IMG/VR virus record: IMGVR_UViG_3300023176_002545 | Reading direction: 5' to 3' (one strand) | DNA from: a virus | Length of the DNA: 64,000 nt | Shown here: positions 1 through 64,000 of the stretch, in pieces | Numbering within the stretch: the first letter of the stretch is position 1 | Layout of the letters: each line of letters opens with the position of its first letter | Translations under genes and position numbers: made by a program | The notes under the pieces: generated by a model | What the model saw: only the letters and a program-made list of their open reading frames with translations | What the model was told of the DNA's origin: nothing | The model's database searches: none

Positions 1-2
1 TG

Positions 3-866
3 GCAACACTACAATTTAGTACACCCATCTATATTAGTCCTCCAGTAAAAGTAAAACAACTAGGTGTAGTAACTCAAATTACTATGAGTATAGGTGATGA
101 AGAACGCGGCACTATTGAAACAGGTATTAATATTCCTGGTGACTCGATACTATTCCCAGGATGGGATCAAGAAGCACCACAAGGATTTAAGGCTAATATA
201 GGATTAAATCCAGATGATTGGCATTTACTTGTAATAGGAACATATTCAGAGCTTGTTAATCCTATGGGTCTACAAGCACAGTCAGAACTAGATGTACCAA
301 CACCTAATGGAACAAAAGGTTCATGGCAAGGAATACTTGATGCAATGCCTGGGCAATATCGTGCAGGACTTTCTAAAATATTCTTAAAACGTTCAGATAC
401 AAACGCACCTATTGTTGGATACATTACACTGAATCCGTTAGATGATAGAAAACTTGTAGTAAATTGGGATGAAGATACTCAACCAACTAATACACTACTT
501 ACAGGTCCTACACGTACAGATGGAAATATAAATGCTGTTGTTGATCCTCAAAGAGCAATACCAAATGTTGGTCCAGGTGTTAGATTCTTAATTACAGGAA
601 ATATAGGTGATATTTCCAATGTTGACGGTCCTGATGCATGGAAAAATTTAGATGGTAGTGACTTTATAGCTGAAGAAAATGACATTATAGAATGGGACGG
701 TCTCAAGTGGCATATTATATTTGATGCAAGCGAGTATGCCGGTGATCCTATTTATGTTAGAAATATTAATCCTAATAGTGGTCTACAATTTAAATGGGAC
801 GGAGATCAGTGGATTAAAGCCTGGGAAGGCATTTACGAGCCAGGAAACTGGCAAATCATCCTCTAA
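3..866 (+). CDS. 5'-truncated virion protein, probably gp15-like tail sheath stabiliser/completion protein
   Basis: The frame is open from base 3 (ATLQFSTPIYISPPVKVKQLGVVTQIT) into the tracked ORF 84..866, so the true start is upstream of the window. The PIYISPPVKVK-LGV motif resembles what I recall of gp15-like proteins in large T4-like phages. Confidence 0.5.
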   Translation, partial: ATLQFSTPIYISPPVKVKQLGVVTQITMSIGDEERGTIETGINIPGDSILFPGWDQEAPQGFKANIGLNPDDWHLLVIGTYSELVNPMGLQAQSELDVPTPNGTKGSWQGILDAMPGQYRAGLSKIFLKRSDTNAPIVGYITLNPLDDRKLVVNWDEDTQPTNTLLTGPTRTDGNINAVVDPQRAIPNVGPGVRFLITGNIGDISNVDGPDAWKNLDGSDFIAEENDIIEWDGLKWHIIFDASEYAGDPIYVRNINPNSGLQFKWDGDQWIKAWEGIYEPGNWQIIL

Positions 867-883
867 ATCAAATAACTACTTAT

Positions 884-1336
884 ATGAGTAATAAAATCAT
901 TTGCAGTGGTGCTATCGTCTGTTCACTAAAAACTAAGCGATTCCTGCTGCTACAAAGGACACATCAAAAGCAAATAGGCCAATGGGGATTAGTAGGAGGA
1001 ACTAATGACTCAAATGAGTCTCCATGGGAAGGTCTAACGCGAGAGATTATAGAAGAAATAGGTTCTTTACCTAACTTTGTTAAAGTTATTCCATTAGAGC
1101 TTTTTGTTAGTAATGATGAAAAATTTAATTTTCATACATATCTTTGTTTTGTAGATGAAGAGTTTATACCTGTTTTAAATGAAGAACACTCGGGATATTG
1201 TTGGGTTGATTTTGGTGTGTGGCCTAAACCCTTACATCAGGGGTTGCGAAATACTTTAAATAATGCTACAATAAAAACTAAAGTATTAACCGCAGTCGAT
1301 GTATTACAATATATCGAGGATCAGAATGATAATTAA
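884..1336 (+). CDS. Nudix hydrolase
   Basis: Complete Nudix box GX5EX7REUXEEXG: GTNDSNESPWEGLTREIIEEIG. Confidence 0.92.
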   Translation: MSNKIICSGAIVCSLKTKRFLLLQRTHQKQIGQWGLVGGTNDSNESPWEGLTREIIEEIGSLPNFVKVIPLELFVSNDEKFNFHTYLCFVDEEFIPVLNEEHSGYCWVDFGVWPKPLHQGLRNTLNNATIKTKVLTAVDVLQYIEDQNDN

Positions 1337-1856
1337 AGATTTATGGCCTACAAAATTAATACAGTTCAAATGGGATAATCAAGAACTATTAGGTAATGTT
1401 GTTAACGACATTATTCTAAAATTTCCCGATGGTATTAGTGATAGTGAACGTCCCGATATAGAAGAATATCCTGAAATTAAACCAGCATATGATTATGTTA
1501 ATGACTGCGTTGAAAAATTTTTAGAGGTTGAATTTCCTAAACAAGGAACTTATTCTTTTAGCTGGTGGGTACATGTTTATAGACAAGGTGCTACACATCA
1601 TATACATAATCACTTAGGCAGTCAGTTTACTGGTATACTTTATCTTGCAACACCTCCTGTAGGCGGAGAACTAGTATTACACGATCCAAGAGGTAATGCT
1701 AACAGAGGTTATAATAATAATTTAAAACATATGTTTGATCCTATTATATTAAAACCCGAAGCAGGTGATTTGTTTATATTTCCTAGTTTTGTTTGGCACA
1801 ATGTTGAAACTGTAAAAGACATGCGTATATGCATGCCATTCGATGTGTGGTGTTAA
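1326..1856 (+). CDS. Putative 2OG-Fe(II) oxygenase (phage/TIGR02466-like)
   Basis: HxH...H triad (HIHNHL ... FPSFVWHNV), GILYL and LVLHDPR motifs. Start moved to ATG 1326, which has GAGGA at 1316-1320. Confidence 0.8.
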   Translation: MIIKDLWPTKLIQFKWDNQELLGNVVNDIILKFPDGISDSERPDIEEYPEIKPAYDYVNDCVEKFLEVEFPKQGTYSFSWWVHVYRQGATHHIHNHLGSQFTGILYLATPPVGGELVLHDPRGNANRGYNNNLKHMFDPIILKPEAGDLFIFPSFVWHNVETVKDMRICMPFDVWC

Positions 1857-1857
1857 T

Positions 1858-2319
1858 ATGCTACTACCTAGTGTTAGTCTATCGTACGATGAATTTGTAT
1901 CTTTAATTAGAAGCGAGCATGCTTTTAATGAAGACATGGTTAGTTATATTGATCGAAAAGGCTTGCAACACTATTTAAAATTTGACGATTATATTTCATA
2001 TCTAGGTAAAATAGATAACTTATTGTTAGACAAGGATATAACAATTAAAGTAGAAAAATATGAAACTATGTGTAACTTTAATAAAGGCACTGTTCATATA
2101 TTTTATGCTAAAGAAGGAAGTCCTAGTTTTGACGAGCATTGTGATCCTGTAGACTTAATGTTGCAAGTAACACATGGTGTAAAAACAATAGAAATGAATC
2201 AAAGAGATTATACGTTGCATAAGGGAGAACGTTTATACATTCCTGCAAGTACATTACATCGTGCAACAAACAAATATGAAAGCATTATGCTATCTTGGGG
2301 TATAAATGACTGTACATAA
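1858..2319 (+). CDS. JmjC/cupin-type Fe(II)/2OG oxygenase
   Basis: SFDEHCDPVD (HxD), HGVK, LYIPASTLHRA (distal His). ATG 1858 directly follows the upstream TAA. Confidence 0.7.
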   Translation: MLLPSVSLSYDEFVSLIRSEHAFNEDMVSYIDRKGLQHYLKFDDYISYLGKIDNLLLDKDITIKVEKYETMCNFNKGTVHIFYAKEGSPSFDEHCDPVDLMLQVTHGVKTIEMNQRDYTLHKGERLYIPASTLHRATNKYESIMLSWGINDCT

Positions 2320-3331
2320 TGCTACACAATATATGTCCTATATTAAAACAACCGAGACTTGTAATTTAAACTGTTCTCATTGTTTTACTAACGGTACAAG
2401 TGGACGTAAGATTTATTTTAACCCTGTTGCTACAGCAGACTTTTTTAATAGGCTGTATGCCAAAATGCCCAACAGTGGAATAGCGTTTGAGTTTCACGGT
2501 GGTGAGCCTATGCTTGCACCTGTAGAAGATATGAAACTGTTTCACAAACTGACTTACGATGTTTGGGGTGACAGAGCATACTATGGCATGACTACTAACC
2601 TAACTTATAAACTAACAGACGATAAACTTGATTTAATATACGGAATATTGCACAAGCGTTTGGGTACAAGTTACGATCCGTTTATACGTTGGGCAAATGA
2701 AAAACAACAAAAATTATGGGAAGATAATGTACGTCAACTAACAGCAGACGGTGTTGAAATCAAATGCTTTGTAAGTCTAAGCAAGGACATGATACAAGAA
2801 AACCCAGCAGATGTTATTGAATATCTTATTAGTTTAGGAATACAAGAAGTTGACTTTGAACGTTTAACTTCAGACGGTAATGCAGTACGCAATCCTAAAA
2901 TATTTCCTACAAATATAGAAATACAAGATTGGTATATGCTGCTTCATAAAGAAACACAAGCAAGAGGTTTGCGTGATAAAATATACAATCAAACACTTGA
3001 AAGTGTGTATATGAAGTTTGAAGAAGGCATTACTCGTGCAAGTACATTTTGTAGAGACTGTGAGCAAAAACTGTTTACTGTAAATGCAGATGGAACTATT
3101 GCAGGATGTCCTAACTCAGCACCTACAGCACACTATGCACACATAAGTGATGACATTGACACTGTGTTATATCATCCAGAACGTATGTGTAACATTGCTA
3201 ATGAATTAAATAGAAATCCCAAGTGCTATGAATGCCCTGTGCAGTTTTATTGTGGTGGCGACTGTTATAAACTTGCGTGGGAAGGCAATGTATGTCCTGC
3301 ACCTAAAAAACTTATGTTGGAGTTGGCATAA
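2306..3331 (+). CDS. Radical SAM/SPASM enzyme 1
   Basis: CNLNCSHC, FHGGEP and C-terminal SPASM cysteines (CRDC...GC...CYECPVQFYCGGDC...C). Confidence 0.93.
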   Translation: MTVHNATQYMSYIKTTETCNLNCSHCFTNGTSGRKIYFNPVATADFFNRLYAKMPNSGIAFEFHGGEPMLAPVEDMKLFHKLTYDVWGDRAYYGMTTNLTYKLTDDKLDLIYGILHKRLGTSYDPFIRWANEKQQKLWEDNVRQLTADGVEIKCFVSLSKDMIQENPADVIEYLISLGIQEVDFERLTSDGNAVRNPKIFPTNIEIQDWYMLLHKETQARGLRDKIYNQTLESVYMKFEEGITRASTFCRDCEQKLFTVNADGTIAGCPNSAPTAHYAHISDDIDTVLYHPERMCNIANELNRNPKCYECPVQFYCGGDCYKLAWEGNVCPAPKKLMLELA

Positions 3332-4365
3332 TGGATTTAATTATTAAACCAACAGAAGCGTGTAACTTTAAATGTACATTCTGCTCGTCAACTAAGATTG
3401 ACCCTAACAATGCAGGACTACTTGATCACGATTACATTTTTAGATTTTTAAAACGCTATCCTGATACAAACACTATTATTGTAAATGGTGGCGATCCACT
3501 AATGGTCGAGCCAGACTATTACTGGAAGATTATCAAGTTTTTAGATGAACATAATATGCCTGCAACTATTAGTTTTACTAGTAACTTGTGGCCATTCTAT
3601 GTTAAGCCGGACAAGTGGGTTGAACTGTTTAATCATCCACGCATGGGTATTGCTACTAGCTTCCAATACGGTAGTGGCAGACTTAAAGGCGATATGAGTG
3701 TGTTCACTGAAGAAGATTTTTGGAAAGTATCAGACAAGATGTTAGAGCTTGTAGGATACCGTCCTGAGTTTATTGCTGTTATTGATGATATGAATGATTG
3801 GAGTATTATTAAAACAGTTGAACTTGCTAAACAAATGGACGTAGTATGCAAAGTAAACTATGCTATGGCCAGTGGCGAACAAGGTTACACTTATCGCCTA
3901 AGCAAAATATATAAAGCGTATTTAGACATACACGAAGCAGGTCTTACTCCTTGGGAATATAACACACAACAAATGATACGCAGACTGCAAACTGACACAA
4001 CTACGTGTCCGCAGAACAGACACTGTGACGAAGGTATTAGAGCATTTAATCCAGGTGGTGACTATTACAGTTGTGGCAGCTTAGGTGATGACAAAGATTA
4101 TCCTATTGACTTTGAATATGAAATGTCAGGCGGATTTAGCACACCATTGCAAGATGCACCTGAACTTATATCAATGAAGCAGGCTTGTTTGACTTGTCCT
4201 ATGTTCCGTATATGTAACGGCTGTCGTAAAACCGTGCGAGATCATAAACGTGAAGGTGTTGTAGAAGATCATTGTTTTCAAATGAAACAACTTGCACCTA
4301 AGATACTAGAACTTAATGGTCAAGATCCTAACGAAGTTACACCTTATGTGAGAGAATATGACTGA
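3331..4365 (+). CDS. Radical SAM/SPASM enzyme 2
   Basis: CNFKCTFC, NGGDP and SPASM-like CPQNRHC...YSC...CLTCPMFRICNGC...HC. Confidence 0.93.
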   Translation: MDLIIKPTEACNFKCTFCSSTKIDPNNAGLLDHDYIFRFLKRYPDTNTIIVNGGDPLMVEPDYYWKIIKFLDEHNMPATISFTSNLWPFYVKPDKWVELFNHPRMGIATSFQYGSGRLKGDMSVFTEEDFWKVSDKMLELVGYRPEFIAVIDDMNDWSIIKTVELAKQMDVVCKVNYAMASGEQGYTYRLSKIYKAYLDIHEAGLTPWEYNTQQMIRRLQTDTTTCPQNRHCDEGIRAFNPGGDYYSCGSLGDDKDYPIDFEYEMSGGFSTPLQDAPELISMKQACLTCPMFRICNGCRKTVRDHKREGVVEDHCFQMKQLAPKILELNGQDPNEVTPYVREYD

Positions 4366-5275
4366 GTTTACTGTTAGCATAAACCCTACATACTTTTGTA
4401 ACTTTCGTTGCGACTTTTGTTATCTTACACCAGAGCAACTAGCAAACAAACATCGTATTAGCCCACAAGAACTTGATCAAAGATTAAGCGAAATAACTGT
4501 GCCTATTACACACGTTGACTTATATGGCGGTGAAATAGGATTACTTGACAAAGATTACTTTTACAGCATTAAAAGTGTAATAAAAAAACACTTTGCTGGT
4601 ACTATAAATATTAATACTAACTTTAGTGCAAGACCGGATTTCTTTTTAGACGACGATGTGCATGTTAGTGTGAGCTATGATTTTGAAGCACGTGAGCTAA
4701 GTGACACTGTGTTAAGAAACATATTATTGTTTCCTAAAGATGTAAGTGTACTTGTTTTAGCAAGCCCAAAAGTATTAGCAACAGACGTAGACTTTATGAT
4801 TAACACATTTAATATGGTTCAGAATATTAAGTGTGTTGAGATAAAACCTTACAGCACTAACCAAGCAAATGCACACCCTGTTACACACAAAGACTTTGAA
4901 GAACACGTTAAAAAATGGATAGAGTCACCAATACAAAAGCAATTTGATTTTGTAAATGTTGACGAGTTAGAAGATGTATTAGATGGAAAACGTAATGCAT
5001 TTTCAAACGATCATGTTTATATTACTCCAGATGCTAAGTTTGGTGTGCTAGAGTTTGATGACAATGATAATGAATATTTTGAAAAATATAATAAATTTGA
5101 AGATTATCTATTTTGGGCCGATCAAGAGCCAACAAAAAATTTAAGTCCTATATGTCATAGTTGCGAATACTATGGAAAATGTTTAACAGAACATTATAGA
5201 TTTGTACATGACTTAGATAATGGATGCAATGGTTACAAAGGATTAATAGACTGGTATGCTAGACTGGAAGATTAG
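4358..5275 (+). CDS. Radical SAM enzyme 3 with C-terminal Cys cluster
   Basis: CNFRCDFC, YGGEI and C-terminal CHSCEYYGKC...GC. Confidence 0.9.
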   Translation: MTEFTVSINPTYFCNFRCDFCYLTPEQLANKHRISPQELDQRLSEITVPITHVDLYGGEIGLLDKDYFYSIKSVIKKHFAGTININTNFSARPDFFLDDDVHVSVSYDFEARELSDTVLRNILLFPKDVSVLVLASPKVLATDVDFMINTFNMVQNIKCVEIKPYSTNQANAHPVTHKDFEEHVKKWIESPIQKQFDFVNVDELEDVLDGKRNAFSNDHVYITPDAKFGVLEFDDNDNEYFEKYNKFEDYLFWADQEPTKNLSPICHSCEYYGKCLTEHYRFVHDLDNGCNGYKGLIDWYARLED

Positions 5276-5675
5276 ACAACAACTTTTTAATTCTACTGCG
5301 GAAGAATTTACAGACGACTTAAATTTAGTTAATATTCGCACAGAAGAAGATAGTGTTACTTGGGCAGTAAAACACTTTAACGAACGTGTAGACGAATGGG
5401 TATATCCTGCTAAAAGTTATTTTGTAGCAATATGTTATGCTTATTGGATTAGTTTAGATTTTCGTTACGACTTTATTGAACTGCTAGACGACAAAGACTT
5501 GTTAGCAGGCAACGATCCATACTTTAAAACTTATAGTGAAGATAAAGCAACTTACAATGCTATACTTGATCAGGTTGAACTACCTGATCCTTCATCTCAG
5601 ATGGGAATGGTGCCCGACGTTCGATCGTATTATGAGGAAGAGATGATGTTTGACGAGTATCCCCTACATAGTTAA
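5256..5675 (+). CDS. Hypothetical protein in the radical SAM locus (139 aa)
   Basis: Overlaps the stop of rSAM3 in operon fashion. Acidic, with the YPAKSY...DLLAGNDPYF segment. No function recognised. Confidence 0.65.
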   Translation: MLDWKIRQQLFNSTAEEFTDDLNLVNIRTEEDSVTWAVKHFNERVDEWVYPAKSYFVAICYAYWISLDFRYDFIELLDDKDLLAGNDPYFKTYSEDKATYNAILDQVELPDPSSQMGMVPDVRSYYEEEMMFDEYPLHS

Positions 5676-6771
5676 AAAATTCACGTATAGGACATACGCC
5701 CGGCGGTAAGTCTCTTGCACGGTTCTTCCAGTCCCATTGTGTATAACAACGAAAACCACAACGATCAAAATAAGGACAACTTAAACAACCTACTTCATCC
5801 ATGTATGCTTGCATAAGGTTGGTGTTGTCTTTTCTAATATATGCATGATTAAAGTCATTGCGTGTATAACGATGCCAACGACAGTTTGCAGTTGTGTTGT
5901 CAGGGAATATTGTGAGCTTGTTTAAACTCATACAGTGCATTTGATTTTTATCTTGTGTTAATAATTCTCTATAAGGAAATACCATAGGATAGTTATCTGC
6001 AATATATTTCATAAACTTCAAATACAAACTATCACTTGGTACTAGATGATCGTAACCTGGATCAGGAATAAAATCATCAAAGAACAAATCAAAATTTTTG
6101 TACAAGTAATCAAAATACTCATCGCCAGCAAACAGTGCGTTAATACTGTCTGTTGTTGCTACTAGGTTAATAGTAGACACATAGTCTTTGAAACGTTCGA
6201 TATTTTTAGTGTATTGTCCGCCTGTAGGACGACCGCTTAGATCATAACTAGCAATCAGTTTACTTGGGATGTCTACTGCATTTAATTTGTCTAACAGTGT
6301 ACGTACATCTTCGTGATATTTGAATAAAAAGTTGCTGACCCAAACTACTTGTATTACATGTCCGTACTTGTCACAGATTTTTTTAATCTCAAGCATTAGA
6401 TCATAATACATAGGATACAGTGTTTCTCTTGCACGGTCTTGAAACAGCTCTCCGCCTACCATATTAAACTGCATAGCATGTACTTTGCCTTGCATCTTTT
6501 TACAGTGTGCTTCTACTAGAGGAAGTTTAGCAAGCATTTCAGGATATGTCATGCCCACTGTACTGTCTTTGTCATGAAAGCAAAAGTCGCACACAATAGG
6601 ACAGTTTTCAAATAGAGTGATTTCTATTTCGCCAATAAGAGGACGCTTACGCTCTAGTATCATATGCGTAACTGCATTTGCTGCTTGTTGTTCCGGAGTG
6701 TCTAATAAATGATCGTCGGTAACATTTTCAGGCATTAATGCTTTTAATATTTCTGTGCCACAACCGCCCAT
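5560..6771 (-). CDS. Radical SAM/SPASM enzyme 4
   Basis: CPIVCDFC, VGGEL and HC...NC...CLSCPYFDRCGFRC...VC. Confidence 0.92.
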   Translation of the reverse strand: MGGCGTEILKALMPENVTDDHLLDTPEQQAANAVTHMILERKRPLIGEIEITLFENCPIVCDFCFHDKDSTVGMTYPEMLAKLPLVEAHCKKMQGKVHAMQFNMVGGELFQDRARETLYPMYYDLMLEIKKICDKYGHVIQVVWVSNFLFKYHEDVRTLLDKLNAVDIPSKLIASYDLSGRPTGGQYTKNIERFKDYVSTINLVATTDSINALFAGDEYFDYLYKNFDLFFDDFIPDPGYDHLVPSDSLYLKFMKYIADNYPMVFPYRELLTQDKNQMHCMSLNKLTIFPDNTTANCRWHRYTRNDFNHAYIRKDNTNLMQAYMDEVGCLSCPYFDRCGFRCYTQWDWKNRARDLPPGVCPIREFFNYVGDTRQTSSLPHNTIERRAPFPSEMKDQVVQPDQV

Positions 6772-7895
6772 TATCTATAACCTATATTATTGTAAAGTGC
6801 CATTACGTTTTTATTTATAAGGCACTCGTTTTGTTGTATTACATCTGACATGAGTGTTTGTATTAGCCTTGAGTTACAATTTTCAACATACTCACAGTTG
6901 TTGCACACAAGGTTAGGTATATTTTTATACTGTTGTATTTGCAAGTTGTGCTTTTTATTCATTATACTTGTTAGCACACTGCCTTCTATTGGTATCTCAA
7001 AGCTCTCATGATATATTGGAGAGTTTTCATATAAGAAAGGAACAACATATAACTTGTCGTTATTAACAGTAACAATAACTTCGTTAAAGTTTTTATGACT
7101 ATTATCACTTTGTTGCCAAATAAAGTTTTCTTTAAAACGTTTTTCGTCTTTGTCTACAACACTTTGTATACTGTTATTCCAGCCTTGTATTATGCCTAAC
7201 ATTTTGTCAGGCTTGTTTACCATTGCACGTACTAGACTAGGTCCCCATTCTACAACAGTACCCCATTTTTTACGCACACTTTCTATTTTATCCAATACAT
7301 CATCGTCAACTTTTTGTGTAATATTACAAAGCAGACTTACTTCATACTCAACACTACTTGCTTCCATCATTGCAAGGCGTTTTTCAATAAGACTGTGTAC
7401 GTTTGAGTTATCCAACATATGCAAGTCAACTGCTATTTGTACATCAAAAGGACGCTCACAAAGATAACTGTTTTCAACATGTTTAATTACTTGTTCAACA
7501 CGTTCGTCTCCGATGAAAAAATCAACTGAACAGTTGTGTTGCAAGCCTCCTTCTTCAGGTAAAGCATCAACTATTTTACGAAAACGAGGATCTTCTAATA
7601 CAGGTATAATATTGCCGCTTGAAAAGAAATCGGTAGGTCCTACAATAATATCATCAAGCACATATTGTTCGGTTAGTTCATCAACTAATTGTGCTGCTAG
7701 GTCAAGTCCTAACCCTGTTCCGTAGTTTTTTCTGCGTTTAACAAAACAACCTGAACAGTTATATGCACACCCTTCAAGTATTTCAAGCATGAGTTGTATT
7801 TTTATTTTGTTTTGATCAGCAGGATTTACAAAACCTTCATCATGATAATCTGTTTTATTTTTGTTTAAGTAGTCTTGCCAATCTTTACGTAGCAT
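6771..7895 (-). CDS. Radical SAM enzyme 5 (GPTD subfamily)
   Basis: GCAYNCSGCF, VGPTD and CNNCEYVENC...EC. Start set at ATG 7895 (MLRKDW), overlapping the upstream stop region. Confidence 0.85.
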   Translation of the reverse strand: MLRKDWQDYLNKNKTDYHDEGFVNPADQNKIKIQLMLEILEGCAYNCSGCFVKRRKNYGTGLGLDLAAQLVDELTEQYVLDDIIVGPTDFFSSGNIIPVLEDPRFRKIVDALPEEGGLQHNCSVDFFIGDERVEQVIKHVENSYLCERPFDVQIAVDLHMLDNSNVHSLIEKRLAMMEASSVEYEVSLLCNITQKVDDDVLDKIESVRKKWGTVVEWGPSLVRAMVNKPDKMLGIIQGWNNSIQSVVDKDEKRFKENFIWQQSDNSHKNFNEVIVTVNNDKLYVVPFLYENSPIYHESFEIPIEGSVLTSIMNKKHNLQIQQYKNIPNLVCNNCEYVENCNSRLIQTLMSDVIQQNECLINKNVMALYNNIGYR

Positions 7896-8964
7896 TATAG
7901 CTCTCCAATACACGTAAAGGATATACACAGTCTTTAAATTTATAGTGTTCCATATACTTTAGTACATGTTTACTCATACATATTTCTCTACGACTACAAT
8001 TTTCACAACTTGTAGTTTCTGATAGGTAATCTAGCTGTTCTAAATATAATGTTGTTTTTAAATCAGTCCAACTTTTAATGTCTGTAGGATTTTGCACACG
8101 AAACTCATCAGTTTTTATTAGTGCTGCTTCATAAACAAACGGAGTTGAATAAAACTCTCCTTGACTGAATGTATAGTTAAGTTCAAACGGACCACCTTGG
8201 TCTTTGTCTGCAATAGTCATTGCAAGATATTCTTTATTTGTATCGTTAAAAGTATTTTCAATAGTCTTAACCCAGTCATTAATTAAACGTTCGTGTATTA
8301 CACCTTTGCTGTAACGTTGATAGCTAGGTAGTGTTTCCAATATACTTTCGTATTCATCACGCACTATGCGACTTATTTCTGCTAGATTTTCAATATTGCT
8401 ATCTATATTAAATGTAATGTAATAATCTACAGGATCAGTAAACTTGTTTAGTACTTCATGTATACGTGCAATGTTATTTTTTCTATATGTAGGATCTAAA
8501 ACTTGTTTAGGATCTATTACAACTTGGAAACCATATAGAAAATCATCACGCTTTGGTATACTGTTGAACTTCTCTATAACTTGGTCAATGTATTTGTCGT
8601 CTGCTTGCAGTGTACTTGGCATTTCAATAGTAGTACAACGACTTACTAGCGTTCTAAAGTTTTCGTAATCTAGTAAATCTAATATATTCAAGTTACCAAA
8701 CACATCTGTAGGACCAATGTTTACACTTGTAAAGCGTATATTGTTAGACATAAACAGTTCTTGTGCATCAAGTACCTTTTGAATGTCTTCGTTTGTAACT
8801 TGTTGACGTCTACGATTAACAAAGCACCCTGCACAGTTATGTATACAACCATCAAGAACGTCTAGAGTCATGTTTACTTTTATTTCGTGAGCATTTGCCA
8901 CACCAATATTGTAATCTTCGTGTCCTCTAGTTGTTTCCCAATAGTTATTTTTTACGATTGGCAT
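7885..8964 (-). CDS. Radical SAM enzyme 6 (GPTD subfamily)
   Basis: GCIHNCAGCF, IGPTD and CENCSRREIC...DC. Confidence 0.85.
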   Translation of the reverse strand: MPIVKNNYWETTRGHEDYNIGVANAHEIKVNMTLDVLDGCIHNCAGCFVNRRRQQVTNEDIQKVLDAQELFMSNNIRFTSVNIGPTDVFGNLNILDLLDYENFRTLVSRCTTIEMPSTLQADDKYIDQVIEKFNSIPKRDDFLYGFQVVIDPKQVLDPTYRKNNIARIHEVLNKFTDPVDYYITFNIDSNIENLAEISRIVRDEYESILETLPSYQRYSKGVIHERLINDWVKTIENTFNDTNKEYLAMTIADKDQGGPFELNYTFSQGEFYSTPFVYEAALIKTDEFRVQNPTDIKSWTDLKTTLYLEQLDYLSETTSCENCSRREICMSKHVLKYMEHYKFKDCVYPLRVLESYNAT

Positions 8965-10126
8965 GGTATACTTTCTTTATTTCTTCTAGTCGTTCATCGC
9001 CGTCTTCAGTTACTAAGAACTTTTTGCGATAACCTTGCTTGTCTGCTTCAACTGAATAGTCTGTCCAGTCATACATTTCTGCTGCACTTTTATTATAGTT
9101 ATAAATGTTCTTCATCATATTTTCTTTAGGTGCAATACAAGTGTCTACACCTAAGTAATCACGTAGTAATATTACTTTTCTGTTATAACAACTAAAGAAC
9201 AAGTCGCAATTTTCACACTCTGTACCTTTTGCACGTTCCATTTGTGTTAGTGTCTTGTAATATGCTTCGTCTAAGTCCTTAACTTCAAACTGTTCATCAT
9301 ACAATGCCATGTTTTCATACATAAATGGACTCAAATACCACTTGCCCTTCTTAAAGTTAAGTACTGTGTAGTTGTGTCCAGCATGAGAATGGTCAACCAT
9401 GATGTTGTTTAGATGAGTGTCTTCAGGTAGTGCTTCAAAAAATGCATTAAACTGGTTAAGTGTACGCAATATTATGTTAGGTTTATGGCTACGACTAACA
9501 CTTGGTATAAAGTCAATGGTAGTATCAAACTCTTTAACTACAAAATCATGTATTTGTTCATAGTCTAAGTCATATTGTCTAATGTTTACAATGAATGTGT
9601 ATGTACATTCGTGTTTTAGGTTAGCATCAATGTACGCAATACAACGTTTGAGCTGTTGTATGTACAATATGTCCTTGTAACGCATTGGATCTGTTGCAAT
9701 ACCTACCTCTATTTCAGTATCAGTGTTAACATTGGCGTGTAAGAAGTTAATCCAACGCTCTAAGTAGCTCATGTCTTGCTCTAAAAAGGTTGTAGTGAAC
9801 GCAAGTATAGGAGAGTTTTCATTTATCATAGACAACAAGTCGGGATCTTGCATTACTTGGTAAAAGTTTTCGCTAGACAGGCAGTCTGTTGGGCCTATTA
9901 GTACTTCATCTACTAAAATTCCCTTGTCAGTTATGCGTTTTACAAACTCACGGCACTGTTTTAAGTGATTTTCTTCAGGAGCATTGCCTCTACGGTGTAC
10001 AAAACAGCCCGGACAAGCGTGTATACACCCGTCTAACACATCTAATTGTATTTTTACGGCACTAACTGGTTTAGTTTGTGTTTCTGTTGTTAGCTCGTAG
10101 TACAAGTTGTTCTTAATGACTGGCAT
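8945..10126 (-). CDS. Radical SAM enzyme 7 (GPTD subfamily)
   Basis: GCIHACPGCF, IGPTD and CENCDLFFSC...TC. Confidence 0.85.
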   Translation of the reverse strand: MPVIKNNLYYELTTETQTKPVSAVKIQLDVLDGCIHACPGCFVHRRGNAPEENHLKQCREFVKRITDKGILVDEVLIGPTDCLSSENFYQVMQDPDLLSMINENSPILAFTTTFLEQDMSYLERWINFLHANVNTDTEIEVGIATDPMRYKDILYIQQLKRCIAYIDANLKHECTYTFIVNIRQYDLDYEQIHDFVVKEFDTTIDFIPSVSRSHKPNIILRTLNQFNAFFEALPEDTHLNNIMVDHSHAGHNYTVLNFKKGKWYLSPFMYENMALYDEQFEVKDLDEAYYKTLTQMERAKGTECENCDLFFSCYNRKVILLRDYLGVDTCIAPKENMMKNIYNYNKSAAEMYDWTDYSVEADKQGYRKKFLVTEDGDERLEEIKKVYHANRKK

Positions 10127-11141
10127 TTAGGTACTCCTTGGGCAATACACACTCTGTTAAACCTCTATCTTGCATGTAAAACAGTACATTACGCTCTGCA
10201 CAGCTCATTAAATGAGGACAACTTGCACATTCTTGAGTATTTTCAGCATATGCAAGGTTGCGAGACAAGAAATCATCACTGTTTATGTTTTGTACTTCAA
10301 AGTTTGGTGTACGTTGCAGTATAGCATCGTACAAAAACGGATTCATATACAGTTTACCATTGTAAAAACTGTAGTTAGAGCATCCATAGCCATTAAACTG
10401 TGCATCAAACATAGTATACAGGCTTTTGTACTTGGGGTCAATCTTTTGTTTGCTTAGTTCTTGTATAAACATTGGCAAATATTTACTTACTTTGCCTCTG
10501 CTGTTACGATCGTTAAGGAAACTTGGTAGTATAACTACAGGAGCATTGAAATCTTTCATGGTCATATCACATAAATGATTGTAATCAACACTATCAAATA
10601 TGCCTGGATAGTAGTTTACTCTAAACTGCACACTGCCTTGTTTAAACAGTTCAAGTTTGCGACACATATCTTCAACATCGCCCTGCAAGTAACGTTCAAT
10701 GTCGAGCACTATCTTAAAGTCTATGTCAGGTGTGCGATCTAGTCCTTCGTAAAGGCTCCAAATCTTAGTGTGTTTAGCAAGTATTGTGTTGTAGTCCTGT
10801 AGTAGCGTTGAGTTAAAACTTAATGCTGCAATGTTGTACAAGCGTTTCATACTAGGATGCTCCATCAACTCCCAAAAGTTTTCAGCATCAAATATATCAG
10901 TAGGTCCTATTACAACATCGTCAGGTGTATATGCACTAGATTCTAGTATATCACAAAGAGTTGTTAAGTGATCAGCACTGGTTAAGTTTTTGCGTGGAAT
11001 AAAACAGCCAGGACACTGTTGACTACAGCCGTGTAGTATGTCAGCATGAACTTCAACCCTAAGAAAGTTGTTATCCTTAGGGCTTACACCTTCAACGTAG
11101 TTATTAAATCCTGATGGAGTTGCGTTTAAGTTAACGAGCAT
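10113..11141 (-). CDS. Radical SAM enzyme 8 (GPTD subfamily)
   Basis: GCSQQCPGCF, IGPTD and CASCPHLMSC...EC. Confidence 0.85.
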   Translation of the reverse strand: MLVNLNATPSGFNNYVEGVSPKDNNFLRVEVHADILHGCSQQCPGCFIPRKNLTSADHLTTLCDILESSAYTPDDVVIGPTDIFDAENFWELMEHPSMKRLYNIAALSFNSTLLQDYNTILAKHTKIWSLYEGLDRTPDIDFKIVLDIERYLQGDVEDMCRKLELFKQGSVQFRVNYYPGIFDSVDYNHLCDMTMKDFNAPVVILPSFLNDRNSRGKVSKYLPMFIQELSKQKIDPKYKSLYTMFDAQFNGYGCSNYSFYNGKLYMNPFLYDAILQRTPNFEVQNINSDDFLSRNLAYAENTQECASCPHLMSCAERNVLFYMQDRGLTECVLPKEYLNASH

Positions 11142-12312
11142 TGACGATTTTCAAGGCATCGTCATTCCATTGCTCTGTGCTGTCAATAAACGGATTGTAC
11201 ATTTCAAGTACTTCTAGCGGCATCAGGCACTCATGCATATTCATAGCGTCTTGTGCTTGGAATATCAGTCTGTTTGCACATGCTACAGCATACTTACAAT
11301 CAGCACAATCCTTAACAGTGGAAGACTTTGCCAAGCCTTTTGCTATTAGTTGATCCCTCTTTGCCAATATTTCTTCAAAACTTAAACCTGTTACTTCTAA
11401 TTCTTTATGTTGTGTAAAGAACGCTTGTTCGTGTAGCATAACATTTAGGAATACACGAGGTGCATCAAAGCCAGGAATAATAGTTAGCCCTATGAAGTTC
11501 ATTGAGTTACAGTACAAGTTAGCCATACTCATTGTAACATCAGCATAGTTATCTTGATCTACTACTTCTTTTAAGAAGTTGTTCCATGCTACTAGATTCT
11601 TACGCTGGTGTAATACACTTGGTGCTCTAGAGAACGCAGGGTTCATTTCTAGAATAGTTTCGTAATCTTCAAGAATCTTGTATAGCAGTTTGTTGTAGTT
11701 TTCTTTAGTTAGATGTTTTTGCATTACATTACTTGCTTGTAATGTCCAACTCCAGTCAATGTTTTTAGGAGTTTCATTTGCAAAGAACTCTAGTTTTGCT
11801 TTTATGTCTTTGAAATATTCTTCATCATTAAGTATACGGTCAATATCACCTACTGGCATAATAAACTCAATGATCATTTCATCTCTGTATTTTGCAGGAT
11901 CGTCAAGTATTGAAAATACTTCACGTAGTCTTTCCATGCTTACATCGTCTATTTTGCTAGGTGTAGCAATACGTGCTTTTGTATGTTCACGCATGATATC
12001 CTGTATAATAGGATTGTTAAGAATATTGTCTGTATTATTTGCTGAGAAAAGATCAGTTGGACCAATAACAAACTCACGTAAATTAAGTCCTGTGCGTGTT
12101 ACGCCGTCTGCAAGTTCTTTTGCAGTAGTTAACATTGCATCCATTGTAGCAACGTCTTGATTTTTGTTAACAAAACAACCTAAACAACCATGGTTACAAC
12201 CAGTGAGTCCTTCAAAGTTAATTAGTACGTCAAACTTTTGTGCATGACTAGGAGGTAGACTCTCAGGTCCACTGTATCTCATCTGCTTGCAGTATGATTG
12301 TTGCATTGTCAT
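11131..12312 (-). CDS. Radical SAM enzyme 9 (GPTD subfamily)
   Basis: GCNHGCLGCF, IGPTD and CADCKYAVAC...EC. Confidence 0.85.
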   Translation of the reverse strand: MTMQQSYCKQMRYSGPESLPPSHAQKFDVLINFEGLTGCNHGCLGCFVNKNQDVATMDAMLTTAKELADGVTRTGLNLREFVIGPTDLFSANNTDNILNNPIIQDIMREHTKARIATPSKIDDVSMERLREVFSILDDPAKYRDEMIIEFIMPVGDIDRILNDEEYFKDIKAKLEFFANETPKNIDWSWTLQASNVMQKHLTKENYNKLLYKILEDYETILEMNPAFSRAPSVLHQRKNLVAWNNFLKEVVDQDNYADVTMSMANLYCNSMNFIGLTIIPGFDAPRVFLNVMLHEQAFFTQHKELEVTGLSFEEILAKRDQLIAKGLAKSSTVKDCADCKYAVACANRLIFQAQDAMNMHECLMPLEVLEMYNPFIDSTEQWNDDALKIVNAR

Positions 12313-13019
12313 TCTGTTATTCCCTCATCAAATAATTCTAGCATATTATTTGCAACACCATGTTTTATTAATGTGTTATATAAGTCAGCACCTTGATACT
12401 TACTTTCATTGTTAAAAACTCTAACATTTAAGTTACTAGTTGGCCACGGACCAAACTTATGTCCTAACAAATACAAAACATCAATAGCATATGTTGCTAT
12501 ATATACAATATTTAGCCCGATTTCTGTATCACTATCAGTGTATTCTAACTCTTCTGGCACAAGTTCTTTATACTTGTCGTTATATTTGCTGGCTTGATCA
12601 ATACAGAACAATGCAACGTGTTGCATTTTGTCTAACAAATCGTCAAATAATTTTCCATGTTCATTAATATACTCGTCGATCATATCATTTGACCACAGAG
12701 TATTCATTGCAGCATCAACATTGTTATATTCTTGACCTAATTTTCTTTTTGCAATTAGTGCTATAATTCTAGCTAGTAAAGGTGCTTCAACTAGAAAATT
12801 AATTTTAATATATTCATTTAGTAGTTCTGCATCAACAGTGTCAAACTGTACTTTAAAGTTTGTGTTAGCAATATAGACTAAGATATGTTTTACAGATAAT
12901 ACTTTTTTACTTTCTTCATAATTTACATGAAGAGTGTAATCATCACTATCTGCTTTGATCTTATAAATTTCTGCTAGATCTGTTGGTTTTAAAGGTAGTA
13001 TATAACTTTGTGTTGACAT
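12309..13019 (-). CDS. Hypothetical protein in the radical SAM locus (236 aa)
   Basis: Long ORF with a GGAGA SD, ATGA-type overlap with rSAM9. No recognised motif. Confidence 0.75.
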   Translation of the reverse strand: MSTQSYILPLKPTDLAEIYKIKADSDDYTLHVNYEESKKVLSVKHILVYIANTNFKVQFDTVDAELLNEYIKINFLVEAPLLARIIALIAKRKLGQEYNNVDAAMNTLWSNDMIDEYINEHGKLFDDLLDKMQHVALFCIDQASKYNDKYKELVPEELEYTDSDTEIGLNIVYIATYAIDVLYLLGHKFGPWPTSNLNVRVFNNESKYQGADLYNTLIKHGVANNMLELFDEGITE

Positions 13020-13027
13020 TGTGTCTC

Positions 13028-14080
13028 CTATACCAGTGGTTTTACTTTAAACAGCAAATACGGTATACGACTCTTACGCTTGTAGAAGAATTCTACTTCA
13101 CTCCAAGCATTTCTAAGTGCTTCGTTATTTGCAAAATTAAATCCGCCCTCTGCTATTTGTACTACAATAGGAATAGTTTTAGCAAATTCTTTGTATACTT
13201 CTTCATATTCCCAATCTTCGTGGTTGTTAATGAGTTCTAAGAGTTCAGCATTATTGCCAACATCGTTCCAAAAATCTCTTAACACATAAAGTGCTTGCAT
13301 GCGATTTTTATTTTGGAATGTATCTTTAACAAATTGTACTTTGTCCCATGATGAATTACCGTTTGCATGGAACCAATCAATAATACCGTTAATAACACTA
13401 ATATAACCAATTTTATTTTGTAGCATACCAATTACTTCATCAATCATTTTTTCACTGTGAACAGTGAATTTTTCACGCAAATGATTTTGTGTTACTAAGT
13501 TAATTTCTGCATACGTTTCATTTTCGTTATACTTGTCATTAATAAAGAAAAGTATATCATAACCCCAATGTTTACTACTTGGAGTGCCCATGTTATGCCA
13601 TTCATTTTTAGCGTAAACATCTTCAACACAACCGTTAATATCATTTTCTGTAAATGTAGTGTATGTTGCGTATGTAATATCTCTTTGGAACACTAACTTT
13701 AAAAAGTCTTTTACTACATCTTTAACATCTTTGTTAGTTGCTGTTTGTAGTAGAGATGCAATATACTTTGCATATACACGAATTAAATCTAATGCATCAT
13801 CAAATAATAAAAACTCTTTGTCATTGTTTGACAAATATTCCCATGTGTTTATTTGATCAGTTGTAGTGAACGAAAGCATATCCGGATTTGCATTAGGATA
13901 ATCTGTAAGTAGTGTATTAACATACGAGTCTCGTACTTGTGAGTGTCCTTCCGGTGCTACTAACACCATTTTTCTTGTTTGATCGCCTGCCCAAGGACTC
14001 TCTGCTAAAGCACTTACCATAGAGCTAGACTTTCCTAAATATTTCTTATTGTTGATATAATAAAAACTTTCACCTATCAT
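13028..14080 (-). CDS. Hypothetical protein in the radical SAM locus (350 aa)
   Basis: Long ORF whose start overlaps the stop of the CHxS protein (TAATG). No recognised motif. Confidence 0.75.
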   Translation of the reverse strand: MIGESFYYINNKKYLGKSSSMVSALAESPWAGDQTRKMVLVAPEGHSQVRDSYVNTLLTDYPNANPDMLSFTTTDQINTWEYLSNNDKEFLLFDDALDLIRVYAKYIASLLQTATNKDVKDVVKDFLKLVFQRDITYATYTTFTENDINGCVEDVYAKNEWHNMGTPSSKHWGYDILFFINDKYNENETYAEINLVTQNHLREKFTVHSEKMIDEVIGMLQNKIGYISVINGIIDWFHANGNSSWDKVQFVKDTFQNKNRMQALYVLRDFWNDVGNNAELLELINNHEDWEYEEVYKEFAKTIPIVVQIAEGGFNFANNEALRNAWSEVEFFYKRKSRIPYLLFKVKPLV

Positions 14081-14463
14081 TATCTTCTTCCCCTTGAGCC
14101 GTGACAGCTATAATGGCAACTACTATGACAGATTCTCCAATCAAAATATGTGTTAGTTAGTCTGCCTTCTATTTGGTTAACTGTGCGTGAAATACAGTTA
14201 GTTGCAAAATTTTGTACCTCACTTGCATATACTTTTAGATTATCTCCAATGTTATTTGGAAGATCTGCTGTACTATATGTTCCTTGTCCTGCGTTTACAT
14301 ACTCATAACGTCTGTTACCGTAAGCAGTTCCAGAACCCCAACCACTTACGTTTGCATAATAGCACGTAGCATTGAAGTTAATAGTCTTGTCAAAAGATCT
14401 AAGACGTAGATACGCATTGTTATAGTATCTTGTTTCTAAAGAAGCGTGTGACTCGCCTGCCAT
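14080..14463 (-). CDS. CHxS-repeat protein 1, candidate radical SAM substrate (127 aa)
   Basis: Ends ICHSSCHYSCHGSRGRR. Paralogous to the neighbour (LRxFDKT, GTAYGNRRYEYVNA). Confidence 0.8.
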   Translation of the reverse strand: MAGESHASLETRYYNNAYLRLRSFDKTINFNATCYYANVSGWGSGTAYGNRRYEYVNAGQGTYSTADLPNNIGDNLKVYASEVQNFATNCISRTVNQIEGRLTNTYFDWRICHSSCHYSCHGSRGRR

Positions 14464-14837
14464 TACCTTCTCCCTCTACTGCCGTGACAACTATAATGGC
14501 AACTTGTATGACAAATACGAAAATCAAAATACTGATTAGTTATTCGACTTTCGATTAAATCACAAGTTCTTGTTATAGCATTTAGTGCCTGGTCTATCAT
14601 ATGTCCTGCATCTACTAGTGTAGTATTGGGATACACGTTTCCGTTGTAATCACTGTTAGGAGCATTTACATACTCATAACGTCTGTTACCATATGCAGTA
14701 CCTGCGTTGTAACCGCCATAGTTTTGATTAGTATAAACTGTGGCTGCTACGTTTACAGTTTTATCAAACCCTCGCAATTGAGCACCAGCATTGCCGGTAA
14801 AATAATCTCTTGCGGATGTTCGATTCATGTTTCCCAT
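14463..14837 (-). CDS. CHxS-repeat protein 2, candidate radical SAM substrate (124 aa)
   Basis: Ends ICHTSCHYSCHGSRGRR. Starts 3 nt after the stop of the 4221-aa fibre gene. Confidence 0.8.
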   Translation of the reverse strand: MGNMNRTSARDYFTGNAGAQLRGFDKTVNVAATVYTNQNYGGYNAGTAYGNRRYEYVNAPNSDYNGNVYPNTTLVDAGHMIDQALNAITRTCDLIESRITNQYFDFRICHTSCHYSCHGSRGRR

Positions 14838-14840
14838 GGA

Positions 14841-15215
14841 TTATACCTTAACTTCAACTACATCTGTACCGTCTTCAATAGCAACACCAATTAATAATGT
14901 GTATTCTGCTATAGTACTTAGTTCGTCTATAGCACGGCCTGCACCGTCCTGATCAGCAATAATATACTGACCTTTCTTAGCAGAACCGTTAATCTTACAT
15001 GGAACACGACCTTTTAGTGCAACGAACGGCCACATTGGATCATCTCTGTTATCGTCTGTTTGGTTCATCATCAAACCTGGCTGTGTTGATACAACGCCTG
15101 CTAGTTTCATGCCTTCTTTGTATAGTGTAACTTCTTTGTCGCCACCAATACCTAGTACTGTACCTGGAGCATACACTGCGTCTGCTTCGTATTTCTCTGC
15201 CAAGTCAGCCCAGTT
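14841..15215 (-). other. C-terminal intramolecular chaperone / autocleavage domain (Peptidase_G2-like) of the fibre
   Basis: ADLAEKY...GVVSTQPGLMMN...VALKGRVPCKI pattern. Confidence 0.65.
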
Positions 15216-18200
15216 AGCACTTGCTGCTGTACCTTGATAAACACCGCTGTTGTCAACGTATGAAACATCTGTACCGTCACGTCTAAACTGAACAATACGA
15301 TCGGAGTTAGCACCAGCTGCCATGTAGAATCTGTTAGCATGATATTCAATCTTACCAACGTCATTACCTGGGTTACCAGTCCATGTTTCGTTTGCGTTTT
15401 CCATAAAGCGGATGCCTGGTGAGTTACCATCATTGTTGTATGAACGTAGTGCCCAGTTACCATCTTCGTTTAGGAAACCTTGTGATGCATCGTCTGCATA
15501 TAGTCTACCATAGATAGTGTTTGAACTGTTGTTTAAACGTAGTTCACATGATCCAGTATTTGCAGAACGGAACGCCATTGCGTTTGTTTCATTTGGATAA
15601 ATGTGCCAGCCTGCGTAGTTGCCACCTTGCCAGTAAATACCTGAGTTGCTTTCAATGCGTACCCAGTTATCAACATATAGCTCGCCTGCAATGTTTGCAC
15701 CGTCGGAACGTGTTTGAACTTTCCAACTACCATTGTGCATCATTTCAGTTTGGCCGCCGTGTACACCGTAGAACAACCACTGGTTATTTACATCGTTGTA
15801 GATACCAGTTGCTGTACCGCCATCATGCATGAATACTGCACGACCATCAATGCTAAAGCCTTCCCAGTTACCATAACCACTACCGCTAATTTGGATTGAA
15901 CCGTAGTCGCCTGTTGGTTCTCTTAAGTAACGTGTAGTTTGGTTACCAACTGCAATAAACTGTTTAACAACTAGTCGACCATCTGTTGTAAGTGCCATAG
16001 CACCAGCTGCTACGCCGTCACCATCATGTCTCCACTTCCAACCACGGTCTGTGTCGTTGTTCATTGTAAAGGTCATTGCATAGTCATTCAACCAACCCAT
16101 TGTTTGACCACTAAACATACCAATTGAGTATGAGCTGTTGTTCCAAACACGTAGTTTGTCGTAACTATCGCTGCCTTCGCCGTCAATGTAACCAATGTTA
16201 TAACGTGTGCCACTTGCAAACAAGTCTGGGAATGTACCAGCGTTTAGATTGCTTGCATTACGGAAGAATGCACTATCATTACCATCTAGTAAGTCTGCAT
16301 CTAAGCCGCTGCCGCTACCATCGTTACCAGCATGCCATACTTTGTATGCATTAGCACCCATTGACCAACCGCCAACTGCTAGATCGTTTGTACTTCCGTC
16401 TAGACCAAAGTGTACAGCATAGTCGCCACCAATATGGAATGTTAAGAATGCATCATATTGGTTAGCACCGTTACCTTGATATAGTTGTAATGTGTTAACT
16501 TCACCAGTGTTTTGAATTGTTGTTGCAGGAGCACTAATTGTAAACACACCGCCACTAAATGCAGCACCAGTATCAACACGTAGGAAGCTACTTGCATGCA
16601 ATCCGTCTAGTAGGTCTGCGTTTAAGCCTGAACCTGCACCGTCGTTAGCGTCAGTCCAAATAGCACCGCCGTTAACATAACCAGTTGTAGCGTTAAAGCT
16701 ACCATTAACATCTAGGTTATAAGTACCGCTTGGATCTTTGTTAATACCAACTTTACCATCACCGCGTACTGAGAATACAATGTTACCATTAGTTTGACTT
16801 ACGTCATTGTTAACACGGAAGAATGTGCTTGCCGCAGCATTGTTTGAGTTAGTGTCAAGTCTTACGTTAACGTTGTTGTAAGAGTTAATGCTTAAACTAT
16901 CGCCAGCACCCCAAGTATCGTTACGTGAACTAATACCATGGTTTACATAGCCGCCAATTGCACCGTAGTTTCCATCCCAGTCAAAGCTAATGCCATGTAC
17001 TTTTGCAAGTTCGCCTGTTGTGCCACCGCTTGAAATAAAGCGTCTATTAGTGTCAATAGTTTCAACGCCGCCTACATTATAACTGTTACCGTCAATAGCA
17101 CCAGTTAGTGTAAGTTCAGCAGCAACTAAGTTACCACCAACGTACAAGTTCTTACCAAAGCTACCACCACCGTCTACACGTAAAGCACCTGTTGTAGTGC
17201 TTGTTGCTTGGTCAGCGGAGTTAACGTGCAAGTAACCACTTGATGCACCAATGTCAATAGCAGTTGCAGCACCACCAATGTTGAGTGTAGTAACTGTATC
17301 GTTTAATAGATCAAATGTTGCTTGGTTAGTACCCAAACTACTTGCTTGTGTAATAACGTTTTTGTTAAGTCTAATAGCATCGCCTGCGAAACTTGCTACA
17401 AGTTCGCTTGTTTGGATGCCGCTACCTGAACCAATACTTTCGGAACCATAAATGTTAACTATAGCACCAGTACCTGAACCAGTACCTGGGTTTGGTTTTA
17501 GATTTAGTTCAGAACCGTTAACGTTAAACTGTCCAGTAATTGGACCTTTTACACCAATTGTACCTGATTGTTTAGAACCTTGTGAACCTCTACCAAACTC
17601 TAGTTTGTGAGTATGTGCATCAGTACCACTTACTTCAACGCGATTAACTTGTGTTGTTGAAGTACTGCCTGAAGTTCCTGAATAGCCTGTGTCAATAAAC
17701 ACAGATCCTGCTACACCACTACCAGTGCTTGCACCGCCTTGTACTGTTAGATCTGCACCTTGCTTGTTAGTACCTAATGCATTTGGTGCTTTGATTACTG
17801 AATCAACTGGAGCAGTTTCTACTGCATCGCCACCTACAACCATTGTAGTATTTCTAACTGCTAGTGTACCAGATTTGTCAGCACCTAAAGTAATTAATGT
17901 TGCTGCTCTACCAATACTTAGTGATGTAACTGTAGTATCGTATACAGTTGCACTTGTCTTAGTAGTTTTAATATCACCACCATCAACATTAAAGTCACCG
18001 TCAATTTGTAGGTTACCTAGTGAATCAAGAACCATGCGTTCTGCTAAGAAGCCTGCTGCCATCAAGTTAAACTTGAAGCTAAAGTCTTCAGAACCAAACG
18101 TTACATCTGATGCAACAGCGTCAATAGTACCACCAACTTCTCTGTTGTTGTTTGCAGTTTCTACTTGGAACTGCATACCAACACCAATACCTACTGCTGG

Positions 18201-21200
18201 TGTGTTAGAAACATCGTGACGTATTTCAAGTGGTCTTGAAACACCAAAGTTGTTAGTATCTTCTACGAACGGAGCAACGTCATTTGACCATGCTGGGTTT
18301 CCTAATTCGTCAACAACCATAACAGCACCTTGGCTACCAATTGGTAGTCTGTTTAGTGTTGTTGGTGATGTTGCATAAATCATATCACCTGCAATATACT
18401 GATCAAGTGCTGTACCACCTTTGTTAACAGGCACAGGGTTTAACATGTTACCTGGATCTAAGAAGTATTGACTGTCTAGTCCGTCAAGTGTACCTGCATC
18501 AAGTACGCCTGCTTTTAGTTCAACTTCACCTGAATTTACATTAAACTGTGCTTTGCTGTATGAAGCAACACCTTCGTTTGTAAAGCTCTGATTACCTAAT
18601 GTATCATCTGCTCTGTCAATATCAAGTTGTGTATCTTTATAATAGAAGTTTTGTCCACCGCTAGTATAGAAGTTACCAGTAATGTTTAGTGGTGAGTTAA
18701 GTGCTGTTCTTGTAGTTCTTACTGCATAATCCCAGCTGCTGTCACCTTTTAAGTATGTGTTACTGTTAGCAGAACCAATAGATGCAAGTCTTGATGTACT
18801 AATAACACCCGAAACAATGTTTGAAGCATCAACGTTTGCACTACCAGTTAGTGCCCAGTTTGCAGAATTTTTACTTGAAGTATTAATTTCGCCGTAAACT
18901 GTGATATTCTGATGGATAAAGTCTGCACTACCACTACCAGTTTGAACAAAGTTAATTGCACCTTGTACAACACCGTTTACACTGTTTAGAGCATCTTCTC
19001 TAAATTCGTGTACTGTGAAAGTGTTTTGACTTACTGTACCTGCGTAGTAGTAAGATCCACTTGACATTCCTGTTGGAGGGTTAGTACCTACAAAGCGGAA
19101 TGCTCTACCAGCTGTAAATCCGTGGTTTGGTGAGTAGATCTTATCTTTACGTGTGTCAACGTTGTTGATAATAAGTGCATGTGTACCAGTTGAACTTACA
19201 GTAAAGTTAACTTTTGTACTTGCATTTAAATCATACCTGTTGTATAATTCAATAGTGTTAGCATCAATTACTTTTACAAAGTAACTTTCACCCTGCAACA
19301 TACCTCCAATTGGAGTGTTTGGTGAGCTTGCATAGTTAACAACGTCACCGTCATCAAATATATGACTTGTTATTTCAATCTGTGAATTTGCATAGTCAAC
19401 ATTACCACCGTTTGCTAGTGTATCTGCATTAAATGCATTAAGCGAGTTACCACCTAGTGCAACAGTATCAACTTGTGCATTGTTATCTTCAATGTACTCG
19501 TTAGTACTTGTTGATGCAACAAACTTGCCTGCAAGTAGATCAACATACAGTCTGTTGTCAACGCTAAGTGCTGAAATTTGGAAAGCTGAACTTGACTGTC
19601 CGCCTAAGTTTCCTGTTGCTGCACTCAATACATCTGTTGTTGTATAACCACTACCACCTCTAACCAAGTCAACGCTTGATACTTGGCCGTTAGTAACTGT
19701 GATATCTGCTCTTGCACCAGTACCTGAACCGTTAACATTTGTTAGTGGTACGTTGTTATATGTTAAAGAACCTGTTGTAGGAACATAACCTGAACCGTTA
19801 CTAATATTTGCTAAGTCAACTGCAAGTAGTACACCTTCAGCTTGTGCAGTAACAACACCTTGTGTTTTTGAGTTAGCTGCTGTAACAGTTACACCGTTTG
19901 TAAATGATGCTCCAGCAGGCTCATATCTCAAATACTGACTGTCACTGTCTTGAATCATTGTGTACTGAATATCACGTGTTTCAGATGAGCCAGTGTTTGT
20001 GATGTATGTTGTAGTGTTGTTGCCATTTTTGCTTAGTGTATTAGCACTAATATTGTTGCTAAATGTGCCAACAATGTTTGTTAGGTAAACAGTAGTTGCA
20101 CCACCGTTGTCTTCATCAACAATAGCAGTAGCACCTGTGTTTGCTTCAACAATTACATCATCTTCGTTAAACTGTGTTGGAGCACTTAGAGTAAACAGTG
20201 TACGTGGATAACGTTCTTGTGCAATGTCACCCTGTAATGGCTCTTGTGGTGGAATATCATCAGTTAGATCATATCTACCAAATTTTGTGTTTGTAGTGAA
20301 CAAACTAAAGTTACGTGTTGCAGGAATAATATCTGCGTTCAACAAACCTTGTGCGTTCATTTGTGGAACAGCACCACTAACTGAGTTAGTAGATACGCTC
20401 TTATCAATAAAGTCACCTAGTCTGTTTGCTAAGAAGCTACGCTGTGCCAACTGTGTTGTCAAACGTGTATCTGTAGCACCACCTGGTTCGTTGTCACCTA
20501 GTCCTGGATCAGTTGAAATTGCTTCAATAACAACATCTGAAACTGCAAGTTTCAGTGCTGAAAGTTCACCAACTGTAACTGTGTTTTTAAATGTAATGTT
20601 ACCAGTTCTGTTTTCTGCAACAATGAAGTCACCAACTTTAAAGTCACCTAGTTCGTTAGTACCTGAAGAGTAAACTCGTCCTGGTAAGTCACTAAACTGT
20701 TCGTATTCTTCTCTTGTAATACCACCGTTCTGTGGTAGAGCGTTATAGTCTGTACCAGAACCTGCATATTCCCAAGTGTGTGATGAACTGTTAACAATTG
20801 AAGGTCTATGGAAACGTATAAATGTTCCCTGTAGGTTACCTGTGTTAGTTAACACACCACCAACAATAGTTGGATCAATAGTAAACTCTGCTGTGTACAA
20901 GTCTGTTCTAGAAGTAAAGCCTGTTACAGCAATGTTACTTTGTGGAATAGCACTACTATCATTGTCAATGATAGAAGTAGCATCAAAGAAGATTCTTGTT
21001 AGAGAACCGCTGTTTTCTGCTTTTTCTACTGAAACAGTAAGTGTGCGTGTTGCTGCTTCATATGTATAAACAAACGCTTTGTTTCTGTAGATACCAGTAG
21101 TTGCTTCAATAAGGTCGCCTGGGTTAAAGTTATAAGTTCCAGGAGCAAGTGTTAGTACTTGATACTTGTTGTGTGTTAGCTTGTTACCATCAGCGTCTTG

Positions 21201-24200
21201 AATAATATCATCAATGAAGAATTCTTCTGTTTGTGTTTCAAGCAAGTGATCACCACTTGACACTGCAACTAGATCTGCAACAAATCCTCTTGAATCATCT
21301 TGATACAATCTAATAATGTCATTAGTTAGAACTTCAACATAGTATAGACCTTGGTCAGCAAGTCCGTTAATTTCAATATTGTTGTTTCTGCGATATGTTA
21401 CAGCATCACCTGTTACAAGTCCGTGTCCAACAATAGTAATTGTGTTAGCAGCAAGATCCAACGAACCTTCTTCATATACAGGATAGTTTGTACCTGTAAA
21501 TGTTATTTCAGTTAGTGTTGCGTTATCATTAACTAGCGGAACTGCTGCTACTGTAATTTCCAATGCACCGCTGGTATTATCATAGACTGCATTTGTAATA
21601 GCCTGTGGACTATTAGCATTGTTAATATCAACAGTACCTCCAGAAACATAAGTTCCTAAGTTTCTACCTGCACCAACTTGAACAGTAAATGTTGTTGCTG
21701 TTACTGATGCTACTGTGTATGTTGCAGTATCACCGTAAAGTGTTCCAACTTCACCGCCGTTAAATGTTATTGTACTTGGAATAGTTTTGAAACTATTAGT
21801 AATATCATTTGCTAAGTTGTTTTCTTCGTCATCGTCATAGAAGCGTAAGATAAACTGGTTAACTGGAGTACGCTTAGTACCAACAGTAATAAGTTTTTGC
21901 TGTGATGCTTGAGCACCGACTTCTGCAACAACACCGCGGTCAAACACAAAGCTGTTTGCTGAGTAACCTGATGAACGTAGTGCATACAAACCAAAGTTAG
22001 TAGCAGAGTTAGTAACAGAAAGGTAAGCACCTGACTGACACCAACAACCGTTGCCTAGGAAGATTTGGAAACACGAAACGATCTGTGCATATGCATCGTT
22101 AGTTAGACGCCAACCAGTACCACCAAATGATAACATGGTGTATGCGTTTGCAACCATTGACTTACCTTGTTCAGGTGTTTCACCAAATACTGGATTCTCA
22201 GCTTCGATAGCAAAACGTGGAATGTTTGGTGTAATGACCTTTGAACCGTCTACCAAACAGCCGCTTAGTCCTAAAAACGAAATAATAGACACGTTCTGTA
22301 CGTATGGTGACTGTGTAATAAGTGGACGTTCTCTTAGTCCTACATAGCCTGTACGATCAACACCAGTATCAAACGGATCGTCAAATGCTGTACAGAATCT
22401 ACCTGTAAAGCTAGGTACGTTAAATGCATCTAGACCGTCTTTGAATGTAATACCCAACAAGTAACAACCATTACGTACACGGAAAATATCTTGGTTAGCA
22501 TTTAGCGGACGAACAATAGTTGTACGCAAGTTATCACCAACAATAGATACATAGTCTGGAATAATAACTGGGTTATCTTCTTTGTATTCACCAGTTGATA
22601 CCATAATGGTTGTGTAACTGATGTTAAACGCACCTTCAACTTCTGTTGGAATGTTTGGTGAGCTAGGACCGTTTTCAATAATATCAATAATAGTGTTGAA
22701 TTCTGACTCAACAACACCTACTGTAGTTCCTTCAACATTCTTAGTTAGATCAGTAATCTGTCCAACTTGATTTTGATATAGTTTAGTGTTTACAACATTC
22801 TTTAGAATGTTATCTACAAGAGTTTGGAAGTATCTATTAGCAAGTATTGTTTGGAACTTAGTATCACCCGGAATAACAAGTGTAGTACCGTTATAGTATG
22901 CTTTACCTGCTTCAATAGCACGTTCGTTACCACCATAGATCAAATCATATTGGATAGCATCGATAAACAATCCAACGTCTCTGCGACAGAACGCAACATC
23001 ATATACAAAGTTAGTAAAGTATGTGTTAATGTAACTAACAACTTCAGCTTGGATGTATGCTTTGTTTAGTGCAATCAAATCAGCTGCATTAAGAATGTTT
23101 GTATCATCTGTTGGAACAATAGCACTTCTTAGTACAGTAATATTTTGTGATGCACTTACACCATCAATAATAATATCTTCAATTATGTCGCCAAGTTCAC
23201 CAATTGTAGTAACTGCTGCTGCACCACCTGGGTTCAGTGTGTCAGTAACTTGGGTTGAGTTAGTTTGCCAACTAACAACTGGATAGTTTTCAGCAACCTG
23301 TTGTGCAAGTCTAATTGCATGCATAATACCATCAACTGTTTGTACAAGCTGGCGAGCAAGTGCAAACTGGCTGCTTTGTTTAAAGTAAGCAATCGCTGCT
23401 GCAACAGAGTTTGTAGTTCCGCCCCATGTTAGGTCAAAGTTAATAGCATCTAGAATGTAACCAACATCACGTCTACATGTTGTTTGGTTGTAGTTGCTTG
23501 AGAAGTTAATCCAACTTCCGTCAACATATGCAACAGTTTCTTTTTGGATGAAAGTTTTGTTGCTTGTGATCAATGAATCAGCATTAACGTATTCTGTTGC
23601 TGTGTTTGCTGAACCGTTTGCATTTACAGTAATGTACTGTGATGTTCCGTCTGTTACAAGATCAATAATAATATCAAGTAGTGCTCCAATAGTGTTTGCA
23701 CTTGTGATGTCGCCCGGGTTTGGTCCATCAAATACTTGGCTTTCGGCTGAGTATGTTGGGCTTACTGTAACATTACGTACAACCTGTGTTGCAAGAGTTT
23801 TTAAGTGATTTAAACCATCAAGTGTTTCTGATAACTGTCCGCTGATAACAATAGCAGCATTTTGTTTATAATATGCAACTGCGGCTGCAATACTATTTGT
23901 ATTACCACCGTGTGTCAGGTCATATTCAACAGCATCAAGAATTAATCCAATATCTCTACGACATGATGTTTGATCGTAAGTTAAACCTGGATGTTGAGCA
24001 TTAATATATTCAATAACTTCTTCTGTAATAAAGTTAGTGTTAGACTGTAGCAATGCTTCAGAATTTAATGCACCAGTGTTTGTTGTTTTTGTAAAGCTAT
24101 TTGTTGTACCAATACCGTTTTTAAGTATAGATATAACATCGTTAGTACGATCATAAACTAATTGTGCTACTGTATTGTTGCTTGGAGTTGCACCGTTAAG

Positions 24201-27200
24201 TGTTTGTGTAAATGTATTTTGATACAGATTAGGAACAGTATTTTGCAATACAACATTTGCTAAAAGATCTCTAGTATATTCTAGTGCATCAACTGTAGGC
24301 TGTAATTGAGCTTTAATAACCTCAACAGCATCACCTGTAATTTCGCCTGTTCCAGTAGTAACATTGTTGTAGTAACTAATACCAGCAAAAATACTTTCAG
24401 CATTACCACCGTGTTTAACGTCATATTGAACTGCGTCAACAATTAGGCCAACGTCACGCTCACATTTAACAGGATCATAGTTAAAGTTACCAAAGTTTTC
24501 TTCAATAAATGCAACAGTTTCTGCTTTAATAAATTCTACGTTAGCTGCTAGTATAGCATTTGCATTTATTACATTTTGTACTAAACTTGGTACAGAGTTA
24601 TTTGGATCAATATTTAAACCAATAGTAGCACTGTCGCCATCGTTAATAATATCAACAATTAGTGTTTGTAATCCTGAAATAGCAGTTTGTGCCGACGCAT
24701 CACCTGGATTAGATGGATCAGTAAACTGTCCAAATGTGCTTTGATAGCTTTGTGCAGGAGCTTGGTTTACAATTACTAGTTTAGCAAGATCAATAGCATA
24801 GTTAATACCGTCAAGTGTTTGTGTTAACTGGCTGTTAAGTGCAGTACTTGCACTATATTGATAGTAGGCTAGTGCTGCTTGAATACTTTCATTATTACCG
24901 CCATGTGTTATATCATAACGTATTGCGTCAAGAATTAATCCAACATCTCTGCGGCACTTATTTTGATCATATATAAACAAGTTAGCATCAACATATGCAA
25001 TAGCGTCATCAATTAATGTAGCTTTGTTAGTATTGATTTGTAATGCTGCGTCTTGTAATTGTTGGTCTGCCCAAGATATACTTGGGTAAGTTTTAGATGG
25101 TAAATTGTTAAGGTTACCAGCAGTAATAACATCTTCAATTATTTGTAGCAAGCCGTCGAGTGTTGTTGCTTCAGTGCTAGTTGCATTACCGCTTGAGAAG
25201 TTTTGTGCAACTACTGCTTGTTCAGCAGTTACTGAAATACCTTGTACTACATTGCTTACATGACCTGCTAAGAAGTTATAAGCATCAGCAGTAATAGTAG
25301 CTTCGCCAGCACCTAGTTGACTTGCTGCACCTACAAAATATGATTCAGCAGCAAGAACAGATGCACTGTTACCACCATAAACAATATCATAAGTTAAAGC
25401 GTCTACAATATATCCTACATCACGTGAACATGCTGCTGTATCGTATGTGTGTGAAGGATAAGTGTTTGCAATATATGCAAGTACCTCTGCTTGTAGGAAG
25501 CTTCTGTTAGCTTGTAGTTGATCTCTTGCGTCACTTAAATCTTGGCTTGCACCAGTTGGGGCAGGGAATGTTAATGCATTTGCATTACCTACACCATTTT
25601 GTAAAATATCTATTACTTCGTCAAATGCAACAGTTGCTCTAGTGCTTGCTGTTGACCAACTAGACACATCGCTTAGTGCAAGAACATCTGTTTTAAGATT
25701 ACCAATTGCTCCTACAGTTAGTGTTAATTGATTGCTTTGTAAGTATGCTGTGTTTGCACGTTGATACGCTAAACCTGCTGTTACAGCATTATAGTTAGTA
25801 CCTAGTGCAATGTCTGCTGCTACTGCATCTAGTATTAAACCAGAGTCTCTACGACATTTAGTTTCATCGTAAGTTGACTGATATTGTGAATCTAAATAAC
25901 CAATAACTTCTTCTTTAATGAAGTCAGTGTTTTGTGTAATAAGTGTATCAGAATTAAGTCTAGCTGTGTCAGTAGTTATTACACCGTTTGCAGTACCAAT
26001 GCCTGTGTTTAACAAGCTATAGATAATGCTAAGATTATTATAGATTGTTGTTCCTTCTGCAGATGTGCCAGGAGTTAAACTTGTATCTTGTGCTACAGTG
26101 TTCTGATATAGATAATCAACAGTTTCACCTAGTACAACTTTTTGTGCAAGAGATCTTGCATAGTCAATACCTGCTAGTGTTTGAAACTTTTGATCAGAAC
26201 GTACTAAAGATGCTTGTGCATTTAGATATGTAATACCAGCATAATGCGATTCTGCATTACCACTGTATAACAAATCATAGTTTGCAGCATCAATAATTAA
26301 TCCTGTATCACGTGAACATTTTGCAGCATCAAATTGGAAGCCGCTGTATTTTTGATTTAAGAATGCAATAACTTCATCTTGAATAAATGTTTTGTTAGCA
26401 TCTATAAGAGTTTCTGCATTTAATATATCTGTATCTTGTGTTTGTGTTTCGTTAGGTTGAACACCACCAGTGTCACCTGTGTAGTAACTTAAAACTTTAT
26501 CACCAAGTGCTGAAACTGTTGCTGATTCAGATGCTGTTGCAGTTTTAGTACCATCAAATTGCTGCTGTACTGCTGCTTGAGTATTATCTGTAATAGCAGT
26601 GTTAGTAACTACTGCTGTTGCAAGTTCTTTGATACGACGAAGACCATATTCAGTTGCAACGTCTTGTGCTTGTTTAACTAGTGCTGAACTTTCTAGTGCA
26701 TAGAATGCACCAGCAACGCTTGAAGCTGCATCGCCGCCATAGCGTAAATCGTTTTCAATAGCGTCAACAATTAATCCAACATCACGCTCGCATTTTGCTT
26801 GATCATATGTAATATTAAATGCATTTGAGCTAAATGCAATAACTTCGTCTTGTAAGAAGTCTCTGTTAACTTCCAATAGATCTTTTGCATCATACGCAGA
26901 TTGTCCTGGATCAACAACTGGTGTAAAAATACCGTCAGATGCAATTTGTGCAGCACGTTTAATTGTTTTAACTGGTTGTAGACGACCGTCATTGTTGTCG
27001 TCACCGTATTGAGCACTTACATAAATTCTATTACCACCTAGTGAGCCTGGGTCACTCCACTGTGTTTGTCCAAAACCTAAGTTTTGAAGAATTTGTCCTT
27101 TACGTGCATCAGTATCAGGAAGTATAATATCGTAGGAATCTGATAACTCTGAAGGTGCTTTAACGTTAACAGTATTTGATCCAAACTGTGATAATTCTCT

Positions 27201-27506
27201 AAACTTAACTGCACCTTGATCGTCAAGTTCTAAATCGTCCGCTAGAAAAACTTGGTTACCATCTATACGGAGTTTTTCTATGCCATCAACATCAACTGTA
27301 ACAACACCATTTCCTTGGTCATTGACTATTACGCGAGTATCGCCTTTTTCAATCTGTTGTGTGATGTCTTTTATAGTGCCGTCGGACTGTTTGATAAACA
27401 TTTTACCGTCGGCAGTGTTGATTGCAATTTCGCCCAAATCTAATTGTGCGGATTGTGGTTCCTGCCCGGTAACATTGTTTCTTTTATGTAATATTTTGTT
27501 TGCCAT
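14841..27506 (-). CDS. Giant tail fibre / virion appendage protein (4221 aa)
   Basis: N-terminal attachment motif (KRNNVTGQEPQSAQLDLGEIAINTADGKMF), pectate-lyase-like beta-helix segments, DADLLDG fibre repeats, three H-x-F-x2-GD-x-V-x-Y modules and a C-terminal chaperone-like domain. Confidence 0.85.
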   Translation of the reverse strand: MANKILHKRNNVTGQEPQSAQLDLGEIAINTADGKMFIKQSDGTIKDITQQIEKGDTRVIVNDQGNGVVTVDVDGIEKLRIDGNQVFLADDLELDDQGAVKFRELSQFGSNTVNVKAPSELSDSYDIILPDTDARKGQILQNLGFGQTQWSDPGSLGGNRIYVSAQYGDDNNDGRLQPVKTIKRAAQIASDGIFTPVVDPGQSAYDAKDLLEVNRDFLQDEVIAFSSNAFNITYDQAKCERDVGLIVDAIENDLRYGGDAASSVAGAFYALESSALVKQAQDVATEYGLRRIKELATAVVTNTAITDNTQAAVQQQFDGTKTATASESATVSALGDKVLSYYTGDTGGVQPNETQTQDTDILNAETLIDANKTFIQDEVIAFLNQKYSGFQFDAAKCSRDTGLIIDAANYDLLYSGNAESHYAGITYLNAQASLVRSDQKFQTLAGIDYARSLAQKVVLGETVDYLYQNTVAQDTSLTPGTSAEGTTIYNNLSIIYSLLNTGIGTANGVITTDTARLNSDTLITQNTDFIKEEVIGYLDSQYQSTYDETKCRRDSGLILDAVAADIALGTNYNAVTAGLAYQRANTAYLQSNQLTLTVGAIGNLKTDVLALSDVSSWSTASTRATVAFDEVIDILQNGVGNANALTFPAPTGASQDLSDARDQLQANRSFLQAEVLAYIANTYPSHTYDTAACSRDVGYIVDALTYDIVYGGNSASVLAAESYFVGAASQLGAGEATITADAYNFLAGHVSNVVQGISVTAEQAVVAQNFSSGNATSTEATTLDGLLQIIEDVITAGNLNNLPSKTYPSISWADQQLQDAALQINTNKATLIDDAIAYVDANLFIYDQNKCRRDVGLILDAIRYDITHGGNNESIQAALAYYQYSASTALNSQLTQTLDGINYAIDLAKLVIVNQAPAQSYQSTFGQFTDPSNPGDASAQTAISGLQTLIVDIINDGDSATIGLNIDPNNSVPSLVQNVINANAILAANVEFIKAETVAFIEENFGNFNYDPVKCERDVGLIVDAVQYDVKHGGNAESIFAGISYYNNVTTGTGEITGDAVEVIKAQLQPTVDALEYTRDLLANVVLQNTVPNLYQNTFTQTLNGATPSNNTVAQLVYDRTNDVISILKNGIGTTNSFTKTTNTGALNSEALLQSNTNFITEEVIEYINAQHPGLTYDQTSCRRDIGLILDAVEYDLTHGGNTNSIAAAVAYYKQNAAIVISGQLSETLDGLNHLKTLATQVVRNVTVSPTYSAESQVFDGPNPGDITSANTIGALLDIIIDLVTDGTSQYITVNANGSANTATEYVNADSLITSNKTFIQKETVAYVDGSWINFSSNYNQTTCRRDVGYILDAINFDLTWGGTTNSVAAAIAYFKQSSQFALARQLVQTVDGIMHAIRLAQQVAENYPVVSWQTNSTQVTDTLNPGGAAAVTTIGELGDIIEDIIIDGVSASQNITVLRSAIVPTDDTNILNAADLIALNKAYIQAEVVSYINTYFTNFVYDVAFCRRDVGLFIDAIQYDLIYGGNERAIEAGKAYYNGTTLVIPGDTKFQTILANRYFQTLVDNILKNVVNTKLYQNQVGQITDLTKNVEGTTVGVVESEFNTIIDIIENGPSSPNIPTEVEGAFNISYTTIMVSTGEYKEDNPVIIPDYVSIVGDNLRTTIVRPLNANQDIFRVRNGCYLLGITFKDGLDAFNVPSFTGRFCTAFDDPFDTGVDRTGYVGLRERPLITQSPYVQNVSIISFLGLSGCLVDGSKVITPNIPRFAIEAENPVFGETPEQGKSMVANAYTMLSFGGTGWRLTNDAYAQIVSCFQIFLGNGCWCQSGAYLSVTNSATNFGLYALRSSGYSANSFVFDRGVVAEVGAQASQQKLITVGTKRTPVNQFILRFYDDDEENNLANDITNSFKTIPSTITFNGGEVGTLYGDTATYTVASVTATTFTVQVGAGRNLGTYVSGGTVDINNANSPQAITNAVYDNTSGALEITVAAVPLVNDNATLTEITFTGTNYPVYEEGSLDLAANTITIVGHGLVTGDAVTYRRNNNIEINGLADQGLYYVEVLTNDIIRLYQDDSRGFVADLVAVSSGDHLLETQTEEFFIDDIIQDADGNKLTHNKYQVLTLAPGTYNFNPGDLIEATTGIYRNKAFVYTYEAATRTLTVSVEKAENSGSLTRIFFDATSIIDNDSSAIPQSNIAVTGFTSRTDLYTAEFTIDPTIVGGVLTNTGNLQGTFIRFHRPSIVNSSSHTWEYAGSGTDYNALPQNGGITREEYEQFSDLPGRVYSSGTNELGDFKVGDFIVAENRTGNITFKNTVTVGELSALKLAVSDVVIEAISTDPGLGDNEPGGATDTRLTTQLAQRSFLANRLGDFIDKSVSTNSVSGAVPQMNAQGLLNADIIPATRNFSLFTTNTKFGRYDLTDDIPPQEPLQGDIAQERYPRTLFTLSAPTQFNEDDVIVEANTGATAIVDEDNGGATTVYLTNIVGTFSNNISANTLSKNGNNTTTYITNTGSSETRDIQYTMIQDSDSQYLRYEPAGASFTNGVTVTAANSKTQGVVTAQAEGVLLAVDLANISNGSGYVPTTGSLTYNNVPLTNVNGSGTGARADITVTNGQVSSVDLVRGGSGYTTTDVLSAATGNLGGQSSSAFQISALSVDNRLYVDLLAGKFVASTSTNEYIEDNNAQVDTVALGGNSLNAFNADTLANGGNVDYANSQIEITSHIFDDGDVVNYASSPNTPIGGMLQGESYFVKVIDANTIELYNRYDLNASTKVNFTVSSTGTHALIINNVDTRKDKIYSPNHGFTAGRAFRFVGTNPPTGMSSGSYYYAGTVSQNTFTVHEFREDALNSVNGVVQGAINFVQTGSGSADFIHQNITVYGEINTSSKNSANWALTGSANVDASNIVSGVISTSRLASIGSANSNTYLKGDSSWDYAVRTTRTALNSPLNITGNFYTSGGQNFYYKDTQLDIDRADDTLGNQSFTNEGVASYSKAQFNVNSGEVELKAGVLDAGTLDGLDSQYFLDPGNMLNPVPVNKGGTALDQYIAGDMIYATSPTTLNRLPIGSQGAVMVVDELGNPAWSNDVAPFVEDTNNFGVSRPLEIRHDVSNTPAVGIGVGMQFQVETANNNREVGGTIDAVASDVTFGSEDFSFKFNLMAAGFLAERMVLDSLGNLQIDGDFNVDGGDIKTTKTSATVYDTTVTSLSIGRAATLITLGADKSGTLAVRNTTMVVGGDAVETAPVDSVIKAPNALGTNKQGADLTVQGGASTGSGVAGSVFIDTGYSGTSGSTSTTQVNRVEVSGTDAHTHKLEFGRGSQGSKQSGTIGVKGPITGQFNVNGSELNLKPNPGTGSGTGAIVNIYGSESIGSGSGIQTSELVASFAGDAIRLNKNVITQASSLGTNQATFDLLNDTVTTLNIGGAATAIDIGASSGYLHVNSADQATSTTTGALRVDGGGSFGKNLYVGGNLVAAELTLTGAIDGNSYNVGGVETIDTNRRFISSGGTTGELAKVHGISFDWDGNYGAIGGYVNHGISSRNDTWGAGDSLSINSYNNVNVRLDTNSNNAAASTFFRVNNDVSQTNGNIVFSVRGDGKVGINKDPSGTYNLDVNGSFNATTGYVNGGAIWTDANDGAGSGLNADLLDGLHASSFLRVDTGAAFSGGVFTISAPATTIQNTGEVNTLQLYQGNGANQYDAFLTFHIGGDYAVHFGLDGSTNDLAVGGWSMGANAYKVWHAGNDGSGSGLDADLLDGNDSAFFRNASNLNAGTFPDLFASGTRYNIGYIDGEGSDSYDKLRVWNNSSYSIGMFSGQTMGWLNDYAMTFTMNNDTDRGWKWRHDGDGVAAGAMALTTDGRLVVKQFIAVGNQTTRYLREPTGDYGSIQISGSGYGNWEGFSIDGRAVFMHDGGTATGIYNDVNNQWLFYGVHGGQTEMMHNGSWKVQTRSDGANIAGELYVDNWVRIESNSGIYWQGGNYAGWHIYPNETNAMAFRSANTGSCELRLNNSSNTIYGRLYADDASQGFLNEDGNWALRSYNNDGNSPGIRFMENANETWTGNPGNDVGKIEYHANRFYMAAGANSDRIVQFRRDGTDVSYVDNSGVYQGTAASANWADLAEKYEADAVYAPGTVLGIGGDKEVTLYKEGMKLAGVVSTQPGLMMNQTDDNRDDPMWPFVALKGRVPCKINGSAKKGQYIIADQDGAGRAIDELSTIAEYTLLIGVAIEDGTDVVEVKV
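22650..26920 (-). repeat. Nine tandem ~142-167-aa helical repeats with motif YDxxxCxRDxGxIxDAxxxDxxxGGN
   Basis: Invariant Cys codons at 26790, 26316, 25854, 25428, 24954, 24462, 23961, 23475 and 22986. Boundaries approximate. Confidence 0.9.
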
Positions 27507-27541
27507 TAGGTTGCTTCCCAGTTACGATATATCTCTACATG

Positions 27542-27548
27542 TATTTAT
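27542..27548 (-). promoter_or_regulatory. T4-type late promoter (ATAAATA) for the fibre gene
   Basis: Matches the TAAATA motif that recurs upstream of structural genes in this window. Confidence 0.65.
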
Positions 27549-27571
27549 TTCTTTGAGAAGGATACGGATTT

Positions 27572-30500
27572 TTAGAAGGTTCCGCCATCGATAGTAAAGT
27601 TATTAATGTAACTTAAATCAATACCAGAGCCTTCAATATCCTGTCCTACGTAGATATCTCTACCTACTCCGACACCACCTTCTACTATTAAAGCACCAGA
27701 TGTAGTTGATCCAGCTTCAGTTGTTGATTCTATTCGGGTTTCTTGGGCAACAAATAGCTTTTCTTTAATGCCAACACCACCGTCAACTACTAATGCACCT
27801 GTAGTACTATCAGTAGACGCTGTAGCGTTTTCTATACGTGTTATGCCTGCAACATATAGATTTTTACCAATGCCAATGCCACCTTCAATTACAACAGCAC
27901 CTGTAGAAGTGCTTGTTGAATCTACAGTGTTTGTAGCATTAATAATACCGTCAACGTAAATATTTTCAGCAACGCCAATGCCACCTTTAAATATTACGCC
28001 GCCTGTTAGTGAGCTAGTACTACCATCTAGTGATTCAAATATTGTTTGACCACTAGTTGCACCAAAACTAATATTTGTTGAGCTATTAAATGCTCTCAAA
28101 AACTGAATGTTGTCTCTTAGTAAGTCAAAGTTTTGTTGAAGTGTGTTTATACTTCCACCTTCAACATTTAAATCTCCACCTAGGTGTATATTTTCACCAA
28201 CACCTAAACCACCGCCAATTACTACAGCACCATTTGTTTCAGCTGTTGAGCCTGCGTTAGAATTAAATCGTGTAGTACCTGCTGCGTTACCAAAGCTAAC
28301 ATATGTTGCTTGACCAAATGCGTTTATTGTTGTAGCTGTTGTATTGAAAACATTTTGTGTAGTTGAGCTACCATAAATGTCACCTTCAATAAACAATTCA
28401 CCTTCAATGGTCATGTTCTTCATTGACACAATACGGCCGCTACCTGCTGCATCTAATTGCAACGGAGCGTTTGTATTGAGTGTTGAAATACGTGTACCAA
28501 ATACGCCTATTTCTGGGAAGTAAACATTTTTAGCAAATGTTGCATCTTCAGCAACTGTTAAAAAGTCTGTAAAGACATCAGGAACGTTAATGTTTGCTGT
28601 AACGTTTAGAATACCATCAACTGTTGTGTTACCATTTAACTGTGTAGGTGTGTTAACAACAAGTTCAGTATCGTCAAAACGTAAATTGTCGCTTGTTTGA
28701 ATTTCATTTTGGAAATCAATATAAGCAATTCTGTTTATTAATTCACCAGTAACAAACATTCTTGGTGAAGTAACCCAACTGCTTGCGTTTAGTACACCAG
28801 TAACATTTGTATCTGCTTCTAGATTAATTTCGCCTGTACCATTTACCATTATATCAATATCTGAATTAGATATTGTGGTTTTAATAGCATTGCCTTCAAT
28901 GTTTAAATTTCCGTCAATTAAAATACCACCTTGCCAACCTTGGTTTGTTAGTCTAGCAAGTTCAACTCCGCCGCCGTAGAAGAATAGTGTATTCTCATTT
29001 GAGCCTGGGCTAAGTTCTGGTAAAATATAAGTGTCGCCGTCTACATCACGAACTCCACCTAATGAACTCCAAGCAAGACCATTCCAACCTTCATATTGGT
29101 TAGTGTCAGTATTAAAACGAACTTGTCCAACTTCACCTGGAGGTCTTGTAGCAACACCGCCTACAGGAAGTACAAGAGCAGTTTCTCCTACAATTCTTAT
29201 CTGTCCTGAGCCTGCTGCTGAAATTTCAAAATCAGCATTGGTATTTGTTGTACTGATTCTATTTTGGAATATTCTAAAATCGCTTGTATTGATTGAAGCA
29301 ATCCACGCTTCGCTAAACATTGCTGTGCTATGACCAATGTCATATGCCATGTTAACATCTGGAATAATATCACTTGCAAAGTTTGCAGCAGCAATACTTG
29401 TAACATTTAGTGTAGCATTAGGAGCACTAATAGTACCACCTGGTAGTACAATGTCTCCGTCAATGTTTACTGTTTTGTTAAAGAAAAACTCACCAGTACC
29501 GCCTGGAGTTATTTCAAAACGATAATCAGTATTGATACTATTCATTACCATAGTATCGTTTTCAAATGTAAAGTTTTTATGATTAAAACGTGTACTGTTT
29601 ACAGTTAAATCGTCAAAGTCCCATTGACCAATTAGTGATCCGCCTGCGTAAATGTCAAATCTATCATCATTTGAACCTGGAGTTACTTCTGGAGTAATGT
29701 AAGTGTTGCCATCAATATCTTTGATGCCACCCAATGAGCTCCAAGCAGTTCCTTGATAACCTTCAAATGATTGTAATTGTGTGTTAAAACGTATAGCACC
29801 TGTTTCTGGATTAGAGCCACGTTCAGGTGTATTACCAACTGGAACTCTTAAAAAGCTATAGCCGCCAATTAATACTCTACCAGCACCACTAGGATTAATT
29901 TCTAAATCTTGGTTTGTTGTATCAACAGAAATTACGTTGTTTTCAATGCGTACATCGTCAACTTGTACTTTACCAGCATACAATGCTCCCCACACTGCAT
30001 CTGGAGCACCTAGGTCCCAAACGCCTGTAAATTCTGTTGCAGGTTGAATATTGCTTTCAACATATGATTTAAATCTTGTAACATATGGGAACGGATCTAC
30101 TGGATTTCCTGGAGGTGTACCAAGATCAATATCACCTCTAAGTACAATAGGACCACCAGTAAGTTCAAGTTGTTGTGCTCCGTCTGAAGCGTTAACTGTT
30201 ATTTGACCTTCTGCAGAATATAAACTTAATGCATCTAGTGCGTCAATTTCAAGTATGTCTGTAGAGCCAATACCGTTGTTAGCAAATGTTAAGAAACCTG
30301 TTGTAACTTCAGTTGCAGTAATAGTACTTCTGTTACCTTGACCGTCATCAAATGATAAGCCACCTGCTAGAGCACCAAAGTTAAGTCCGCTACCATCAAT
30401 TTGTACTTCGCCTGTTTCTTGTGATACGTAGAACAAGTCGCCTACACGGAAGTCACCTAAATGGTCAACGGAAGTATAACGTACTTTACCACCATTTAGT

Positions 30501-32074
30501 TCAATAACTTCATTGCCTTGTATAGCATCTGAAGCACGGTTAGTTGTTAGTTTACCTGTACCAACATAACCAAAGTTATGACTTACTAGACGTAAACTTA
30601 CACCTGGACCATCTGCTGTAACACCTGAGTTACCATATACCATTGCAGAACCAATTGCACGTAGTTCTACACCAAATTCAAATTTTGTTACTTCAACAAT
30701 ATTTTCTGCTTGTACACCAGAAACTGTACCAATAATAGAACCACCTTGACCATACTGTGGTGTAAAGTCAACACCGTCTAGTCCAGTGTATAGTCCTGTA
30801 ATTGATAGTGTGTTAGTTGCTGGATTCCAACTTGAAATTTGAAACTGTGCTACTGTTGAACCATCTGTTGAAGTATAACGTACTGTTTCGCCTGGAATAA
30901 AGTTTCCACCTGTTACGTTATTAACAATAACATATGTTTGGCCTGTACCGCCCCAACCTTGTGTTCCTGTTGTTGCATGGAATGCTTTGTCTGCTAGATA
31001 AACAAACGAGTTTAGCATTTCTATTCTAATACCGTTTGTAGCATATATACCAGTTTGACCTGGTGCAAATATTGTTACCTCATTGAGCAACATGCTTGGC
31101 TCAATTGAGTTTCTGTTTATAAATTGACCATCTGCTTTAACACCTCGGCCTGCATCATGTGCATCAAAACCGTATGGATCATCAGATGAATTAATACCTA
31201 ATCTTACAGTTGAACCAAAGTTCAATACTGTAACATTCATTATGTATGGACCACGTGTAAAGTTTGCTGTTGTTGATTCGTCAAAACAGAAAGCATAACC
31301 TGTATCGTTTATGCTGTCGTACTCCATTTCACGAACAGTTAACATTTCTACTGTGCCGCCACCTCTAAATTGGAAACCGTTTTGTGTACGAGTAGCTGAT
31401 GTTGGTTTAATCTGTGTTGAACGAATACCTTGTCCAACAATGTTAACACCAGGATATACTGTTAGTGGAAAAATTTCTTCAAATGTACCTGAGCCAATTT
31501 TAACTGTGTCGCCATTACGTGCAACAACAAGTGCTTGTCTAATAGTACGGAAAGCATCTTGCATGCTTTCACCTGTGTTACCGTCACTACCATTTACAGT
31601 AACCCAGTAAACATTACCTTCTTTCTTAGTAATATCAACACCATTAGCATAGATACCACCAGTACCTGCACTGTCTAAATATAAACTAGTATTAGAGTCA
31701 ATTGAACTAATGCCAGTACGATCACCGTCACCATCTAGTCTTAGGTTGTTAATATTAACAACTTCACCTGTAAAGGTAGTTGCTGCTTCACCAACAGTAA
31801 GCAAGTTGTTAATAACAACATTACCAGTGCCACTTGCTGTAATAACAAGATCACCGTTTGAGAATTGTGGTTCTAAAATACTTGTTTGAATTCTAGTTGA
31901 ATTAACAGTATCACTAAAAAAGCCGCTACCAGAAACATCAATTTCTGCTATAGGTCTAGTAGTTTTACCTACAGCAAGTTTCGAGTCTGAAGTAACTTCT
32001 CCAAACCTATTAATTTTTAATGCTTCATCTTTTACATTCTTTGATGCTAATGTAGTACGCTTTAAATATTTCAT
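27572..32074 (-). CDS. Large fibre/virion structural protein (1500 aa)
   Basis: Beta-helix head paralogous to that of the 4221-aa protein, two RFNT-x4-EG-x5-WSSLGG-x2-D-x-DG-x-TYI modules and C-terminal GAxVxxGGxG repeats. Confidence 0.8.
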   Translation of the reverse strand: MKYLKRTTLASKNVKDEALKINRFGEVTSDSKLAVGKTTRPIAEIDVSGSGFFSDTVNSTRIQTSILEPQFSNGDLVITASGTGNVVINNLLTVGEAATTFTGEVVNINNLRLDGDGDRTGISSIDSNTSLYLDSAGTGGIYANGVDITKKEGNVYWVTVNGSDGNTGESMQDAFRTIRQALVVARNGDTVKIGSGTFEEIFPLTVYPGVNIVGQGIRSTQIKPTSATRTQNGFQFRGGGTVEMLTVREMEYDSINDTGYAFCFDESTTANFTRGPYIMNVTVLNFGSTVRLGINSSDDPYGFDAHDAGRGVKADGQFINRNSIEPSMLLNEVTIFAPGQTGIYATNGIRIEMLNSFVYLADKAFHATTGTQGWGGTGQTYVIVNNVTGGNFIPGETVRYTSTDGSTVAQFQISSWNPATNTLSITGLYTGLDGVDFTPQYGQGGSIIGTVSGVQAENIVEVTKFEFGVELRAIGSAMVYGNSGVTADGPGVSLRLVSHNFGYVGTGKLTTNRASDAIQGNEVIELNGGKVRYTSVDHLGDFRVGDLFYVSQETGEVQIDGSGLNFGALAGGLSFDDGQGNRSTITATEVTTGFLTFANNGIGSTDILEIDALDALSLYSAEGQITVNASDGAQQLELTGGPIVLRGDIDLGTPPGNPVDPFPYVTRFKSYVESNIQPATEFTGVWDLGAPDAVWGALYAGKVQVDDVRIENNVISVDTTNQDLEINPSGAGRVLIGGYSFLRVPVGNTPERGSNPETGAIRFNTQLQSFEGYQGTAWSSLGGIKDIDGNTYITPEVTPGSNDDRFDIYAGGSLIGQWDFDDLTVNSTRFNHKNFTFENDTMVMNSINTDYRFEITPGGTGEFFFNKTVNIDGDIVLPGGTISAPNATLNVTSIAAANFASDIIPDVNMAYDIGHSTAMFSEAWIASINTSDFRIFQNRISTTNTNADFEISAAGSGQIRIVGETALVLPVGGVATRPPGEVGQVRFNTDTNQYEGWNGLAWSSLGGVRDVDGDTYILPELSPGSNENTLFFYGGGVELARLTNQGWQGGILIDGNLNIEGNAIKTTISNSDIDIMVNGTGEINLEADTNVTGVLNASSWVTSPRMFVTGELINRIAYIDFQNEIQTSDNLRFDDTELVVNTPTQLNGNTTVDGILNVTANINVPDVFTDFLTVAEDATFAKNVYFPEIGVFGTRISTLNTNAPLQLDAAGSGRIVSMKNMTIEGELFIEGDIYGSSTTQNVFNTTATTINAFGQATYVSFGNAAGTTRFNSNAGSTAETNGAVVIGGGLGVGENIHLGGDLNVEGGSINTLQQNFDLLRDNIQFLRAFNSSTNISFGATSGQTIFESLDGSTSSLTGGVIFKGGIGVAENIYVDGIINATNTVDSTSTSTGAVVIEGGIGIGKNLYVAGITRIENATASTDSTTGALVVDGGVGIKEKLFVAQETRIESTTEAGSTTSGALIVEGGVGVGRDIYVGQDIEGSGIDLSYINNFTIDGGTF
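27640..28250 (-). repeat. Five STxxxxGA(V/L)(V/I)xxGG(I/V)G(I/V) fibre-shaft repeats
   Basis: Seen in the translation of the C-terminus of 27572..32074. One similar unit occurs in the 4221-aa protein. Confidence 0.7.
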
Positions 32075-32076
32075 TA

Positions 32077-32409
32077 TTACACTCTCACATAACTTGAGGT
32101 AACAGTAAGTGCGTTAGCATTGCTTACTAGTACTTGTATACTGTCATTTTCTTCAAGAACAAATTTTTCTGTATCTAAACTAAAACTTTCTCCTGCAGGG
32201 ATTGCTAAATTTTTCATTACCGTATTATCATCGCCTGCTGCATCGCCAGCTGCGACCACATATAAATCTACGGTTACATCTGTGCTAGTTGACGTGTTGC
32301 ACAAAATCATAATCGTAACAGCTATATCATTCCCGCCGCCGACAGCTTGGTTGTTTAACAGAACTTCTGTTGCGTTAGTGCCAGTTATTCTTACATTTTT
32401 TATAGCCAT
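32077..32409 (-). CDS. Small virion-associated protein (110 aa, beta-rich)
   Basis: Co-oriented within the fibre operon, AGGA SD. Confidence 0.65.
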   Translation of the reverse strand: MAIKNVRITGTNATEVLLNNQAVGGGNDIAVTIMILCNTSTSTDVTVDLYVVAAGDAAGDDNTVMKNLAIPAGESFSLDTEKFVLEENDSIQVLVSNANALTVTSSYVRV

Positions 32410-32420
32410 CTTTACGTTCC

Positions 32421-33503
32421 TTAAAACAGCAATCCATAAATGATTGCTTTTCGTCTGCTTGCAATTTCATCTCTGCCTTCAGGAGTAGCTGCATACAACC
32501 CAGTACCACCTCCAGCAACGTCACCTGCATACAATTTTGTTCCTACGTTAGGCGGTGGAAGTGCAGGTTCACTTACATTCTTAACCATTAGTATATCGTC
32601 AAGAATACGTATGCTTCCTGTACCGCTTACAGTTAATACTAGATCTGAGTTTGACCCCATGCTTTCTAGCATTGTACCATTAGCTACGCCTTTAACTCTT
32701 AAACCTTGAGAATCTATTGCGTTATAAAATTCAAAACCATCTTCAAGTGTAGCTCTAAAAGCAGGTACATCATCAATAGTAAATTCAATTTCACTATTTT
32801 GAATCCAGTTAACACCTTCTTGCTTAACAGTAACCGAAGTTTTGCTAATTGGTGCAAATGTTACAGGATCTAAAAGTGTACTTGAAATTGTTGGAACACC
32901 AGTACCGTTTAGATAATCAATAATTTTCCAGTCAACATAGCCTTTGTTAGCTAGTATCTTGTCATCATCATTACCAAAGTATCCTGCTGATCTTGGTTCA
33001 ATTGCTTCTGTATAAGAAGCACTATCAACTTCAATAGTGCCACTTGCTCCTATGCCTTGGAATAAAAACTTAGTTCCAGCATTCATTATAATGCTGCTAG
33101 TTTTTAGCGGAACTGGAGTTTCAATTCTTGTTCCGCCTCCACTAAATGATTCTTGGAAAAAGTTTATAACACCGTAGGATTGTACGCCTGTCTGAGGATC
33201 TGTAAATGTTATGTCTTCGTCGTGTACTATGTAAGTGTCAGGTATGCCATTACCTCTGTTAATGTGCAAACCTGACTTTCTAAAACTTATAGCACCTTGT
33301 GTACCTGGATCACCTTCGTTTAAAGTTATTATTGGATCTTTAATTGTGGTGATGGTAGATTCAACTGTAGTTGTATTACCAGTTACAGTTAAATTACCGT
33401 CGACGATGACATTACCAGTTGAGCCTGGATCTAAAATGATCTGGCCACCTGGTTGTGATTTTATTTTATAATCGCCGTCGGGTACATTAACTAGTCTTAA
33501 CAT
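32421..33503 (-). CDS. Virion structural protein (360 aa)
   Basis: GNLTVTGNTTTVESTITTIKDPIITLNEG fibre-like motif, GAGGA SD. Confidence 0.7.
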   Translation of the reverse strand: MLRLVNVPDGDYKIKSQPGGQIILDPGSTGNVIVDGNLTVTGNTTTVESTITTIKDPIITLNEGDPGTQGAISFRKSGLHINRGNGIPDTYIVHDEDITFTDPQTGVQSYGVINFFQESFSGGGTRIETPVPLKTSSIIMNAGTKFLFQGIGASGTIEVDSASYTEAIEPRSAGYFGNDDDKILANKGYVDWKIIDYLNGTGVPTISSTLLDPVTFAPISKTSVTVKQEGVNWIQNSEIEFTIDDVPAFRATLEDGFEFYNAIDSQGLRVKGVANGTMLESMGSNSDLVLTVSGTGSIRILDDILMVKNVSEPALPPPNVGTKLYAGDVAGGGTGLYAATPEGRDEIASRRKAIIYGLLF

Positions 33504-33533
33504 TATATTTCCTCATCAGTAACTTACTTGATG

Positions 33534-33974
33534 TTAGCCATCACCTTCAGTATCGTCAGCACCTGTTAGTACGTCATCTGCTGTACCAAGAGTTGCGTCA
33601 ACACCAGCACCAATGCCTGTACCAGCTTCTTCAACTGCTACTGTTGCACCTGTACCTGTGAAGTCCCAATCAATTCTAGAACCATTGTCCATGGTTAGAA
33701 CACGACCGGAAATTTTAGTTACTTGACGAGCTGTTCCGCCATCGTCTACAGTGATTGACATTTCACCTGCTGCTAGTGCTGCTGATGCTTTGTCTACAAG
33801 GTAACAAGTACCTGTATCTGTACCGCCTGCATTTGAAACTTTGAAACGCTTTGAACCAGTTTGTTTTACAATGTAACCTGGAGTTGATCCGTTACCTGAA
33901 TTAAACTGAACTTTGATTTCGCTACCGCCTGCTGTAGGTGCACCGAAATATCTTTTGTTAATTGGTCTTCCCAT
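33534..33974 (-). CDS. Hypothetical structural-module protein (146 aa)
   Basis: AGGAG SD, own late promoter and structured leader. Confidence 0.75.
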   Translation of the reverse strand: MGRPINKRYFGAPTAGGSEIKVQFNSGNGSTPGYIVKQTGSKRFKVSNAGGTDTGTCYLVDKASAALAAGEMSITVDDGGTARQVTKISGRVLTMDNGSRIDWDFTGTGATVAVEEAGTGIGAGVDATLGTADDVLTGADDTEGDG

Positions 33975-34069
33975 TTGTTTTCTCCTATAAAGTAGTCCTA
34001 TCCGGGTTCTATCCGGTACGCTGTGGGTAACAGCATAAGTCCGCCTTGCGGCACACTATCTGACACAAG
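33975..34069 (-). promoter_or_regulatory. Putative structured 5' leader (three hairpins)
   Basis: GCC-GCAA-GGC (34043-34052), GCTGT/ACAGC (34020-34034) and CCGG/CCGG (34002-34016) between promoter and SD. Confidence 0.4.
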
Positions 34070-34076
34070 TATTTAT
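34070..34076 (-). promoter_or_regulatory. Late promoter (ATAAATA)
   Basis: Recurring TAAATA motif, just downstream of a terminator. Confidence 0.65.
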
Positions 34077-34106
34077 CCATAACGCCAGAAAGGTGAAAGC
34101 ATAGAT

Positions 34107-34129
34107 AAAAAAACCCGCCGAAGCGGGTT
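34107..34129 (-). terminator. Rho-independent terminator after pqqA
   Basis: AACCCGC-TTCG-GCGGG followed by T7 on the minus strand (UUCG tetraloop). Confidence 0.9.
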
Positions 34130-34174
34130 ATTCGCAATCTTGCGTTTCTAGCAAACGTTGCATGTAATCTTCAT

Positions 34175-34246
34175 CTAGCGGTTCATTACATACATTGTTA
34201 CTTCGAAACCAAAACGCATTTCTTCTGCTATAGGTTTTGTCCACAT
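34175..34246 (-). CDS. pqqA: PQQ precursor peptide PqqA (23 aa, MWTKPIAEEMRFGFEVTMYVMNR)
   Basis: Translated by hand (below the ORF-track cutoff). AAAGGAGAA SD 4 nt before ATG. MWxxP...GFEVTMY contains the E-x3-Y PqqA signature. Confidence 0.92.
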   Translation of the reverse strand: MWTKPIAEEMRFGFEVTMYVMNR

Positions 34247-34307
34247 ATGCTTCTCCTTTCAAATAATATTTAAACATAGATGAAAGGAAAAAGCATACGT
34301 AAAATCA

Positions 34308-34394
34308 TTAAAGACTGCTCAATATAAAATTGATTCTATTTCTTCGGTGCTGAATGATTAGTTGTTTGTAGCACCATAGTGTGAAGTTGTCCAT
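34308..34394 (-). CDS. 28-aa small ORF downstream of the riboswitch (MDNFTLWCYKQLIIQHRRNRINFILSSL)
   Basis: AGGAG SD 7 nt before ATG. Lies directly 3' of the glutamine riboswitch. Confidence 0.55.
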   Translation of the reverse strand: MDNFTLWCYKQLIIQHRRNRINFILSSL

Positions 34395-34423
34395 TACACT
34401 TCTCCTACTTAAAGGGTTAAAGT

Positions 34424-34467
34424 GCGTTCCTTCGCATTATGCTACTTCCGTCCCGTAGGATGAACGT
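34424..34467 (-). promoter_or_regulatory. Class I glutamine riboswitch (glnA RNA motif)
   Basis: CGUUC-AUCC-UACG-GGA-CGGAAGUA-GCA-UAA-UGC-GAAG-GAACG: P1 (CGUUC/GAACG), P2, conserved CGGAAGUA junction, P3 and GAAG. Confidence 0.85.
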
Positions 34468-34472
34468 AAAAA

Positions 34473-34479
34473 TATTTAG
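34473..34479 (-). promoter_or_regulatory. Late promoter (CTAAATA) upstream of the riboswitch
   Basis: TAAATA motif about 6 nt before the first riboswitch base and immediately after the gp23 terminator. Confidence 0.6.
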
Positions 34480-34481
34480 TC

Positions 34482-34510
34482 AAAAAAATAGGCCCCTAAG
34501 GGCCTATTTT
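34482..34510 (-). terminator. Rho-independent terminator after gp23
   Basis: AAAATAGGCCC-TTAG-GGGCCTATTTTTTT on the minus strand. Confidence 0.9.
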
Positions 34511-34532
34511 AGTGTTTTATAAAAAATAAAAC

Positions 34533-35702
34533 TTAGCTGAAGCTTACGTTAGAGATCGCAACACGCTCAACGTAGTCCGCTGCATTACCAAGAGATGATG
34601 CAGTGTTGTTTAGCTCAACATAACCATAACGTGTCATGAAGCTAACTACTGGCTCGAATGTGTCTGGATCTAGAACAACGCCGCTGCTCATCAATGGAAT
34701 GTATGGGCAGTAGAATGCTGCTGCATCTGCTTCAGATGAACCTTTGTAACCAACTAGTACGTCAGTGTCGTCTGCTGCATATGTATCAACGTAGATTCTC
34801 ATTGCGTTGTTTAGTGTACCAACGAACTTAGTGTTTGTTGGTGCTTCGAAAGTACCTTCTGTAGTACGAGCAAATGCACTTGTAGTTGCAGACTGTAGGA
34901 TTGTCAATGCTTGTGGTGAAACCACTGCAAAGTTACCTGCACCTCTACGTGTACGCTGTGCAATTTTGTTTGCTTGTCTGTTGATTAGAACTGCAAGTGC
35001 TGCATGCTCATCACCAACAAATGTTGCTGTACCAGATACTGCTGCCTGGTTGAATGTTTCACTTGCTGTACCAGCTAGTGAACGTAGTGAACCTAGGATT
35101 TCTTGGTCAATCTCAGTTGTAATTTCCTGAGCAAGAGCTGCCATGATTTCAGCTTCAACGTCAATGCCCTGTTGAGCTTGTGCGTCTTGAGCTGCTTCAA
35201 AAGTCCAGCGAGCTGATAGCTTTCTGGATTTTGCTTCAACAGTTTGCTTGAGGATTTGGATTGACATCTTACGTCCTGGAGCACCTTCAAGTGTTGCAGT
35301 TGCATCTGCTTTACCATTTGGATCAGTGCCTGCACCTGAATATGCAGTTGCAATCTTAAATGGTGATAGAGCTTCGTCACCTGCTGTTACGTTATCGTTT
35401 GATTCAGCATAACGTACTCTTAATGTGTGGATCTGACCCACTGGACCTGTCATTGGTTGTACACCAACTAACTCGTTTGCGATAGTTGTTGGCATTACAC
35501 GTCTGATGACTGGTAAAATGACTCTGTTTAGAGTCGCGACGTTACCGGCAGAAGTGGCACCAGCTGTTGCACTTTCTGACAAATACTTGCGAGTATTTTC
35601 AAGTGTTACAGCCATAACTGACTTACGATTGCCTTCAAGGCCTTCGAGCAGTGCTGTTTTAGTGTCCTGCCAGCGGCTTTCTAGTAGTTCTGACATTTTC
35701 AT
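34533..35702 (-). CDS. gp23: Major capsid protein
   Basis: VGVQPMTGPVGQI, KSRKLSARWTFEAAQD, EIMAALAQEITTEIDQEI, FYCPYIPL and MTRYG. The real start may be the second Met (35696). Confidence 0.97.
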   Translation of the reverse strand: MKMSELLESRWQDTKTALLEGLEGNRKSVMAVTLENTRKYLSESATAGATSAGNVATLNRVILPVIRRVMPTTIANELVGVQPMTGPVGQIHTLRVRYAESNDNVTAGDEALSPFKIATAYSGAGTDPNGKADATATLEGAPGRKMSIQILKQTVEAKSRKLSARWTFEAAQDAQAQQGIDVEAEIMAALAQEITTEIDQEILGSLRSLAGTASETFNQAAVSGTATFVGDEHAALAVLINRQANKIAQRTRRGAGNFAVVSPQALTILQSATTSAFARTTEGTFEAPTNTKFVGTLNNAMRIYVDTYAADDTDVLVGYKGSSEADAAAFYCPYIPLMSSGVVLDPDTFEPVVSFMTRYGYVELNNTASSLGNAADYVERVAISNVSFS

Positions 35703-35709
35703 GTTCTCC

Positions 35710-36807
35710 TTATTTGATTCCCGCTAAACGACGAATGTCGAAAATATTGCTTTCGGATTCGTCCTTTGCACTACTAATACTAGTATTAACTTTATTGCCT
35801 GTGATTTCTGTGCCTTCTGTCAGTGCCTTCTTCTTCGCTGGAGTTTTACCGTCAATAACGGCCGGTAGGTATTTGTCAAACTGTGCTTGTAAGCGGTTAG
35901 TCTGAACAGATTCCAGTAAGTCTGTCATTATCTCTCTTTGCTCACTGTTAAGTGGGCTTAGGAGCTCGTGAAGCTTTTCTTTACGCATCATTGTGTCGTT
36001 AGCTTGAGCAATTTCTTGCTGTTTGCTTTCAACTAAAGCAGTTTTTTCTTGAACAACTGCTTTCGCTTCTGCTAGTTCTTGCTCTTTTTTAGCAACAACT
36101 TTTAGAAGTTTAGCTGTCTCTGATTTCTCATTAAGATAGCTGTTATTGTACTCTGATGCAAACGCTTCAAAGATCTTACGACCAAAGTCGTTCTTACGTG
36201 CTAGATCGATATCCTCTTTCAGTGTAACAATCTCTTTGTTAAGTGATTTGCTTACTGTTTCAGCAACGAGTTTAGAGCTACGTTTTACAAAAGTTTCTTT
36301 AACTTTTGCAAATTGAGCTTTTGCTTCTCTTATCAATCGCACTTTAGTTTCTGCAAGATCCTTTTTATCTGTATGGAACTCTGCAATTTCTTTAGCTAGA
36401 GCTTCTACAACAAATTCTTCAAGTTGACCGTATTTGCCAGCCATTACTTTCTGATCTTCGTGTAGTTCTTTGACTTCTTTTGCTAGTGATTCAACAACAA
36501 AGCCTTTTAGTAGATCTGCGTTTTTACGCATTGCTACTGCATACTTTGCTTTTGCTTCAGCTAACTGTTTGCGATCTTCTGCAAACTCAGAAATCTCAGC
36601 TTGAAGACGGTCTTCAACTAGCTTATCGATAGCTTCAACCATAACGCCTTTGTCATGTTCGTATTTTTTAGCAAACTCTTCACGTAGTTCTGTAACTGCC
36701 GCTGTTTTTGCTTCTGCAACACGAGCATTCCATGCTTCTTCAATCTCCGCTCTTACATCTTCGGAAATCACGTTGTTCTCAAATAGGTTTTTTAGTGCGT
36801 CCAACAT
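35710..36807 (-). CDS. gp22: Prohead core scaffold protein
   Basis: Coiled-coil, Glu/Lys-rich protein located between gp21 and gp23. Confidence 0.8.
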   Translation of the reverse strand: MLDALKNLFENNVISEDVRAEIEEAWNARVAEAKTAAVTELREEFAKKYEHDKGVMVEAIDKLVEDRLQAEISEFAEDRKQLAEAKAKYAVAMRKNADLLKGFVVESLAKEVKELHEDQKVMAGKYGQLEEFVVEALAKEIAEFHTDKKDLAETKVRLIREAKAQFAKVKETFVKRSSKLVAETVSKSLNKEIVTLKEDIDLARKNDFGRKIFEAFASEYNNSYLNEKSETAKLLKVVAKKEQELAEAKAVVQEKTALVESKQQEIAQANDTMMRKEKLHELLSPLNSEQREIMTDLLESVQTNRLQAQFDKYLPAVIDGKTPAKKKALTEGTEITGNKVNTSISSAKDESESNIFDIRRLAGIK

Positions 36808-36821
36808 GTTCTTCTCCTCTA

Positions 36822-37448
36822 TTATCGGAGCCCGTTGATGATATTCATCAACTGATTCTTTAGGTATTTTTGTGCCTTAGCATCGTCCCTAAGTTCTTGT
36901 GCCATTCCAAATGCCTTATACCCACCCCTGGTATTCATAAGATGCTCATAAATTGGTGTTGGGTAGGCACCTGGAGCACTTGGCTGAGCGACCACATCAA
37001 CTGTTATAATTTCAAAGTCGCTTACTTCGCCGGATCCATCTTCACTGACGTTTCCGGAACCTCTTGAACTTACACCAAGTTTTACACCGGCCTCTAGCAT
37101 TGTTTTTACTAGAGACCCCATTGGTGTAGGAATAAGTTTAAGTTTTCCATAACCGTTTGGGCCATCCATCCACATTTTTGTGATCATATGGCTTACACGA
37201 TCTAAGTTAACATTAAGACCTTGCGGATGATCTACTTCGCCAAGAACCGAATATCCTCCTTCAATCTGCTCGTTGAGCGTCTTGACAGCCCTGCTAATTT
37301 CTTGCACTGGATACACACGCTGATTGGCATTTCTTACACCGCCTTGGATGAAAATGCCTGACATGTGAAGGTCCTTGCCTTCATTTGCAGACTCAACGAC
37401 CATGTTTGCCTGGTCAAATGTCAAGTTCTCTTGGAGTACATTCATCAT
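36822..37448 (-). CDS. gp21: Prohead protease
   Basis: GIFIQGGVRNANQRVYP, GEVDHP, KLGVSSRGSG and DVVAQPSAP. Confidence 0.95.
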   Translation of the reverse strand: MMNVLQENLTFDQANMVVESANEGKDLHMSGIFIQGGVRNANQRVYPVQEISRAVKTLNEQIEGGYSVLGEVDHPQGLNVNLDRVSHMITKMWMDGPNGYGKLKLIPTPMGSLVKTMLEAGVKLGVSSRGSGNVSEDGSGEVSDFEIITVDVVAQPSAPGAYPTPIYEHLMNTRGGYKAFGMAQELRDDAKAQKYLKNQLMNIINGLR

Positions 37449-37462
37449 TTAAAGTCTCCTAA

Positions 37463-38269
37463 TTAGGCTTTAGCTTTTGAATATGCTGGAGCTTTTTTGT
37501 TGCCTGGCTTGTTAACATTACCTGCATCTTCAACAGTTGCTTTATCGGCTTTTCCGCCTTTTTCTTCTGCTGAACCTTGTGCAATGTTACCTGCTGAACC
37601 ACCCATATCATTTTTACCTGCTACAACTGATTTAGCTTTGTTATCTTCGCCTTTGGCATCTGCTACTTTAATAGTATATTCGTCTAGCTTTTCGCCATCT
37701 TTATCCGCTGATTCAAACTCGAAACCTTCATCGGCTTCCATATCATCTTCAGCTTCGCCGCCCATGTCCATGTCGCCCATATCGTCTGCTGCTGGCTCTT
37801 CACCACCTGCACTTGCTAACATGTCTTGGAACTCTTTTTCAAGTTCGCTTAGGGCATCTTCGAGGTCTTCAACACGATCTTCAAGTTCGCCTTCTCCAGC
37901 TTCTTCGCCTTCGTCGCCGCCCATGTCGTCCATGTCTGCCTCTTCATCATCGCCTTCGTCGCCCATTGCGGCCACGTCGTCGATCATATCATCAGCTGGA
38001 TCTCCCATTTCGTCCAACTCTGAATCTTCATCTTCATCAGAAGCTTCTTCAACTGCTTCGTCGTCGTCTTTTTCAGACTCTTCAACTTCTTCATCAGTTT
38101 CGTCAGTTGCTTCTTCGATGTCTTCGTCTTCTAGATCACTTTCTAGTAGACCTTCATAAATATCTCTTGATTTTTCCACTACGATTTCGTGGAATAGTTC
38201 TTCTGCTGCTTCACGCTCTTCATTGATTAGGAGCTCAAGCATCTTTTCAAATTTGCTACGATCAGTCAT
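37463..38269 (-). CDS. Highly acidic prohead core-type protein (268 aa)
   Basis: Long D/E-rich low-complexity tract, upstream of gp21 as for T4 core proteins. GGAGA SD. Confidence 0.7.
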   Translation of the reverse strand: MTDRSKFEKMLELLINEEREAAEELFHEIVVEKSRDIYEGLLESDLEDEDIEEATDETDEEVEESEKDDDEAVEEASDEDEDSELDEMGDPADDMIDDVAAMGDEGDDEEADMDDMGGDEGEEAGEGELEDRVEDLEDALSELEKEFQDMLASAGGEEPAADDMGDMDMGGEAEDDMEADEGFEFESADKDGEKLDEYTIKVADAKGEDNKAKSVVAGKNDMGGSAGNIAQGSAEEKGGKADKATVEDAGNVNKPGNKKAPAYSKAKA

Positions 38270-38308
38270 TGTGTTCTCCTTTTTTTAATTTACAAGGCTG
38301 TCAATAAG

Positions 38309-38315
38309 TATTTAC
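38309..38315 (-). promoter_or_regulatory. Late promoter (GTAAATA) for the core-gp21-gp22-gp23 operon
   Basis: Recurring TAAATA motif in the intergenic gap. Confidence 0.6.
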
Positions 38316-38333
38316 AAATTATACAATAAACTA

Positions 38334-38933
38334 CTAAGAAATAGGCTCAAAACGAGCCATTTTGAGTTTTTCATCCATTTTTTCATATGTAATATTAGAA
38401 AAATTAGGATATCTCAGTAAATCTTTAGGTGTAAAACGGTACTCATCTGTAATTATTCTATAATAATAAGTATTCGGATTATCCCTAATAATCAACTGTA
38501 ATTGCCGTATCCAGTTGCCAAAATAAGTTGCTGGACTTTCTGCTGGTTTGTAGTTTTTTGTTCCACCGTATATATTATTGAGCTTATCGTCATTGCTTTC
38601 AAAATCAAAACCTGATATGAAAACTGTAGTTGCTTTATTATATGTAGCAAGCCAAAGTGCTGTTGGGCCGCTACTCCAACCTAAATGCTCTGGCATAAAG
38701 TTTACACCTTCAATATTTCTAAATCTGTTGTGTTCTCTAGTGTAAAATTTAGTAGAAAGATGAGCCTTATTGTCTATTATCTCTTGAACCATAGGTGGAT
38801 CAACTGCTACTAGATAATCTACAGTTTCATCTCTATAAATGGCATTACAGCCATAAACAGTACCATACTGCTTGTATTGCTGTATATTAAAGTTTTTTCT
38901 TGATTTTCCGTTGCCAAGGACGAAGCAATGCAT
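38334..38933 (-). CDS. Rossmann-like hypothetical enzyme (DUF115/Maf/sialyltransferase-like N-terminus)
   Basis: FVLGNGKSR, YGCNAIYRD, DYLVAVD, WSSGPTAL and FISGFD motifs. Confidence 0.5.
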   Translation of the reverse strand: MHCFVLGNGKSRKNFNIQQYKQYGTVYGCNAIYRDETVDYLVAVDPPMVQEIIDNKAHLSTKFYTREHNRFRNIEGVNFMPEHLGWSSGPTALWLATYNKATTVFISGFDFESNDDKLNNIYGGTKNYKPAESPATYFGNWIRQLQLIIRDNPNTYYYRIITDEYRFTPKDLLRYPNFSNITYEKMDEKLKMARFEPIS

Positions 38934-39172
38934 TACATACCTGGTTGAGCAGGTACACCATACATTTGTCTAATGAACTCAAGCTCTTCTTCTTTTTCTT
39001 GCTCATGCAAGTCGCTTGCAACTCTTAGTTGATTAAGTTGCTCAAGTGTTAGTCTTGTTTTGCGAGTGTCGCTAACTTTGACCACATCGGAATCCATGTC
39101 AGGATTGTAACGGCCATCCTGGCTCATTTCCAGTGTATCTTTATCAAAGTAAAAGAGTTCTCTTAGTATCAT
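38933..39172 (-). CDS. Conserved-looking small head-module protein (79 aa)
   Basis: MILRELF start, RKTRLTLEQLNQLR core, directly after the portal gene. Confidence 0.65.
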   Translation of the reverse strand: MILRELFYFDKDTLEMSQDGRYNPDMDSDVVKVSDTRKTRLTLEQLNQLRVASDLHEQEKEEELEFIRQMYGVPAQPGM

Positions 39173-39177
39173 AAAAC

Positions 39178-39184
39178 TATTTAT
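39178..39184 (-). promoter_or_regulatory. Late promoter (ATAAATA), 5 nt before the ATG at 39172
   Basis: Recurring motif. Confidence 0.55.
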
Positions 39185-39186
39185 CC

Positions 39187-40932
39187 TTATAGTCCGCCGC
39201 CGCCCGGTGCTCCGCCCGGTGCTGGTGCTGGTGCACCACCTGGCTCTGCTCCACCTGCTTCTGCTCCACCTTCAGGTGCTGCTGGTGCTTCTGGTGCTGC
39301 GGTTTCTAAACCGCCTATGTCTGAACTAATACCGCCCATGCTAATTCCTGCACTGCGTAGTTCTCCGCTTGCATCAGTTGGAAGTTTTAGATTTTCATCA
39401 TTTTCTTCACGCCATAGTCTTTCGTTTTCTGCAATCTCTTCGTCACTTAGTCCTAAGAAACGTTGTAGTGCAAAACGTTGACTCATATAAGGAATCTGTT
39501 GTACTTGTGTAAATGTACCTATACGACTGTTGTCAAGTTCTGCTTGTCTGTAACTTGCAAAGTTTTTAGGTGGTTGGAATGATAGTTCAAAAACACTAGT
39601 GTCTACGTTTACACCTTTTTGTAGTATGTACAGTTTAAATTCTTGATCAAATCTATCTGTTACCAAACGCTGTAGGCGTTCACAATAGGCATTAAAACGT
39701 AGTTCTTGTATGTAAGCAGTACCAACACGACCGTCATTAAACTGACTTTGGCCGTCATCTGCTGCTGTTGGTAAGTAGCTGGAAGGTATACGGAGACCGC
39801 GTACTAGTTTGTTTGTGAAATATTTGAGGTCGTCAATTTCACCTAGGTTAGTACCGCCTGGCAGCGTTTCAACTTTTGATCCTCTACCTTCAGCTGTTTG
39901 TGGAAAGAAGTAGTCTTCGTTTATTGAAAGAGGATTGTATGCACTGTCAATTACATTCTGTCCACCACCAGTCTGTGAAGGTATCCTTCTCTGATGGATT
40001 TCATTCTTTACTCTTTCCACAAAACTCATTGCCAAGTGACTTGGCATGTTGCCAACGTCTACGTAGAACACACGTCTTTCAGGTGCTCTTTGTACACGAT
40101 ATATAATAATAGCATCTTCTAAAAGTTCTTTTTGTTTATAAACTTTGAAGATGCTTTCAAGTAGACTGTTTCCAAAAGGATAATTGTTGTCTAGTCCTTC
40201 ACTCAAACTCAAATGTACAACGTGTTCTGCATCTACTGCAACTTCTTGTTGCGTAGTTTCAAAACGTGAGCTGCTAGTTGCACTGTTTGGTGGAGTGCCT
40301 ACCATACCTCTTGCACCACCTTGGAAATAACCCTGATGACCTGAGCTGGTAACGCCACCTGGATCTGTATTCAATGTGGTTGCAACAAGATCTTGAAAAT
40401 TAATGTTTAGGTCTTTGATTACATATTGCTCAGGCTTTTTGCCTTCGCTTTCATTAACAATAATTTTTGTAACTTTTGCAGGATCAACATAAAACCATTT
40501 TTTAGTTTCTGGATCTCTAATAAAAAACGCATCACCATATTTAAATGTGTTGCGTAGTATACGGAAAATGCGAGTGTCAAATTTTTGTAGTTTTGACCAC
40601 TGTTGTAGATACTGTTTAAGTATTCTAACTTCAGAATTAGTTGCTTTTTCTTTAAATTCTAATTTAAAAGGTGTATTGTTAGTTGTATTTCTTTGTGTGC
40701 AGAACTCTGCAAGGATATCTAGAGCAGCATTAACTTCACTGTCGCTGTCCATAGTTTCGTATTGGCCATAACGTTCTACACGATTAGGTGAACCTGTGTA
40801 AACATCTGGCAAATAACTTGAATAATTAGTTCGTGCAGGACCAGGTCTACTAGCATTGCCATTGCCTAGTGGACTGTATGTTCCTTCACTATTTCCTGTA
40901 GGTACAGGTGTAAAATATTTTTTCCAGCTCAT
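39187..40932 (-). CDS. gp20: Portal protein
   Basis: LLEDAIIIYRVQRAPERRVFYVDVGNMP, EDYFFPQTAEGRGSKVETLPGG and DLKYFTNKL. Confidence 0.97.
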   Translation of the reverse strand: MSWKKYFTPVPTGNSEGTYSPLGNGNASRPGPARTNYSSYLPDVYTGSPNRVERYGQYETMDSDSEVNAALDILAEFCTQRNTTNNTPFKLEFKEKATNSEVRILKQYLQQWSKLQKFDTRIFRILRNTFKYGDAFFIRDPETKKWFYVDPAKVTKIIVNESEGKKPEQYVIKDLNINFQDLVATTLNTDPGGVTSSGHQGYFQGGARGMVGTPPNSATSSSRFETTQQEVAVDAEHVVHLSLSEGLDNNYPFGNSLLESIFKVYKQKELLEDAIIIYRVQRAPERRVFYVDVGNMPSHLAMSFVERVKNEIHQRRIPSQTGGGQNVIDSAYNPLSINEDYFFPQTAEGRGSKVETLPGGTNLGEIDDLKYFTNKLVRGLRIPSSYLPTAADDGQSQFNDGRVGTAYIQELRFNAYCERLQRLVTDRFDQEFKLYILQKGVNVDTSVFELSFQPPKNFASYRQAELDNSRIGTFTQVQQIPYMSQRFALQRFLGLSDEEIAENERLWREENDENLKLPTDASGELRSAGISMGGISSDIGGLETAAPEAPAAPEGGAEAGGAEPGGAPAPAPGGAPGGGGL

Positions 40933-40940
40933 ACTATTAC

Positions 40941-42950
40941 TTATACTCTGTAGGTATTCCTTCCTGCTTTATTGACTGCACGAGTATTTTCTCTATATGC
41001 TTCAATTAATCTATCAAATTTTCTGTTTAATTCACCTGTAAATTGTTCCATTTGTGGACCAATCTGATTAGCCATGTTTTGCATCTGCGGAGCCATTTGA
41101 TTGGCCATACTTTCCATTTGTGGACGCATTTGATTGGCCATAGCTTCCATTTGTGGACGCATTTGATTGGCCATAGCTTCCATTTGTGGACGCATTTTGT
41201 CAGCCATTTGTTTCATAGAAACTACTAAACTGTTAGCATTTGGTGTGATAAACTCAGGTCCTCTCTCACCAACCATATTTAACATGCCGCCCAATGCTGT
41301 ACCACCTAAGAAGTTGCCTTGAGGGTTAGTATTATCTAATAATCCTTGTAGTACATTGTTTAATTCTGTAAACGCAGAGTGTAGTTCAGGAGGAATTCGA
41401 TTAGTTTCAGCTTCTTGGGTTATTCCTGCTGCTGCACCTGCTGCTGCTGTTCCTTCCGGAGTTGCTGCTCCTAAAGTAGTTGGTTGATTTACACTGTTAC
41501 CACCAGTAACTAATCCTGTGCCTACAGCATTTACGCCTGTTACACCTGCACTATTGATCCCGTCTAATGTAGTAGCAAATCCTCTTAGACCGCTATCTAC
41601 TTCGTTTTTCAAAACATTTATCATGTTTTCTCTTAACGCACCCGAAACGTTAGTGATAGCATCTTGTGCTGATGCCATTGCTGCTGTTAATCCGTCAGTG
41701 CTTGGAGGAGGTGGGCCACCGCCGCCACCTAATGTTTCTTGTCCTGCTTCTATTCTACGGTTTAATTCTGCTAGTGCATCGTCAAAAGAAATGTCTGCTA
41801 ATTCTTTACTTGGGTCAGCGTTTGCTAATTCTTGTCTAATAGCTATTAACCTATCATTAAAATTAGTAAAGTTTCCTAAGCTATCTTGCATGCCTCTAAT
41901 ATAGTCACTATCAGAACGTATTCTACCAATTCTTATTCTGTTTTCGTCGTTTTGAGCTCTAGTCATTGCAGCGATATATTCACGCTGTGCTTGTGCATAA
42001 GCTTCTGGATCTTGTGCTTGCATTGCAGCTCGCATGTTTTGTGCTGCTGCAATTACTTCTTGTCCGTAGAACGCTGCTGCCCCTGCACTTTCTCTTGTTA
42101 CATTTCCTTGTACTAGAATGTCTTCAAGTAGTGTTGCAGCATTTTTATCCATTGCACCAATTTGGGTAATAGAATTACTAATTTGATCTGTTAACGCACC
42201 AGTTTCTGTTCTTAAAAATGCTTGAATTCTTCCTTCTCGACGTTTAGCATCCATTTCTTTTTGCAGTTCTTTTCTCTGCATGCCAGTTAACTGGCTTAAT
42301 CTATCTAGCTCTAACGCATATTCTTGTGTTGCTTTATTTCTAGCAACATCGTTACCCATAGTTTGCAAGAACGATGTTCTATTAATAGCAGCGAAGCCCA
42401 TAATAGTTTCATTTATTTCTTCGGTGCTGTAACCAATTCGTCTTAAACCTTGTGAAAAACCTCTTGTGTCGTTTCTAAAACTATTCGACATGTGGGCAAA
42501 CATTCTAGTAGCGTCTGCACCTGTGCCACCCATAGCACCTAATATGTCTCGATTTTTTTCAACTAATTTAGCAAAATCACCAACCAACATGCCTGATCTT
42601 GCTGCAACCTGACCTACTTCAGTCAAACCTCCACTTAGAAGTATACCAGATCTAGTTAAACCTTGATATGATGCTGTACTTTCGTCTATATAACCGGCAA
42701 TAGCCTTAGACATTCCTCCAAGTGCGTCACCGACTATTGGAATTCGCCTCATTAATGGAGTAAAGGCATCAACGTAAGCAGTTAATCTTGTTTCACCTGA
42801 AAGTGCAGCTAATCCAAATTTACCAATGCCACTAGTGGCATCACCAAGAGCTGCTGTCCACTGACTAGTACTGCCGGCCGCACCTCGAGTTGACGTACGG
42901 AGGCGTTCTATTTCTTCTTCTAATGCGGCAATGCGATCTGCGTCACTCAT
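40941..42950 (-). CDS. Tape-measure-like tail protein (669 aa)
   Basis: Ala/Gly-rich helical protein with the GG-x5-VGERGPE motif typical of tape-measure C-termini. Confidence 0.65.
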   Translation of the reverse strand: MSDADRIAALEEEIERLRTSTRGAAGSTSQWTAALGDATSGIGKFGLAALSGETRLTAYVDAFTPLMRRIPIVGDALGGMSKAIAGYIDESTASYQGLTRSGILLSGGLTEVGQVAARSGMLVGDFAKLVEKNRDILGAMGGTGADATRMFAHMSNSFRNDTRGFSQGLRRIGYSTEEINETIMGFAAINRTSFLQTMGNDVARNKATQEYALELDRLSQLTGMQRKELQKEMDAKRREGRIQAFLRTETGALTDQISNSITQIGAMDKNAATLLEDILVQGNVTRESAGAAAFYGQEVIAAAQNMRAAMQAQDPEAYAQAQREYIAAMTRAQNDENRIRIGRIRSDSDYIRGMQDSLGNFTNFNDRLIAIRQELANADPSKELADISFDDALAELNRRIEAGQETLGGGGGPPPPSTDGLTAAMASAQDAITNVSGALRENMINVLKNEVDSGLRGFATTLDGINSAGVTGVNAVGTGLVTGGNSVNQPTTLGAATPEGTAAAGAAAGITQEAETNRIPPELHSAFTELNNVLQGLLDNTNPQGNFLGGTALGGMLNMVGERGPEFITPNANSLVVSMKQMADKMRPQMEAMANQMRPQMEAMANQMRPQMESMANQMAPQMQNMANQIGPQMEQFTGELNRKFDRLIEAYRENTRAVNKAGRNTYRV
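41048..41212 (-). repeat. Five in-frame 33-bp (11-aa, PQMEAMANQMR) tandem repeats
   Basis: Units start at 41048, 41081, 41114, 41147 and 41180. Two units are nucleotide-identical. Confidence 0.9.
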
Positions 42951-42976
42951 GTTTAACCTTTTGACAAAAATACCGA

Positions 42977-42984
42977 TATAAATA
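42977..42984 (+). promoter_or_regulatory. Late promoter TATAAATA for the gp26-like gene
   Basis: Exact T4 late consensus. Confidence 0.7.
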
Positions 42985-42998
42985 TCAGTTAGTATAGT

Positions 42999-43005
42999 TA
43001 TTTAC
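42999..43005 (-). promoter_or_regulatory. Late promoter GTAAATA for the tape-measure/portal operon
   Basis: Divergent partner of the promoter at 42977. Confidence 0.55.
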
Positions 43006-43021
43006 CTTAAAAGGAGAGACC

Positions 43022-43852
43022 ATGGAAAACTTACTCACAAAGTATAAGCGTCAACCAAAGATTTTTGTTGATGCTCCATCTGAGTTTAGATACATTGATT
43101 CTAGTGTTGTTTCCGGTGAGTCTTTCAAAGATATCCCTGTTTACTCAATGACTGGTGCAGACGAGATAGCAATGAAAGCTCCGGAGGCATTACTCAATGG
43201 AGAAGCAGTTAAAAAATTAATAGAGTCGTGCATGCCAAGGATTAAAGATGCAGGAGAACTATCACAAATTGATATAGAATATTTTTTAATTGCAATAAGA
43301 CAAGCTACTTTTGGTTCAACATATGATAAACTAACTGCATGCGGTCATTGTAAAGAAGAAAACAAACACGAAATTGATCTAAGTGAACACTTAGATAATT
43401 ATCATAAAAAAGTTTATAAAGATACATGTACTATTGAAGATCTTAAATTTTTTCTAAAACCTCTTACTTATAATCAATGGAATGAAGTACAGTTAGAATT
43501 GTTCAAAGCAAATAGAACAATGATGCAGGCAGTATCAGCAGATAAATTGTCTGAAGAAGAAAAAAATGAATATGCAAAAAACATTTACAATATTATTCAA
43601 ACAATAAATCAAAAAACAATACTATACCAAGTGTATAAAATAAAAGATGGTGAAGTAGAAATTACAGATCACAATGTAATTACTAAATTTATTCTTGAAA
43701 ATGACAGAAAATTTTTTAATGGTATACAAACTGTTATTAAAGAAAACACACAAGAATGGGACTTGCCTAGATTAAATCTAACATGTGCTGCGTGTAACGA
43801 ATCGTATGTTAGTGCTCTTACAATGGACGACTCGTCTTTTTTCGCCGACTGA
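43022..43852 (+). CDS. Baseplate hub / tail assembly chaperone, gp26-like
   Basis: YKRQPKIFVDAPS, MTGADEIAMKAPEALLNG and two CxxC pairs (CGHC, CAAC). Confidence 0.75.
   Translation: MENLLTKYKRQPKIFVDAPSEFRYIDSSVVSGESFKDIPVYSMTGADEIAMKAPEALLNGEAVKKLIESCMPRIKDAGELSQIDIEYFLIAIRQATFGSTYDKLTACGHCKEENKHEIDLSEHLDNYHKKVYKDTCTIEDLKFFLKPLTYNQWNEVQLELFKANRTMMQAVSADKLSEEEKNEYAKNIYNIIQTINQKTILYQVYKIKDGEVEITDHNVITKFILENDRKFFNGIQTVIKENTQEWDLPRLNLTCAACNESYVSALTMDDSSFFAD
43837..43843 (+). other. Candidate -1 slippery heptamer T TTT TTC
   Basis: In-frame X XXY YYZ pattern two sense codons before the TGA. The -1 frame is open to 44076. Confidence 0.65.
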
Positions 43853-44076
43853 TAGTTCAGGCCTCAGATTCTGAAATTAAAAAGCATATCGAAACATATG
43901 AAACTTCTCAGAAACAATTAAAAGACGATTTGTACAGAATATTGTGGAATATGAGAGGTGGCGTCGGGTGGGACGATCTAATGTTTAATATTGATACCGG
44001 TGACAGAGAAATCTTTATTAAAATAATTAAAAATAACTGGGAAACAACTCAAAAGTCCGGAATGCCGTTGGTTTAA
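43843..44076 (+). CDS. -1 frame extension of the gp26-like gene (RRLIVQASD...WNMRGG...ETTQKSGMPLV), or a short gp51-like ORF from ATG 43951
   Basis: Translated by hand. Open from 43813 to the TAA at 44074-44076, with no ATG before 43951. Confidence 0.6.
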   Translation, partial: RRLIVQASDSEIKKHIETYETSQKQLKDDLYRILWNMRGGVGWDDLMFNIDTGDREIFIKIIKNNWETTQKSGMPLV

Positions 44077-44077
44077 T

Positions 44078-45277
44078 TTACCATTCTAAAGAATTTAAAT
44101 TTTGCTGTACATTGCCAGGAACTACAGGTGCTACAGTTCTGCCAGGAGTTACTCTATCAGCAGGAGTTGTTGAAGGATTAGATCTATCAGTGTCTGCTGG
44201 ATCGCCTTGTTGAGCTGCCCAAGATTCAACATCATCTTTCATATCTTGCAACTCTGATTGGTCTATATTGCCAAATCCTTCAATTACATCACCAACAGTT
44301 TTTTCAGTATCTGTTCTCAGCCTGTCTGCCATAGTTGGCTCAGCTTCTTGATCATTTGCTGCTTCTTCAACAAAAAGGCCAGCTGCTGAAGGCCATACAT
44401 TTTCCATTATCCATAAAAATGCAGTTCTTATTTTTTCTTGGCCCCATTGTGTGCTTAACATAGCCCACATGCCGCCTTCAATAATAAAAGTTAGTGTCCA
44501 GGCAACTATTGCACCAGGACCAGTTGCAAGACTGCCTATACGCATTGCCCACATTAGTTTGCTTACAATAGCTCTTGCTGTTCTTGCTACAAGTAATGCT
44601 CCAACAAACAATACCATAACTCTAAAAAACACTCTTCCAGTTTCATGTTCTAAATAATTTGCAAGAACTGTTTGTTTACTCTGTGCTTCTTGAAGATCGC
44701 CTGATGATGTAGCTTCTATTATTTCACCAACTAGTAGGTATATGTCTTCAAAATACTCGCCTACTATATTCCAAGCACCTAATACAACAAGTATTGGTCT
44801 TAGTATTCTTAATGCTCTACTAGCTTTAGGACCTTCTAAAAATTGTTTAACTCTAGCTGCCCTTTGAGCTTTTATTCCTGCTAGTCTAATCTTTTGTTGT
44901 TGTGTAGTAACCCAAGTCTTAACATTATCAGGTGCAGAACTAGGATTTCCTCTAAACATCCTGCCACTAGATTCAAATTCTCTTCTTGCACGATTAGCTG
45001 CTTCTCTGCTAGGAAACGCACCGACAGTCTTTTGGCCATTTGCTTCTGTATAAATTACTCCAAACCAATCACCACGAAACCCAATTCGTTGGATTGCAGC
45101 ACTAGCTTCACCAGCTTCAGACAAAAAACGTTTTGTTGTTGATTCATCCCACTCGATTATTCCCTTGTTAATTCTAACAGGTTTAGTAGTACGTGCTTCT
45201 TTAAACACTTCATTCCAGAATTGTTTGTCAGCAAATTGTCTCTTAGCAGAAGATGAAACTATTTCATGAATATTCAT
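44078..45277 (-). CDS. Hypothetical late protein with hydrophobic helices (399 aa)
   Basis: Own TATAAATA promoter and AGGA SD. Several long apolar segments in the middle third. Confidence 0.7.
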   Translation of the reverse strand: MNIHEIVSSSAKRQFADKQFWNEVFKEARTTKPVRINKGIIEWDESTTKRFLSEAGEASAAIQRIGFRGDWFGVIYTEANGQKTVGAFPSREAANRARREFESSGRMFRGNPSSAPDNVKTWVTTQQQKIRLAGIKAQRAARVKQFLEGPKASRALRILRPILVVLGAWNIVGEYFEDIYLLVGEIIEATSSGDLQEAQSKQTVLANYLEHETGRVFFRVMVLFVGALLVARTARAIVSKLMWAMRIGSLATGPGAIVAWTLTFIIEGGMWAMLSTQWGQEKIRTAFLWIMENVWPSAAGLFVEEAANDQEAEPTMADRLRTDTEKTVGDVIEGFGNIDQSELQDMKDDVESWAAQQGDPADTDRSNPSTTPADRVTPGRTVAPVVPGNVQQNLNSLEW

Positions 45278-45305
45278 TACTTACGATCCTAACTTATTAT
45301 GCATG

Positions 45306-45313
45306 TATTTATA
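45306..45313 (-). promoter_or_regulatory. Late promoter TATAAATA
   Basis: Exact T4 late consensus. Confidence 0.7.
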
Positions 45314-45833
45314 TTAGAAATGAGCTAAAGCTCATTTTAGTTTTCGCTTACGCTCAAACTATGCACTTCGTTTATAGATTATGTGTGATAGAAGTAGTAG
45401 ATATGAATTAAAGCAATGTTACGAAGTAACATTGTAATTGCTTCATGTAGATTGTTTCAGTCAGACGGAACCTGCTACGGTTCCATCTAATCTCAAACTT
45501 CATGTGAGTTCGTCACAGCCGAGACTTGGAAGTAGGTGTTTTGCTGCTACACAATGGGCTCTGACCTTTCCCAACCTACGTCGACATCTAATGTGCATTA
45601 ATTGTAACATTAAGGTAGCATTATACGCTTTAATGTGCAATTTATGTAACATTATACCCGTTGCTTCGTTCCTAGTGCATACGGTTTTTATGTGTAATGT
45701 GCAGTTTTTCGACAGCCAACAATCTATCTATATCAATCAAACGCTCTACTACCGAACGCCGCTCAATATGTTACGTGTGCTCCGATCAAGGATGCTTTTT
45801 CCACAGCGGTATTTTCAAACTGGCCCGCCAACC
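45314..45833. other. Hairpin-rich non-coding region (structured RNA or replication origin candidate)
   Basis: Perfect hairpins at 45318-45337, 45414-45434 and 45467-45484, nested stems at 45532-45579, and direct repeats at 45589-45612 and 45631-45654. Confidence 0.5.
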
Positions 45834-46283
45834 TTAGGTGTTGGATTGTTTTGCCTTGATAGTGTGTTCTAGTAATGCCTTACGCAATTTATCGGAACCG
45901 CCAACTCTACAATTAATAATCCCGTTATAATATTCATCCGTCTCTAATACACGGCGGTCAAATTGCTCTCGTGCCTCTATGTAACTCATTTCTGCTCTGC
46001 TTTTACACAGATAAAGTATTTCTCTTGTGAAATTTTTTGGGCCTAACTTGTCTACGTCTGCCTGTAGTCTATCTGAGCTGCCCCAGTAGTCTTTCCAATC
46101 GCTTTCTTTGTAGCCTCGTCTTTTGTTTTTTCTGCCTTTGAGTGGTGGCTTTGTGGTCTTAAACTTTGCTAGTTTTTTGCCTATGTATTTTTGCCCTGTG
46201 GTTTTATTAGTGATAAGGTAAACAAATCCTTCATATTCATCAGGAATTTCGTTAATATGTTTTCCTCTGTAAGTCCACTGCAT
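45834..46283 (-). CDS. GIY-YIG endonuclease (Seg/EndoII-like)
   Basis: GFVYLITN-x5-KYIGKK, YWGSS, REIL, E-x3-Q and YYN. Confidence 0.88.
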   Translation of the reverse strand: MQWTYRGKHINEIPDEYEGFVYLITNKTTGQKYIGKKLAKFKTTKPPLKGRKNKRRGYKESDWKDYWGSSDRLQADVDKLGPKNFTREILYLCKSRAEMSYIEAREQFDRRVLETDEYYNGIINCRVGGSDKLRKALLEHTIKAKQSNT

Positions 46284-46313
46284 GAACTTACTTACCGTTG
46301 CCTATTGTTGTGC

Positions 46314-46517
46314 CTAGTCGTTTTTGGTTTTACGTGTTGTATTGTGCTTTTCGTGTATTTCATCCATACGTTGCTTTGCAAGATCCCTCATAATTCTAAG
46401 CCATTTACGTGCTTCTCTATGAGTGCGTACAGAATTTCGTGCCTCAAACTTTTCGTTAGCCTTAAAGTATTCTAGGTATGCCTGTGTTAGCCTGTCATGA
46501 ATATCGTCGTCTATCAT
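46314..46517 (-). CDS. Small hypothetical protein (67 aa)
   Basis: ATGA overlap with the gp46 stop. Coiled-coil-like. Confidence 0.65.
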   Translation of the reverse strand: MIDDDIHDRLTQAYLEYFKANEKFEARNSVRTHREARKWLRIMRDLAKQRMDEIHEKHNTTRKTKND

Positions 46518-48286
46518 TCCACTATGTCAATGTCATTCTCGTAGTTTGTAAATCCGTTTTCTTTTACAACTTTCATTACATGTGTCACACGTCCAACTAA
46601 TTCGTCTTTGTGTGAAATTAAGAATACATTTTTCTCCTGTTCACGGCCCATCTTCTTAAGAACTGCAAGGCTATTTTCAACACCTGCTGTGTCCATTCCA
46701 CTGTCAATGAGCTCATCAATAAACAATAGATTAATTTTTTGATACAGGCTTTCCCAAACATCGCGGAAAGCAAAACTCATACCAAGTATTAATCTGTTGC
46801 GTTCTCCTCTACTTAGATTATCAAAGTCTAGGTCTTGTCCTAGTTGAGTAATTTCAACGTTCAAATCATTTTGGAATACAACTTGATGGGGCAGTCCTAG
46901 TTTGTCTAAGTAGTAGGTTAATCTGTTGTTCAAATATGCAAGATTCTGATCAATAATTTTCTTACGAATAAACGAGTCTTTGTTTGTTAATAGTTTTAAC
47001 AAGAACTCTTGATGATCTTTAAAGTTTGTAAGATCATTTACCGCTGACCAATCTAGTTCTTGTATAGCAGTATGTTTTAGATCGTCAATTTGTGATTGAT
47101 AAGGATCTTCCTCGCTTGTTTTTCCTTCAAGCGAATGTTTTAGTGCATCAACGTTCTTTCTATGTTCGTATGCTTCTTTAGCAGTTTCATAAAATGTGTT
47201 AGGACGACCGTTGATATCACCAATTTGTTTAAGTTCTAACAACACACTGTCTAGTTTACCAGCAACTTCTGTTTGATATGCTAGTGCATCGTGTAATTCT
47301 TTAGACTTTCTTGACAAAATTTCATCTTTTTTGTCTGCGTGAAGCGGTTGATTACAAGTGTAACACACCGCATCTTCAAGATTTGCGATGTCTTTTTCAG
47401 CTTTTTCAACAGAACCATTGGCACGTAGTAGTGCAGAGTCTAGTGTGCTTTTTTCTTTATTAAGAGCCGTAATTGCTGTGTTTAATTCAGTCCAATTTTG
47501 CAATTTTTCATGTGCTTCTAGTTCTGCTTCAATGTCTAAATGTTCTAGTTCGTCTATGCCTTGTTGCAGTTTAGCAACATCTTGTTGCTTTTTAGCATTC
47601 CATGCACGTTGTTTGCTTTCTAAGTTTGAAATAGTTTCTTCAATCTTTTTATTTGCACTAGTGATAGCATCAATCTTTAGTGTTTCTTCTGTAATTGCAT
47701 CTCTAGTATTGCGAATTTGTTCTTTTAGTGTTTCTGCTTTTTCAGACAGAATAGTAATACCTAGCAACTGTTCAATAATAGCACGTTGATCATTTTGCTT
47801 CATGCTTAGGAACGGTTCTGTGTAGGTATTAAGTGCAACAATATGTTTGAACATATCGTGACTCATGTCTAGCAGTTCATTAATGTCTTCTTGTGTTTTG
47901 CGACTGTCGCCTTGCGACTCGTCAAGCATTTCCTGCTCTTGATTGTTTATATAAAACTTAAGAACGTTAGGACTACGACCACGTTCAATACGATAGTCTG
48001 TACCATTCTTTTCAAAATGAAGTGTAACCAACATGCCTTTGCTGTTAGTTTTGTTAATCAAATTATTGCGTTTAATATTTGTAAGTGCTTGTCCATACAG
48101 TGCATAGCTCAACGCATTGATTATTGTAGTTTTACCTGTACCATTACGTGATCCAGTATCGTCTCCGCCTTGATCTAAATTCTCACCAAGTACAAGTGTT
48201 AGTTGTTCTTTGTTAAAGTCTACAGCCTGGGTTTGATTCCCCACACTCATAAAGTTTTTTACTGTTAGGTCTTTAATTCTAATCAT
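46514..48286 (-). CDS. gp46: Recombination ATPase, Rad50/SbcC-like
   Basis: Walker A NGTGKTT, zinc-hook CYTC, signature LSRGE and Walker B FIDELIDSGMD. Confidence 0.95.
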   Translation of the reverse strand: MIRIKDLTVKNFMSVGNQTQAVDFNKEQLTLVLGENLDQGGDDTGSRNGTGKTTIINALSYALYGQALTNIKRNNLINKTNSKGMLVTLHFEKNGTDYRIERGRSPNVLKFYINNQEQEMLDESQGDSRKTQEDINELLDMSHDMFKHIVALNTYTEPFLSMKQNDQRAIIEQLLGITILSEKAETLKEQIRNTRDAITEETLKIDAITSANKKIEETISNLESKQRAWNAKKQQDVAKLQQGIDELEHLDIEAELEAHEKLQNWTELNTAITALNKEKSTLDSALLRANGSVEKAEKDIANLEDAVCYTCNQPLHADKKDEILSRKSKELHDALAYQTEVAGKLDSVLLELKQIGDINGRPNTFYETAKEAYEHRKNVDALKHSLEGKTSEEDPYQSQIDDLKHTAIQELDWSAVNDLTNFKDHQEFLLKLLTNKDSFIRKKIIDQNLAYLNNRLTYYLDKLGLPHQVVFQNDLNVEITQLGQDLDFDNLSRGERNRLILGMSFAFRDVWESLYQKINLLFIDELIDSGMDTAGVENSLAVLKKMGREQEKNVFLISHKDELVGRVTHVMKVVKENGFTNYENDIDIVE

Positions 48287-49297
48287 TTATAGCTCGTTAT
48301 AGATGTCTAGCAGCATTTTTTTGTCAAAGTTGTCTGTGTCTAATGCTGTAATTTCGCCTGCAACAATTTGATCAACACTTTCAAACTGTGCAATGTCAAG
48401 TTCTGTTGTAATTTCTTCTACCTGCTTCTGAGGAATAAGAGTAATTTCTCTACAACCGTACTCGTTAATAAATGTTTCTTTGATAAAACTTGCTTCCTCA
48501 TATGATAGCGGAAGATCAATAGTTACACGAAGATACATTTTACTTTTAAGAATCTTTTGATTTGGGTCTAGTAGTTCGCTTAGTTTAACTGTGCGATACT
48601 TAGGACACTCTGACCAGTTGATGTACTCTGGCTCTGCATTGTTTTCTTTGTCAAGAATCATCATGCCACGGTCATCATCCCATGCATCTGCATAGTTGTG
48701 TGGAAACGCATTACCAATGTAATGCACTTTGCCTTGCTTTTGACGTTTGTGGAAGTGTCCGCTAAACACATATTCTTGATTTTTAAAATGCTCAGCACGT
48801 AAGTCACCGTGATCCGGCATCTGTACCATAGCATTCATGTAGAAACTTGGAAGTTCAAAATGTCCAAACATATATTTGGTTTTTATATCACTTATCTTCT
48901 TCCATTCATCACCAACAAGCCACGGAACAAGTGCAACGTCATCTTCTATCGTAACTTTATCTACAAATGTAATACCTGGGATATACTTTGCAAATGCAGT
49001 ACTGTTAACATCACGCTTGTCTTTGTAGTACAAGTCGTGGTTACCGTCAAAGAAGTAAAACTTCTCAAATGCTGCACCTAGTTTTTCCATTGAACGTATG
49101 GTTGCATCCATAGTTGTAAGGTTAAGACTGTTACGATTGTGATGCCAATCGCCACAGAAAATACCTGTTTCGCAACCATTTGCTTTTGCTTGTTCAATAA
49201 ACCAATCTACAAATGCTTCGCAGTCGTCATTGTGTGTCTTGCTATTGCCTTTTAGTCCAAAATGGATGTCCGTAAACACCGCTGCTTTCTTAAACAA
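48287..49297 (-). CDS. gp47: Recombination nuclease, Mre11/SbcD-like
   Basis: DIHFG, GDWHH, GNHD, GHFE and SGHFH metallophosphoesterase motifs. Confidence 0.95.
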   Translation of the reverse strand: MFKKAAVFTDIHFGLKGNSKTHNDDCEAFVDWFIEQAKANGCETGIFCGDWHHNRNSLNLTTMDATIRSMEKLGAAFEKFYFFDGNHDLYYKDKRDVNSTAFAKYIPGITFVDKVTIEDDVALVPWLVGDEWKKISDIKTKYMFGHFELPSFYMNAMVQMPDHGDLRAEHFKNQEYVFSGHFHKRQKQGKVHYIGNAFPHNYADAWDDDRGMMILDKENNAEPEYINWSECPKYRTVKLSELLDPNQKILKSKMYLRVTIDLPLSYEEASFIKETFINEYGCREITLIPQKQVEEITTELDIAQFESVDQIVAGEITALDTDNFDKKMLLDIYNEL

Positions 49298-49324
49298 GTC
49301 GTACTTCTCCTGTAGTTTTTTAAT

Positions 49325-49353
49325 ACTATACTATAGCATGCATCAAAAGTCAA
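49325..49353 (-). promoter_or_regulatory. Host sigma70-type promoter TTGACT-N17-TATAGT for gp47-gp46
   Basis: -35 at 49348-49353, -10 at 49325-49330, 17-nt spacer. Confidence 0.75.
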
Positions 49354-49356
49354 CCA

Positions 49357-50184
49357 TTAATCGGATGAATTTTCGTTCAATCTTGCCATTTGTGATTCCC
49401 ATTCTGCATTACCTGTTCGTGTAAACGATGGATTCATTCCGTTTTGTTCAAGTATATCATCTCTGATGTTTTGATTGCGTTTCTCAATATTGATAACACG
49501 TACAAATGAGTTAGTGACAGCCGCTGTGTAGTATGCAAACGGGTTATTAGATTTGCTCTCATCAAATTGCAAACCAATCTGTGCCAATTGGAGGATTGCT
49601 TGTCCACGCATTTCGTCATTATAAGTATATCCTCTTACATTACCACGGGTAGCATAACGATCACACAGTTTCATCCACATAAGGGCTAGTTTATTTGTTG
49701 CTTTACCGTGTTTATGGTCAAAGTTTCCGTTTTCCATACCACCTTGCCAATGGCTTTTCCCTACACAAACAAGCTCATCGGTGTCGTTGAACTTGTAATG
49801 TTGGAACGGTGGAAAGTTTAATTTAACTTTTCGATCTGCATCGTTCTTTGGGTTCTTTTTGCGTCCGGGTTCGTCTGGTATATGATCAAAGGTCATAATA
49901 CGGAAAATTAGTTCTTCTTTGGTTATTTTTCTATAATCTATCTCGCAGTCTGCTTGTTTTACACGTTCTCCGGCTGCTTTACGTGCTTCATAGTCTGCTT
50001 GTGATAATCTTTTAGCCTTGTTTCTTTTGGCCTCTGCAATAGTTCTAATGTTAATTTTGTCTAAACTTGGTAAAATGATGTCATATTGATGATATTCTGG
50101 ATCAACATACGAACAAAATGTATTTTTTGATCTATGTATCTCTGCTAGAATGTCTTTGTTGTTAAGGTAGTTTACTCTTTTCAT
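49357..50184 (-). CDS. gp55: Late-transcription sigma factor, gp55-like
   Basis: VNYLNNKDIL, RGYTYNDEM and FDESKSNNPFAYYT-x4-NSFVR motifs. Confidence 0.85.
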   Translation of the reverse strand: MKRVNYLNNKDILAEIHRSKNTFCSYVDPEYHQYDIILPSLDKINIRTIAEAKRNKAKRLSQADYEARKAAGERVKQADCEIDYRKITKEELIFRIMTFDHIPDEPGRKKNPKNDADRKVKLNFPPFQHYKFNDTDELVCVGKSHWQGGMENGNFDHKHGKATNKLALMWMKLCDRYATRGNVRGYTYNDEMRGQAILQLAQIGLQFDESKSNNPFAYYTAAVTNSFVRVINIEKRNQNIRDDILEQNGMNPSFTRTGNAEWESQMARLNENSSD

Positions 50185-50207
50185 ACCGGCTCCTGTTATT
50201 TGTTACT

Positions 50208-50236
50208 ATTATAATATACTCTGTTAATAAAGTCAA
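50208..50236 (-). promoter_or_regulatory. Host sigma70-type promoter TTGACT-N17-TATAAT for gp55
   Basis: -35 at 50231-50236, -10 at 50208-50213, 17-nt spacer. Confidence 0.8.
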
Positions 50237-50243
50237 CTAAATA
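50237..50243 (+). promoter_or_regulatory. Late promoter CTAAATA for the baseplate operon
   Basis: Recurring motif abutting the divergent sigma70 -35 element. Confidence 0.55.
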
Positions 50244-50263
50244 ATGTATAGGAGACAAGAAAA

Positions 50264-51130
50264 ATGTCATTTAGAAAAGTACTCAATACAGTTCAGCAAA
50301 CAGCAGCTACCGTTAGCACCGGCTTAAGAACTACTCAACAGTTGGCATCAGACATACAGTCTGGCAACGTTGGAAGGATCTTAAGAACAAGCAGATCATT
50401 AGTAAATCTTCTTAACGGTGGCACAAGCGGCAGTGTAACAGAAGCTAATTTTCCAAGCAGTGGCGATTGGCGTGTTAGACTTTCTATGCCTGGACACTCA
50501 ACGTTTACAAGCAGTCCTTTACTTGCACCGTTAAGAAAAACAGGCGGACTTGTTTTCCCTTATACTCCTACAGTTAACATTGTACATTCAGCAAATTATA
50601 ATGCAATAGCACCTACACATACTAATTATCCAACACAAGCATACAGAAATAGTAGCGTAGATCAAATCACAGTATCTGCTCAGTTCTTCAATGAAACAGA
50701 AGAAGAAGGCAAATATTGGCTGGGTGTACTACATTATTTAAGAAGTGTAACAAAAATGGCTTACGGGTCTGGCAACGGAGACATACAAGGTTCTCCACCA
50801 CCTGTACTACGCTTTAGCGGTTATGGCGACTATGTTTTTAACGGCGTTCCGGTAGTTGTACAAAACTTTACAATTGACCTATCTCCTGACACAGACTACA
50901 TAGCAGTCAATCCGGGTGGTGCATCGTCAGCCCTTAGTGCTGCTCTTAGTACAATTGAATCTGTTGCAGGAGGTAGTGTTCCCACATCAAGCAACGGATC
51001 AGTACATGTTCCAGTGCAAAGTTTGGTTAGTATTACATTATTACCTACTTATAGTAGACGTGAACAAGAAAAATTTAGTCTACGTCAATTTGTTAATGGC
51101 GATTTAGTAAGCGGCAAAGGATACATCTAA
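50264..51130 (+). CDS. Baseplate tail-tube initiator/cap, gp48/gp54-like
   Basis: FPYTPTV, ITVSAQF and PPPVLRFSGYGDYVFNGVPVVVQNFTIDL. Confidence 0.7.
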   Translation: MSFRKVLNTVQQTAATVSTGLRTTQQLASDIQSGNVGRILRTSRSLVNLLNGGTSGSVTEANFPSSGDWRVRLSMPGHSTFTSSPLLAPLRKTGGLVFPYTPTVNIVHSANYNAIAPTHTNYPTQAYRNSSVDQITVSAQFFNETEEEGKYWLGVLHYLRSVTKMAYGSGNGDIQGSPPPVLRFSGYGDYVFNGVPVVVQNFTIDLSPDTDYIAVNPGGASSALSAALSTIESVAGGSVPTSSNGSVHVPVQSLVSITLLPTYSRREQEKFSLRQFVNGDLVSGKGYI

Positions 51131-51432
51131 TGGCAGAATATCAAAAATCAAGTCCTTGGGCAAAAACAAACTATAGTTTAAATGGAGCACTAAGTCATTT
51201 TCAAATAAGAACAATCCCTGCAGAAGCTGATGATGTTTTGTATGAGCTAGAACCTCAGTACATCTACAGACCAGATTTGCTTTCTTATGATATTTACGGT
51301 ACTCCAAAATTGTGGTGGGTATTTGCACAAAGAAACATGGATGTTATACAAGATCCTATATATGACTTCATACCAGGAACACAAATATATCTTCCTAAAA
51401 AGGATAATTTACTAAGAGTACTGGGAGTTTAA
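51130..51432 (+). CDS. Baseplate wedge protein, gp53/LysM-like
   Basis: YRPDLLSYDIYGTPKLWWVFAQRN. Confidence 0.75.
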   Translation: MAEYQKSSPWAKTNYSLNGALSHFQIRTIPAEADDVLYELEPQYIYRPDLLSYDIYGTPKLWWVFAQRNMDVIQDPIYDFIPGTQIYLPKKDNLLRVLGV

Positions 51433-51435
51433 CAT

Positions 51436-54072
51436 ATGGCAAGACCTACAGGTGATAGGCTGCTTGAAGGCATCAACAGAGTAGACAATGCCCTTCAACG
51501 AGTAGAACAAGTTGAAAGAACATGGAACGAAGCAGTTAATGCTGTAAACGAAGTTCGTGCCTTAGGACAAGACATTGCAAATACAACTAAAGCTCTAGTA
51601 ACTGATGCTAAAGCCCTTCTTAGCGGTGATATGTTTAAAGGAAGCAGTTTATCAGCTGCACTAAATTCTTTAAATATTTTTCCATCTGCAAAACCAAATA
51701 TACTAGAACAATTTAGAACACACAACTATATTTTTGAATTAAGTTGTCTTAGCCAATCTGATTTTAATGACCCAGGCGGCGGCTATAGAAATAGAGCACC
51801 TAGTCAAGTTATACTAAGAAGCGGTGGTGGTGCAAACCCTAAAGTAACAACTCCGTTTGAAAGAGGCGGCAAAGTTGAATATTTTATTGACAATGTAGAA
51901 ATACAAACAGTAATGGCTAACGCTGATATAACAGGAACAAGTAATGCTACTAGTATTTTGTTTGATGTTACAGAACCGTTGTCAATGGGACTATTTTTAC
52001 AAAGTTTACAAAATGCTGCTTTAACATTGGGATATGCAAACTATCTCGAAGCTCCGTTTATGTTAACAATAGAATTTGTTGGTCATACAGATGACGATCA
52101 AACAATTAACATACCAATTGCTAAACGATATATTCCTATACAGCTATACGAAGCAAAAATGCGTGTTAGTGAAGCTGGCACTGTATACAGTGTTCGAGGT
52201 ATTCCTTATAACCATGCTACTCTTGCAGATAGTGTTAACAAAGTAAATGTTAGTACAACAATTACTATACCTGAAGACGGCGAAGGTACTGTACAAGAAA
52301 TGTTACAAAAAGGTGATACTAGTTTGTCTGGCGTAGTAAACAAGTACTATGCAGACCGTGTTGCAAGTCAACCCAATGCCTCTGTGCAAGAAATTTTTAT
52401 AGTATTTCCAAAAGAATCTGGAGGCGGTGGCGGCGGTCTTGGTTCTATTACTGGAGCAGTAAGTTCAACGTTAGGTGCAACAGCAAGTCCTACAGAACTT
52501 TTAGGAACTATCGGAACAGCAGCAGGAACAGTAAACAATGCAGTAGGACAAATTCGAGGAGGACTGTCAGCATTTAATGTTGATACTTCAAAACTTGATA
52601 AAGTACAAAGCGATTTACAGAATGCAACAGAAATCGCAAATGCAGCTATTCAAGTAGTTAATACTATTAGTTCTTTAGGATCACAAGCAAGCTCTGTTTT
52701 ATCTAGTGCAATAGGAAGAATAGGAGGAGCATTTGCTCCTAAATCGGCTGGAGAATCTCAACAAAGAAGATCAGAAGGTGAAGCAAGAATTTCTCAAGCT
52801 CAATCAGCAGCTGATGCATTTCGTATTGGCGGAGTCCAAGCATCAAGAACAGGAAACACAAATACTTTATATCAAGACGCCGGAAGTTTAAACACTATTG
52901 GTAGTTCAAAAATGGGATTTGAACAAATAAGTCCAGGAAACTCTCCGCAACCATTAGCAGCTGAAACTACAAACGATGATGGCACATTTAAAAGAGGAAA
53001 TGTTACAATTTCTGCAAATAGAAGAGAATATACATTTCCAGCAGGAACTAAAATTACAAAAATAATTGAAGAAGTAATTATATCTTCAGAATGGGGTCAA
53101 AAATTTGCTGAACGTAGAGATAGCCAAGGATTTGTTGAATGGTTTACTATAGATCCACAAGTTTATCTAATTGGAAATTCAGCAACTGATGCTGCTAAAG
53201 GCGGCATGAGCAAAGTTTATGTTTATAGAGTAGTACCTATGAAGGTTCATTCTAGTAAATTTTCTCCGCCGACAGCACAAGGCCAAGGATATGGACAAAT
53301 AGCACCAAATGTAACAAAGGTCTATGATTACATTTATACAGGAAAGAACAAAAGTATATTAGATTTTAATATTGAATTTAATTTAGCATTTGTTACAGCA
53401 GTACAAGCAGACTTGGGTAATAATACAAACACTCAAGGTACTCAAACTACAGAGACTGACATTCCTACTAACTCTCAAACGGCTGAAGGTTCTGCAACAG
53501 CTTCACAAGGCGGAAACGCCGGAGTTGTTACGGCGGTGCAATACAATAATGCTCCGGTTGGTGGTGCAGCAGTTGAAACTCCGCAAATTAGAAGTGCAAG
53601 AATGTTTCATGATGTTATATTAAACAACCAAGCAGATATGGTTGAATTAGATATGACAATAATAGGAGATCCTTATTTTTTAGCAGATAGTGGAATGGGA
53701 AATTATACAGCTGACCTTGGACCAACAACTACAATAACATCAGACGGAACAATGGATTATCAAAGAACTGAAATTGATGTTGTTGTTAATTTTAGAACTC
53801 CGTTAGATTACGGCGGTCCAGGAGGCTACATGGAAATGTTAAGTGATACTGTTCCTGTTGGTCCTTTTAGCGGACTGTATATGGTTACTGACGTAAGGAA
53901 TTCATTTAATCAAGGTGAATTTCAACAAGAATTACATTTAGTTAGAAGAAGAAATCAAGAAGCTGACTTAACAGCCTCTGGCGGTAGCGGAACAATGTTA
54001 GCGTCAACTGATCGTGCAGATCCAAATAGATCTTTAGATCCTACAATGGATGGACAACAACCTCAGGAGTAA
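51436..54072 (+). CDS. Baseplate hub protein, gp27-like (878 aa)
   Basis: Position between the gp53-like and gp5-like genes; FDVTEP and IIGDPYFL...FRTP...FSGLYMVTDVRNSFNQGEFQQELHLVR hub motifs. Confidence 0.65.
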   Translation: MARPTGDRLLEGINRVDNALQRVEQVERTWNEAVNAVNEVRALGQDIANTTKALVTDAKALLSGDMFKGSSLSAALNSLNIFPSAKPNILEQFRTHNYIFELSCLSQSDFNDPGGGYRNRAPSQVILRSGGGANPKVTTPFERGGKVEYFIDNVEIQTVMANADITGTSNATSILFDVTEPLSMGLFLQSLQNAALTLGYANYLEAPFMLTIEFVGHTDDDQTINIPIAKRYIPIQLYEAKMRVSEAGTVYSVRGIPYNHATLADSVNKVNVSTTITIPEDGEGTVQEMLQKGDTSLSGVVNKYYADRVASQPNASVQEIFIVFPKESGGGGGGLGSITGAVSSTLGATASPTELLGTIGTAAGTVNNAVGQIRGGLSAFNVDTSKLDKVQSDLQNATEIANAAIQVVNTISSLGSQASSVLSSAIGRIGGAFAPKSAGESQQRRSEGEARISQAQSAADAFRIGGVQASRTGNTNTLYQDAGSLNTIGSSKMGFEQISPGNSPQPLAAETTNDDGTFKRGNVTISANRREYTFPAGTKITKIIEEVIISSEWGQKFAERRDSQGFVEWFTIDPQVYLIGNSATDAAKGGMSKVYVYRVVPMKVHSSKFSPPTAQGQGYGQIAPNVTKVYDYIYTGKNKSILDFNIEFNLAFVTAVQADLGNNTNTQGTQTTETDIPTNSQTAEGSATASQGGNAGVVTAVQYNNAPVGGAAVETPQIRSARMFHDVILNNQADMVELDMTIIGDPYFLADSGMGNYTADLGPTTTITSDGTMDYQRTEIDVVVNFRTPLDYGGPGGYMEMLSDTVPVGPFSGLYMVTDVRNSFNQGEFQQELHLVRRRNQEADLTASGGSGTMLASTDRADPNRSLDPTMDGQQPQE

Positions 54073-54074
54073 GA

Positions 54075-55652
54075 ATGCCCAATCAAACAAGAACAGCCAA
54101 TAATGTACCTCAAGAGTTAAGTGCTGGCCCATTTAAAGCCAAAGTAATGAAACATCTTGATGGCGGCCGTATGGGCACACTTATGGTTAGTTTAATGAAA
54201 GAAACAGAATCAGGAGATGTCCAAGGTGAAGACAGTCAACTGATAACAGCAAGATATTTAAGTCCGTTTTATGGAACAACCGGTAAACAGGTTTTAAAAA
54301 ACAACAAAGACTTTAATAGCACACAACAAGCATATGGCTTTTGGATGGTTCCTCCCGATGTTGGAACTATTGTTCTTATAATTTTTGTTGAAGGAACAAC
54401 TAAAGAATGTTTTTGGATAGGCTGTGTACAAGATGAATTTATTAATATGCAAGTTCCAGGTGTTGCTCCTGCTACAGATGTTCGTTGGAAAGATGATGAA
54501 CCAGGAGACATTACAGGCAAAAGATTACCAACAGGTGAAATAAACACTGCACTAGAAGAAAACAAAGCTAACAGTAATCCTACATCAATTAAACGTCCAT
54601 ATCATCCACATCAAGCAGCATTTTTGCAAGAGCAAGGATTGCTAGATGATTGGGTAAGAGGAACAACAAGTTCCAGTGCAAGACGTGATATACCTAGTAT
54701 GGTATTCGGAATAAGTTCACCTGGTCCTCTTGATTTTAAAGGTCCTAAAGCAAAATACGGCACACGAAATGACAATGTAATGCGTCCACATGTTAGGATG
54801 GGCGGCACTAGTATTGTAATGGATGACGGTGACGAAACACTACACAGGAAAAAGCCCGCCAGTGAAGGACCTATAGAATATTCTAAAGATGAAAAAACCA
54901 ATATTCCGTACAATGAATTGTTTAGGATTCGTACTAGAACAGGCCATCAAATACTTCTACACAACTCAGAAGATTTAATTTATATTGGCAATGCTAGAGG
55001 AACTAGTTGGATTGAAATGACTAGTAACGGTAAGATTGATATCTATGCCCAAGACAGTGTAAGTATTCATACTGAAAATGATTTTAACTTTAAAGCAGGT
55101 AGAGATATTAACCTAGAAGCAGGTAATGATATTAACCTTGTAGCAGCAAATAACATACAAGGCCAAGCAAGTGCTAATGTTAGTCTTAAAGCAGAAGCAG
55201 ACGGCTTAATTACTGTACAAGGAACACTTAACACTTATAGTTACGGCGACACAATGCTAACAACCGGTGCAAATATGAACCTGCACAGCGATGCTGATTC
55301 TATGTTTACTGCAACTGGCAAGACAAATATCAACAGTGCAGGCCACTACGAAACGGCTGGCGAAATACACATGAACGGTCCTACAGCAGCATCCGCAGCA
55401 ACAGCAGCACAAGCAAGTTCTGCAAACAAACCTGTGCGTGTTCCGTTACATGAACCTTGGTTTGGTCATGAACATTTAGACCCAGAAGCAGTAAAACCTG
55501 ATGCTACAGTAGCAATACCAGGTGATGGTGAACCAAATGAAAACATTGAAGGTAACACTAGAGCAAGTGAAATTGAGAATCTAGATGAAACACGATTCCC
55601 AGAAGAACCACCAGAGTTTCCAACAATTGATGATCCATTTAAGGCTAGTTAA
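54075..55652 (+). CDS. Baseplate central spike, gp5/VgrG-like
   Basis: OB-fold motif GFWMVPPDVG, RIRTRTGHQILLH and beta-helix repeats. No lysozyme domain seen. Confidence 0.8.
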   Translation: MPNQTRTANNVPQELSAGPFKAKVMKHLDGGRMGTLMVSLMKETESGDVQGEDSQLITARYLSPFYGTTGKQVLKNNKDFNSTQQAYGFWMVPPDVGTIVLIIFVEGTTKECFWIGCVQDEFINMQVPGVAPATDVRWKDDEPGDITGKRLPTGEINTALEENKANSNPTSIKRPYHPHQAAFLQEQGLLDDWVRGTTSSSARRDIPSMVFGISSPGPLDFKGPKAKYGTRNDNVMRPHVRMGGTSIVMDDGDETLHRKKPASEGPIEYSKDEKTNIPYNELFRIRTRTGHQILLHNSEDLIYIGNARGTSWIEMTSNGKIDIYAQDSVSIHTENDFNFKAGRDINLEAGNDINLVAANNIQGQASANVSLKAEADGLITVQGTLNTYSYGDTMLTTGANMNLHSDADSMFTATGKTNINSAGHYETAGEIHMNGPTAASAATAAQASSANKPVRVPLHEPWFGHEHLDPEAVKPDATVAIPGDGEPNENIEGNTRASEIENLDETRFPEEPPEFPTIDDPFKAS

Positions 55653-55658
55653 TAGGAA

Positions 55659-55665
55659 ATAAATA
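55659..55665 (+). promoter_or_regulatory. Late promoter ATAAATA, 4 nt before the ATG of gp25
   Basis: Recurring motif. Confidence 0.55.
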
Positions 55666-55669
55666 CGTT

Positions 55670-56110
55670 ATGGCAGATCAAAAACTATATAAAGACGTTG
55701 TAGTTACAACTCCAAAAAGGGCTAATGCTCCTGTTAAAAGCAGAGCTTATCGTGGTCTATCCACAGTAGCAAGAACTGCTGGCAATTCTTCGGTTTACGA
55801 TCTTGAACTTATTAAACAAGATCTTATAAACCATATGCACATTAGACAAGGAGAAAAATTAGAAAATCCGGAGTTTGGCTGCATTATATGGGATTTATTG
55901 TTTGAACCACTTACCGATAATCTAAAACAAGCTATTGCTGACAACATAACAGAAATTGTTAACTACGATCCTAGGATTCAAGTTGATAGAATCATAGTAG
56001 ACGAGTATGAATCAGGTATAATCATCGAATGCGAACTGTCATACTTACCTTACAACATATCAGAACAGTTGGTGTTTAAGTTTGATGAAGCAAACGGCTT
56101 ACTAGATTAA
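55670..56110 (+). CDS. gp25: Baseplate wedge / sheath initiator
   Basis: IRQGEKLENPEFGCIIWDLLFEP...YDPRI. Confidence 0.88.
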   Translation: MADQKLYKDVVVTTPKRANAPVKSRAYRGLSTVARTAGNSSVYDLELIKQDLINHMHIRQGEKLENPEFGCIIWDLLFEPLTDNLKQAIADNITEIVNYDPRIQVDRIIVDEYESGIIIECELSYLPYNISEQLVFKFDEANGLLD

Positions 56111-56131
56111 GTGCGTAGATAATCCAAACAA

Positions 56132-56138
56132 ATAAATA
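56132..56138 (+). promoter_or_regulatory. Late promoter ATAAATA for gp6
   Basis: Recurring motif in the intergenic gap. Confidence 0.6.
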
Positions 56139-56168
56139 CATTATAACTAAGTTAAGGTAAGAAAGCAC

Positions 56169-59100
56169 ATGTCCACAACCAACAGACAAAACAGATTACT
56201 GGTAGCAGAGGATTGGAAAAGAATCTATCAAAGCTACCAAAATGCAGACTTTAAGTCCTATGATTTTGACAATCTACGTAGGGCTATGATTACATATTTG
56301 CGTAACAACTACGCAGAAGATTTTAACGATTATATTGAGAGTTCAGAGTACCTTGCACTTATTGACCTTATTGCTTTCTTAGGTCAAAACCTTTCTTACC
56401 GCATTGACCTTAACGCAAGAGAAAACTTTTTAGAACTAGCAGAACGCCGCGAAAGTGTATTGCGTATTGCTAGAATGCTTTCTTATAATCCAAAACGCAA
56501 TAAACCTGCTAACGGTTTATTACGTATTTCTACAATTACAACAACAGAAGCAGTTTTTGACAATAACGGTACTAATCTAAGTAATGTTACAGTTGAATGG
56601 AATGACAGTTCAAACCCAGACTGGTTTGAACAAATGACAAAAATACTCAATGCTGCTCTTACAAAACGTAATCCTATTGGAACACCTATCCAAAGCGAAA
56701 AAGTTGGTACTGTTGACACAAGCACTTATAAAATTAACTCTAGTAAACGTTCTGTTCCTGTATATCAATTTACAAAAACTGTTGATGGCAGAAGCCTTAA
56801 CTTTGAAGTAACAAGTGCAACTATTGAAGATAATGCCATTGTTGAAGAAACACCTCTACCAGGCAACAGTTTAAGTTTACTCTATAGAGACGATGGTGCA
56901 GGACCAGGCAGTGTAAACACTGGATTCTTTTGCCACTTCCGTCAAGGAACACTGCAAAACGCAGATTTTAGTATTGAAAATCCTAGTAATAATCAAATAG
57001 TTTCTTTAGATGTTGAAAATATCAACAATGAAGATTTATGGTTGTATCAATTAGATTCAAACGGAAGCGAACAAAACTTATGGACAAAAGTTGACAGCAT
57101 TGAAGGTAACAATGTAGTTTACAATTCAGTTAATAAAAATATTAGAAACATTTATTTCCCACAAACACGTCTTGGAGATAAAGTTAATTTAATTTTTAGT
57201 GACGGTACTTTTGGATCATTACCAAAAGGAATTTTCCGTGCATACTACCGCACATCAGTAAATGCAGCATTTACAATTTCTCCAAGAAATATTAGAAACG
57301 TTACTGTAAATATACCTTATATTAGTGAAAAAGGTAAAACCGAAACACTTAACTTAAACTTAGAATTAACAACAACTGTTAATAACTCAACAGAAACAGA
57401 ATCAAACGAAGAAATTAAAATAAATGCACCTGCTCTGTATTATACACAGAACAGAATGATAACAGCAGAAGATTATAGTGTTGCTCCTCTAGCAGTAAGC
57501 CAAGACATTGTTAAAGTAAAAGCAGTTAACCGTGTTGCTAGTGGTTATAGTAGATATTTTGATCTTGTAGATTCAACAGGAAAATACTCTAACACTAATA
57601 TATTTTCAAACGACGGCATTGTTTATAGAGAAGAATATTTTGAAAAAGCAGAATTTAGTTTTACTAATAAAACACAAGTAGAAGATATAATTTATAATAC
57701 TGTAACTCCTATTATTAGAAGTCCAGAGCTAAGAAACTATTACTATAAAAACTTTGCACAAGTTGATATGACATCATATAATTCAACTTATACTCAAGTT
57801 ACTTCGGAAACAAATTTATCAACAGGCTTTTTCCTAAACACAAATGACAACAGCATTTATAAAGTAGGTTCAGCATATACTGGCGGTAACTTTAAATATA
57901 TCCAAGCAGGTTCTTTGTGTAAGTTTATAGCACCAACAGGATATAAATTTGATCTAAACAACAACAATGCACTAGTTAGTGACACTAATGAAAATGAAGG
58001 ACTTTCTTCATACAAGTGGGTTAAAATTGTTAATGTATTAGGTGACGGAACAGCAAACGGCACAGGCATTGCAAATAACGTAGGTACTATTACTTTAAAT
58101 GATTCTATTCCTACAGGATCAGTGTTGCAAAAAATTGTACCAAAATTAGCTCAAGGATTGATTACAGACATTGCTAACAAAACAATTGATCTAATTTTTG
58201 CATATAAGAATTTTGGTCTAAGATATGATATTGTAAGTGCTTCTTGGAAAATTATTTTAAATGACAACCTAGATACTGTTTCGCCTTTTGGTTTAGGTAA
58301 AGCAGGTGACACATCGGCACAAAATCTTGACTCAAGTTGGCTCATACTATTTGAAACAACTGGACAAAAGTATACAATTACATATAGAAATCTAAGATAC
58401 GTATTTGAAAGCGAAAAAGAAACTCGCTTCTACTACGACAGTTCAGATAAAGTATATGACAACAGAACTAACAGAATAGTAAAAGACAAGATCAGTGTGT
58501 TAGGAATAAACACACAGCCACAGTCAACACAACCGTTTACTAGAAACTATGATTGGGAAATTGTCAAAGCATACAAAGAAGAAAATGGTTACTTAGACAC
58601 TAAAAAGATTCAAGTAACATTTTTTGATTCAGATGATGACGGTGTTGTAGACGATCCAGATCTATTTGTAGAAATTGTTGCACCAACAGTAAATTTAGCA
58701 GAAAAGTTTGTAATACAAAAACGTTCAACTAATATTGACAATGTTGAAGAATGGAGTTTTATTGATATTGCTGCTGAAGGAATTATTATACTTGAAAACG
58801 AAGCAGCATTGCAAACCGTAACAAGTTATACAAACAATCAGCTGTTCTATTTTATACAAACAAACGTATTTAAAAACTTAAACACATTAAATGCAAGACT
58901 TTCTATTAATAACAATTACAGAGCATATGTAGGCCGTAAAGGTCTTAAATTCCATTATGTACATGCAGCAGACTACAACCAAAGAATAGATCCTAGTGCA
59001 AGTAACATTGTTGATGTGTACATGTTAACTAGAAACTATGATGTAGAGTTTGGTCGTTGGTTAAAAGGTTTGAGCGAATCAAAACCTTTACCGCCCAGCA

Positions 59101-59621
59101 CAAATCAAATGTATTATGATTATGGAAAACAACTTAACAATATAAAATCAATTAGTGATGAAATTGTATATCATCCTGTAAATTATAAAGTGTTGTTTGG
59201 ATCAAAAGCTGAATCTAAACTACAAGCAAGTATTAAAGTAGTGAAAAACGAAGAAGTTGTTGTCAGTGATAATGATATCAAAACTCGTGTAGTATCTGCT
59301 ATAGACGAATTCTTTGACCCAGAAAACTGGGACTTTGGAGACACTTTTTATTGGAGCGAACTAAGTGCATACATAACATATAATCTAGCACCAGATATTG
59401 TTAGCGTTGTTATTGTACCTAGTGATGCATCGTTAACTTTTGGTTCTTTGTATCAAGTTAACAGTGAAAACAATGAGATATTTAAAAGCGGTGCAACAGT
59501 TAGTGATATAGAAATCATTGACGAAATCACAGCAGACAAGATTAAAGCCAGCGGATCAATAGCATACGTTTCTAGCGATACAACGTCGATCCAATCAGCA
59601 GCATTTAACGGAGATAGTTAA
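56169..59621 (+). CDS. gp6: Baseplate wedge protein, gp6-like (1150 aa)
   Basis: DFKSYDFDNLR, FLELAERRESVLRIARMLSYNPKR and QNRMITAEDY. Confidence 0.88.
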   Translation: MSTTNRQNRLLVAEDWKRIYQSYQNADFKSYDFDNLRRAMITYLRNNYAEDFNDYIESSEYLALIDLIAFLGQNLSYRIDLNARENFLELAERRESVLRIARMLSYNPKRNKPANGLLRISTITTTEAVFDNNGTNLSNVTVEWNDSSNPDWFEQMTKILNAALTKRNPIGTPIQSEKVGTVDTSTYKINSSKRSVPVYQFTKTVDGRSLNFEVTSATIEDNAIVEETPLPGNSLSLLYRDDGAGPGSVNTGFFCHFRQGTLQNADFSIENPSNNQIVSLDVENINNEDLWLYQLDSNGSEQNLWTKVDSIEGNNVVYNSVNKNIRNIYFPQTRLGDKVNLIFSDGTFGSLPKGIFRAYYRTSVNAAFTISPRNIRNVTVNIPYISEKGKTETLNLNLELTTTVNNSTETESNEEIKINAPALYYTQNRMITAEDYSVAPLAVSQDIVKVKAVNRVASGYSRYFDLVDSTGKYSNTNIFSNDGIVYREEYFEKAEFSFTNKTQVEDIIYNTVTPIIRSPELRNYYYKNFAQVDMTSYNSTYTQVTSETNLSTGFFLNTNDNSIYKVGSAYTGGNFKYIQAGSLCKFIAPTGYKFDLNNNNALVSDTNENEGLSSYKWVKIVNVLGDGTANGTGIANNVGTITLNDSIPTGSVLQKIVPKLAQGLITDIANKTIDLIFAYKNFGLRYDIVSASWKIILNDNLDTVSPFGLGKAGDTSAQNLDSSWLILFETTGQKYTITYRNLRYVFESEKETRFYYDSSDKVYDNRTNRIVKDKISVLGINTQPQSTQPFTRNYDWEIVKAYKEENGYLDTKKIQVTFFDSDDDGVVDDPDLFVEIVAPTVNLAEKFVIQKRSTNIDNVEEWSFIDIAAEGIIILENEAALQTVTSYTNNQLFYFIQTNVFKNLNTLNARLSINNNYRAYVGRKGLKFHYVHAADYNQRIDPSASNIVDVYMLTRNYDVEFGRWLKGLSESKPLPPSTNQMYYDYGKQLNNIKSISDEIVYHPVNYKVLFGSKAESKLQASIKVVKNEEVVVSDNDIKTRVVSAIDEFFDPENWDFGDTFYWSELSAYITYNLAPDIVSVVIVPSDASLTFGSLYQVNSENNEIFKSGATVSDIEIIDEITADKIKASGSIAYVSSDTTSIQSAAFNGDS

Positions 59622-59623
59622 TA

Positions 59624-62600
59624 ATGGCAAATGAGCAACAGGAAACCAATCTTCCAGGAGAAACTAGAGATGAAAGAAAAACATCTTTAGACCTGTTACC
59701 TAAGTATTTTAGATCTAATACTAATAAAAAGTTTTTAGCTGCAACATTAGATCCGTTAATACAAGATGGCCAGATTGAAAAACTCAATGGATATCTTGGT
59801 CGTAAAACAGCAAAGTCTTTTAAAACAACTGATAACTATCTTCAAGATGTTACAGATGACAGACAAAATTATCAGTTAGAACCGGCACTAGTAGTTAAAG
59901 ATAATAACGAAAACATAACCTATTACAAAGACTACAACGATTATATTAACCAAATACGTGCATACGGTGGAAACACCGTCAACCATTCACGACTAAACAC
60001 TCAAGAATATTATTCTTGGGATCCTCGTGTTGATTGGGATAAGCTAACAAATTATAGAGAATATTATTGGATAAGTCAAGGCCCGGTTGCTATTAGCATT
60101 GCAGGTCAAGAAAAAGGTATTACTAGTACCTATACTGTAAAATTACAAAACAACGGTGATAACAAAAGTTATATATTAAGTCCTGATGGATTAACAAACA
60201 ATCCAACTATTAAACTATTTAGAGGACAAACATATAACTTTGAAGTTGATCAAAAAAATAATCCTTTCTTTATTAAAACTAAAAAGACCAAAGACGGATT
60301 TGAATACAATGAAGATGTAGTAAACAATGGTATTGAAAAAGGCATTGTTACAATTACCATTGATCAAAACACTCCGGATATTTTATATTATGTTAACACC
60401 GCAGATCTAAATGCATCTGGACTTATACAAGTTTTAGAAATTGAAGAAAATACCGAAATTGATGTTGACAATGAAATTGTAGGTAAAAAAACATATCAAT
60501 TAAAAAGTGGACACTATCTATCAAATGGTATGAAGGTTAACTTTTTAGGTGATGTTACTCCTGCAAAATATGCTGAAGGTAACTGGTACGTAGAAGGTGT
60601 TGGCAAAGAAATTGTTCTTGTTAGCGAACAAGAATTAGAAACAACATATCCGGGACAGGTACTAGAAGAACTACAGTTTGACGATGTAGCATTTGATATT
60701 GTACCTTTTGACCAAAACTCAGAAAAAGACAAAGATTACATTACAATTAACCGTGCAGCATATGACGGTAATCACTGGAGCCGTGCTAACCGTTGGTTCC
60801 ATAAAGATGTAATCGAAAAAAGTTTTGAAATTGTTGGTCTAACACCAGTTATTGATCAAACTGCAAGAGCAAACAGACCTATTCTTGAATTTATTCCTGG
60901 CATACAATTATACAACAATGGCTGGAATAGAATAGGCGATGTTGATCTAGTTGATACAACTACAACAAATATAATGAGCGAAATTGAAGGCTCTATTGGT
61001 TATTATGTTGATAACATAAATCTTGTTGAAGGCATGAGAGTTATCTTTACAGCAGACACTGATCTTTTAATTCGCGATAAGATTTTTACTGTTAAATTTA
61101 TACGATTTGAAAATGAAAGATTGATCACTCTTATTCCTGACAACGACATAGAAATTGCAACTGGCGACACTGTTATAGTAAAATCAGGTAAAGTAAATCA
61201 AGGTAAACAATTCTGGTTCAATGGAACACAATGGACTGAAGCACAACAAAAAACAGCTTCTAACCAGCCACCATTGTTTGACCTTTTTGACGGTAATGGT
61301 GTTAGCCTTAGTGATTCATCTGTTTACGGTGCAACTTCTTTTGTTGGAAACAAAGTATTTTCCTTTGCAGTTGGCAACGGAACTGCTGACAGTGTATTAG
61401 GGTTTCCATTAAAATATCTAAGTATTTCAAACATTGGTGATATTTTATTTGAATGTAACTTGCTAAGTGACACTTACGAATATGTTAAAAACGAAAAGAA
61501 ATTTTCAATCAATGCAGACGACACTTACATTAAAGTTTGGAGACGAGCTACAAAAACATTTGGGTATCACAGTGCATGGGAACGAGCAGTTACCGAAAGC
61601 AAACAAGAAGTAATTAGACATTATATTGCAGATCTTACACGTAATAGTTTTGAAATAGATGTTTATGACAGTCCTGCAGAACTTAGCGATCTTAAAGTTA
61701 AAGTTTTTGTAAACAATAAACTTAGAAGAGATTACACACTAACAACTGGTGCTAATGGATCTTTATATGTAACCTTTGATGCTGACCTTAATGAAAATGA
61801 TGGTATTATAATTAAAACAACGTCATTAGAAAACAAGAATGACAACGGCTATTACGAGTTTCCATTAAACTTACAAAACAATCCTAACAATGATAATCCG
61901 GTTAATATCACACTTGGTGAAATAACAGATCACGTTGAGTCTATTGCAAATGCTCATCCTGACTTTGAAGGATCATTTCCCGGCGTAACAAATTTAAGAG
62001 ATATTGCAACACTAAGCGGTTATGGAACACGTTTTGTAAAACATTCTGGTCCATTAAATATTGCTCTTTATCACCTAACAAACAAAGATACAAATGTTAT
62101 TAAGGCAATTGAGTATGCAGCAAAATCATATGATACTTTCCAAAAAACATTTTTAGATCAAATTACAACATTTAATATTACAAACGATCCTAATATAGAT
62201 GTTGATAATATTTTAGAAAATATAACAAAAACAAACAAAGTTGGAGATAGTTTCTATAACAGTGGCATGGTGCCTTTTAGAGCATTTAATAAAATTGTTC
62301 ATACTGTTGTTGATCCTAGTTTTGAACTTTACGGCATTTCAGAAATATACGAACCGTACAAACATCAAGACAAAGCACTGTTAGTTTATTTGAATAACGA
62401 ACAATTATTACTAGGTTCAGAGTACGAGTTTATTGACGATAACTTTGTTAAGATATTAAAAACACTAGCAGTAGATGATACTATAGAAATTAGAGAATAT
62501 TCTACACTAGTAGGTAACTACATTCCACCAACTCCTTCAAAGTTAGGTATGTTACCTAAATATGAACCTAAAAAATATTTAGACACTACACTAAGAATAC

Positions 62601-64000
62601 CTGTAAATGTAATACAAGGACACGACGGCAGCATTATTCGTGCTTTTGATGATTACAGAGATGAATTAATATTAGAATTAGAACGTAGAATTTATAATAA
62701 TATTAAAATTCAATATACTAATGATCTTATAGATATCTATAATTTTTACCCTGGCGGCTTTAGAACAACAGATTATTCTCTAACAGAAACTAATAATATT
62801 TTGCGTCCAATGTTCTTAAAGTGGCACAAAAATTTAACAACTTCTTATACTGACAATACCTTCTATGCCGAAGGTGAACCATTTACATATAATTACAGTT
62901 CGGGTTCATTTAATGGGAAACAACTTCCAGGTTTCTGGAGAGGAATATACCTATACTGGTATGATACTGATCGCCCACATTTAACTCCTTGGGAAATGCT
63001 AGGATACAGCATTCAACCTACATGGTGGGAGGACACATATGGTCCTGCTCCGTATACTAGTGAAAACTTAATTCTATGGAGAGACTTACAAGAAGGTCGT
63101 ATAAAAGAACCTGGAAATCAGCGTGTAGACAATGACTTTAGTCGTCCAGGTTTATTAGATATTATTCCTGTTGACGAAAACGGAAGACTCAAAGATCCTA
63201 TCTTTACAAACATTGCACAAAATTATGAAGCAACATTGTTTGGCAGTGAGTATAAGTTTGGTGACTTTGCACCGGTTGAAAATGCATGGAGACGTTCTAG
63301 CACCTATAGATTCTCTCAACTAGCAGCATGGTTCTTAAGCAAACCATCACAAGTATTTGGTGTTTATCTTGATAGAGCACATACTGCTCGTGATGTATCC
63401 GGTATTGTAAAATACGCAGGTGAATATGTGAGCCTAGCAGGGCTTTCTGATAAAGTTTCTAACACTGCTCTTGCAAGCGGCCTTATTGATTATGTTAACA
63501 ATTGGCTTTACCAAACAAGTTCTTCTTTTGTTGAAAATTACAAATTTGATCTAGCAAATGCAACCAACCAGTTGGGTGCTAAACTTGCAGGTTATACTGA
63601 AAAGTCTAAATTTAGATTAATACTAGACAGTCGTACTCCTTTAAATGAAGGCAATGTTTTCATTCCATCTGAGAACTATGAAATTTTCTTAAACAAAAGT
63701 TCTCCAGTTGACGTACTTGCTTACAGTGGTGTAATTATTGAAAAACGTACTAATGGATTTTTAATTAGAGGCTATGATCAAAAATTCCCTTATTTTACAT
63801 ATAGACCTGTACTTACTTCTCAAAACGACACATTAATAACAATAGGTGCAATTAGTGAAAGTTTTATTAACTGGGCAGAAGAGAAAAACTACATTGAAGG
63901 TAAAACTGTACAGTATGCAGGAAACTTTTATAGATGTAAAGAATCACATACCAGTGACGAAAACTTTGATGAAACTAAGTTTGTACGTTTGCCGTCATTA
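59624..64000 (+). CDS. Very large baseplate/virion protein, 3'-truncated by the window end (over 1450 aa)
   Basis: ATG 59624 (MANEQQ...DLLPKYFRSNTNKKFLAATLDPL). The same frame is open at the window end (NFDETKFVRLPSL). Absent from the track because it has no stop; I did not check every internal codon. Confidence 0.75.
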   Translation, partial: MANEQQETNLPGETRDERKTSLDLLPKYFRSNTNKKFLAATLDPLIQDGQIEKLNGYLGRKTAKSFKTTDNYLQDVTDDRQNYQLEPALVVKDNNENITYYKDYNDYINQIRAYGGNTVNHSRLNTQEYYSWDPRVDWDKLTNYREYYWISQGPVAISIAGQEKGITSTYTVKLQNNGDNKSYILSPDGLTNNPTIKLFRGQTYNFEVDQKNNPFFIKTKKTKDGFEYNEDVVNNGIEKGIVTITIDQNTPDILYYVNTADLNASGLIQVLEIEENTEIDVDNEIVGKKTYQLKSGHYLSNGMKVNFLGDVTPAKYAEGNWYVEGVGKEIVLVSEQELETTYPGQVLEELQFDDVAFDIVPFDQNSEKDKDYITINRAAYDGNHWSRANRWFHKDVIEKSFEIVGLTPVIDQTARANRPILEFIPGIQLYNNGWNRIGDVDLVDTTTTNIMSEIEGSIGYYVDNINLVEGMRVIFTADTDLLIRDKIFTVKFIRFENERLITLIPDNDIEIATGDTVIVKSGKVNQGKQFWFNGTQWTEAQQKTASNQPPLFDLFDGNGVSLSDSSVYGATSFVGNKVFSFAVGNGTADSVLGFPLKYLSISNIGDILFECNLLSDTYEYVKNEKKFSINADDTYIKVWRRATKTFGYHSAWERAVTESKQEVIRHYIADLTRNSFEIDVYDSPAELSDLKVKVFVNNKLRRDYTLTTGANGSLYVTFDADLNENDGIIIKTTSLENKNDNGYYEFPLNLQNNPNNDNPVNITLGEITDHVESIANAHPDFEGSFPGVTNLRDIATLSGYGTRFVKHSGPLNIALYHLTNKDTNVIKAIEYAAKSYDTFQKTFLDQITTFNITNDPNIDVDNILENITKTNKVGDSFYNSGMVPFRAFNKIVHTVVDPSFELYGISEIYEPYKHQDKALLVYLNNEQLLLGSEYEFIDDNFVKILKTLAVDDTIEIREYSTLVGNYIPPTPSKLGMLPKYEPKKYLDTTLRIPVNVIQGHDGSIIRAFDDYRDELILELERRIYNNIKIQYTNDLIDIYNFYPGGFRTTDYSLTETNNILRPMFLKWHKNLTTSYTDNTFYAEGEPFTYNYSSGSFNGKQLPGFWRGIYLYWYDTDRPHLTPWEMLGYSIQPTWWEDTYGPAPYTSENLILWRDLQEGRIKEPGNQRVDNDFSRPGLLDIIPVDENGRLKDPIFTNIAQNYEATLFGSEYKFGDFAPVENAWRRSSTYRFSQLAAWFLSKPSQVFGVYLDRAHTARDVSGIVKYAGEYVSLAGLSDKVSNTALASGLIDYVNNWLYQTSSSFVENYKFDLANATNQLGAKLAGYTEKSKFRLILDSRTPLNEGNVFIPSENYEIFLNKSSPVDVLAYSGVIIEKRTNGFLIRGYDQKFPYFTYRPVLTSQNDTLITIGAISESFINWAEEKNYIEGKTVQYAGNFYRCKESHTSDENFDETKFVRLPSL

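Follow-up and report, generated by a model that had tools for sequence, protein, structure and literature searches.

A recurrent radical SAM cassette accompanying Cys-His-x-Ser-tailed proteins in phages and Bdellovibrio-like bacteria: a candidate protein-tail maturation system linked to fibre genes

The same uncharacterised kit of radical SAM enzymes, oxygenases and proteins with a conserved Cys-His-x-Ser tail recurs in hundreds of phages and in predatory Bdellovibrio-like bacteria. Because it is found in phages and beside fibre genes in the predators, the cassette probably finishes chemically a protein that is used in attacking bacterial cells. The version described here comes from a large marine phage and lies in the window, that is, the whole 64,000-nucleotide stretch of viral DNA that was analysed (IMG/VR record IMGVR_UViG_3300023176_002545). 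The reading that we favour, and rate somewhat on the probable side, is a protein-tail maturation system with RiPP-like chemistry; its product would remain attached to a carrier protein associated with the fibres that recognise host or prey.

Organization of the cassette

The cassette comprises nine ORFs with a CxxxCxxC motif near the N-terminus (three on the plus strand and six on the minus strand), a PF13759 2OG oxygenase, a JmjC-type cupin, three proteins of unknown function and two small tailed paralogs. ORF translations confirm these parts, their arrangement in two convergent operons and the C-terminal Cys clusters (present in 9/9 CxxxCxxC ORFs), as claimed in an earlier note on this DNA; the start at 1326 that it gave has to be corrected, as it falls within the 2OG oxygenase gene, which begins at 1299. 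Both operons are tightly packed, and their 3' ends overlap at 5560-5675. The genes are as follows.

1299-1856, plus strand: 2OG-Fe(II) oxygenase (PF13759 / phrog_81), 65.6 bits vs a cut-off of 27
1843-2319, plus strand: JmjC_2-type cupin oxygenase, conserved core gene; PF08007, 29.6 bits vs a cut-off of 22
2306-3331, plus strand: rS1, radical SAM/SPASM enzyme, core; CNLNCSHC, 7 C-terminal Cys, TIGR04085, phrog_1802 (E 1.6e-55)
3331-4365, plus strand: rS2, radical SAM/SPASM enzyme, most conserved core gene; PF04055, 36.3 bits
4358-5275, plus strand: rS3, radical SAM enzyme, core, with a 4-Cys C-terminal cluster; CNFRCDFC, phrog_1802 (E 4.9e-34)
5256-5675, plus strand: 139-aa conserved accessory protein; phrog_20737 (E 2.7e-35)
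5560-6771, minus strand: rS4, core radical SAM/SPASM enzyme, encoded last in the minus-strand operon; CPIVCDFC, phrog_1802 (E 2.9e-26)
6771-7928, 7885-8964, 8945-10126, 10113-11141 and 11131-12312, minus strand: rS5-rS9, five divergent radical-SAM-like paralogs; CxxxCxxC, mutual similarity
12309-13019, minus strand: conserved partner protein of about 240 aa; hhalign match to a Bdellovibrionota/RSL2 family
13028-14080, minus strand: 350-aa protein, mostly specific to the window's clade; syntenic in loci L003-L008, present in 21 loci
14080-14463, minus strand: tailed protein B, 127 aa, ending in RICHSSCHYSCHGSRGRR, presumed substrate; weak phrog_35144 match
14463-14837, minus strand: tailed protein A, 124 aa, ending in RICHTSCHYSCHGSRGRR, presumed substrate
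14841-27506, minus strand: giant tail-fibre protein of 4221 aa, encoded first in the minus-strand operon; matches to phrog_5342 'tail fiber protein' (E 2.7e-250) as well as phrog_4527 'short tail fiber protein'

The presumed substrate genes form one operon with the giant tail-fibre gene: they begin 3 nt past its stop, and overlapping start and stop codons follow along the operon downstream of it. The proposed link to fibres is supported by this short gap to the phrog_5342 gene and by the recurrence of the cassette beside rare S74 fibre genes in Bdellovibrionota. The gene preceding the giant fibre gene (27572-32074) has matches to baseplate wedge families. The giant fibre itself contains ten single Cys at a spacing of about 160 aa, and a NUDIX gene (Pfam) stands at the head of the plus-strand operon. 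As the earlier note had it, searches of the locus with Pfam, NCBIfam and PHROGs gave no peptidase, transporter or PqqD/RRE family; neither was a protease or signal peptide found in its proteins (ORF translations, Pfam, NCBIfam), an immunity gene in the locus, or a sulfatase gene among the ORFs of the region (translations, Pfam).

A conserved module at the extreme C-terminus

The two tailed paralogs share the ending ...CH[ST]SCHYSCHGSRGRR-stop. It belongs to a module of about 55 residues, in which an amphipathic helix is followed by (Cys-His-x-Ser)x3-Arg-Gly-Arg-Arg at the extreme C-terminus; the third position of the motif is G/S/T/A/N. The AF2 model of tailed protein A consists of a helix, a hairpin and a second helix, then a disordered tail. 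At least 119 viral contigs were matched by a degenerate DNA pattern for the tail; among the matches listed, the tail lies within an ORF in 113 loci and in each of them runs right up to the stop. A tail profile search gave 721 cluster representatives, and in 150 of the 150 matches listed the tail forms the last 16 residues. The tail occurs far beyond chance. It is also present in loci found without the tail pattern, namely those reached by rS2 tblastn (S13, pPa_SNUABM_DT01 and Atu_ph07), and rS2 searches of Bdellovibrionota genomes likewise led to cassettes with the tail.

Two classes of N-terminal domain are homologous over the last ~55 residues only (hhalign probability 99.4%), and the module is therefore a conserved unit, as expected of a recognition element plus a core. 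The unrelated N-domains to which it is fused are large and diverse, with no recognisable fold or family found, and the tailed genes are an old pair conserved in position, of which tailed protein B is an old paralog kept in place across loci. No NCBIfam match at E <0.1 was obtained for the tailed and accessory proteins, and neither a peptidoglycan-binding Pfam domain nor a signal peptide was found in the tailed proteins. In Bdellovibrionota there are variant tails that consist of nothing but HSS repeats of period 3 (HSS x4) before RGRR (locus L177). Such variants have lost most Cys and kept His, Ser and RGRR; the residue retained throughout the tail variants is His rather than Cys.

Firm and divergent members of the radical SAM set

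The earlier count of nine radical SAM genes stands in part: judged from sequence, only rS1-rS4 of the nine ORFs can be taken as firm radical SAM enzymes, and rS5-rS9 give a sub-threshold radical SAM signal only. All four firm members match phrog_1802 'radical SAM domain-containing protein' (E 1e-26 to 1e-55). The PF04055 cut-off of 29.5 bits is exceeded by rS2; rS1, rS3 (26.2 bits) and rS4 fall under it and have the CxxxCxxC and GGE/GGD motifs. SPASM domains were defined by the 7-Cys pattern CX9-15GX4C...CX2CX5CX3C...C together with the TIGR04085 cut-off (27 bits), which rS1 passes with 29.3 bits; rS2 scores 19 bits and has 8 invariant C-terminal Cys with CX10GX4C spacing. The C-terminal layout is SPASM-like, with 7-8 Cys, in rS1, rS2 and rS4, and twitch-like, with the 4-Cys arrangement CxxCx5C...C, in rS3 and rS5-rS9.

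Among 39 homologs, rS2 is 50-89% identical with 11 invariant Cys (55-61% in RSL2, Atu_ph07, Phosso and pPa_SNUABM_DT01), and this conservation among lineages parallels the near-invariant tail. Homologs of rS1 and rS4 were found in 90 and 63 loci, respectively, and orthologs of rS3 in phages and Bdellovibrionota (E 1e-69 to 1e-116). The rS2 profile aligns over its full length with anSME 4K36 (E 3.8e-7), and rS1 has weak full-length matches to DarE, anSME and PapB. The best scores of rS1 and rS2 are to the protein or peptide maturases anSME, DarE, PapB and DynA, in agreement with the earlier likening to peptide maturases rather than to cofactor or nucleotide enzymes.

The paralogs rS5-rS9 appear, from similarities among themselves of E 1e-14 to 1e-27 at 20-25% identity, to be one old, very divergent family. 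They share an invariant CxxxCxxC and a C-terminal CxxCx5C..C, and have GPTD at the position of the radical SAM GGE. Four match phrog_31457 'unknown function', with no match for 6771-7928. Their best window score against PF04055 is a sub-threshold 17.6 bits, and sub-threshold matches occur in 12/43 members of the family. An hhalign comparison of their profile with rS2 gave a probability of 2.6% and no alignment, and no PDB relative was found by profile search. These scores do not establish rS5-rS9 as radical SAM enzymes. Loci L003-L008 have all five in synteny, and other cassettes hold single members; the window's phage clade has gained rS5-rS9 and a second substrate copy.

Oxygenases and accessory proteins

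Both Fe/2OG-type oxygenases named in the earlier note score above their cut-offs. Homologs of the PF13759 enzyme were found in 22 related loci and those of the cupin in 61; the cupin gene usually adjoins rS1 (e.g. in S13, pPa_SNUABM_DT01 and Atu_ph07). The PF08007 match of the cupin spans profile positions 84-120 only, and the HxD...H triad is seen in its sequence as HCD...H. The 139-aa protein has homologs in phage and Bdellovibrionota cassettes; its AF2 model (pLDDT 89) found no fold match (best Z 3.6, TM <0.4), the weak structure matches (Z <=3.6) being winged-helix-like. For the ~240-aa protein, hhalign gave a probability of 100% (E 2.7e-50) with a family adjoining the tailed gene in Bdellovibrionota and RSL2 (ORF070), and no relatives were found in Pfam, NCBIfam, PHROG or PDB. 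No family match was found for the 350-aa protein (Pfam, NCBIfam, PHROG). No structural tie to fibres comes from the tailed N-domain, the 139-aa protein or the ~240-aa protein, since no fold or family could be recognised for any of them.

Distribution in phages and Bdellovibrionota

In DNA fetched around each locus, a radical SAM homolog was found in 128 of the 134 loci with a tailed protein, the other six all being at locus or contig edges. The suspected co-occurrence of tailed proteins and radical SAM arrays is therefore well founded, extending to four unrelated cultured jumbo-phage lineages and to bacterial chromosomes. The conserved core consists of rS1-rS4, the cupin, the 2OG oxygenases, the 139-aa protein and the ~240-aa protein. 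In other jumbo phages, the cassette is part of tail or baseplate modules and neighbours a giant structural protein or baseplate or spike genes. It was detected in 19 of 401 sampled Bdellovibrionota genomes, and 8 of the 10 carriers examined have one of the only 1-4 S74 fibre genes of their genome at most 5 kb from the cassette; some Bdellovibrionota cassettes lack a neighbouring giant fibre. The RSL2/S13 version encloses true DHFR genes, and DHFR and NUDIX genes are absent from the other versions. No peptidase was found in any version compared.

Proposed function and alternative explanations

In the maturation system that we favour, the helix of the module would dock the tailed protein on the enzymes, and the radical SAM enzymes, to judge from their families, would abstract hydrogen atoms from tail residues. 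The outcome might be carbon-carbon or thioether cross-links and/or a formylglycine-type oxidation. Cross-links are proposed since His-x-Ser is a three-residue unit of the triceptide type and the tail Cys have a period of 4, and the oxidation because rS2 is anSME-like. The oxygenases could hydroxylate His or Arg, and the product, neither cleaved off nor exported, would be a rigid cationic knot that may bind metal. Carrier and finished tail may then cooperate with the fibre, serving as an adhesin or an accessory of its tip in attachment to or entry into Gram-negative cells. The earlier term, a RiPP-like modification system, holds for the association of enzymes with tails and the resemblance to maturases; strict RiPP parts (peptidase, exporter, PqqD) were not found by Pfam, NCBIfam and PHROGs. 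The HXS system (PMC13128918) provides a precedent: there, a full-size effector protein has its HxS repeats matured by radical SAM enzymes.

Evidence for a place in the virion is indirect: mass spectrometry of Atu_ph07 virions delimits a cluster of structural genes, 'CDS 170-215' (PMC6102473), the first member of which, gp170, is the tailed protein, the numbering of the paper being that of the RefSeq tags. The tailed protein of S13, gp72, is not among the structural proteins given in the S13 paper. The presence of the cassette in bacterial chromosomes means that it is not strictly a virion-modification system, and a virion is not required. It is conceivable, if unlikely, that the tail is modified alike but the product is a non-structural effector in the envelope or cytoplasm of the infected or prey cell, fibre adjacency reflecting late co-expression. 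Such an effector might attach to DNA or to polymers of the envelope in the manner of HxsA, exclude superinfecting phages or divert HXS-type defence as a decoy. Phages and Bdellovibrio-like predators both act via the prey periplasm, and the occurrence in cellular chromosomes and the status of gp72 fit this explanation. HxsA, a radical-SAM-matured HxS-repeat protein, binds DNA in the periplasm (PMC13128918), and the Bdellovibrionota HSS-repeat tails ending in RGRR form a bridge to such repeats. However, the tailed proteins have neither signal peptide nor peptidoglycan-binding domain, their genes share an operon with the fibre gene, the cassette of Bdellovibrionota shows a strong linkage to S74 fibre genes, and the Atu_ph07 structural cluster starts at gp170 (PMC6102473).

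Improbable, in our estimate, is an unmodified metal site in which three Cys and three His of the tail hold Zn or Fe, the radical SAM enzymes acting on the fibre or a small molecule. Cys and His are abundant in the tail, iron is coordinated by HxH motifs in T4 gp37, and the regularly placed Cys of the giant fibre are possible other targets. Yet the tail is paired with radical SAM genes in nearly all loci despite unrelated N-domains and fibres, including Bdellovibrionota cassettes without a nearby giant fibre, and the variants that drop most Cys and keep His, Ser and RGRR fit enzyme recognition better than a Cys3His3 site.

We give little credence to the tailed protein as a scaffold for a released cofactor or metabolite (PQQ, mycofactocin or pearlin-type), with the cassette as an auxiliary metabolic pathway. 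Radical SAM enzymes act on a C-terminal peptide in PqqA/PqqE and MftA/MftC, and several such enzymes plus oxygenases would do so here; the DHFR genes of RSL2/S13 and the NUDIX gene would also suit such a pathway, but both are missing from other versions. No cassette version has a peptidase, the carrier domains are large, diverse and part of an old position-conserved pair, and the best scores of the enzymes are to protein maturases rather than to cofactor enzymes. A classical RiPP locus, with a secreted antimicrobial peptide cut from the tail, is very improbable, as SPASM enzymes and a Cys-periodic core like those of sactipeptide or ranthipeptide loci are set against the lack of a protease, transporter or immunity gene, 'leaders' of 110-280 aa that are folded proteins, and a position within phage structural operons.

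Comparison with known systems

HMM comparison with named families, as the earlier note suggested, supports SPASM for rS1, and places SCIFF, His-Xaa-Ser and triceptide families all far under their cut-offs. In the QhpD/QhpC system of quinohemoprotein amine dehydrogenase, one radical SAM/SPASM enzyme puts several cross-links in a small protein, a subunit that then functions within a larger assembly; rS1 matches TIGR03906 weakly (23 vs a cut-off of 453), and the dehydrogenase partner genes are absent. The triceptide maturases YhhB, FxsB and GrrM use an aromatic-x-x unit, comparable to H-x-S here, and also match rS1 weakly, but mainly in the N-terminal cluster-binding part and 10-fold or more under cut-offs; any cyclophane here is putative. 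Ranthipeptide/sactipeptide and SCIFF systems (PapB, CteB; CX3 cores) likewise combine SPASM enzymes with a period-4 Cys core, and rS1 has a weak full-length match to PapB (E 2.2e-10). Membership fails (PapB NF047865, 40.3 vs 340; TIGR04115, 23.9 vs 350), and the tailed proteins gave no NCBIfam match to SCIFF or CXXX-repeat precursor models. Window-type substrates differ in being proteins of 124-300 aa, without protease or exporter, in which His is kept, not Cys.

The best solved relative of rS2, over the radical SAM plus SPASM length, is anSME (PDB 4K36-4K39), which modifies Cys or Ser inside a whole protein. The sulfatase motif is C-x-P/A-x-R, and the last tail repeat, C-H-G-S-R, is loosely like it, whereas the third position of the tail is G/S/T/A/N, not P/A. 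Scores against TIGR03942 are 42.1 and 37.5 bits (the latter for rS2) vs a cut-off of 349, and there is no sulfatase.

The closest characterised analogue is the bacterial HXS antiphage system, which consists of HxsA, the radical SAM enzymes HxsB/HxsC and HxsD (Li et al., Nat Commun 2026, PMC13128918). In HXS, radical SAM enzymes mature basic His-x-Ser repeats on a full-size, persisting protein, as is proposed for the cassette, with three HxS units in the window tail and HSS x4 plus RGRR in some relatives. Membership nevertheless fails: rS1 scores 33 bits against HxsB (cut-off 370) and rS2 23.3 bits against HxsC (cut-off 267.9), with no HxsD or HxsA match (NCBIfam TIGR03976-03979), export signal or peptidoglycan-binding domain. 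Unlike those of HXS, the window repeats contain Cys, occupy the extreme C-terminus and close with a fixed RGRR. The cassette has 4-9 radical SAM genes plus oxygenases vs two radical SAM genes in HXS, and it resides in phages and predators beside fibre genes, whereas HXS is a defence island of Gammaproteobacteria.

Layout of the cassette

The cassette, consisting of an enzyme set and the genes for small tailed proteins presumed to be its substrates, is a widespread variant of putative radical-SAM protein maturation whose substrate is distinctive and which is repeatedly linked to host- and prey-recognition fibres. In the window, 16 tightly packed genes occupy 1299-14837 in two convergent operons, as the gene inventory of the earlier note correctly had it, and what that note observed in the region is confirmed. 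The features are as follows.

884-1336, +: NUDIX hydrolase (PF00293, 54.9 bits), first gene of the + operon, overlapping the start of the 2OG oxygenase gene
+ operon, continued: PF13759 2OG oxygenase and JmjC_2-type cupin, followed by rS1-rS3 and the 139-aa protein
2306-3331, +: rS1, CxxxCxxC enzyme
3331-4365, +: rS2, CxxxCxxC enzyme
4358-5275, +: rS3, CxxxCxxC enzyme
5256-5675, +: 139-aa protein
5560-6771, -: rS4, radical SAM gene
6771-12312, -: rS5-rS9, divergent CxxxCxxC paralogs
12309-13019, -: 236-aa unknown protein
13028-14080, -: 350-aa unknown protein
14080-14463, -: tailed protein B
14463-14837, -: tailed protein A
14841-27506, -: tail-fibre gene, 4221 aa (phrog_5342 'tail fiber protein', E 2.7e-250), heading the - operon
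27572-32074, -: 1500-aa protein upstream of the fibre gene (baseplate wedge families, phrog_32294, E 1.9e-101)

After a 3-nt gap behind the fibre gene, the - operon runs through the 124/127-aa tailed paralogs, the 350-aa and 236-aa proteins, and rS9 down to rS4, with start and stop codons that mostly overlap. The two convergent operons share 116 nt of DNA (5560-5675), where rS4 and the 139-aa gene run into each other at their 3' ends. Because 27572-32074 matches baseplate wedge proteins, fibre and cassette come after the baseplate module. No homolog of the NUDIX hydrolase gene was found in the related loci searched. The head genes are T4-type (major head protein phrog_138, prohead protease, portal), and the phage is large, since its 117.8-kb source record represents only 33% of the genome by the CheckV estimate. 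A megablast search of the region against cultured phages gave no match. There is no enrichment of the T4 late-promoter motif TATAAATA (4 copies vs 7.5 expected), and scans for sigma-70 promoters and terminators were at or below chance, so expression timing is read from operon structure only.

Two further observations concern the surroundings. Within the giant fibre protein, ten single Cys lie ~155-170 residues apart (positions 239 to 1681), a spacing that suggests some ten tandem domains, each containing a single Cys; CH-type motifs are absent from this protein. At 84-866 (+), a 260-aa ORF without Pfam or PHROG families resembles part of the gene annotated tail sheath gp140 in Atu_ph07 (phmmer E 3e-14).

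A conserved C-terminal module

Tailed proteins A and B both terminate in RICH[ST]SCHYSCHGSRGRR, followed by the stop codon. The tail recurs in gp72 of the Burkholderia jumbo phage S13, reached by tblastn, which terminates in CHSSCHTSCHGSRGRR and is placed between a cupin, four radical SAM genes and two 2OG oxygenases. With 55-61% identity, rS2 orthologs are present in the Ralstonia RSL2/RSF1 group, Agrobacterium Atu_ph07, Sinorhizobium Phosso and Pseudomonas pPa_SNUABM_DT01, and in each record inspected a protein close by has the same tail (Atu_ph07 gp170, pPa_SNUABM_DT01 gp65, RSL2 ORF068); phiRP12/RP31 are absent among the tblastn matches for the tailed protein, rS7 and rS2. A degenerate DNA pattern of the tail matched at least 119 viral contigs, and in 113 of those listed the motif forms the last 16 residues of an ORF, although the pattern fixed the C, H and two S positions, which accounts for part of the invariance in these loci. 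Among 1.84 billion proteins, a profile built on the last 58 residues retrieved 721 cluster representatives (clustering at 50% identity), and all of the 150 matches listed reach the last residue of their protein.

The N-terminal parts of the tailed proteins fall into unrelated classes, and the window's 127-aa class is homologous to the common 180-200-aa class only over the last ~55 residues, comprising helix and tail (hhalign probability 99.4%). Conservation of the tail is at the protein level, since the DNA of the A and B tails differs at 14/60 positions. The window's two paralogs are an old pair with conserved gene order: identity within the pair is 37-63%, vs 66-99% between orthologs in other loci. 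A structural model of the tailed protein (pLDDT 70.7) matched no fold beyond background level (E of 0.1 or more with Foldseek against PDB and viral structures, VIA Z no higher than 5.5), and the weak Pfam match of tailed protein B to T4 gp30.8 (E 0.0044) is below cut-off.

The unbiased sample of tails is that of loci reached via rS2 in Bdellovibrionota genomes. Most of these carry the canonical tail, and variants include CHSACHDNCHSSRGRR, CHSSCHADCHYARGRR and CHSNHCSHSNHGSRGRR. The last of these ends the protein at L173:10562-11170, and the tail at L177:4310-4918 is CHSSHSSHSSHSSRGRR, with four period-3 His-Ser-Ser units; both cassette loci carry a more divergent rS2 (39-44% identity), in two copies at L173. 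Across this sample, the His residues and the RGRR end are constant, and the Cys and the period of 4 vary. This pattern, together with the period-3 variants, connects the module with the chemistry of His-x-Ser repeats.

Co-occurrence and core genes

Joint occurrence of the tailed proteins with radical SAM arrays, put forward as a check in the earlier note, is borne out: when the window proteins were compared with all ORFs of the fetched loci (phmmer), a radical SAM homolog was present in 128/134 loci encoding a tailed protein, and the six exceptions are all situated at locus edges. The recurrent set comprises rS1 (90 loci), rS4 (63), the cupin (61), rS2 (47) and rS3 (34), counts that are limited by the flank length of the fetched loci, plus the 139-aa protein and 2OG oxygenases. 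The 236-aa protein is a member of a ~240-aa family (hhalign probability 100%, E 2.7e-50) placed after the tailed gene in phages and Bdellovibrionota; this is identified as a core partner family of the cassette. Its homolog search returned close marine relatives only, all named hypothetical, and the family profile found nothing among PDB sequences. Atlas feature searches with the 236-aa and 350-aa proteins gave no usable match, and the model of the 139-aa protein (pLDDT 89) has no clear fold relative (E of 2.5 or more with Foldseek, VIA Z no higher than 3.6, TM under 0.4 in Atlas). Synteny within the window's clade (L003-L008) extends to the five genes rS5-rS9 and that of the 350-aa protein, and single members of the rS5-rS9 family are present outside it. 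The RSL2/S13 version of the cassette also contains two true dihydrofolate reductase homologs (S13 gp77 and gp78, L009:16903-18080; E 7e-30 and 1e-14 vs PDB), judged to be an insertion because they are absent from the window and from all other cassette versions.

Radical SAM and radical-SAM-like enzymes

The earlier note counted nine radical SAM genes. This holds for rS1-rS4, all of which match phrog_1802 'radical SAM domain-containing protein'; of these, rS2 scores above the Pfam cut-off for radical SAM, and rS1 passes the SPASM domain model. A SPASM layout of 7-8 Cys is found in rS1, rS2 and rS4, and rS3 has four C-terminal Cys. A profile of 40 rS2 sequences aligns over its full length with the anaerobic sulfatase-maturating enzyme 4K36 (E 3.8e-7). 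The other five are radical-SAM-like. Paralogs of one another at 20-25% identity, rS5-rS9 match phrog_31457 'unknown function' in four of five cases, show no profile link to rS2 and have no solved relative among PDB sequences, and 12/43 family members give radical SAM matches, all sub-threshold. Because CxxxCxxC is invariant, GPTD stands in place of GGE and a CxxCx5C..C lies at the C-terminus, they are probable, still putative, radical SAM enzymes. No NCBIfam equivalog was approached (best anSME, DarE, PapB and DynA, 36-42 bits vs cut-offs of 340-650), and HMM scores against the SCIFF, His-Xaa-Ser and triceptide maturase families, which had been named as possible homes, were too low for membership.

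Carriers among Bdellovibrionota

The tail pattern was found in 27 contigs among 185,579 species genomes, ~15 of them Bdellovibrionota MAGs, and an rS2 ortholog in 19/401 sampled Bdellovibrionota genomes, with some contigs of 1.3-2.8 Mb. Cassette contigs of 219-247 kb in the MAGs (G093:C5, G240:C13, G314:C14, G371:C38, G153:C66) could be jumbo-phage genomes binned with bacteria and not chromosome pieces, so the chromosomal claim is based on contigs above 1 Mb. One 1.29-Mb contig from Halobacteriovoraceae holds an 11-kb cassette with peptidyl-tRNA hydrolase and a GTPase next to it on one side and, on the other, a 335-aa protein with a terminal Peptidase_S74 fibre-chaperone domain.

S74-terminated fibre-like genes adjoin cassettes in genome G001 and nine other Bdellovibrionota genomes and are short (335-430 aa); that of G001 (C1, ~299.0-301.0 kb; L159:2-1006) encodes a hydrophobic, pilin-like N-terminus. 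S74 genes are few in the ten carrier genomes, with 1-4 apiece and 22 in total. In 8/10 genomes the cassette has at least one of them no more than 5 kb away (12/22 genes), cases that are not independent since the genomes may share ancestry, yet gene orders differ between loci. In a ninth genome the sole S74 gene is 26 kb away. Bdellovibrio bacteriovorus recognises prey with adhesins that are trimeric, S74-terminated fibres (PMC10769870).

Proposed mechanism and site of action

The conserved helix-plus-tail module is near-obligatorily accompanied by SPASM-type enzymes and iron oxygenases. The enzymes may dock on the helix and then modify the tail; complex prediction of rS2 with tailed protein A (score 0.02, mark 0.32) was not informative in either direction. 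Candidate reactions would be cross-links at HxS units or at Cys residues, formylglycine-type oxidation via the anSME-like rS2, and possibly His or Arg hydroxylation via the JmjC_2 cupin. Characterised members of the JmjC_2 family hydroxylate Arg or His in ribosomal proteins.

A protease and an exporter are absent from the cassette, the tailed genes are fused in an operon with the fibre gene in the window, and in other phages the cassette lies in fibre or baseplate neighbourhoods. The product would stay on its carrier and work with the fibre. In Atu_ph07, virion proteins detected by MS cluster in 'CDS 170-215' (PMC6102473); the numbering of that paper is that of the RefSeq tags (gp140 is the tail sheath), and gp170 is the tailed protein, so that a virion location is suggested. 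The RiPP-like modification system with a virion product proposed in the earlier note is therefore supported in part, through the co-occurrence with SPASM-type enzymes, the lack of protease and exporter and the fibre operon, with the virion location at the level of suggestion.

Significance and relation to known systems

Secreted peptides, cofactors and a few enzymes are known to be matured by radical SAM chemistry. One bacterial antiphage effector matured by radical SAM enzymes has been known since 2026 (PMC13128918). A conserved multi-enzyme kit acting on a protein tail inside phage tail-fibre operons would, if true, be a new viral use of this chemistry, one with no published description, and the S74 fibre link in Bdellovibrionota suggests a tool against Gram-negative cells that is common to phages and bacterial predators. 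A bolder version, which we regard as possible but rather doubtful, is that jumbo phages and Bdellovibrio-like predators share a horizontally exchanged kit installing a new post-translational knot (His/Cys/Ser cross-links and hydroxylations) at the C-terminal end of a protein that is accessory to their host- or prey-recognition fibres. To attach to Gram-negative envelopes or breach them, phage and predator would require this chemically hardened, cationic tip. In that case no virion or fibre component matured by radical SAM enzymes would have been known before, and the defensive HXS system would have its offensive counterpart. The invariant tail and putative docking helix could also be a portable tag for enzyme-installed cross-links. 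The cultured carriers S13, RSL2, pPa_SNUABM_DT01 and Atu_ph07 can be grown in the laboratory, so mass spectrometry and gene deletion could address the question directly.

Publications on cultured carriers name the genes and assign no function (PMC12390700; PMC11898562; PMC8066314), one terming the number of radical SAM genes 'highly unusual' (PMC12390700), and a full-text literature search on phage radical SAM, SPASM and RiPP maturation in combination found nothing relevant. Among known systems, membership of the window's enzymes in the anSME, ranthipeptide, SCIFF, CXXX-repeat and triceptide families fails on score. In HXS, HxsB/HxsC mature the HxS repeats of HxsA, with +8 Da on SHRSS, and matured HxsA binds DNA in the periplasm (PMC13128918). 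Although the window's system fails all HXS membership features tested, HXS is the nearest characterised system, and the two are alike in logic.

Follow-up and report, generated by a model that had tools for sequence, protein, structure and literature searches.

Phage proteins with an invariant Cys-His-Arg tail, encoded among radical-SAM and oxygenase genes beside a giant fibre gene

Twin tail-protein genes and their neighbours

The window, by which we mean the whole 64,000-nt stretch analysed (IMG/VR record IMGVR_UViG_3300023176_002545), comes from an uncultured phage. Its minus strand carries two adjacent ORFs for small paralogous proteins, found exactly where an earlier reading of the sequence had placed them (Table 1). 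The two proteins are 51% identical (BLASTP, E 3e-39) and both close with CH[T/S]SCHYSCHGSRGRR before the stop codon (C-terminal sequences RICHTSCHYSCHGSRGRR and RICHSSCHYSCHGSRGRR), the tail being 16 residues long in each. Neither twin matched an NCBIfam or Pfam model, and both match PHROG 35144, an uncharacterised phage protein family (E 4e-6 for copy 2, 8e-6 for copy 1); they align with the C-terminal end of this profile, which their long relatives match as well. The AF2 model of a twin shows, at low confidence (overall pLDDT 58), a body made of a helix, a beta-hairpin and a second helix, with the tail predicted to be disordered (pLDDT <50).

Table 1. Genes and features of the window discussed in the text (nucleotide positions in the window)
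Feature	Position	Strand	Remarks
2OG-Fe(II) oxygenase, 185 aa	1299-1856	plus	PF13759, E 6e-18
Cupin/JmjC-type oxygenase, 158 aa	1843-2319	plus	PF08007 JmjC_2, 29.6 bits (cutoff 22)
rSAM-SPASM ortholog	2306-3331	plus	CX3CX2C, GGEP, CX2CX5CX3C SPASM signature
Second rSAM_A paralog, 344 aa	3331-4365	plus	Radical_SAM PF04055
rSAM_C, 305 aa	4358-5275	plus	
p136, conserved accessory protein	5256-5675	plus	Usually follows rSAM_C
rSAM_A-cluster radical-SAM protein, 403 aa	5560-6771	minus	phrog_1802, E 3e-26
Five tandem rSAM_B paralogs	11131-12312, 10113-11141, 8945-10126, 7885-8964, 6771-7928	minus	
p236, near-universal partner gene	12309-13019	minus	In 65/74 viral loci
p350, accessory protein	13028-14080	minus	Twin clade only; takes the place of p371 or c30 of other clades
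Tail protein copy 1, 127 aa	14080-14463	minus	ORF, paralog of copy 2; tail encoded at 14083-14130
Tail protein copy 2, 124 aa	14463-14837	minus	ORF; (CHxS)3-RGRR tail encoded at 14466-14513
Giant fibre/virion protein, 4221 aa	14841-27506	minus	Directly upstream of the twins; FIB cluster

The twin genes are translationally coupled: the fibre gene ends in a TAA that is followed, after 3 nt, by the ATG of copy 2, and TAATG overlaps occur both between the twin genes and between copy 1 and the gene for the 350-aa protein. One member of the fibre cluster (L041) carries a Peptidase_G2 IMC domain, and the counterpart of the giant fibre in Agrobacterium phage Atu_ph07 is gp180, annotated as a T4-like structural protein. 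An hhalign comparison of p350 with p371 returned a probability of 4% and lends no support to homology between them. The AF2 model of p236 is confident (pLDDT 90), and a Foldseek search of the PDB with it found nothing at E <= 0.001, its structural relatives being uncharacterised phage proteins only. In a wide VIA-align comparison the highest Z was 4.8 and concerned residues 1-61 alone, and the radical-SAM rows were weak, scattered and untrusted (ChlB Z 3.6, anSME Z 3.2); an ESM Atlas shape search with p236 stayed at TM <= 0.35, and PDB sequences searched with HMMs of p236 and p371 yielded nothing meaningful. Complex prediction for p236 with the 124-aa twin gave three discordant runs (scores 0.00, 0.88 and 0.00), to which we attach no weight in either direction.

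The window holds up to nine radical-SAM (rSAM) genes, six on the minus strand and three on the plus strand. Every rSAM_B protein carries the motifs CxxxCxGC and GPTD and, towards its C-terminus, a CxxC-x5-C...C cluster; the rSAM_B profile found no match among PDB sequences. CX3CX2C lies near the N-terminus of all six minus-strand enzymes and of 139/145, 27/28 and 25/25 members of the rSAM clusters. The 5560-6771 protein has a C-terminal Cys-rich region resembling SPASM or twitch domains, and at 15 bits against TIGR04085 (cutoff 27) it gives the sole, sub-cutoff, profile match to SPASM. Against PF04055 the 3331-4365 protein scores 36.3 bits (gathering cutoff 29.5), and the other rSAMs fall below the cutoff at 17.6-26 bits. 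The 2306-3331 protein is 52% identical to the enzyme whose gene, in the majority of the other phages, immediately precedes the one for the tail protein. In this paired enzyme C249, C252, C268, C307, C310, C316, C320 and C330 are invariant and fit, by eye, the SPASM motif of CX2CX5CX3C with flanking cysteines that hold auxiliary 4Fe-4S clusters; its nearest solved relatives (8vpo, CteB 5wgg, anSME 4k37 and ChlB 9gm3) are peptide or protein maturases. In 49 loci the cupin/JmjC and rSAM-SPASM genes occur as a pair.

The invariant C-terminus of the tail family

The twins belong to a family of 627 clusters at 50% identity, in which every match runs to the last residue. The consensus at the extreme C-terminus, (C-H-x-[S/N/A])x3-R-x-R-R-COOH, is the sole constant part of these proteins, and the twins conform to it, having three C-H dipeptides at four-residue spacing and R-x-R-R as their last residues. 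Cys, His and the arginines at -4, -2 and -1 are unchanged in 146-148 of the 148 matches listed, while the tail Ser can be exchanged for Asn or Ala across the family. The 'HxS' reading of the earlier note is therefore weaker than one of 'CH...RxRR': the serines are dispensable, and it is the Cys, the His and the three Arg that do not vary. A glycyl-radical reading of the tail was discarded, Gly at -3 and -6 being replaceable.

Chance falls far short of accounting for the tail. With a degenerate DNA pattern we retrieved 87 ORFs on 77 IMG/VR contigs, with a stop codon directly after the pattern in 87/87. A looser form of the pattern should, by our own estimate, match about 0.1 times by chance across the 596 Gb of the genome collection, and reversed-pattern controls gave 0 matches in the 15 records searched. 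Codon usage among 108 distinct tails is mixed, with Cys and His divided about 50:50 between their synonyms, Ser encoded by both TCN and AGY, and Arg by both AGR and CGN, which indicates that conservation acts on the protein and not on the DNA. The tail is the conserved functional element, as had been proposed, with family-wide constancy limited to the extreme C-terminus. Such strict invariance of 16 residues on otherwise unrelated bodies points to one defined, probably unusual product.

The bodies are variable and 100-500 aa long (124-541 aa for family members overall). Long members bear a Gly_rich_2 domain and match PHROG 863, 'tail fiber assembly'; three long ones among the nine family members tested match Gly_rich_2 PF21722, of which we found no mention in the literature. 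The internal motifs LRxFDKT and GTAYGNRRYEYVNA are indeed present in the twins and conserved within their clade, where R22, F24, D25, T27, R53, Y56, V57 and A59 are invariant (n=22 sequences). Neither motif was found in other subfamilies of the tail family, so that they are clade-specific features of the body and not, as had been suggested, general elements for enzyme recognition or docking.

Tblastn of a twin, a 190-aa form and p236 against 50,697 phage records returned one match or none, and ESM Atlas feature searches with p236 and a 190-aa tail protein gave no usable match. The RSL2-type protein and the rSAM enzyme were the only queries that led to cultured carriers.

Linkage of the tail gene with radical-SAM and fibre genes

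Radical-SAM genes stand beside the tail gene in 72/74 viral and 34/35 genomic loci, and all three loci that have none are truncated. The earlier note had held that its proposal would fall if the motif were common away from rSAM genes, and this is not the case. The linkage also holds in the reverse direction. The SPASM enzyme is encoded on 349 IMG/VR contigs, and the tail gene comes immediately after it in 32 of the 68 informative loci; among 10 sampled contigs with a layout like that of the window, 8 have tail genes at another place, and the 2 in which none was found are fragments with an estimated completeness of 16-23%. Contigs chosen by their SPASM-type rSAM gene therefore nearly always hold a tail gene, and tail and radical-SAM genes are tied in both directions.

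The conserved cassette consists of genes for a fibre, the cupin/JmjC protein, the rSAM-SPASM enzyme, the tail protein, p236, further rSAMs and 2OG oxygenases, and its kept order is fibre, cupin, rSAM, tail, p236, p371 and again rSAM genes. With 627 tail-protein clusters and so many contigs encoding the paired enzyme it is widespread, and its carriers are marine T4-like and jumbo phages, soil jumbo phages of Ralstonia, Burkholderia and Agrobacterium, and chromosomes of Bdellovibrionota. The cassette partners are all present in the window (rSAM genes within 5560-12312 and 2306-5275; cupin and p236 as in Table 1). A fibre gene, a member of the cluster of the giant fibre, precedes the cassette and its tail gene in 45/74 viral loci, and a Halobacteriovoraceae chromosome has a Peptidase_S74 fibre-type gene about 2 kb from the cassette. 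No CH-tail ORF was found in the 60-95 kb region scanned of Ralstonia phage RP31, which has an rSAM cluster and a published virion proteome. In the literature searched on radical-SAM enzymes of phages or Bdellovibrio we found no description of the cassette.

Gene linkage alone leaves the fibre or a small molecule as possible substrates of the enzymes. The tail could then be an unmodified metal or Fe-S site of three Cys and three His that docks the protein on the fibre, perhaps completed in a trimer, as happens with His-metal sites in the fibres and spikes of phages. Many such structures bind metal on the trimer axis, T4 gp37 and gp12 being examples. The invariant Cys3His3 set consists exactly of classic metal ligands and would require no enzyme, with Ser free to vary; the tail gene is located in fibre modules, and modification of the tail is so far putative in all members. 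This reading nevertheless leaves unexplained why, in unrelated phage lineages and in Bdellovibrionota, the tail gene and the SPASM enzyme accompany each other whichever of the two one starts from, and it offers no reason for an R-x-R-R-COOH that is as invariant as the Cys and His, and we consider it unlikely.

We give even less credence to the tail as an atypical c-type haem attachment site, an alternative also raised in the earlier note, and regard it as barely tenable. C-H-x-S-C-H does contain CX3CH, but the two possible sites overlap and the motif is not CXXCH. No haem-lyase, cytochrome c maturation or export function was recognised among the cassette families, and no signal peptide was noticed in the sequences by eye; moreover, phage assembly is cytoplasmic and the rSAM genes would be left without a role.

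A virion homolog and a putative modification of the tail

Particle evidence for the family comes from the homolog in Agrobacterium phage Atu_ph07, AUZ94952, a protein of 296 aa that ends in CHSSCHASCHNSRSRR before its stop codon. We mapped it to gp170 of the published virion proteome, since its computed mass of 31.89 kDa equals the value given there (Table S5, PMC6102473). In Atu_ph07 particles gp170 was detected by 8 unique peptides with 35% coverage of the whole protein, the tail peptide not being singled out, and the neighbouring enzymes gp168, gp169, gp171 and gp172 are absent from the virion list (PMC6102473). The homologs in the Ralstonia and Burkholderia phages RSL2, RSF1, FLC6 and S13 are annotated only as 'hypothetical', not as virion proteins.

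Taken with the linkage, these data lead us to infer that the twins are probably virion proteins of the fibre module with a tail that the cassette enzymes modify. The substrate would be the 16-residue tail, (Cys-His-x-Ser)x3-Arg-Gly-Arg-Arg-COOH, carried on a variable body. The enzymes would be one SPASM rSAM paired with the cupin/JmjC oxygenase, further rSAM paralogs and 2OG-Fe(II) oxygenases, with p236 and p350 as putative helpers, and all cassette genes would be expressed late, from the fibre operon. The disordered tail would be modified in the cytoplasm, and the finished protein would then enter the particle in the fibre or adhesin module, leaving the enzymes behind. The likeliest SPASM reactions would be Cys-based thioether or C-C cross-links, and the likeliest JmjC/2OG reaction hydroxylation of His or Arg; the outcome could be a locked tail, a metal site, or a link of the protein with itself or with the fibre. 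Radical-SAM maturation has so far concerned secreted peptides (RiPPs), a small number of enzymes (sulfatases and QhpC) and, as of 2026, the HXS defence effector; up to nine rSAMs and iron oxygenases around a virion protein would, if this modification is real, extend the chemistry to virus assembly and host recognition.

Packaging also bears on a genuine RiPP or cofactor pathway, in which the body would serve as a leader and cleavage of the tail would release a small modified peptide, for instance a metallophore or a redox cofactor, in the manner of PqqA or MftA. Mycofactocin and PQQ likewise combine an invariant C-terminal core with an rSAM-SPASM enzyme, and many tailoring enzymes are present. 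Against such a pathway, the bodies are long, apparently folded, variable and sometimes equipped with extra Gly-rich domains, the genes sit in late structural operons, no protease or exporter was recognised among the conserved cassette families, and the Atu_ph07 homolog is present in virions with 35% of its sequence covered; we think it improbable. A RiPP-style precursor, in which the leader is conserved and the core varies, is the reverse of what is seen, namely an invariant tail on a variable body of 100-500 aa.

Still less probable, in our view, is a tail protein that acts as a helper of the enzymes, its Cys-His tail donating Fe-S clusters to the rSAMs or serving as the scaffold from which they are loaded. 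Three Cys at four-residue spacing could hold a cluster, the many rSAM genes of the window would need many of them, and one Bdellovibrionota cassette has a gene for an Fe-S carrier of the NUBPL/Mrp type at a distance of about 2 kb. A scaffold, however, has no need of a variable body, of Gly-rich receptor-type insertions or of virion packaging, and the invariance of RxRR-COOH would go unexplained.

Several known systems resemble parts of the proposed modification. In the HXS antiphage system HxsA is matured by the rSAM enzymes HxsB and HxsC with HxsD, and a site-specific mass change, +8 Da on SHRSS, has been mapped (Li et al. 2026, PMC13128918). The likeness lies in a full-size protein with short His-x-Ser repeats, dedicated rSAM enzymes and a small helper. 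HXS, however, serves the defence of bacteria and has a periplasmic effector that binds peptidoglycan, whereas the tail system belongs to phages and predatory bacteria, to a fibre module and to a virion protein; here (CHxS)3-RxRR stands at the exact C-terminus with Cys and Arg invariant and Ser dispensable, and the enzymes are many more. The twins lack contiguous HxS repeats and a peptidoglycan-binding domain of the HxsA type, having no NCBIfam or Pfam match. For the six minus-strand rSAMs and the twins an NCBIfam scan found no Hxs model at E <= 1, the rSAMs giving just weak NrdG, viperin and MiaB core matches, which speaks against membership in the His-Xaa-Ser system; the three plus-strand rSAMs were scanned against Pfam profiles only.

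Ranthipeptide and SCIFF systems (CteB 5wgg; PapB, with CX3D repeats) likewise have an rSAM-SPASM enzyme adjoining a Cys-periodic C-terminus with four-residue spacing, and the paired enzyme matches CteB at E 2e-7, in the rSAM core only (residues 10-118). Its cluster motif, however, starts at residue 19 and leaves no room for an N-terminal RRE, and the candidate substrates of the tail family have 124-541 aa as compared to the roughly 45-aa Cys-rich SCIFF precursor. Unlike in ranthipeptides, the i+4 position is Cys or Arg, with no Asp/Glu acceptor, and a thioether here is hypothetical. With anSME, which acts on sulfatases (4k37; E 2e-7 with the paired enzyme), and QhpD, which acts on QhpC, the system shares minimal SPASM enzymes and, putatively, a residue change or cross-links in a folded functional protein; it differs in having no sulfatase C/S-x-P-x-R motif, a target at the extreme C-terminus, and multiple rSAM paralogs and oxygenases. 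His-x-Ser would also fit the aromatic-X-X motif of triceptides, the three-residue cyclophanes (ChlB 9gm3; E 1e-6), but Ser may be replaced by Asn or Ala, the Cys flanking each His is invariant, and there is no short leader-plus-core peptide.

On the structural side, the tail proteins recall the T-even adhesin gp38 (PF05268), a small protein with a variable body whose gene immediately follows that of the distal fibre, and some tail-family members have glycine-rich domains. At the same time, gp38 has neither a Cys-His tail nor maturation enzymes, and none of nine tail-family members matched the GP38 profiles (PF05268 / PF21721) at E <= 1, with S16 gp38 as positive control for the GP38 profile at E 4e-73.

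More tentatively, and with clearly less confidence than in modification as such, we suggest that phages and predatory Bdellovibrionota might have a dedicated pathway of many rSAMs and oxygenases that makes a covalent staple, or an integral metal or cofactor site, out of the invariant Cys-His-Arg tail, and might so join a small, exchangeable adhesin-type protein to the host-binding fibre. If so, enzymatic RiPP-style chemistry would be used to build a virus particle. Atu_ph07 gp170 was found in gel bands 1-9 and was most abundant in band 1, at the top, despite its 31.9 kDa, whereas for other Atu_ph07 proteins near 30 kDa the maximum lies in bands 7-8 (PMC6102473). Under the staple reading this anomalous migration would be the first trace of the link; it may instead reflect an SDS-stable oligomer or smearing and not a covalent link, as several Atu_ph07 proteins smear over many bands (PMC6102473). 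Atu_ph07, RSL2/RSF1, FLC6 and S13 can be cultivated and their virions purified, which makes the putative modification directly testable by mass spectrometry.

Twin genes and the tail family

Two adjacent genes that follow a fibre gene encode paralogs, here called the twins, that share a C-terminal tail of 16 residues, (CHxS)3-RGRR, with both proteins ending in ...RICH[T/S]SCHYSCHGSRGRR before the stop codon. The first twin ORF is separated from the fibre gene by a 3-nt gap, TAATG overlaps couple twin to twin and the twins to the next gene, and the two proteins are 51% identical; the earlier note's description of the pair was right in every detail. The viral record that holds the window is an uncultured IMG/VR record of 117,792 bases, with an estimated completeness of 33%, and the major head protein encoded there shares ~70% identity with those of T4-related jumbo phages of 350-470 kb (e.g. 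Serratia BF, Vibrio 2.275.O and Sinorhizobium Phosso).

Coordinates of the fibre gene, the twins and associated genes in the window
Feature	Position	Strand	Remarks
Fibre gene	14841-27506	minus	4221 aa
Twin, first after fibre gene	14463-14837	minus	124 aa
Twin, second after fibre gene	14080-14463	minus	127 aa
p236 (cassette protein cluster)	12309-13019	minus	confident AF2 model, pLDDT 90, pTM 0.88
Five tandem rSAM_B (radical-SAM cluster) paralogs	6771-12312	minus	GPTD in place of the canonical radical-SAM GGE SAM-binding motif

A degenerate DNA pattern for the tail retrieved 87 ORFs on 77 IMG/VR contigs, with a stop codon immediately after the motif in 87/87. When 1.84 billion representative proteins were searched with a 60-position profile made from the last 60 residues of 33 diverse members, 627 clusters matched at E <= 0.001, with the match running to the final residue of the protein. 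The 148 matches listed follow the pattern [V/I/Y/T]-C-H-x-[S/N]-C-H-x-[S/N/A]-C-H-x-[S/N/A]-R-x-R-R-COOH. All three Cys, all three His and the arginines at positions -4, -2 and -1 are kept in 146-148 of these matches, and Ser and Gly can be replaced. The tail codons are a synonymous mix, with Ser and Arg each encoded from both codon families, which shows that selection on the tail acts at the protein level.

The bodies, 117 to 541 aa long, can barely be aligned from one subfamily to another; they share a helix-strand element immediately N-terminal to the tail. Of the internal motifs LRxFDKT and GTAYGNRRYEYVNA, which the earlier note had stressed as recognition or docking elements, conservation was seen within the twin clade but not beyond it. 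Three long members (P0103, P0107 and P0094) carry a Gly_rich_2 (PF21722) domain as an N-terminal fusion or insertion and also match PHROG 863, 'tail fiber assembly'; these matches and the place of the tail gene directly behind the fibre gene recall gp38-type adhesins, and a sequence match of the tail family to GP38 was not found. As a separate observation, a Firmicute-associated variant (L107, Dysosmobacter segnis contig NZ_JACOQI010000054.1, ORF end ~3907) has many CHxSCH units with NV(P)V spacers between them and a final ...CHDSCHSARGRR, and two Bacteriovoracia loci (L108 and L116) have four CHxS units instead of three, showing that the repeat number can expand.

Linkage of the tail gene to radical-SAM enzymes

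Clustering of all ORFs from 79 loci gave a conserved order of protein clusters: p1214, p76, fibre, cupin/JmjC, rSAM, TAIL, p236, p371, rSAM, p206, rSAM, 2OG oxygenases, rSAM_C and p136, with a B12-binding rSAM as an extra gene in some loci. The window's clade has two copies of the tail gene, five rSAM_B paralogs that come after p350 and p236, and a cupin / rSAM-SPASM / rSAM / rSAM_C / p136 block on the other strand that converges with the remaining genes. The rSAM_B paralogs had no match to any PDB sequence profile, and their subfamily is limited to 16 of the 79 loci.

Of the loci with two or more other ORFs, 72/74 viral and 34/35 genomic ones contain radical-SAM genes, and all three loci without one are cut by the contig or locus end. 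The rSAM gene usually found just upstream of the tail gene encodes a well conserved, SPASM-type enzyme (the paired enzyme) with CX3CX2C, GGEP and eight invariant C-terminal Cys, including CX2CX5CX3C, and its relatives are encoded on 349 IMG/VR contigs. The converse test agrees: the tail gene directly follows the paired enzyme in 32 of 68 informative loci, the remainder have a window-like layout, and in that layout tail genes were found elsewhere on 8 of 10 sampled contigs, the two negatives being small fragments. The motif is thus clearly not one that is common without rSAM neighbours, the outcome that would have spoken against the earlier note's reading. Separately, the Ralstonia phages RP31 and RP12 have a different multi-rSAM cluster (ORF72-76), and a CH-tail ORF was not found in the 60-95 kb region scanned in RP31, so jumbo phages have more than one kind of radical-SAM cassette.

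The cassette enzymes are of the class whose members modify peptides and proteins. Among solved structures, those closest to the paired enzyme are 8vpo, CteB, anSME, ChlB and YydG, with similarity limited to the rSAM core. The cupin matches JmjC_2 (PF08007) with a score above the cutoff, a family that includes the ribosomal-protein Arg and His hydroxylases; apart from Cys, the invariant residues of the tail are His and Arg, and the tail is predicted to be disordered. For p236, neither Foldseek nor VIA-align gave a convincing PDB match to the model, and none was found in the ESM Atlas; its sole structural relatives, all of them uncharacterised phage proteins, include ones from Atu_ph07 and RSF1, and p236 may be a new fold that serves the cassette as a helper.

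A tail-family protein in virions

Among cultured phages, the paired enzyme is carried by four groups only: the RSL2/RSF1/FLC6/S13 group, Agrobacterium phage Atu_ph07, Sinorhizobium phage Phosso and Pseudomonas phage pPa_SNUABM_DT01. The tail-protein homolog of RSL2-type phages is annotated only as 'hypothetical'. In Atu_ph07 the order is cupin (AUZ94954), rSAM (AUZ94953), tail protein (AUZ94952; 296 aa, ending CHSSCHASCHNSRSRR*) and a p236-like protein, all downstream of a 13,350-nt 'T4-like structural protein' gene. This giant gene is gp180 in Table S1 of Attai et al. 2018 (PMC6102473), which makes AUZ94952 gp170; its computed mass is exactly the 31.89 kDa listed for gp170 in Table S5 (PMC6102473), and for gp176 and gp177 the computed and listed masses agree to 0.01 kDa. 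Virion mass spectrometry detected gp170 by 8 unique peptides with 35% coverage, while gp168, 169, 171 and 172, which are the p236-like protein, the enzymes and a neighbour, are missing from the list (Table S5, PMC6102473). The tail-family member is therefore a genuine particle protein and the cassette enzymes are not. gp180 itself is also missing from that list (PMC6102473 Table S5); the giant protein may not have entered the gel, or the annotation may be wrong.

gp170 is spread over gel bands 1-9 with peak abundance in band 1, which otherwise holds 87- and 127-kDa proteins, ~30-kDa proteins peaking in bands 7-8 (PMC6102473). After SDS and heat it thus runs much higher in the gel than its own size would give, which fits an SDS-stable oligomer or a covalent link; since several Atu_ph07 proteins smear across many bands, this is a lead rather than proof.

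The twins are probably virion proteins of the fibre module with an enzymatically modified C-terminal tail, and we place far less confidence in any specific chemistry. The likely reactions would be Cys-based cross-links plus hydroxylation of His or Arg, which might stiffen the tail, form a metal site or serve to attach the tail. The main rival draws on the same invariant residues as an unmodified Cys3His3 metal site and has the neighbouring enzymes act on something else; we consider it unlikely. Three further readings fit the data worse: a released RiPP or cofactor, which is quite improbable, an Fe-S scaffold, which is very improbable, and a haem site, to which we give almost no weight.

In concept, the closest described system is the bacterial HXS defence system, where rSAM enzymes mature a full-size protein carrying HxS repeats (PMC13128918). 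Membership in this system, raised in the earlier note, was not borne out, as no NCBIfam Hxs model matched the six minus-strand rSAMs or the two tail proteins at E <= 1, and the motif logic and biology differ. In the tail motif Ser is dispensable, and Cys, His and Arg are not. The SCIFF/ranthipeptide, triceptide, anSME and QhpD/QhpC systems are analogies only. A description of the cassette was not found in the papers searched, and jumbo-phage genome papers go no further than listing the cupin, rSAM and 2OG genes among accessory genes of unknown function.

Cassettes in Bdellovibrionota

A looser tail pattern, scanned against one genome per species for 185,579 prokaryote species, gave 47 loci. 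Four (L080, L082, L085 and L110) were read as chance, low-complexity matches, and in four others an ORF scan did not find a motif-bearing ORF. Most of the remaining loci are from Bdellovibrionota, on contigs up to 2.8 Mb, and a few resemble phage contigs that were binned into MAGs. Housekeeping genes, including serine dehydratase, SLT, MFS and helicase, surround the cassette in two Bdellovibrionota chromosomes; in one of these a 413-aa protein that contains a Peptidase_S74 fibre-chaperone domain is encoded ~2 kb from the cassette, and in the other a 2355-aa RCC1/Big_2 protein ~270 bp from the p236 gene. The cassette thus occurs alongside fibre-like or large surface-type proteins in bacterial predators of two very different kinds. 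In a Halobacteriovoraceae chromosome (G002), a gene for a NUBPL/Mrp-type Fe-S cluster carrier ATPase (L132:8046-9200, minus strand; PF10609, E 2e-92) lies ~2 kb from the cassette; it may provide the many rSAM enzymes with clusters, or its position may be coincidence.

Follow-up and report, generated by a model that had tools for sequence, protein, structure and literature searches.

The pigment proteins called phycobiliproteins, together with their relatives, are known from cells, and in phycobiliproteins as well as in bilin biosynthesis-associated globins (BBAGs) a Cys-x-Arg-Asp site is the carrier of a thioether-linked bilin. Photocobilins, which share the globin-type fold, bind biliverdin. 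BBAG-1 and BBAG-3 are phycobiliprotein paralogs that stand outside light harvesting and whose genomic partners are heme oxygenase and bilin reductase; BBAG-2, which groups with photoglobins, has no CXRD motif (PMC10151467). The role of the hemO-pcyX/pcyA cassettes of phages is described as "still enigmatic" (PMC11480375), and a full-text literature search returned no report of phycobiliproteins or their relatives in repeated form as components of virions. Here we describe a giant predicted tail fibre of an uncultured jumbo phage, encoded in a 64,000-nucleotide stretch of its DNA (the window), of which the N-proximal third is composed of nine domains homologous to phycobiliproteins.

By its profile matches (tail fiber phrog_5342, E 2.7e-250; short tail fiber phrog_4527, E 1.2e-101) and its tail/baseplate position, the 4221-aa ORF is, as judged from sequence, a phage tail fibre (Table 1). 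The baseplate wedge-like neighbour places the gene in the tail module, and a second baseplate wedge gene was identified in the window at 56169-59621. Searched as a whole against Pfam, the protein gave no match at E <= 1; its N-terminal 202 aa reached no Pfam family at its cut-off, and aa 1632-2150 found no match among PDB sequences. A match to phrog_22593 at aa 4090-4189 overlaps the weak Peptidase_G2 stretch. None of the ten downstream genes gave a Pfam match, and PHROGs assigned them only to a radical SAM family and to families of unknown function, none of them bilin-related. Searched as nucleotides, the repeat region likewise matched none of 50,697 phage records, the similarity described below being found at the protein level only.

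Table 1. Features of the predicted fibre gene and its upstream neighbour, in window positions
Feature	Position	Strand	Remarks
Predicted giant tail-fibre ORF P0001, 4221 aa	14841..27506	minus	One open frame, PHROG matches, baseplate neighbour
N-terminal 202 aa ahead of the repeats, presumed fibre attachment part	26901..27506	minus	Position only, role inferred
Repeat 1 (aa 203-360)	26427..26900	minus	Cys codon 26790-26792
Repeat 2 (aa 361-514)	25965..26426	minus	Cys codon 26316-26318
Repeat 3 (aa 515-656), shortest unit	25539..25964	minus	Cys codon 25854-25856
Repeat 4 (aa 657-814)	25065..25538	minus	Cys codon 25428-25430
Repeat 5 (aa 815-978), modelled unit, six helices	24573..25064	minus	Cys codon 24954-24956
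Repeat 6 (aa 979-1145), modelled jointly with repeat 5	24072..24572	minus	Cys codon 24462-24464
Repeat 7 (aa 1146-1307)	23586..24071	minus	Cys codon 23961-23963
Repeat 8 (aa 1308-1470)	23097..23585	minus	Cys codon 23475-23477
Repeat 9 (aa 1471-1631)	22614..23096	minus	Cys codon 22986-22988
Distal 2590 aa, presumed shaft and receptor-binding part	14841..22613	minus	Best phrog_5342 stretch aa 2220-2939
Endosialidase beta-barrel PF12195, weak match, aa about 2784-2834	19005..19157	minus	E 3.5e-5, 24.1 bits, cut-off 35 bits
Peptidase_G2 intramolecular-chaperone cleavage domain PF11962, weak match, aa about 4087-4152	15051..15248	minus	E 2.1e-4, 21.2 bits, cut-off 25 bits
Baseplate wedge-like protein, 1500 aa, upstream neighbour of the fibre gene	27572..32074	minus	phrog_32294, E 1.9e-101

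A motif search located exactly nine C-x-R-D-x-G sites in the ORF (aa 239, 397, 551, 693, 851, 1015, 1182, 1344 and 1507), spaced 158, 154, 142, 158, 164, 167, 162 and 163 aa apart, in agreement with an earlier note on this DNA that had claimed nine Cys repeats 142-167 aa apart. The array occupies aa 203-1631 (22614-26900 of the window), and full-length alignment of the nine units gave identities of 29-45%, with N13, C37, R39, D40, G42, D46, A47, D51, A63, Y67, T83 and G143 invariant. The pattern that the note had placed upstream of each motif was recovered as a consensus, NAxxLIxxNxxFIQxEVIAY, in which the Asn alone is invariant. The only cysteines within the repeat region are those of the nine motifs, eight others lying further along the protein.

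The likeness to a phycocyanin alpha helix, which the note had proposed, proved to be real: a profile built from the nine repeats and searched against all PDB sequences returned phycocyanin alpha in 14 of 17 matches, with a best E-value of 0.004 (single-profile range 0.004-0.01) and an alignment running through K-C-x-R-D-x-G ... Y ... GG. Aligned by hhalign, 97 repeats matched 10 phycobiliproteins at a probability of 87% (E 3.9e-6) over 95 collinear columns, with C37, R39 and D40 of the repeat in register with CpcA Cys84, Arg86 and Asp87, Y50 with Tyr97, and G55 with Gly102. Judged on these alignments, the likeness to the phycocyanin alpha motif is far beyond chance. The gathering score of the Pfam phycobilisome model (PF00502) was not reached; when the repeats were scanned singly, one of the nine matched, at E 0.017.

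The note had named a predicted fold unlike that of globins, together with the lack of a profile match, as what would refute its reading, and the outcome was the opposite on both counts. The AlphaFold model of repeat 5 comprises six helices (pLDDT 90.5, pTM 0.86), and all the PDB matches listed by Foldseek were phycobiliproteins (TM about 0.63-0.66). In a structural search of 48,161 PDB representatives, the eight best rows were all phycobiliproteins, headed by phycoerythrin (Z 15.5, rmsd 2.2 Å over 137 of 164 residues) and including the ApcE bilin domain (Z 14.5) and allophycocyanin (Z 13.8); photocobilins/photoglobins and RsbR-type proteins scored lower (Z 12.1-12.3), as did globin sensors (Z 9-11). 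Missing from the repeat is the N-terminal X-Y hairpin, by which alpha and beta phycobiliprotein subunits pair into the alpha-beta monomer, residues 1-141 of the model starting on phycobiliprotein residues 33/35. A joint model of repeats 5 and 6 (pLDDT 82.8, pTM 0.62) places a 15-residue linker between the domains. What is shared with phycobiliproteins is a six-helix globin-type core (A, B, E, F, G, H) with Cys-x-Arg-Asp starting helix E.

From a library of 1.8 billion proteins we identified 1497 cluster representatives of the repeat family, carrying 1 to 37 repeats per protein, and outside giant phage structural proteins the family is all but absent. A four-repeat alignment searched against genome contigs matched four loci and no more, each of them in a metagenome-assembled genome, and we read these as binned phage DNA and not as cellular genes. 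Across 761 copies, at a mean identity of about 29%, the Cys of the motif persists in 725 (95.3%) and all of CxRD in 715 (94%), Arg and Asp each being kept in 96-97%; most of these domains possess exactly one Cys.

The best explanation overall, to which we give slightly more belief than doubt, is that the fibre domains carry bilins. Each domain would hold a linear tetrapyrrole covalently bound to the motif Cys, the attachment taking place inside the infected cell and ahead of assembly, and the virion would thus display a row of pigments per fibre. The pigment would be supplied by the phage heme oxygenase and bilin reductase cassette where the host makes no bilins, and by the host in the case of cyanophages. 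Loading may proceed through a phage CpeT-type lyase or by self-attachment. Lyase-free bilin attachment by CXRD-bearing BBAGs (Rockwell, Martin and Lagarias 2023, PMC10151467) sets a precedent under which the phage domains would not need a lyase. The known targets of T-type lyases are Cys-153/155 of beta subunits rather than the Cys84 site (PMC10452541), a point against the bilin-carrying reading. More speculatively, the pigments might be light-responsive, for example in light-dependent adsorption, or might stabilise or protect the fibre.

Among uncultured phages that lack psbA, genes for bilin synthesis were found to co-occur with the repeat, and such co-occurrence in related phages lends the bilin-carrying reading indirect support. 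An adjacent heme oxygenase and bilin reductase pair is present in 6 of 50 repeat-bearing records (13.6 genome equivalents), usually tens of kilobases from the repeat gene. Reductase relatives were collected with a five-sequence alignment as query, a single reductase protein having found only four close relatives. When psbA-less uncultured phages with records at least 40% complete were compared, the repeat occurred in 8 of 10 reductase-bearing phages and in none of 6 controls (Fisher p = 0.0035), a test that overstates independence, as do the others given here, since related phages hold genes in common by descent. The pairing of repeat and cassette recurs in at least three capsid lineages, and 21 capsid relatives of one reductase-bearing phage possess neither repeat nor reductase. 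One cassette carrier (G032) has a capsid protein 82% identical to that of the present phage; another phage (G063, 100% complete) has the reductase and lacks the repeat. S-type lyases (PF09367) were absent from all 16 uncultured records tested, and CpeT was found in one of the 16. No psbA was detected in this phage's record or in 50 related records, which is consistent, as far as gene content goes, with the non-cyanobacterial host suggested earlier.

The repeat is also present in cultured cyanomyoviruses, including S-PM2, Syn1, Syn9, P-HM2 and others. Here cpeT occurs in 12 of 14 genomes with the repeat compared with none of 3 without it (Fisher p = 0.015, with the same caution as to shared descent), and in S-PM2, Syn1 and S-RSM4, which represent three genera, it lies just upstream of the giant repeat gene. 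No link was seen between repeat and reductase in these viruses (p = 0.54); P-SSM2 and S-SSM7 have a reductase and no repeat. Adsorption that requires light is known for S-PM2, P-HM1 and P-HM2, all of which possess the repeat; P-SSM2 and P-SSP7 are without it.

A reading that we consider rather unlikely, although it accounts for several of these observations, is that the domains are pigment-free descendants of bilin globins, now acting solely as rigid helical beads by which fibre length and stiffness are set, with Cys, Arg and Asp retained for folding or packing. The wide range in copy number is as expected for a length-setting module, and in some phages a shorter version of about 105 aa, lacking the last helix, is common. 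D51 (99%) and Y67 (98%) exceed CxRD in conservation across the 761 copies, such that a role of the conserved residues in core packing is possible. Further, no heme oxygenase, bilin reductase or CpeT was found in the record of the present phage (118 kb, 33% complete), nor was the cassette found in a close relative (G008, 93% complete, capsid protein 82% identical) despite the presence of the Cys in 13 of its 13 repeats. However, retention of a lone Cys at such low mean identity would not be expected of a spacer, the positions that hold the bilin through Arg and Asp are kept as well, and the co-occurrence with bilin synthesis genes and with cpeT, together with the adjoining position of cpeT, would be left unexplained. 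Even if pigment-free, the repeats constitute a large unannotated family for which there is no Pfam model, and bear witness to gene flow linking bilin-binding globins with phage structural proteins.

Clearly less probable is some other chemistry at the Cys, such as inter-chain disulfides, a metal site, or a non-covalent ligand such as heme. A single Cys of exposed type in each domain of a protein whose final location is extracellular would suit the first of these, and the globin-like fold, matched by globin sensors, together with a phage heme oxygenase that could equally indicate heme handling, would suit the last. Against this, the best matches in fold and in sequence are bilin proteins and not heme globins, and one member of the cassette is a bilin reductase, an enzyme whose step follows the opening of heme. 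Heme binding was rejected as a candidate: in the 761 copies, conservation of His stays below 70% throughout the 161 profile positions, making a globin-type heme site unlikely. That an unrelated helical bundle came by chance or convergence to share a short motif with phycocyanin is highly improbable, for although the single-profile E-values are modest, the Pfam model was not passed and middling structural Z scores are common for helical bundles, a single family fills the top eight structural rows and every listed Foldseek match, the superposition is close over most of the domain, and the hhalign alignment is collinear with the motif in register.

Extending the bilin-carrying reading, it is possible, if doubtful, that many aquatic phages build bilin-pigmented fibres, the arrays being the missing acceptor behind three unexplained features of phages, namely hemO plus PcyX/PcyA cassettes where the host is non-photosynthetic, cyanomyovirus cpeT and light-dependent adsorption, with the fibre acting as a photoreceptor on the virion through which light gates attachment. 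If the domains are pigmented, the purpose of heme oxygenase and bilin reductase cassettes in phages of seemingly non-photosynthetic hosts becomes testable, as does the target of phage CpeT. Since cultured cyanophages possess the repeat, such tests would need no new isolates.

Of the systems with which the fibre can be compared, the giant "short tail fiber" or "virion structural" proteins of T4-like cyanophages (clusters 734 and 830) possess the same repeat at a similar giant size, and are encoded in the baseplate/fibre module beside gp12; examples include S-PM2p091 and the S-PM2 gene at 165928-177267. Fewer repeats were detected in these cyanophages (3-12 per genome), at 23-34% identity to those of the present phage, and none of the proteins is annotated as phycobiliprotein-like. 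Photoglobins/photocobilins and RsbR-type sensor globins have the same globin-type fold and match it less well than phycobiliproteins do. With BBAG-1 and BBAG-3, beside which we set it by description, the phage repeat has in common a CXRD on a globin fold; BBAGs, however, are cellular, consist of one domain and are encoded in a cluster with their reductase, whereas the phage domains form tandem virion arrays and the cassette is mostly distant. The closest likeness is to the phycobiliproteins themselves (PF00502; CpcA, phycoerythrin beta, ApcE bilin domain), on which the core superposes at an rmsd of about 2 Å, with Cys-x-Arg-Asp at the start of helix E, Tyr97, Gly102 and a unit of ~160 aa in common. 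Phycobiliprotein Arg93, invariant in the ten aligned, is replaced by Asp in the phage repeat, which also has an ordered 24-residue loop ahead of the last helix. Unlike phycobiliproteins, the phage domain occurs in phages for which nothing points to a photosynthetic host, and whereas phycobiliproteins are free subunits, the phage domains are head-to-tail fusions of up to 37 units inside structural proteins.

The C-x-R-D-x-G motif occurs at exactly nine sites in the giant tail-fibre ORF (aa 239 to 1507), at a spacing of 142-167 aa, in agreement with the earlier note, which had described nine repeats at these intervals with an invariant cysteine. Aligned end to end, the nine units share 29-45% identity and twelve invariant positions, and the motif Cys is the only cysteine of each unit. 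The protein was assigned as a tail fibre by its PHROG profile (phrog_5342, E 2.7e-250), and genes nearby correspond to the baseplate wedge, major head and portal of a T4-like phage, whose capsid protein is ~70% identical to capsids of Proteobacteria jumbo phages of 350-470 kb. Since the IMG/VR record is a fragment of 117,792 bases with an estimated completeness of 33%, the complete genome is probably about 350 kb. The fibre gene is followed, in the same orientation, by ten ORFs (window 5560-14837, -) for which no Pfam matches were obtained; four of them (342-393 aa) match a single family of unknown function (phrog_31457), two small ORFs match phrog_35144, and the last (window 5560-6771, -) matches a radical SAM family.

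Coordinates of the repeat-bearing fibre gene, separate single-domain ORFs and oxygenase genes beside cpeT
Feature	Sequence	Coordinates	Strand	Remark
Giant tail-fibre ORF, 4221 aa	window	14841-27506	-	single open frame
Nine-repeat segment, aa 203-1631	window	22614-26900	-	cut into units
Single-domain ORF	G010 (record coordinates)	193477-193968		
Single-domain ORF	G033 (record coordinates)	125571-126053		
Single-domain ORF	G053 (record coordinates)	12294-12776		
Single-domain ORF	G057 (record coordinates)	5656-6153		
2OG-Fe(II) oxygenase gene	S-PM2 (L283)	165307-165888		
2OG-Fe(II) oxygenase gene	Syn1 (L297)	20572-21144		

Searches of all PDB sequences with repeat profiles returned almost only phycocyanin alpha chains, at marginal E values (0.004-0.01) with the alignment in register. 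Against a profile of ten phycobiliprotein genes from one Synechococcus genome, hhalign yielded a probability of 87% (E 3.9e-6, 95 columns), pairing C37, R39, D40, Y50 and G55 of the repeat with Cys84, Arg86, Asp87, Tyr97 and Gly102 of CpcA. Addition of 88 domain copies from viral metagenome contigs generated a 97-sequence alignment, from which repeat 5 was modelled as six helices (pLDDT 90.5, pTM 0.86). Among the Foldseek matches listed for this model against the PDB, only phycobiliproteins were present (TM 0.54-0.66). A second structural search, independent of Foldseek and covering 48,161 representative chains, placed phycoerythrin first (Z 15.5, rmsd 2.2 Å, 137 residues), followed by the ApcE bilin domain (Z 14.5) and allophycocyanin (Z 13.8); the top eight rows were all phycobiliproteins, with photocobilins, RsbR and heme globin sensors ranking below them (Z 8-12). 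These structural matches, together with the profile matches, uphold the globin/phycobilin-like fold previously proposed for the repeats. On the strength of sequence profiles and a predicted structure, we regard it as established that the repeats are true phycobiliprotein-type domains, arrayed in a virion fibre with their attachment site intact.

In a library of 1.8 billion proteins, the repeat profile matched 1497 cluster representatives, with repeat-bearing proteins reaching 6382 aa and up to 37 copies. Only four repeat loci were identified among 185,579 prokaryote species genomes, all in metagenome-assembled genomes (MAGs), and tblastn searches of cultured phages recovered the repeat in cyanophages only (144 records); in effect, the family is phage-specific. 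Predicted viral structures sharing its fold are annotated solely as structural, tail or fibre proteins. The loci in metagenome bins include two from a Verrucomicrobiales MAG (L078 and L080) and one on a contig from a Synechococcus MAG (L079; 193,981 b). At ~194 kb this contig matches T4-like cyanophage genomes in size, and so probably represents phage DNA that was binned together with its host.

Adjacent genes for heme oxygenase and a ferredoxin-dependent bilin reductase, hereafter the cassette, were identified in 6 of 50 repeat-bearing viral records, including two of the three that are at least 90% complete, and none of the 50 possessed psbA. As the 50 records amount to 13.6 genome equivalents, the cassette would be expected in about four of every ten genomes of this kind. 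One carrier (G032) has a capsid protein 82% identical to that of the window phage. For the reverse search, an alignment of five phage reductases was used to retrieve reductase-bearing viral records; among the 28 longest, the repeat was found in ten, and in eight of the ten at least 40% complete, with psbA again absent from all 28. Neither repeat nor reductase was detected in any of 21 control records (7.3 genome equivalents in total) with capsids 52-76% identical to that of G033, a carrier of both repeat and cassette; the sensitivity of the repeat profile was confirmed on known positives. Fisher's test of repeat against reductase in records at least 40% complete gave p = 0.0035, a statistic that ignores kinship, and the pairing occurs with three capsid kinds (82% identical to that of the window phage, 34-37% identical, and not detectably similar). 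In G033 (242482-246033, equivalent to L099 1-3552), the two cassette genes overlap by a few bases, with a thymidylate synthase gene on one side and GroES/GroEL-like chaperonin genes of the phage on the other. The purpose that hemO and pcyX/pcyA genes serve in phages has been described as unknown, with bilin biosynthesis-associated globins (BBAGs) raised only as a possibility (PMC11480375).

In G033 (112188-124997), G010, G053 and G057, many of the repeat copies have a short form of about 105 aa (profile positions 2-107), in which the long loop and the last helix are missing; positions 105-157 are matched separately, elsewhere in the same protein. Directly after the giant repeat gene, these four cassette phages possess a further ORF, distinct from it and about 290 aa long, that contains one phycobiliprotein-like domain, which could represent a free-standing form of the domain.

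A second association emerged when 17 T4-like cyanomyovirus genomes, together with that of one podovirus, were searched for three features: the repeat, CpeT and the reductase. The repeat was found in 14 of the 17 cyanomyoviruses, 12 of which also possess cpeT; both are absent from P-SSM2, S-SM2 and S-SSM7 (p = 0.015, or 0.018 without P-HM1, which is of the same species as P-HM2). S-PM2, Syn1 and S-RSM4 represent three genera, and in each of them cpeT is found upstream of the giant repeat gene, in the same orientation and 0.7-1.5 kb away. In S-PM2 and Syn1 the two are separated by a 2OG-Fe(II) oxygenase gene, with the fibre genes next, and oxygenase, cpeT and giant repeat gene could here form one functional unit. 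The cpeT association should nonetheless be read with caution, since the known site of T-type lyases is Cys-153/155 rather than Cys84 (PMC10452541). No link between repeat and reductase was detected in the cyanophages (p = 0.54), as fits hosts that already make bilins. In the S-PM2 RefSeq record (NC_006820; L283), sixteen tRNA features under one shared locus tag fall inside the giant short-tail-fibre CDS (165928-177267), apparently an error of annotation or coordinates in that record.

Presence of the repeat (P-HM1, P-HM2, S-PM2) or its absence (P-SSM2, P-SSP7) also parallels the need for light in adsorption, a comparison of five phages, two of one species, that offers a lead and not a test. 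Liu et al. 2019 (PMC6628666), who cite Jia et al., reported no dark adsorption for P-HM1 and P-HM2, dark adsorption in smaller numbers for P-SSM2, and adsorption in the dark for P-SSP7.

Among 761 copies that span the site, the Cys is conserved in 95.3%, the Arg in 95.7%, the Asp in 97.1% and the complete CxRD in 94%; most of these domains contain exactly one Cys, and no conserved His was found among them. Strong constraint on the single Cys and on its Arg-Asp partners, the two separate gene associations (bilin cassette and cpeT), and the precedent of BBAGs, in which bilin attaches at CXRD without a lyase (PMC10151467), suggest that the repeat Cys likely carries a bilin. Support is lessened by two exceptions, G008 (93% complete), with repeat but no cassette, and G063 (100% complete), with cassette but no repeat, as well as by the window phage's own partial record (33% complete), in which no bilin genes were found; the main rival is a pigment-free helical spacer. 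Other chemistry at the constrained Cys is less likely, and chance resemblance to phycobiliproteins, set against the paired motif residues and structural matches, is nearly excluded.

A full-text literature search returned no account of phycobiliprotein-like domains within structural proteins of phages. Because the repeats fall below the passing score of the Pfam phycobilisome model, we do not count them as members of PF00502 but regard them as a separate branch within the phycobiliprotein/BBAG group. In contrast to phycobiliproteins, they possess Asp at the position of Arg93, which is invariant in all ten compared, and their model aligns only from phycobiliprotein residue 33-35 onward, indicating absence of the X-Y hairpin through which phycobiliprotein alpha and beta subunits pair.

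Follow-up and report, generated by a model that had tools for sequence, protein, structure and literature searches.

The window, the whole stretch of 64,000 nucleotides analyzed here from the viral record IMGVR_UViG_3300023176_002545, carries on its minus strand a 23-codon ORF (34246..34175) that is confirmed, as far as sequence can establish it, as a bona fide PqqA and not a chance ORF. The preferred reading, to which a probability of about three in four is assigned, is that this pqqA represents a functional, host-derived orphan auxiliary metabolic gene of a jumbo T4-like phage, feeding the PQQ pathway of the host; the gene is probably useful to the phage.

The pqqA gene, its phage and its likely host

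Translation of the ORF returns exactly the peptide (P0002) that the initial annotation had quoted for positions 34175-34246 and places it on the minus strand, with the ATG start codon at 34246-34244 and the TAG stop codon at 34177-34175; the plus-strand reading of the same interval was rejected, its translation being meaningless. The profile comparison that the initial annotation had proposed as a check on PqqA identity was run with two curated models, and P0002 scores twice the cut-off of both, matching Pfam PF08042 with 42.2 bits (cut-off, 21.1; E value, 7e-11) and the NCBIfam equivalog TIGR02107 with 38.5 bits (cut-off, 20), in each case over the full model length. The peptide comprises 23 residues, within the family-typical length of about 20-40, and displays (i) the cross-link pair E-x3-Y, formed by Glu15 and Tyr19 within the EVTMY motif, and (ii) the leader residues typical of PqqA, including Trp2 (Trp-x2-Pro), Pro5, and Arg11.

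The same-strand structural neighbors located upstream of pqqA comprise a T4 Gp23-type capsid protein (PF07068, 341.5 bits; phrog_138), a scaffold-like protein, a prohead protease, and a Gp20-type portal protein, and the downstream region displays virion-protein-like ORFs; phage genes thus occupy both flanks, and the contig is classed as viral. The IMG/VR record comprises 117,792 bases and is estimated by CheckV to be 33% complete, which corresponds to a genome of roughly 350 kb, with a GC content of 37.0% and no tRNA genes in the 118 kb of the record. The capsid gene is closest to those of jumbo phages of 285-390 kb infecting Pseudomonadota, and the public runs holding the stretch are salt-marsh metagenomes and metatranscriptomes from 2018.

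The initial annotation had described a phage-encoded pqqA without pqqB-E in the window and had suggested scanning the rest of the genome for pqq genes. That scan, run on the 118-kb record, extends the statement to all 117,792 bases, corresponding to ~33% of the genome, in which HMM searches found one PqqA only and no PqqB, PqqC, PqqD, or PqqE. Since the PqqC model matched no control genome, the check for pqqB-E was repeated by tblastn with an Acinetobacter PqqB/C/D/E set, which gave no match in the record (best E value, 0.065). The source of this set, L008 (CAKLQF020000010.1), is filed as 'Acinetobacter phage MD-2021a' and carries ppk and a full pqqABCDE, looking like a bacterial chromosome. 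A PQQ-dependent alcohol dehydrogenase is likewise absent from the 118-kb record. The capsid, protease, and portal neighbors, together with the failure to find pqqB-E in the record, bear out a phage-encoded, orphan pqqA; the window gene does not belong to a pqqBCDE operon, which is not disqualifying given the dispersed cellular copies described below.

The partial view of the genome allows an alternative in which the unseen two-thirds encodes a PQQ-dependent dehydrogenase or counterparts of PqqB-E, in which case pqqA would feed a pathway or enzyme of the phage and not only that of the host. The 33% completeness of the record speaks for such a fuller module, as does the viral methanol dehydrogenase found with viral PqqA in T4-like contigs from Lake Baikal (Coutinho et al., PMC7678222); against it, the 118 kb at hand hold no PqqB, C, D, E, or PQQ alcohol dehydrogenase, none is present in the records of L114, L094, L122, L035, or Melnitz (the latter filed as a complete genome), and none occurs near any of the 120 viral pqqA loci listed, with no pqqB-E within 1.02 Mb of flanks in the matches listed from at least 120 IMG/VR contigs. 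A fuller phage module is accordingly considered improbable, and provision of the precursor to the host pathway is retained as the preferred reading.

The relationship of P0002 to cellular PqqA was addressed by scanning a single genome from each prokaryote species with a degenerate DNA pattern for FGFEVTMY, which returned at least 120 loci, nearly all from methylotrophs among the matches listed. Residues 9-22 of P0002 are identical to those of the commonest Methylophilaceae PqqA, and the combination of Ala7 with this core is displayed, among the named genomes in the matches listed, only by Methylophilaceae, Methylotenera, Methylophilus, Methylopumilus, Methylobacillus, and Methylovorus, and otherwise, among the same matches, only by unnamed MAGs. 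PqqA from Methylococcales and Methylophaga is aromatic at position 7 and has Ile at position 20, and P0002 shares 20 of its 23 residues with the commonest Methylophilaceae forms versus 11-16 with the Methylococcales or Methylophaga forms. The differences at positions 6, 8, and 23 all fall at sites that are also variable in hosts or in other phage copies, and at the nucleotide level the window pqqA is about 80% identical to the sampled host genes. The Methylophilaceae-type assignment, which the initial annotation had proposed, is thus supported by the identity of residues 9-22 and by a combination of Ala7 and core that is unique to that family among the named genomes listed.

The PqqA peptides of two related phages, L301 and L114, carry Phe or Tyr at position 7, like non-Methylophilaceae Burkholderiales, and for this reason the host may be a member of the Methylophilaceae or a near relative. 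The 23-residue peptide, the only host clue for this phage, points most likely to a coastal or brackish-water host from the Methylophilaceae or from their close methylotrophic relatives. It would be unusual for methylotrophs that are very small and streamlined to host a jumbo phage. The glutamine riboswitch located upstream of pqqA, of a class typical of cyanobacteria, was considered as a host clue and rejected, being absent from five Methylophilaceae genomes. Five Methylophilaceae genomes, two of them of only 1.2-1.3 Mb, contain 3, 4, 7, 5, and 3 PqqA genes, and the cellular loci listed comprise 74 of 120 without an adjacent pqqB and 46 of 120 with one; these multiple, dispersed host copies fit a limiting supply of the precursor.

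Architecture and transcription of the cassette

On the minus strand, the capsid gene is followed by a two-way terminator, the GACTAAATA box, a glutamine riboswitch, and a 28-codon ORF, and the series continues with the GTTTAAATA box, the ribosome site, pqqA, a 45-nt untranslated stretch, a terminator, the freshwater-2 motif, and a 146-codon ORF (Table 1).

Table 1. Features of the pqqA cassette and its surroundings, listed in minus-strand order with window coordinates
Feature	Coordinates	Strand	Basis or remark
Major capsid protein (T4 Gp23 type)	34533..35702	-	PF07068, phrog_138; upstream of cassette
Two-way terminator hairpin after capsid gene	34485..34510	.	11 pairs
GACTAAATA, putative late-promoter-like box before riboswitch	34473..34481	-	Motif enrichment, alignment
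Glutamine riboswitch aptamer (glnA-leader type) heading small-ORF unit	34421..34468	-	Rfam RF01739
28-codon ORF with own AGGAG, between riboswitch and pqqA	34308..34394	-	ORF reading
GTTTAAATA, T4-late-promoter-like box, putative pqqA promoter	34267..34275	-	20 nt upstream of ATG
Shine-Dalgarno AGGAG	34253..34257	-	Read from sequence
pqqA	34175..34246	-	23 codons + stop; translation, PF08042, TIGR02107
pqqA 3' untranslated stretch, can pair with codons 11-21	34130..34174	-	Fold z-score -3.9
pqqA intrinsic terminator	34105..34129	-	7-bp stem, UUCG loop, T-run
Freshwater-2 RNA motif, downstream border of pqqA cassette	33972..34055	-	Rfam RF02980

The strong Shine-Dalgarno sequence and the dedicated terminator noted in the initial annotation are both present: the GGAG of the ribosome site occupies 34256-34253, ending 6 nt before the ATG, and the terminator hairpin at 34129-34112, located 45 nt after the stop codon, displays five G-C pairs in its stem, capped by the UUCG loop and accompanied by a T-run. 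Most blastn matches to pqqA genes of hosts and of other viruses extend no further in the 5' direction than the Shine-Dalgarno stretch. In L035, a fragment of a related jumbo phage, the stem letters of the terminator are replaced with the hairpin and UUCG loop kept, two pairs being changed on both sides yet preserved. Rfam matches to rsmX, IstR, and similar families over the cassette were rejected, as they fall far below the gathering scores and sit on the terminator.

The 3' untranslated stretch is conserved in the window, L301, and L035, with almost no covariation, and is not present in L114 according to the alignment. A structural claim for its pairing with the pqqA ORF was dropped, the stretch being conserved but almost without covariation; pairing over 34130-34215 (minus strand) may have an effect on mRNA stability or translation.

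The hexamer TAAATA, which resembles the T4 late promoter, occurs 12 times within 90 nt upstream of 45 window genes versus 1.5 expected, an enrichment of about 8-fold, and likely represents the late-promoter core of this phage clade. Based on this enrichment and on the likeness to T4, GTTTAAATA and GACTAAATA are read as putative late promoters. The GACTAAATA box is invariant in five of five aligned phages, and the alignment shows the GTTTAAATA box kept in the window, in L301, and in the inverted copy of L114. The hexamer, often extended to ATAAATA, lies 26-54 nt upstream of ten window gene starts, and all 12 occurrences fall at 10-84 nt. The TAAATA box of pqqA itself, together with the motif enrichment, makes use of the gene late in infection plausible.

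The elements on either side of the pqqA cassette are well-defined RNA families. The riboswitch matches RF01739 with 51.3 bits in an Rfam scan (gathering score, 35; E value, 3e-10) and is nearly invariant in the alignment of five related phages, and tblastn reveals homologues of the 28-codon ORF in the corresponding position behind the capsid gene of L259, L263, L268, L288, L300, and L301. The unit formed by riboswitch and 28-codon ORF, which in the window lies directly behind the capsid terminator, is nearly invariant in L263, L268, L300, and L301. On the downstream side, the freshwater-2 motif matches RF02980 over its full length with 76.6 bits (gathering score, 49.9) and is retained in L263 and L268, both of which lack pqqA; this motif is not known to have a function. 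The 146-codon ORF (33534-33974) has its ribosome site and start codon within the motif.

The position of the riboswitch raises a variant of the preferred reading, rather than an alternative to it, in which the 28-codon ORF and pqqA share a transcript headed by the riboswitch, so that pqqA output tracks the glutamine of the host. The riboswitch lies on the same strand, 175 nt upstream of the pqqA start, with no terminator-like site detected in between by the scan, and an RNA contig (X9; 206 nt, depth 3.6) connects the aptamer with the first 7 nt of pqqA across the 28-codon ORF. The two units are nevertheless found apart in both directions, since L263 and L268 have riboswitch and small ORF but no pqqA, and L114/L122 and L035 have pqqA but neither riboswitch nor small ORF; moreover, pqqA has a ribosome site and a TAAATA box of its own, and the glutamine aptamer class reportedly gates the translation of the neighboring ORF. 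Nitrogen gating of pqqA is therefore regarded as doubtful.

Of the words sampled from the 6-kb stretch around pqqA, 67-83% are recovered in 13 metatranscriptome runs. Four salt-marsh runs were aligned as RNA contigs, which cannot rank genes and may include DNA carry-over, and in which the contigs of the capsid gene display depths of hundreds to thousands, compared with few to 20 for the interval behind the capsid terminator. Over the pqqA ORF, RNA contig depth reaches about 8,000-17,600 in three runs (X7, X9, and X10). Strong expression of the window pqqA was rejected as an explanation of this depth, because the contig departs from the window at 34191, encoding a Cys-Asn rather than a Met-Asn end; its sequence indicates that the deep contig derives from a host or from another phage and not from the window copy. 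The deep contig is at least 95% identical to the window pqqA, which suggests that transcripts of closely related pqqA genes are abundant in the salt-marsh samples. In X7, X9, and X10, the contigs of the variant with the Cys-Asn end exceed the phage capsid contigs in depth, and mRNA of Methylophilaceae-type pqqA seems to be highly abundant in these samples. The interval 34083-34169 has no RNA contig cover in the four runs, which is uninformative on expression.

Recurrence and mobility of phage pqqA

A tblastn search of GenBank discloses intact phage pqqA genes of 23-24 codons, 82-87% identical, in Venkman, P19250A, MEP301, MEP401/MEP402, four Melnitz isolates, and the uncultured ctXG6705, each preceded by a ribosome site; every cultured Methylophilales phage returned by the search carries such an orphan, intact copy. 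Two matches to 'Acinetobacter phage MD-2021a' were discarded as a bacterial pqqABCDE contig. None of the six phage records inspected (one per phage) annotates the ORF on its coding strand, and the papers on Melnitz and on MEP401/402 make no mention of pqqA. Venkman and Melnitz infect OM43 strain H5P1, and P19250A infects IMCC19250; the published OM43 medium includes 1 nM PQQ, enough that it could mask an effect of the phage gene. In Venkman (L003, MT375522.1 9977-10045), pqqA sits between gp27 and gp26 on the strand opposite to all neighboring genes, and the annotation table has no locus tag gp28. Since standard gene callers and the GenBank methylophage records miss pqqA, surveys of viral 'metabolic potential' under-count it.

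The degenerate FGFEVTMY pattern returned at least 120 IMG/VR contigs with pqqA, and all copies listed are intact, comprising 23-25 codons. Taken together, 127 phage pqqA loci fall into 23 nucleotide-synteny clusters among the loci listed.

Within the jumbo-phage clade, the gene is found in three different contexts. (i) Of the 80 closest relatives by capsid identity (79-86%), L301 is the only one with pqqA behind the capsid gene, arranged as in the window, and several relatives retain the terminator, the box, the riboswitch, and the small ORF without pqqA. (ii) In L114 and L122, the cassette formed by box, ribosome site, and ORF is inverted and converges on the capsid gene, ending at the two-way hairpin of the latter, with neither riboswitch nor small ORF. 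(iii) In L117 and L035, both fragments of related jumbo phages (the L035 record comprising 44 kb at 12% completeness), pqqA adjoins homologues of positions 1-1463 of the 117,792-base record (G000:1-1463), more than 50 kb from the window site; these copies are the closest of all to the window pqqA among the matches listed, with 21 of 23 residues and 66 of 72 bases in common, and share with it the 3' stretch and, in rebuilt form, the terminator. L263 (L263:4390-4780) and L268 (L268:4395-4775) have, in place of pqqA, another insert of about 250 nt, bordered by the 28-codon ORF on one side and the freshwater-2 motif on the other.

The five longest relatives (79-210 kb) display no PqqA in a search that detects the peptide in the record of the window and in hosts. 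This absence and the three contexts in the clade indicate, from comparative sequence evidence, a small mobile cassette that has been gained or moved several times, and the riboswitch unit is an older, separable neighbor of pqqA.

The conservation of the peptide points to selection on the viral copies. Codons 12-19 are fixed by the search pattern and are unusable as evidence, the invariance of Glu15 and Tyr19 not being independent, and the window and L301 genes differ by too few changes for selection to be measured between them. Outside the pattern, among the matches listed, Trp2, Pro5, and Arg11 are invariant over 101 distinct viral sequences, Arg11 with five Arg codons in use, and are invariant in 51 Methylophilaceae sequences too; Asn22 is kept in 100 of the 101 viral sequences, with both codons used. 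Invariant residues in the face of synonymous turnover outside the motif imply purifying selection on the viral PqqA peptide. The intact copies, the 23 contexts, and the three sites in one jumbo clade thus support the view that phage pqqA is maintained by selection.

These observations also bear on whether pqqA is a neutral passenger that brings the phage no benefit, be it a hitch-hiking cassette or a remnant of host DNA. Such an origin would suit the very small size and the mobility of the gene and its absence from the five longest close relatives. It fits poorly with (i) the intactness of 120 of 120 viral copies listed; (ii) the synonymous turnover around invariant residues outside the searched motif; (iii) a ribosome site, a promoter-like box, and a terminator of its own, the stem of the latter being rebuilt in L035; (iv) the repeated acquisition or movement of the cassette over 23 contexts; and (v) the nucleotide identity of only about 80% to sampled host genes, which argues against a fresh capture. 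A neutral passenger is held to be quite improbable. The possibility that the peptide acts as a decoy or inhibitor, tying up host PqqD/PqqE and thereby stopping or redirecting PQQ synthesis, has nothing specific in its favor, apart from the consideration that an over-produced precursor could in principle titrate a chaperone; the phage peptide preserves Glu15 and Tyr19 and is identical to host substrates over residues 9-22, where loss of the reactive pair would be expected of a decoy, and the hosts multiply pqqA themselves. Inhibition of the host pathway is considered very improbable.

Proposed role and relation to known systems

According to the preferred reading, in which phage pqqA feeds the host pathway, the gene would be transcribed late from its own TAAATA-type promoter, with extra transcripts possibly arising by read-through from the riboswitch-headed upstream unit. 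Host PqqD would then bind the phage PqqA, PqqE would cross-link it, and, after trimming, PqqB and PqqC would complete the cofactor. PQQ biosynthesis consumes one PqqA peptide per PQQ, so that a phage copy would keep up the precursor supply: as the phage shuts down host transcription, its own pqqA would sustain this stoichiometric, short-lived input while the host enzymes persist. Sustained PQQ could in turn support PQQ-dependent methanol dehydrogenases of the XoxF/MxaF type, and with them the flow of energy and carbon through a long infection. A more far-reaching formulation, offered tentatively and thought unlikely to hold in full, regards pqqA as a self-contained mobile late cassette and a near-universal signature of phages on PQQ-dependent methylotrophs, hopping between unrelated backbones and between sites in one jumbo clade, and located here in a glutamine-riboswitch unit that would tie PQQ precursor supply to the nitrogen state of the infected cell.

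The concept of viral pqqA is already published, and phage copies are common. Viral PqqA together with viral methanol dehydrogenase was reported in T4-like contigs from Lake Baikal assigned to Methylophilaceae, and the same role, support of methanol oxidation, was proposed for the viral peptide (Coutinho et al. 2020, Microbiome 8:163, PMC7678222); viral pqqA is also listed with the phosphorus-cycling genes in a reservoir study of 2026 (PMC13188868). The Baikal VP_266 contigs (PMC7678222) resemble the present case in displaying an orphan PQQ precursor gene in an uncultured T4-like phage of about 35-37% GC with a predicted Methylophilaceae host, but they include a viral methanol dehydrogenase, which is absent from this 118-kb fragment. 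The carrier described here is a salt-marsh jumbo phage in which pqqA follows the capsid gene as part of a unit headed by the riboswitch; this comparison concerns carriers and contexts.

The cultured Methylophilales phages and the at least 120 IMG/VR contigs share with the window copy lone, intact genes for 23-24-residue peptides with the same core, but they display unrelated sipho-, podo-, and myophage backbones of 35-141 kb, in which flanks and promoters differ. The chromosomal pqqA genes of Methylophilaceae have the same length, identical residues 9-22, and, in many cases, a location away from pqqBCDE, whereas their genomes hold pqqB-E and positions 6, 8, and 23 are different in the phage copy.

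A likeness in logic only is offered by cyanophage psbA, encoding the D1 protein, in which the phage carries a fast-consumed part of the host energy system and for which expression and benefit have been demonstrated experimentally. In both cases, a consumable part is carried and the host is relied on for the rest, but the protein family, the pathway, and the hosts are unrelated, and for this phage pqqA expression and benefit are predicted.

The new elements comprise (i) the salt-marsh jumbo-phage carrier, (ii) the three insertion contexts within one clade, and (iii) the glutamine-riboswitch neighborhood, so that the added value lies in breadth, mobility, and context rather than in a new principle. 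The gene provides a cheap sequence marker for phages of methanol-oxidizing bacteria, through which methanol from plants and algae enters the carbon cycle of lakes, coasts, and marshes. It ranks among the smallest auxiliary metabolic genes, showing that the consumable part of a cofactor pathway may be all that a phage needs to carry.
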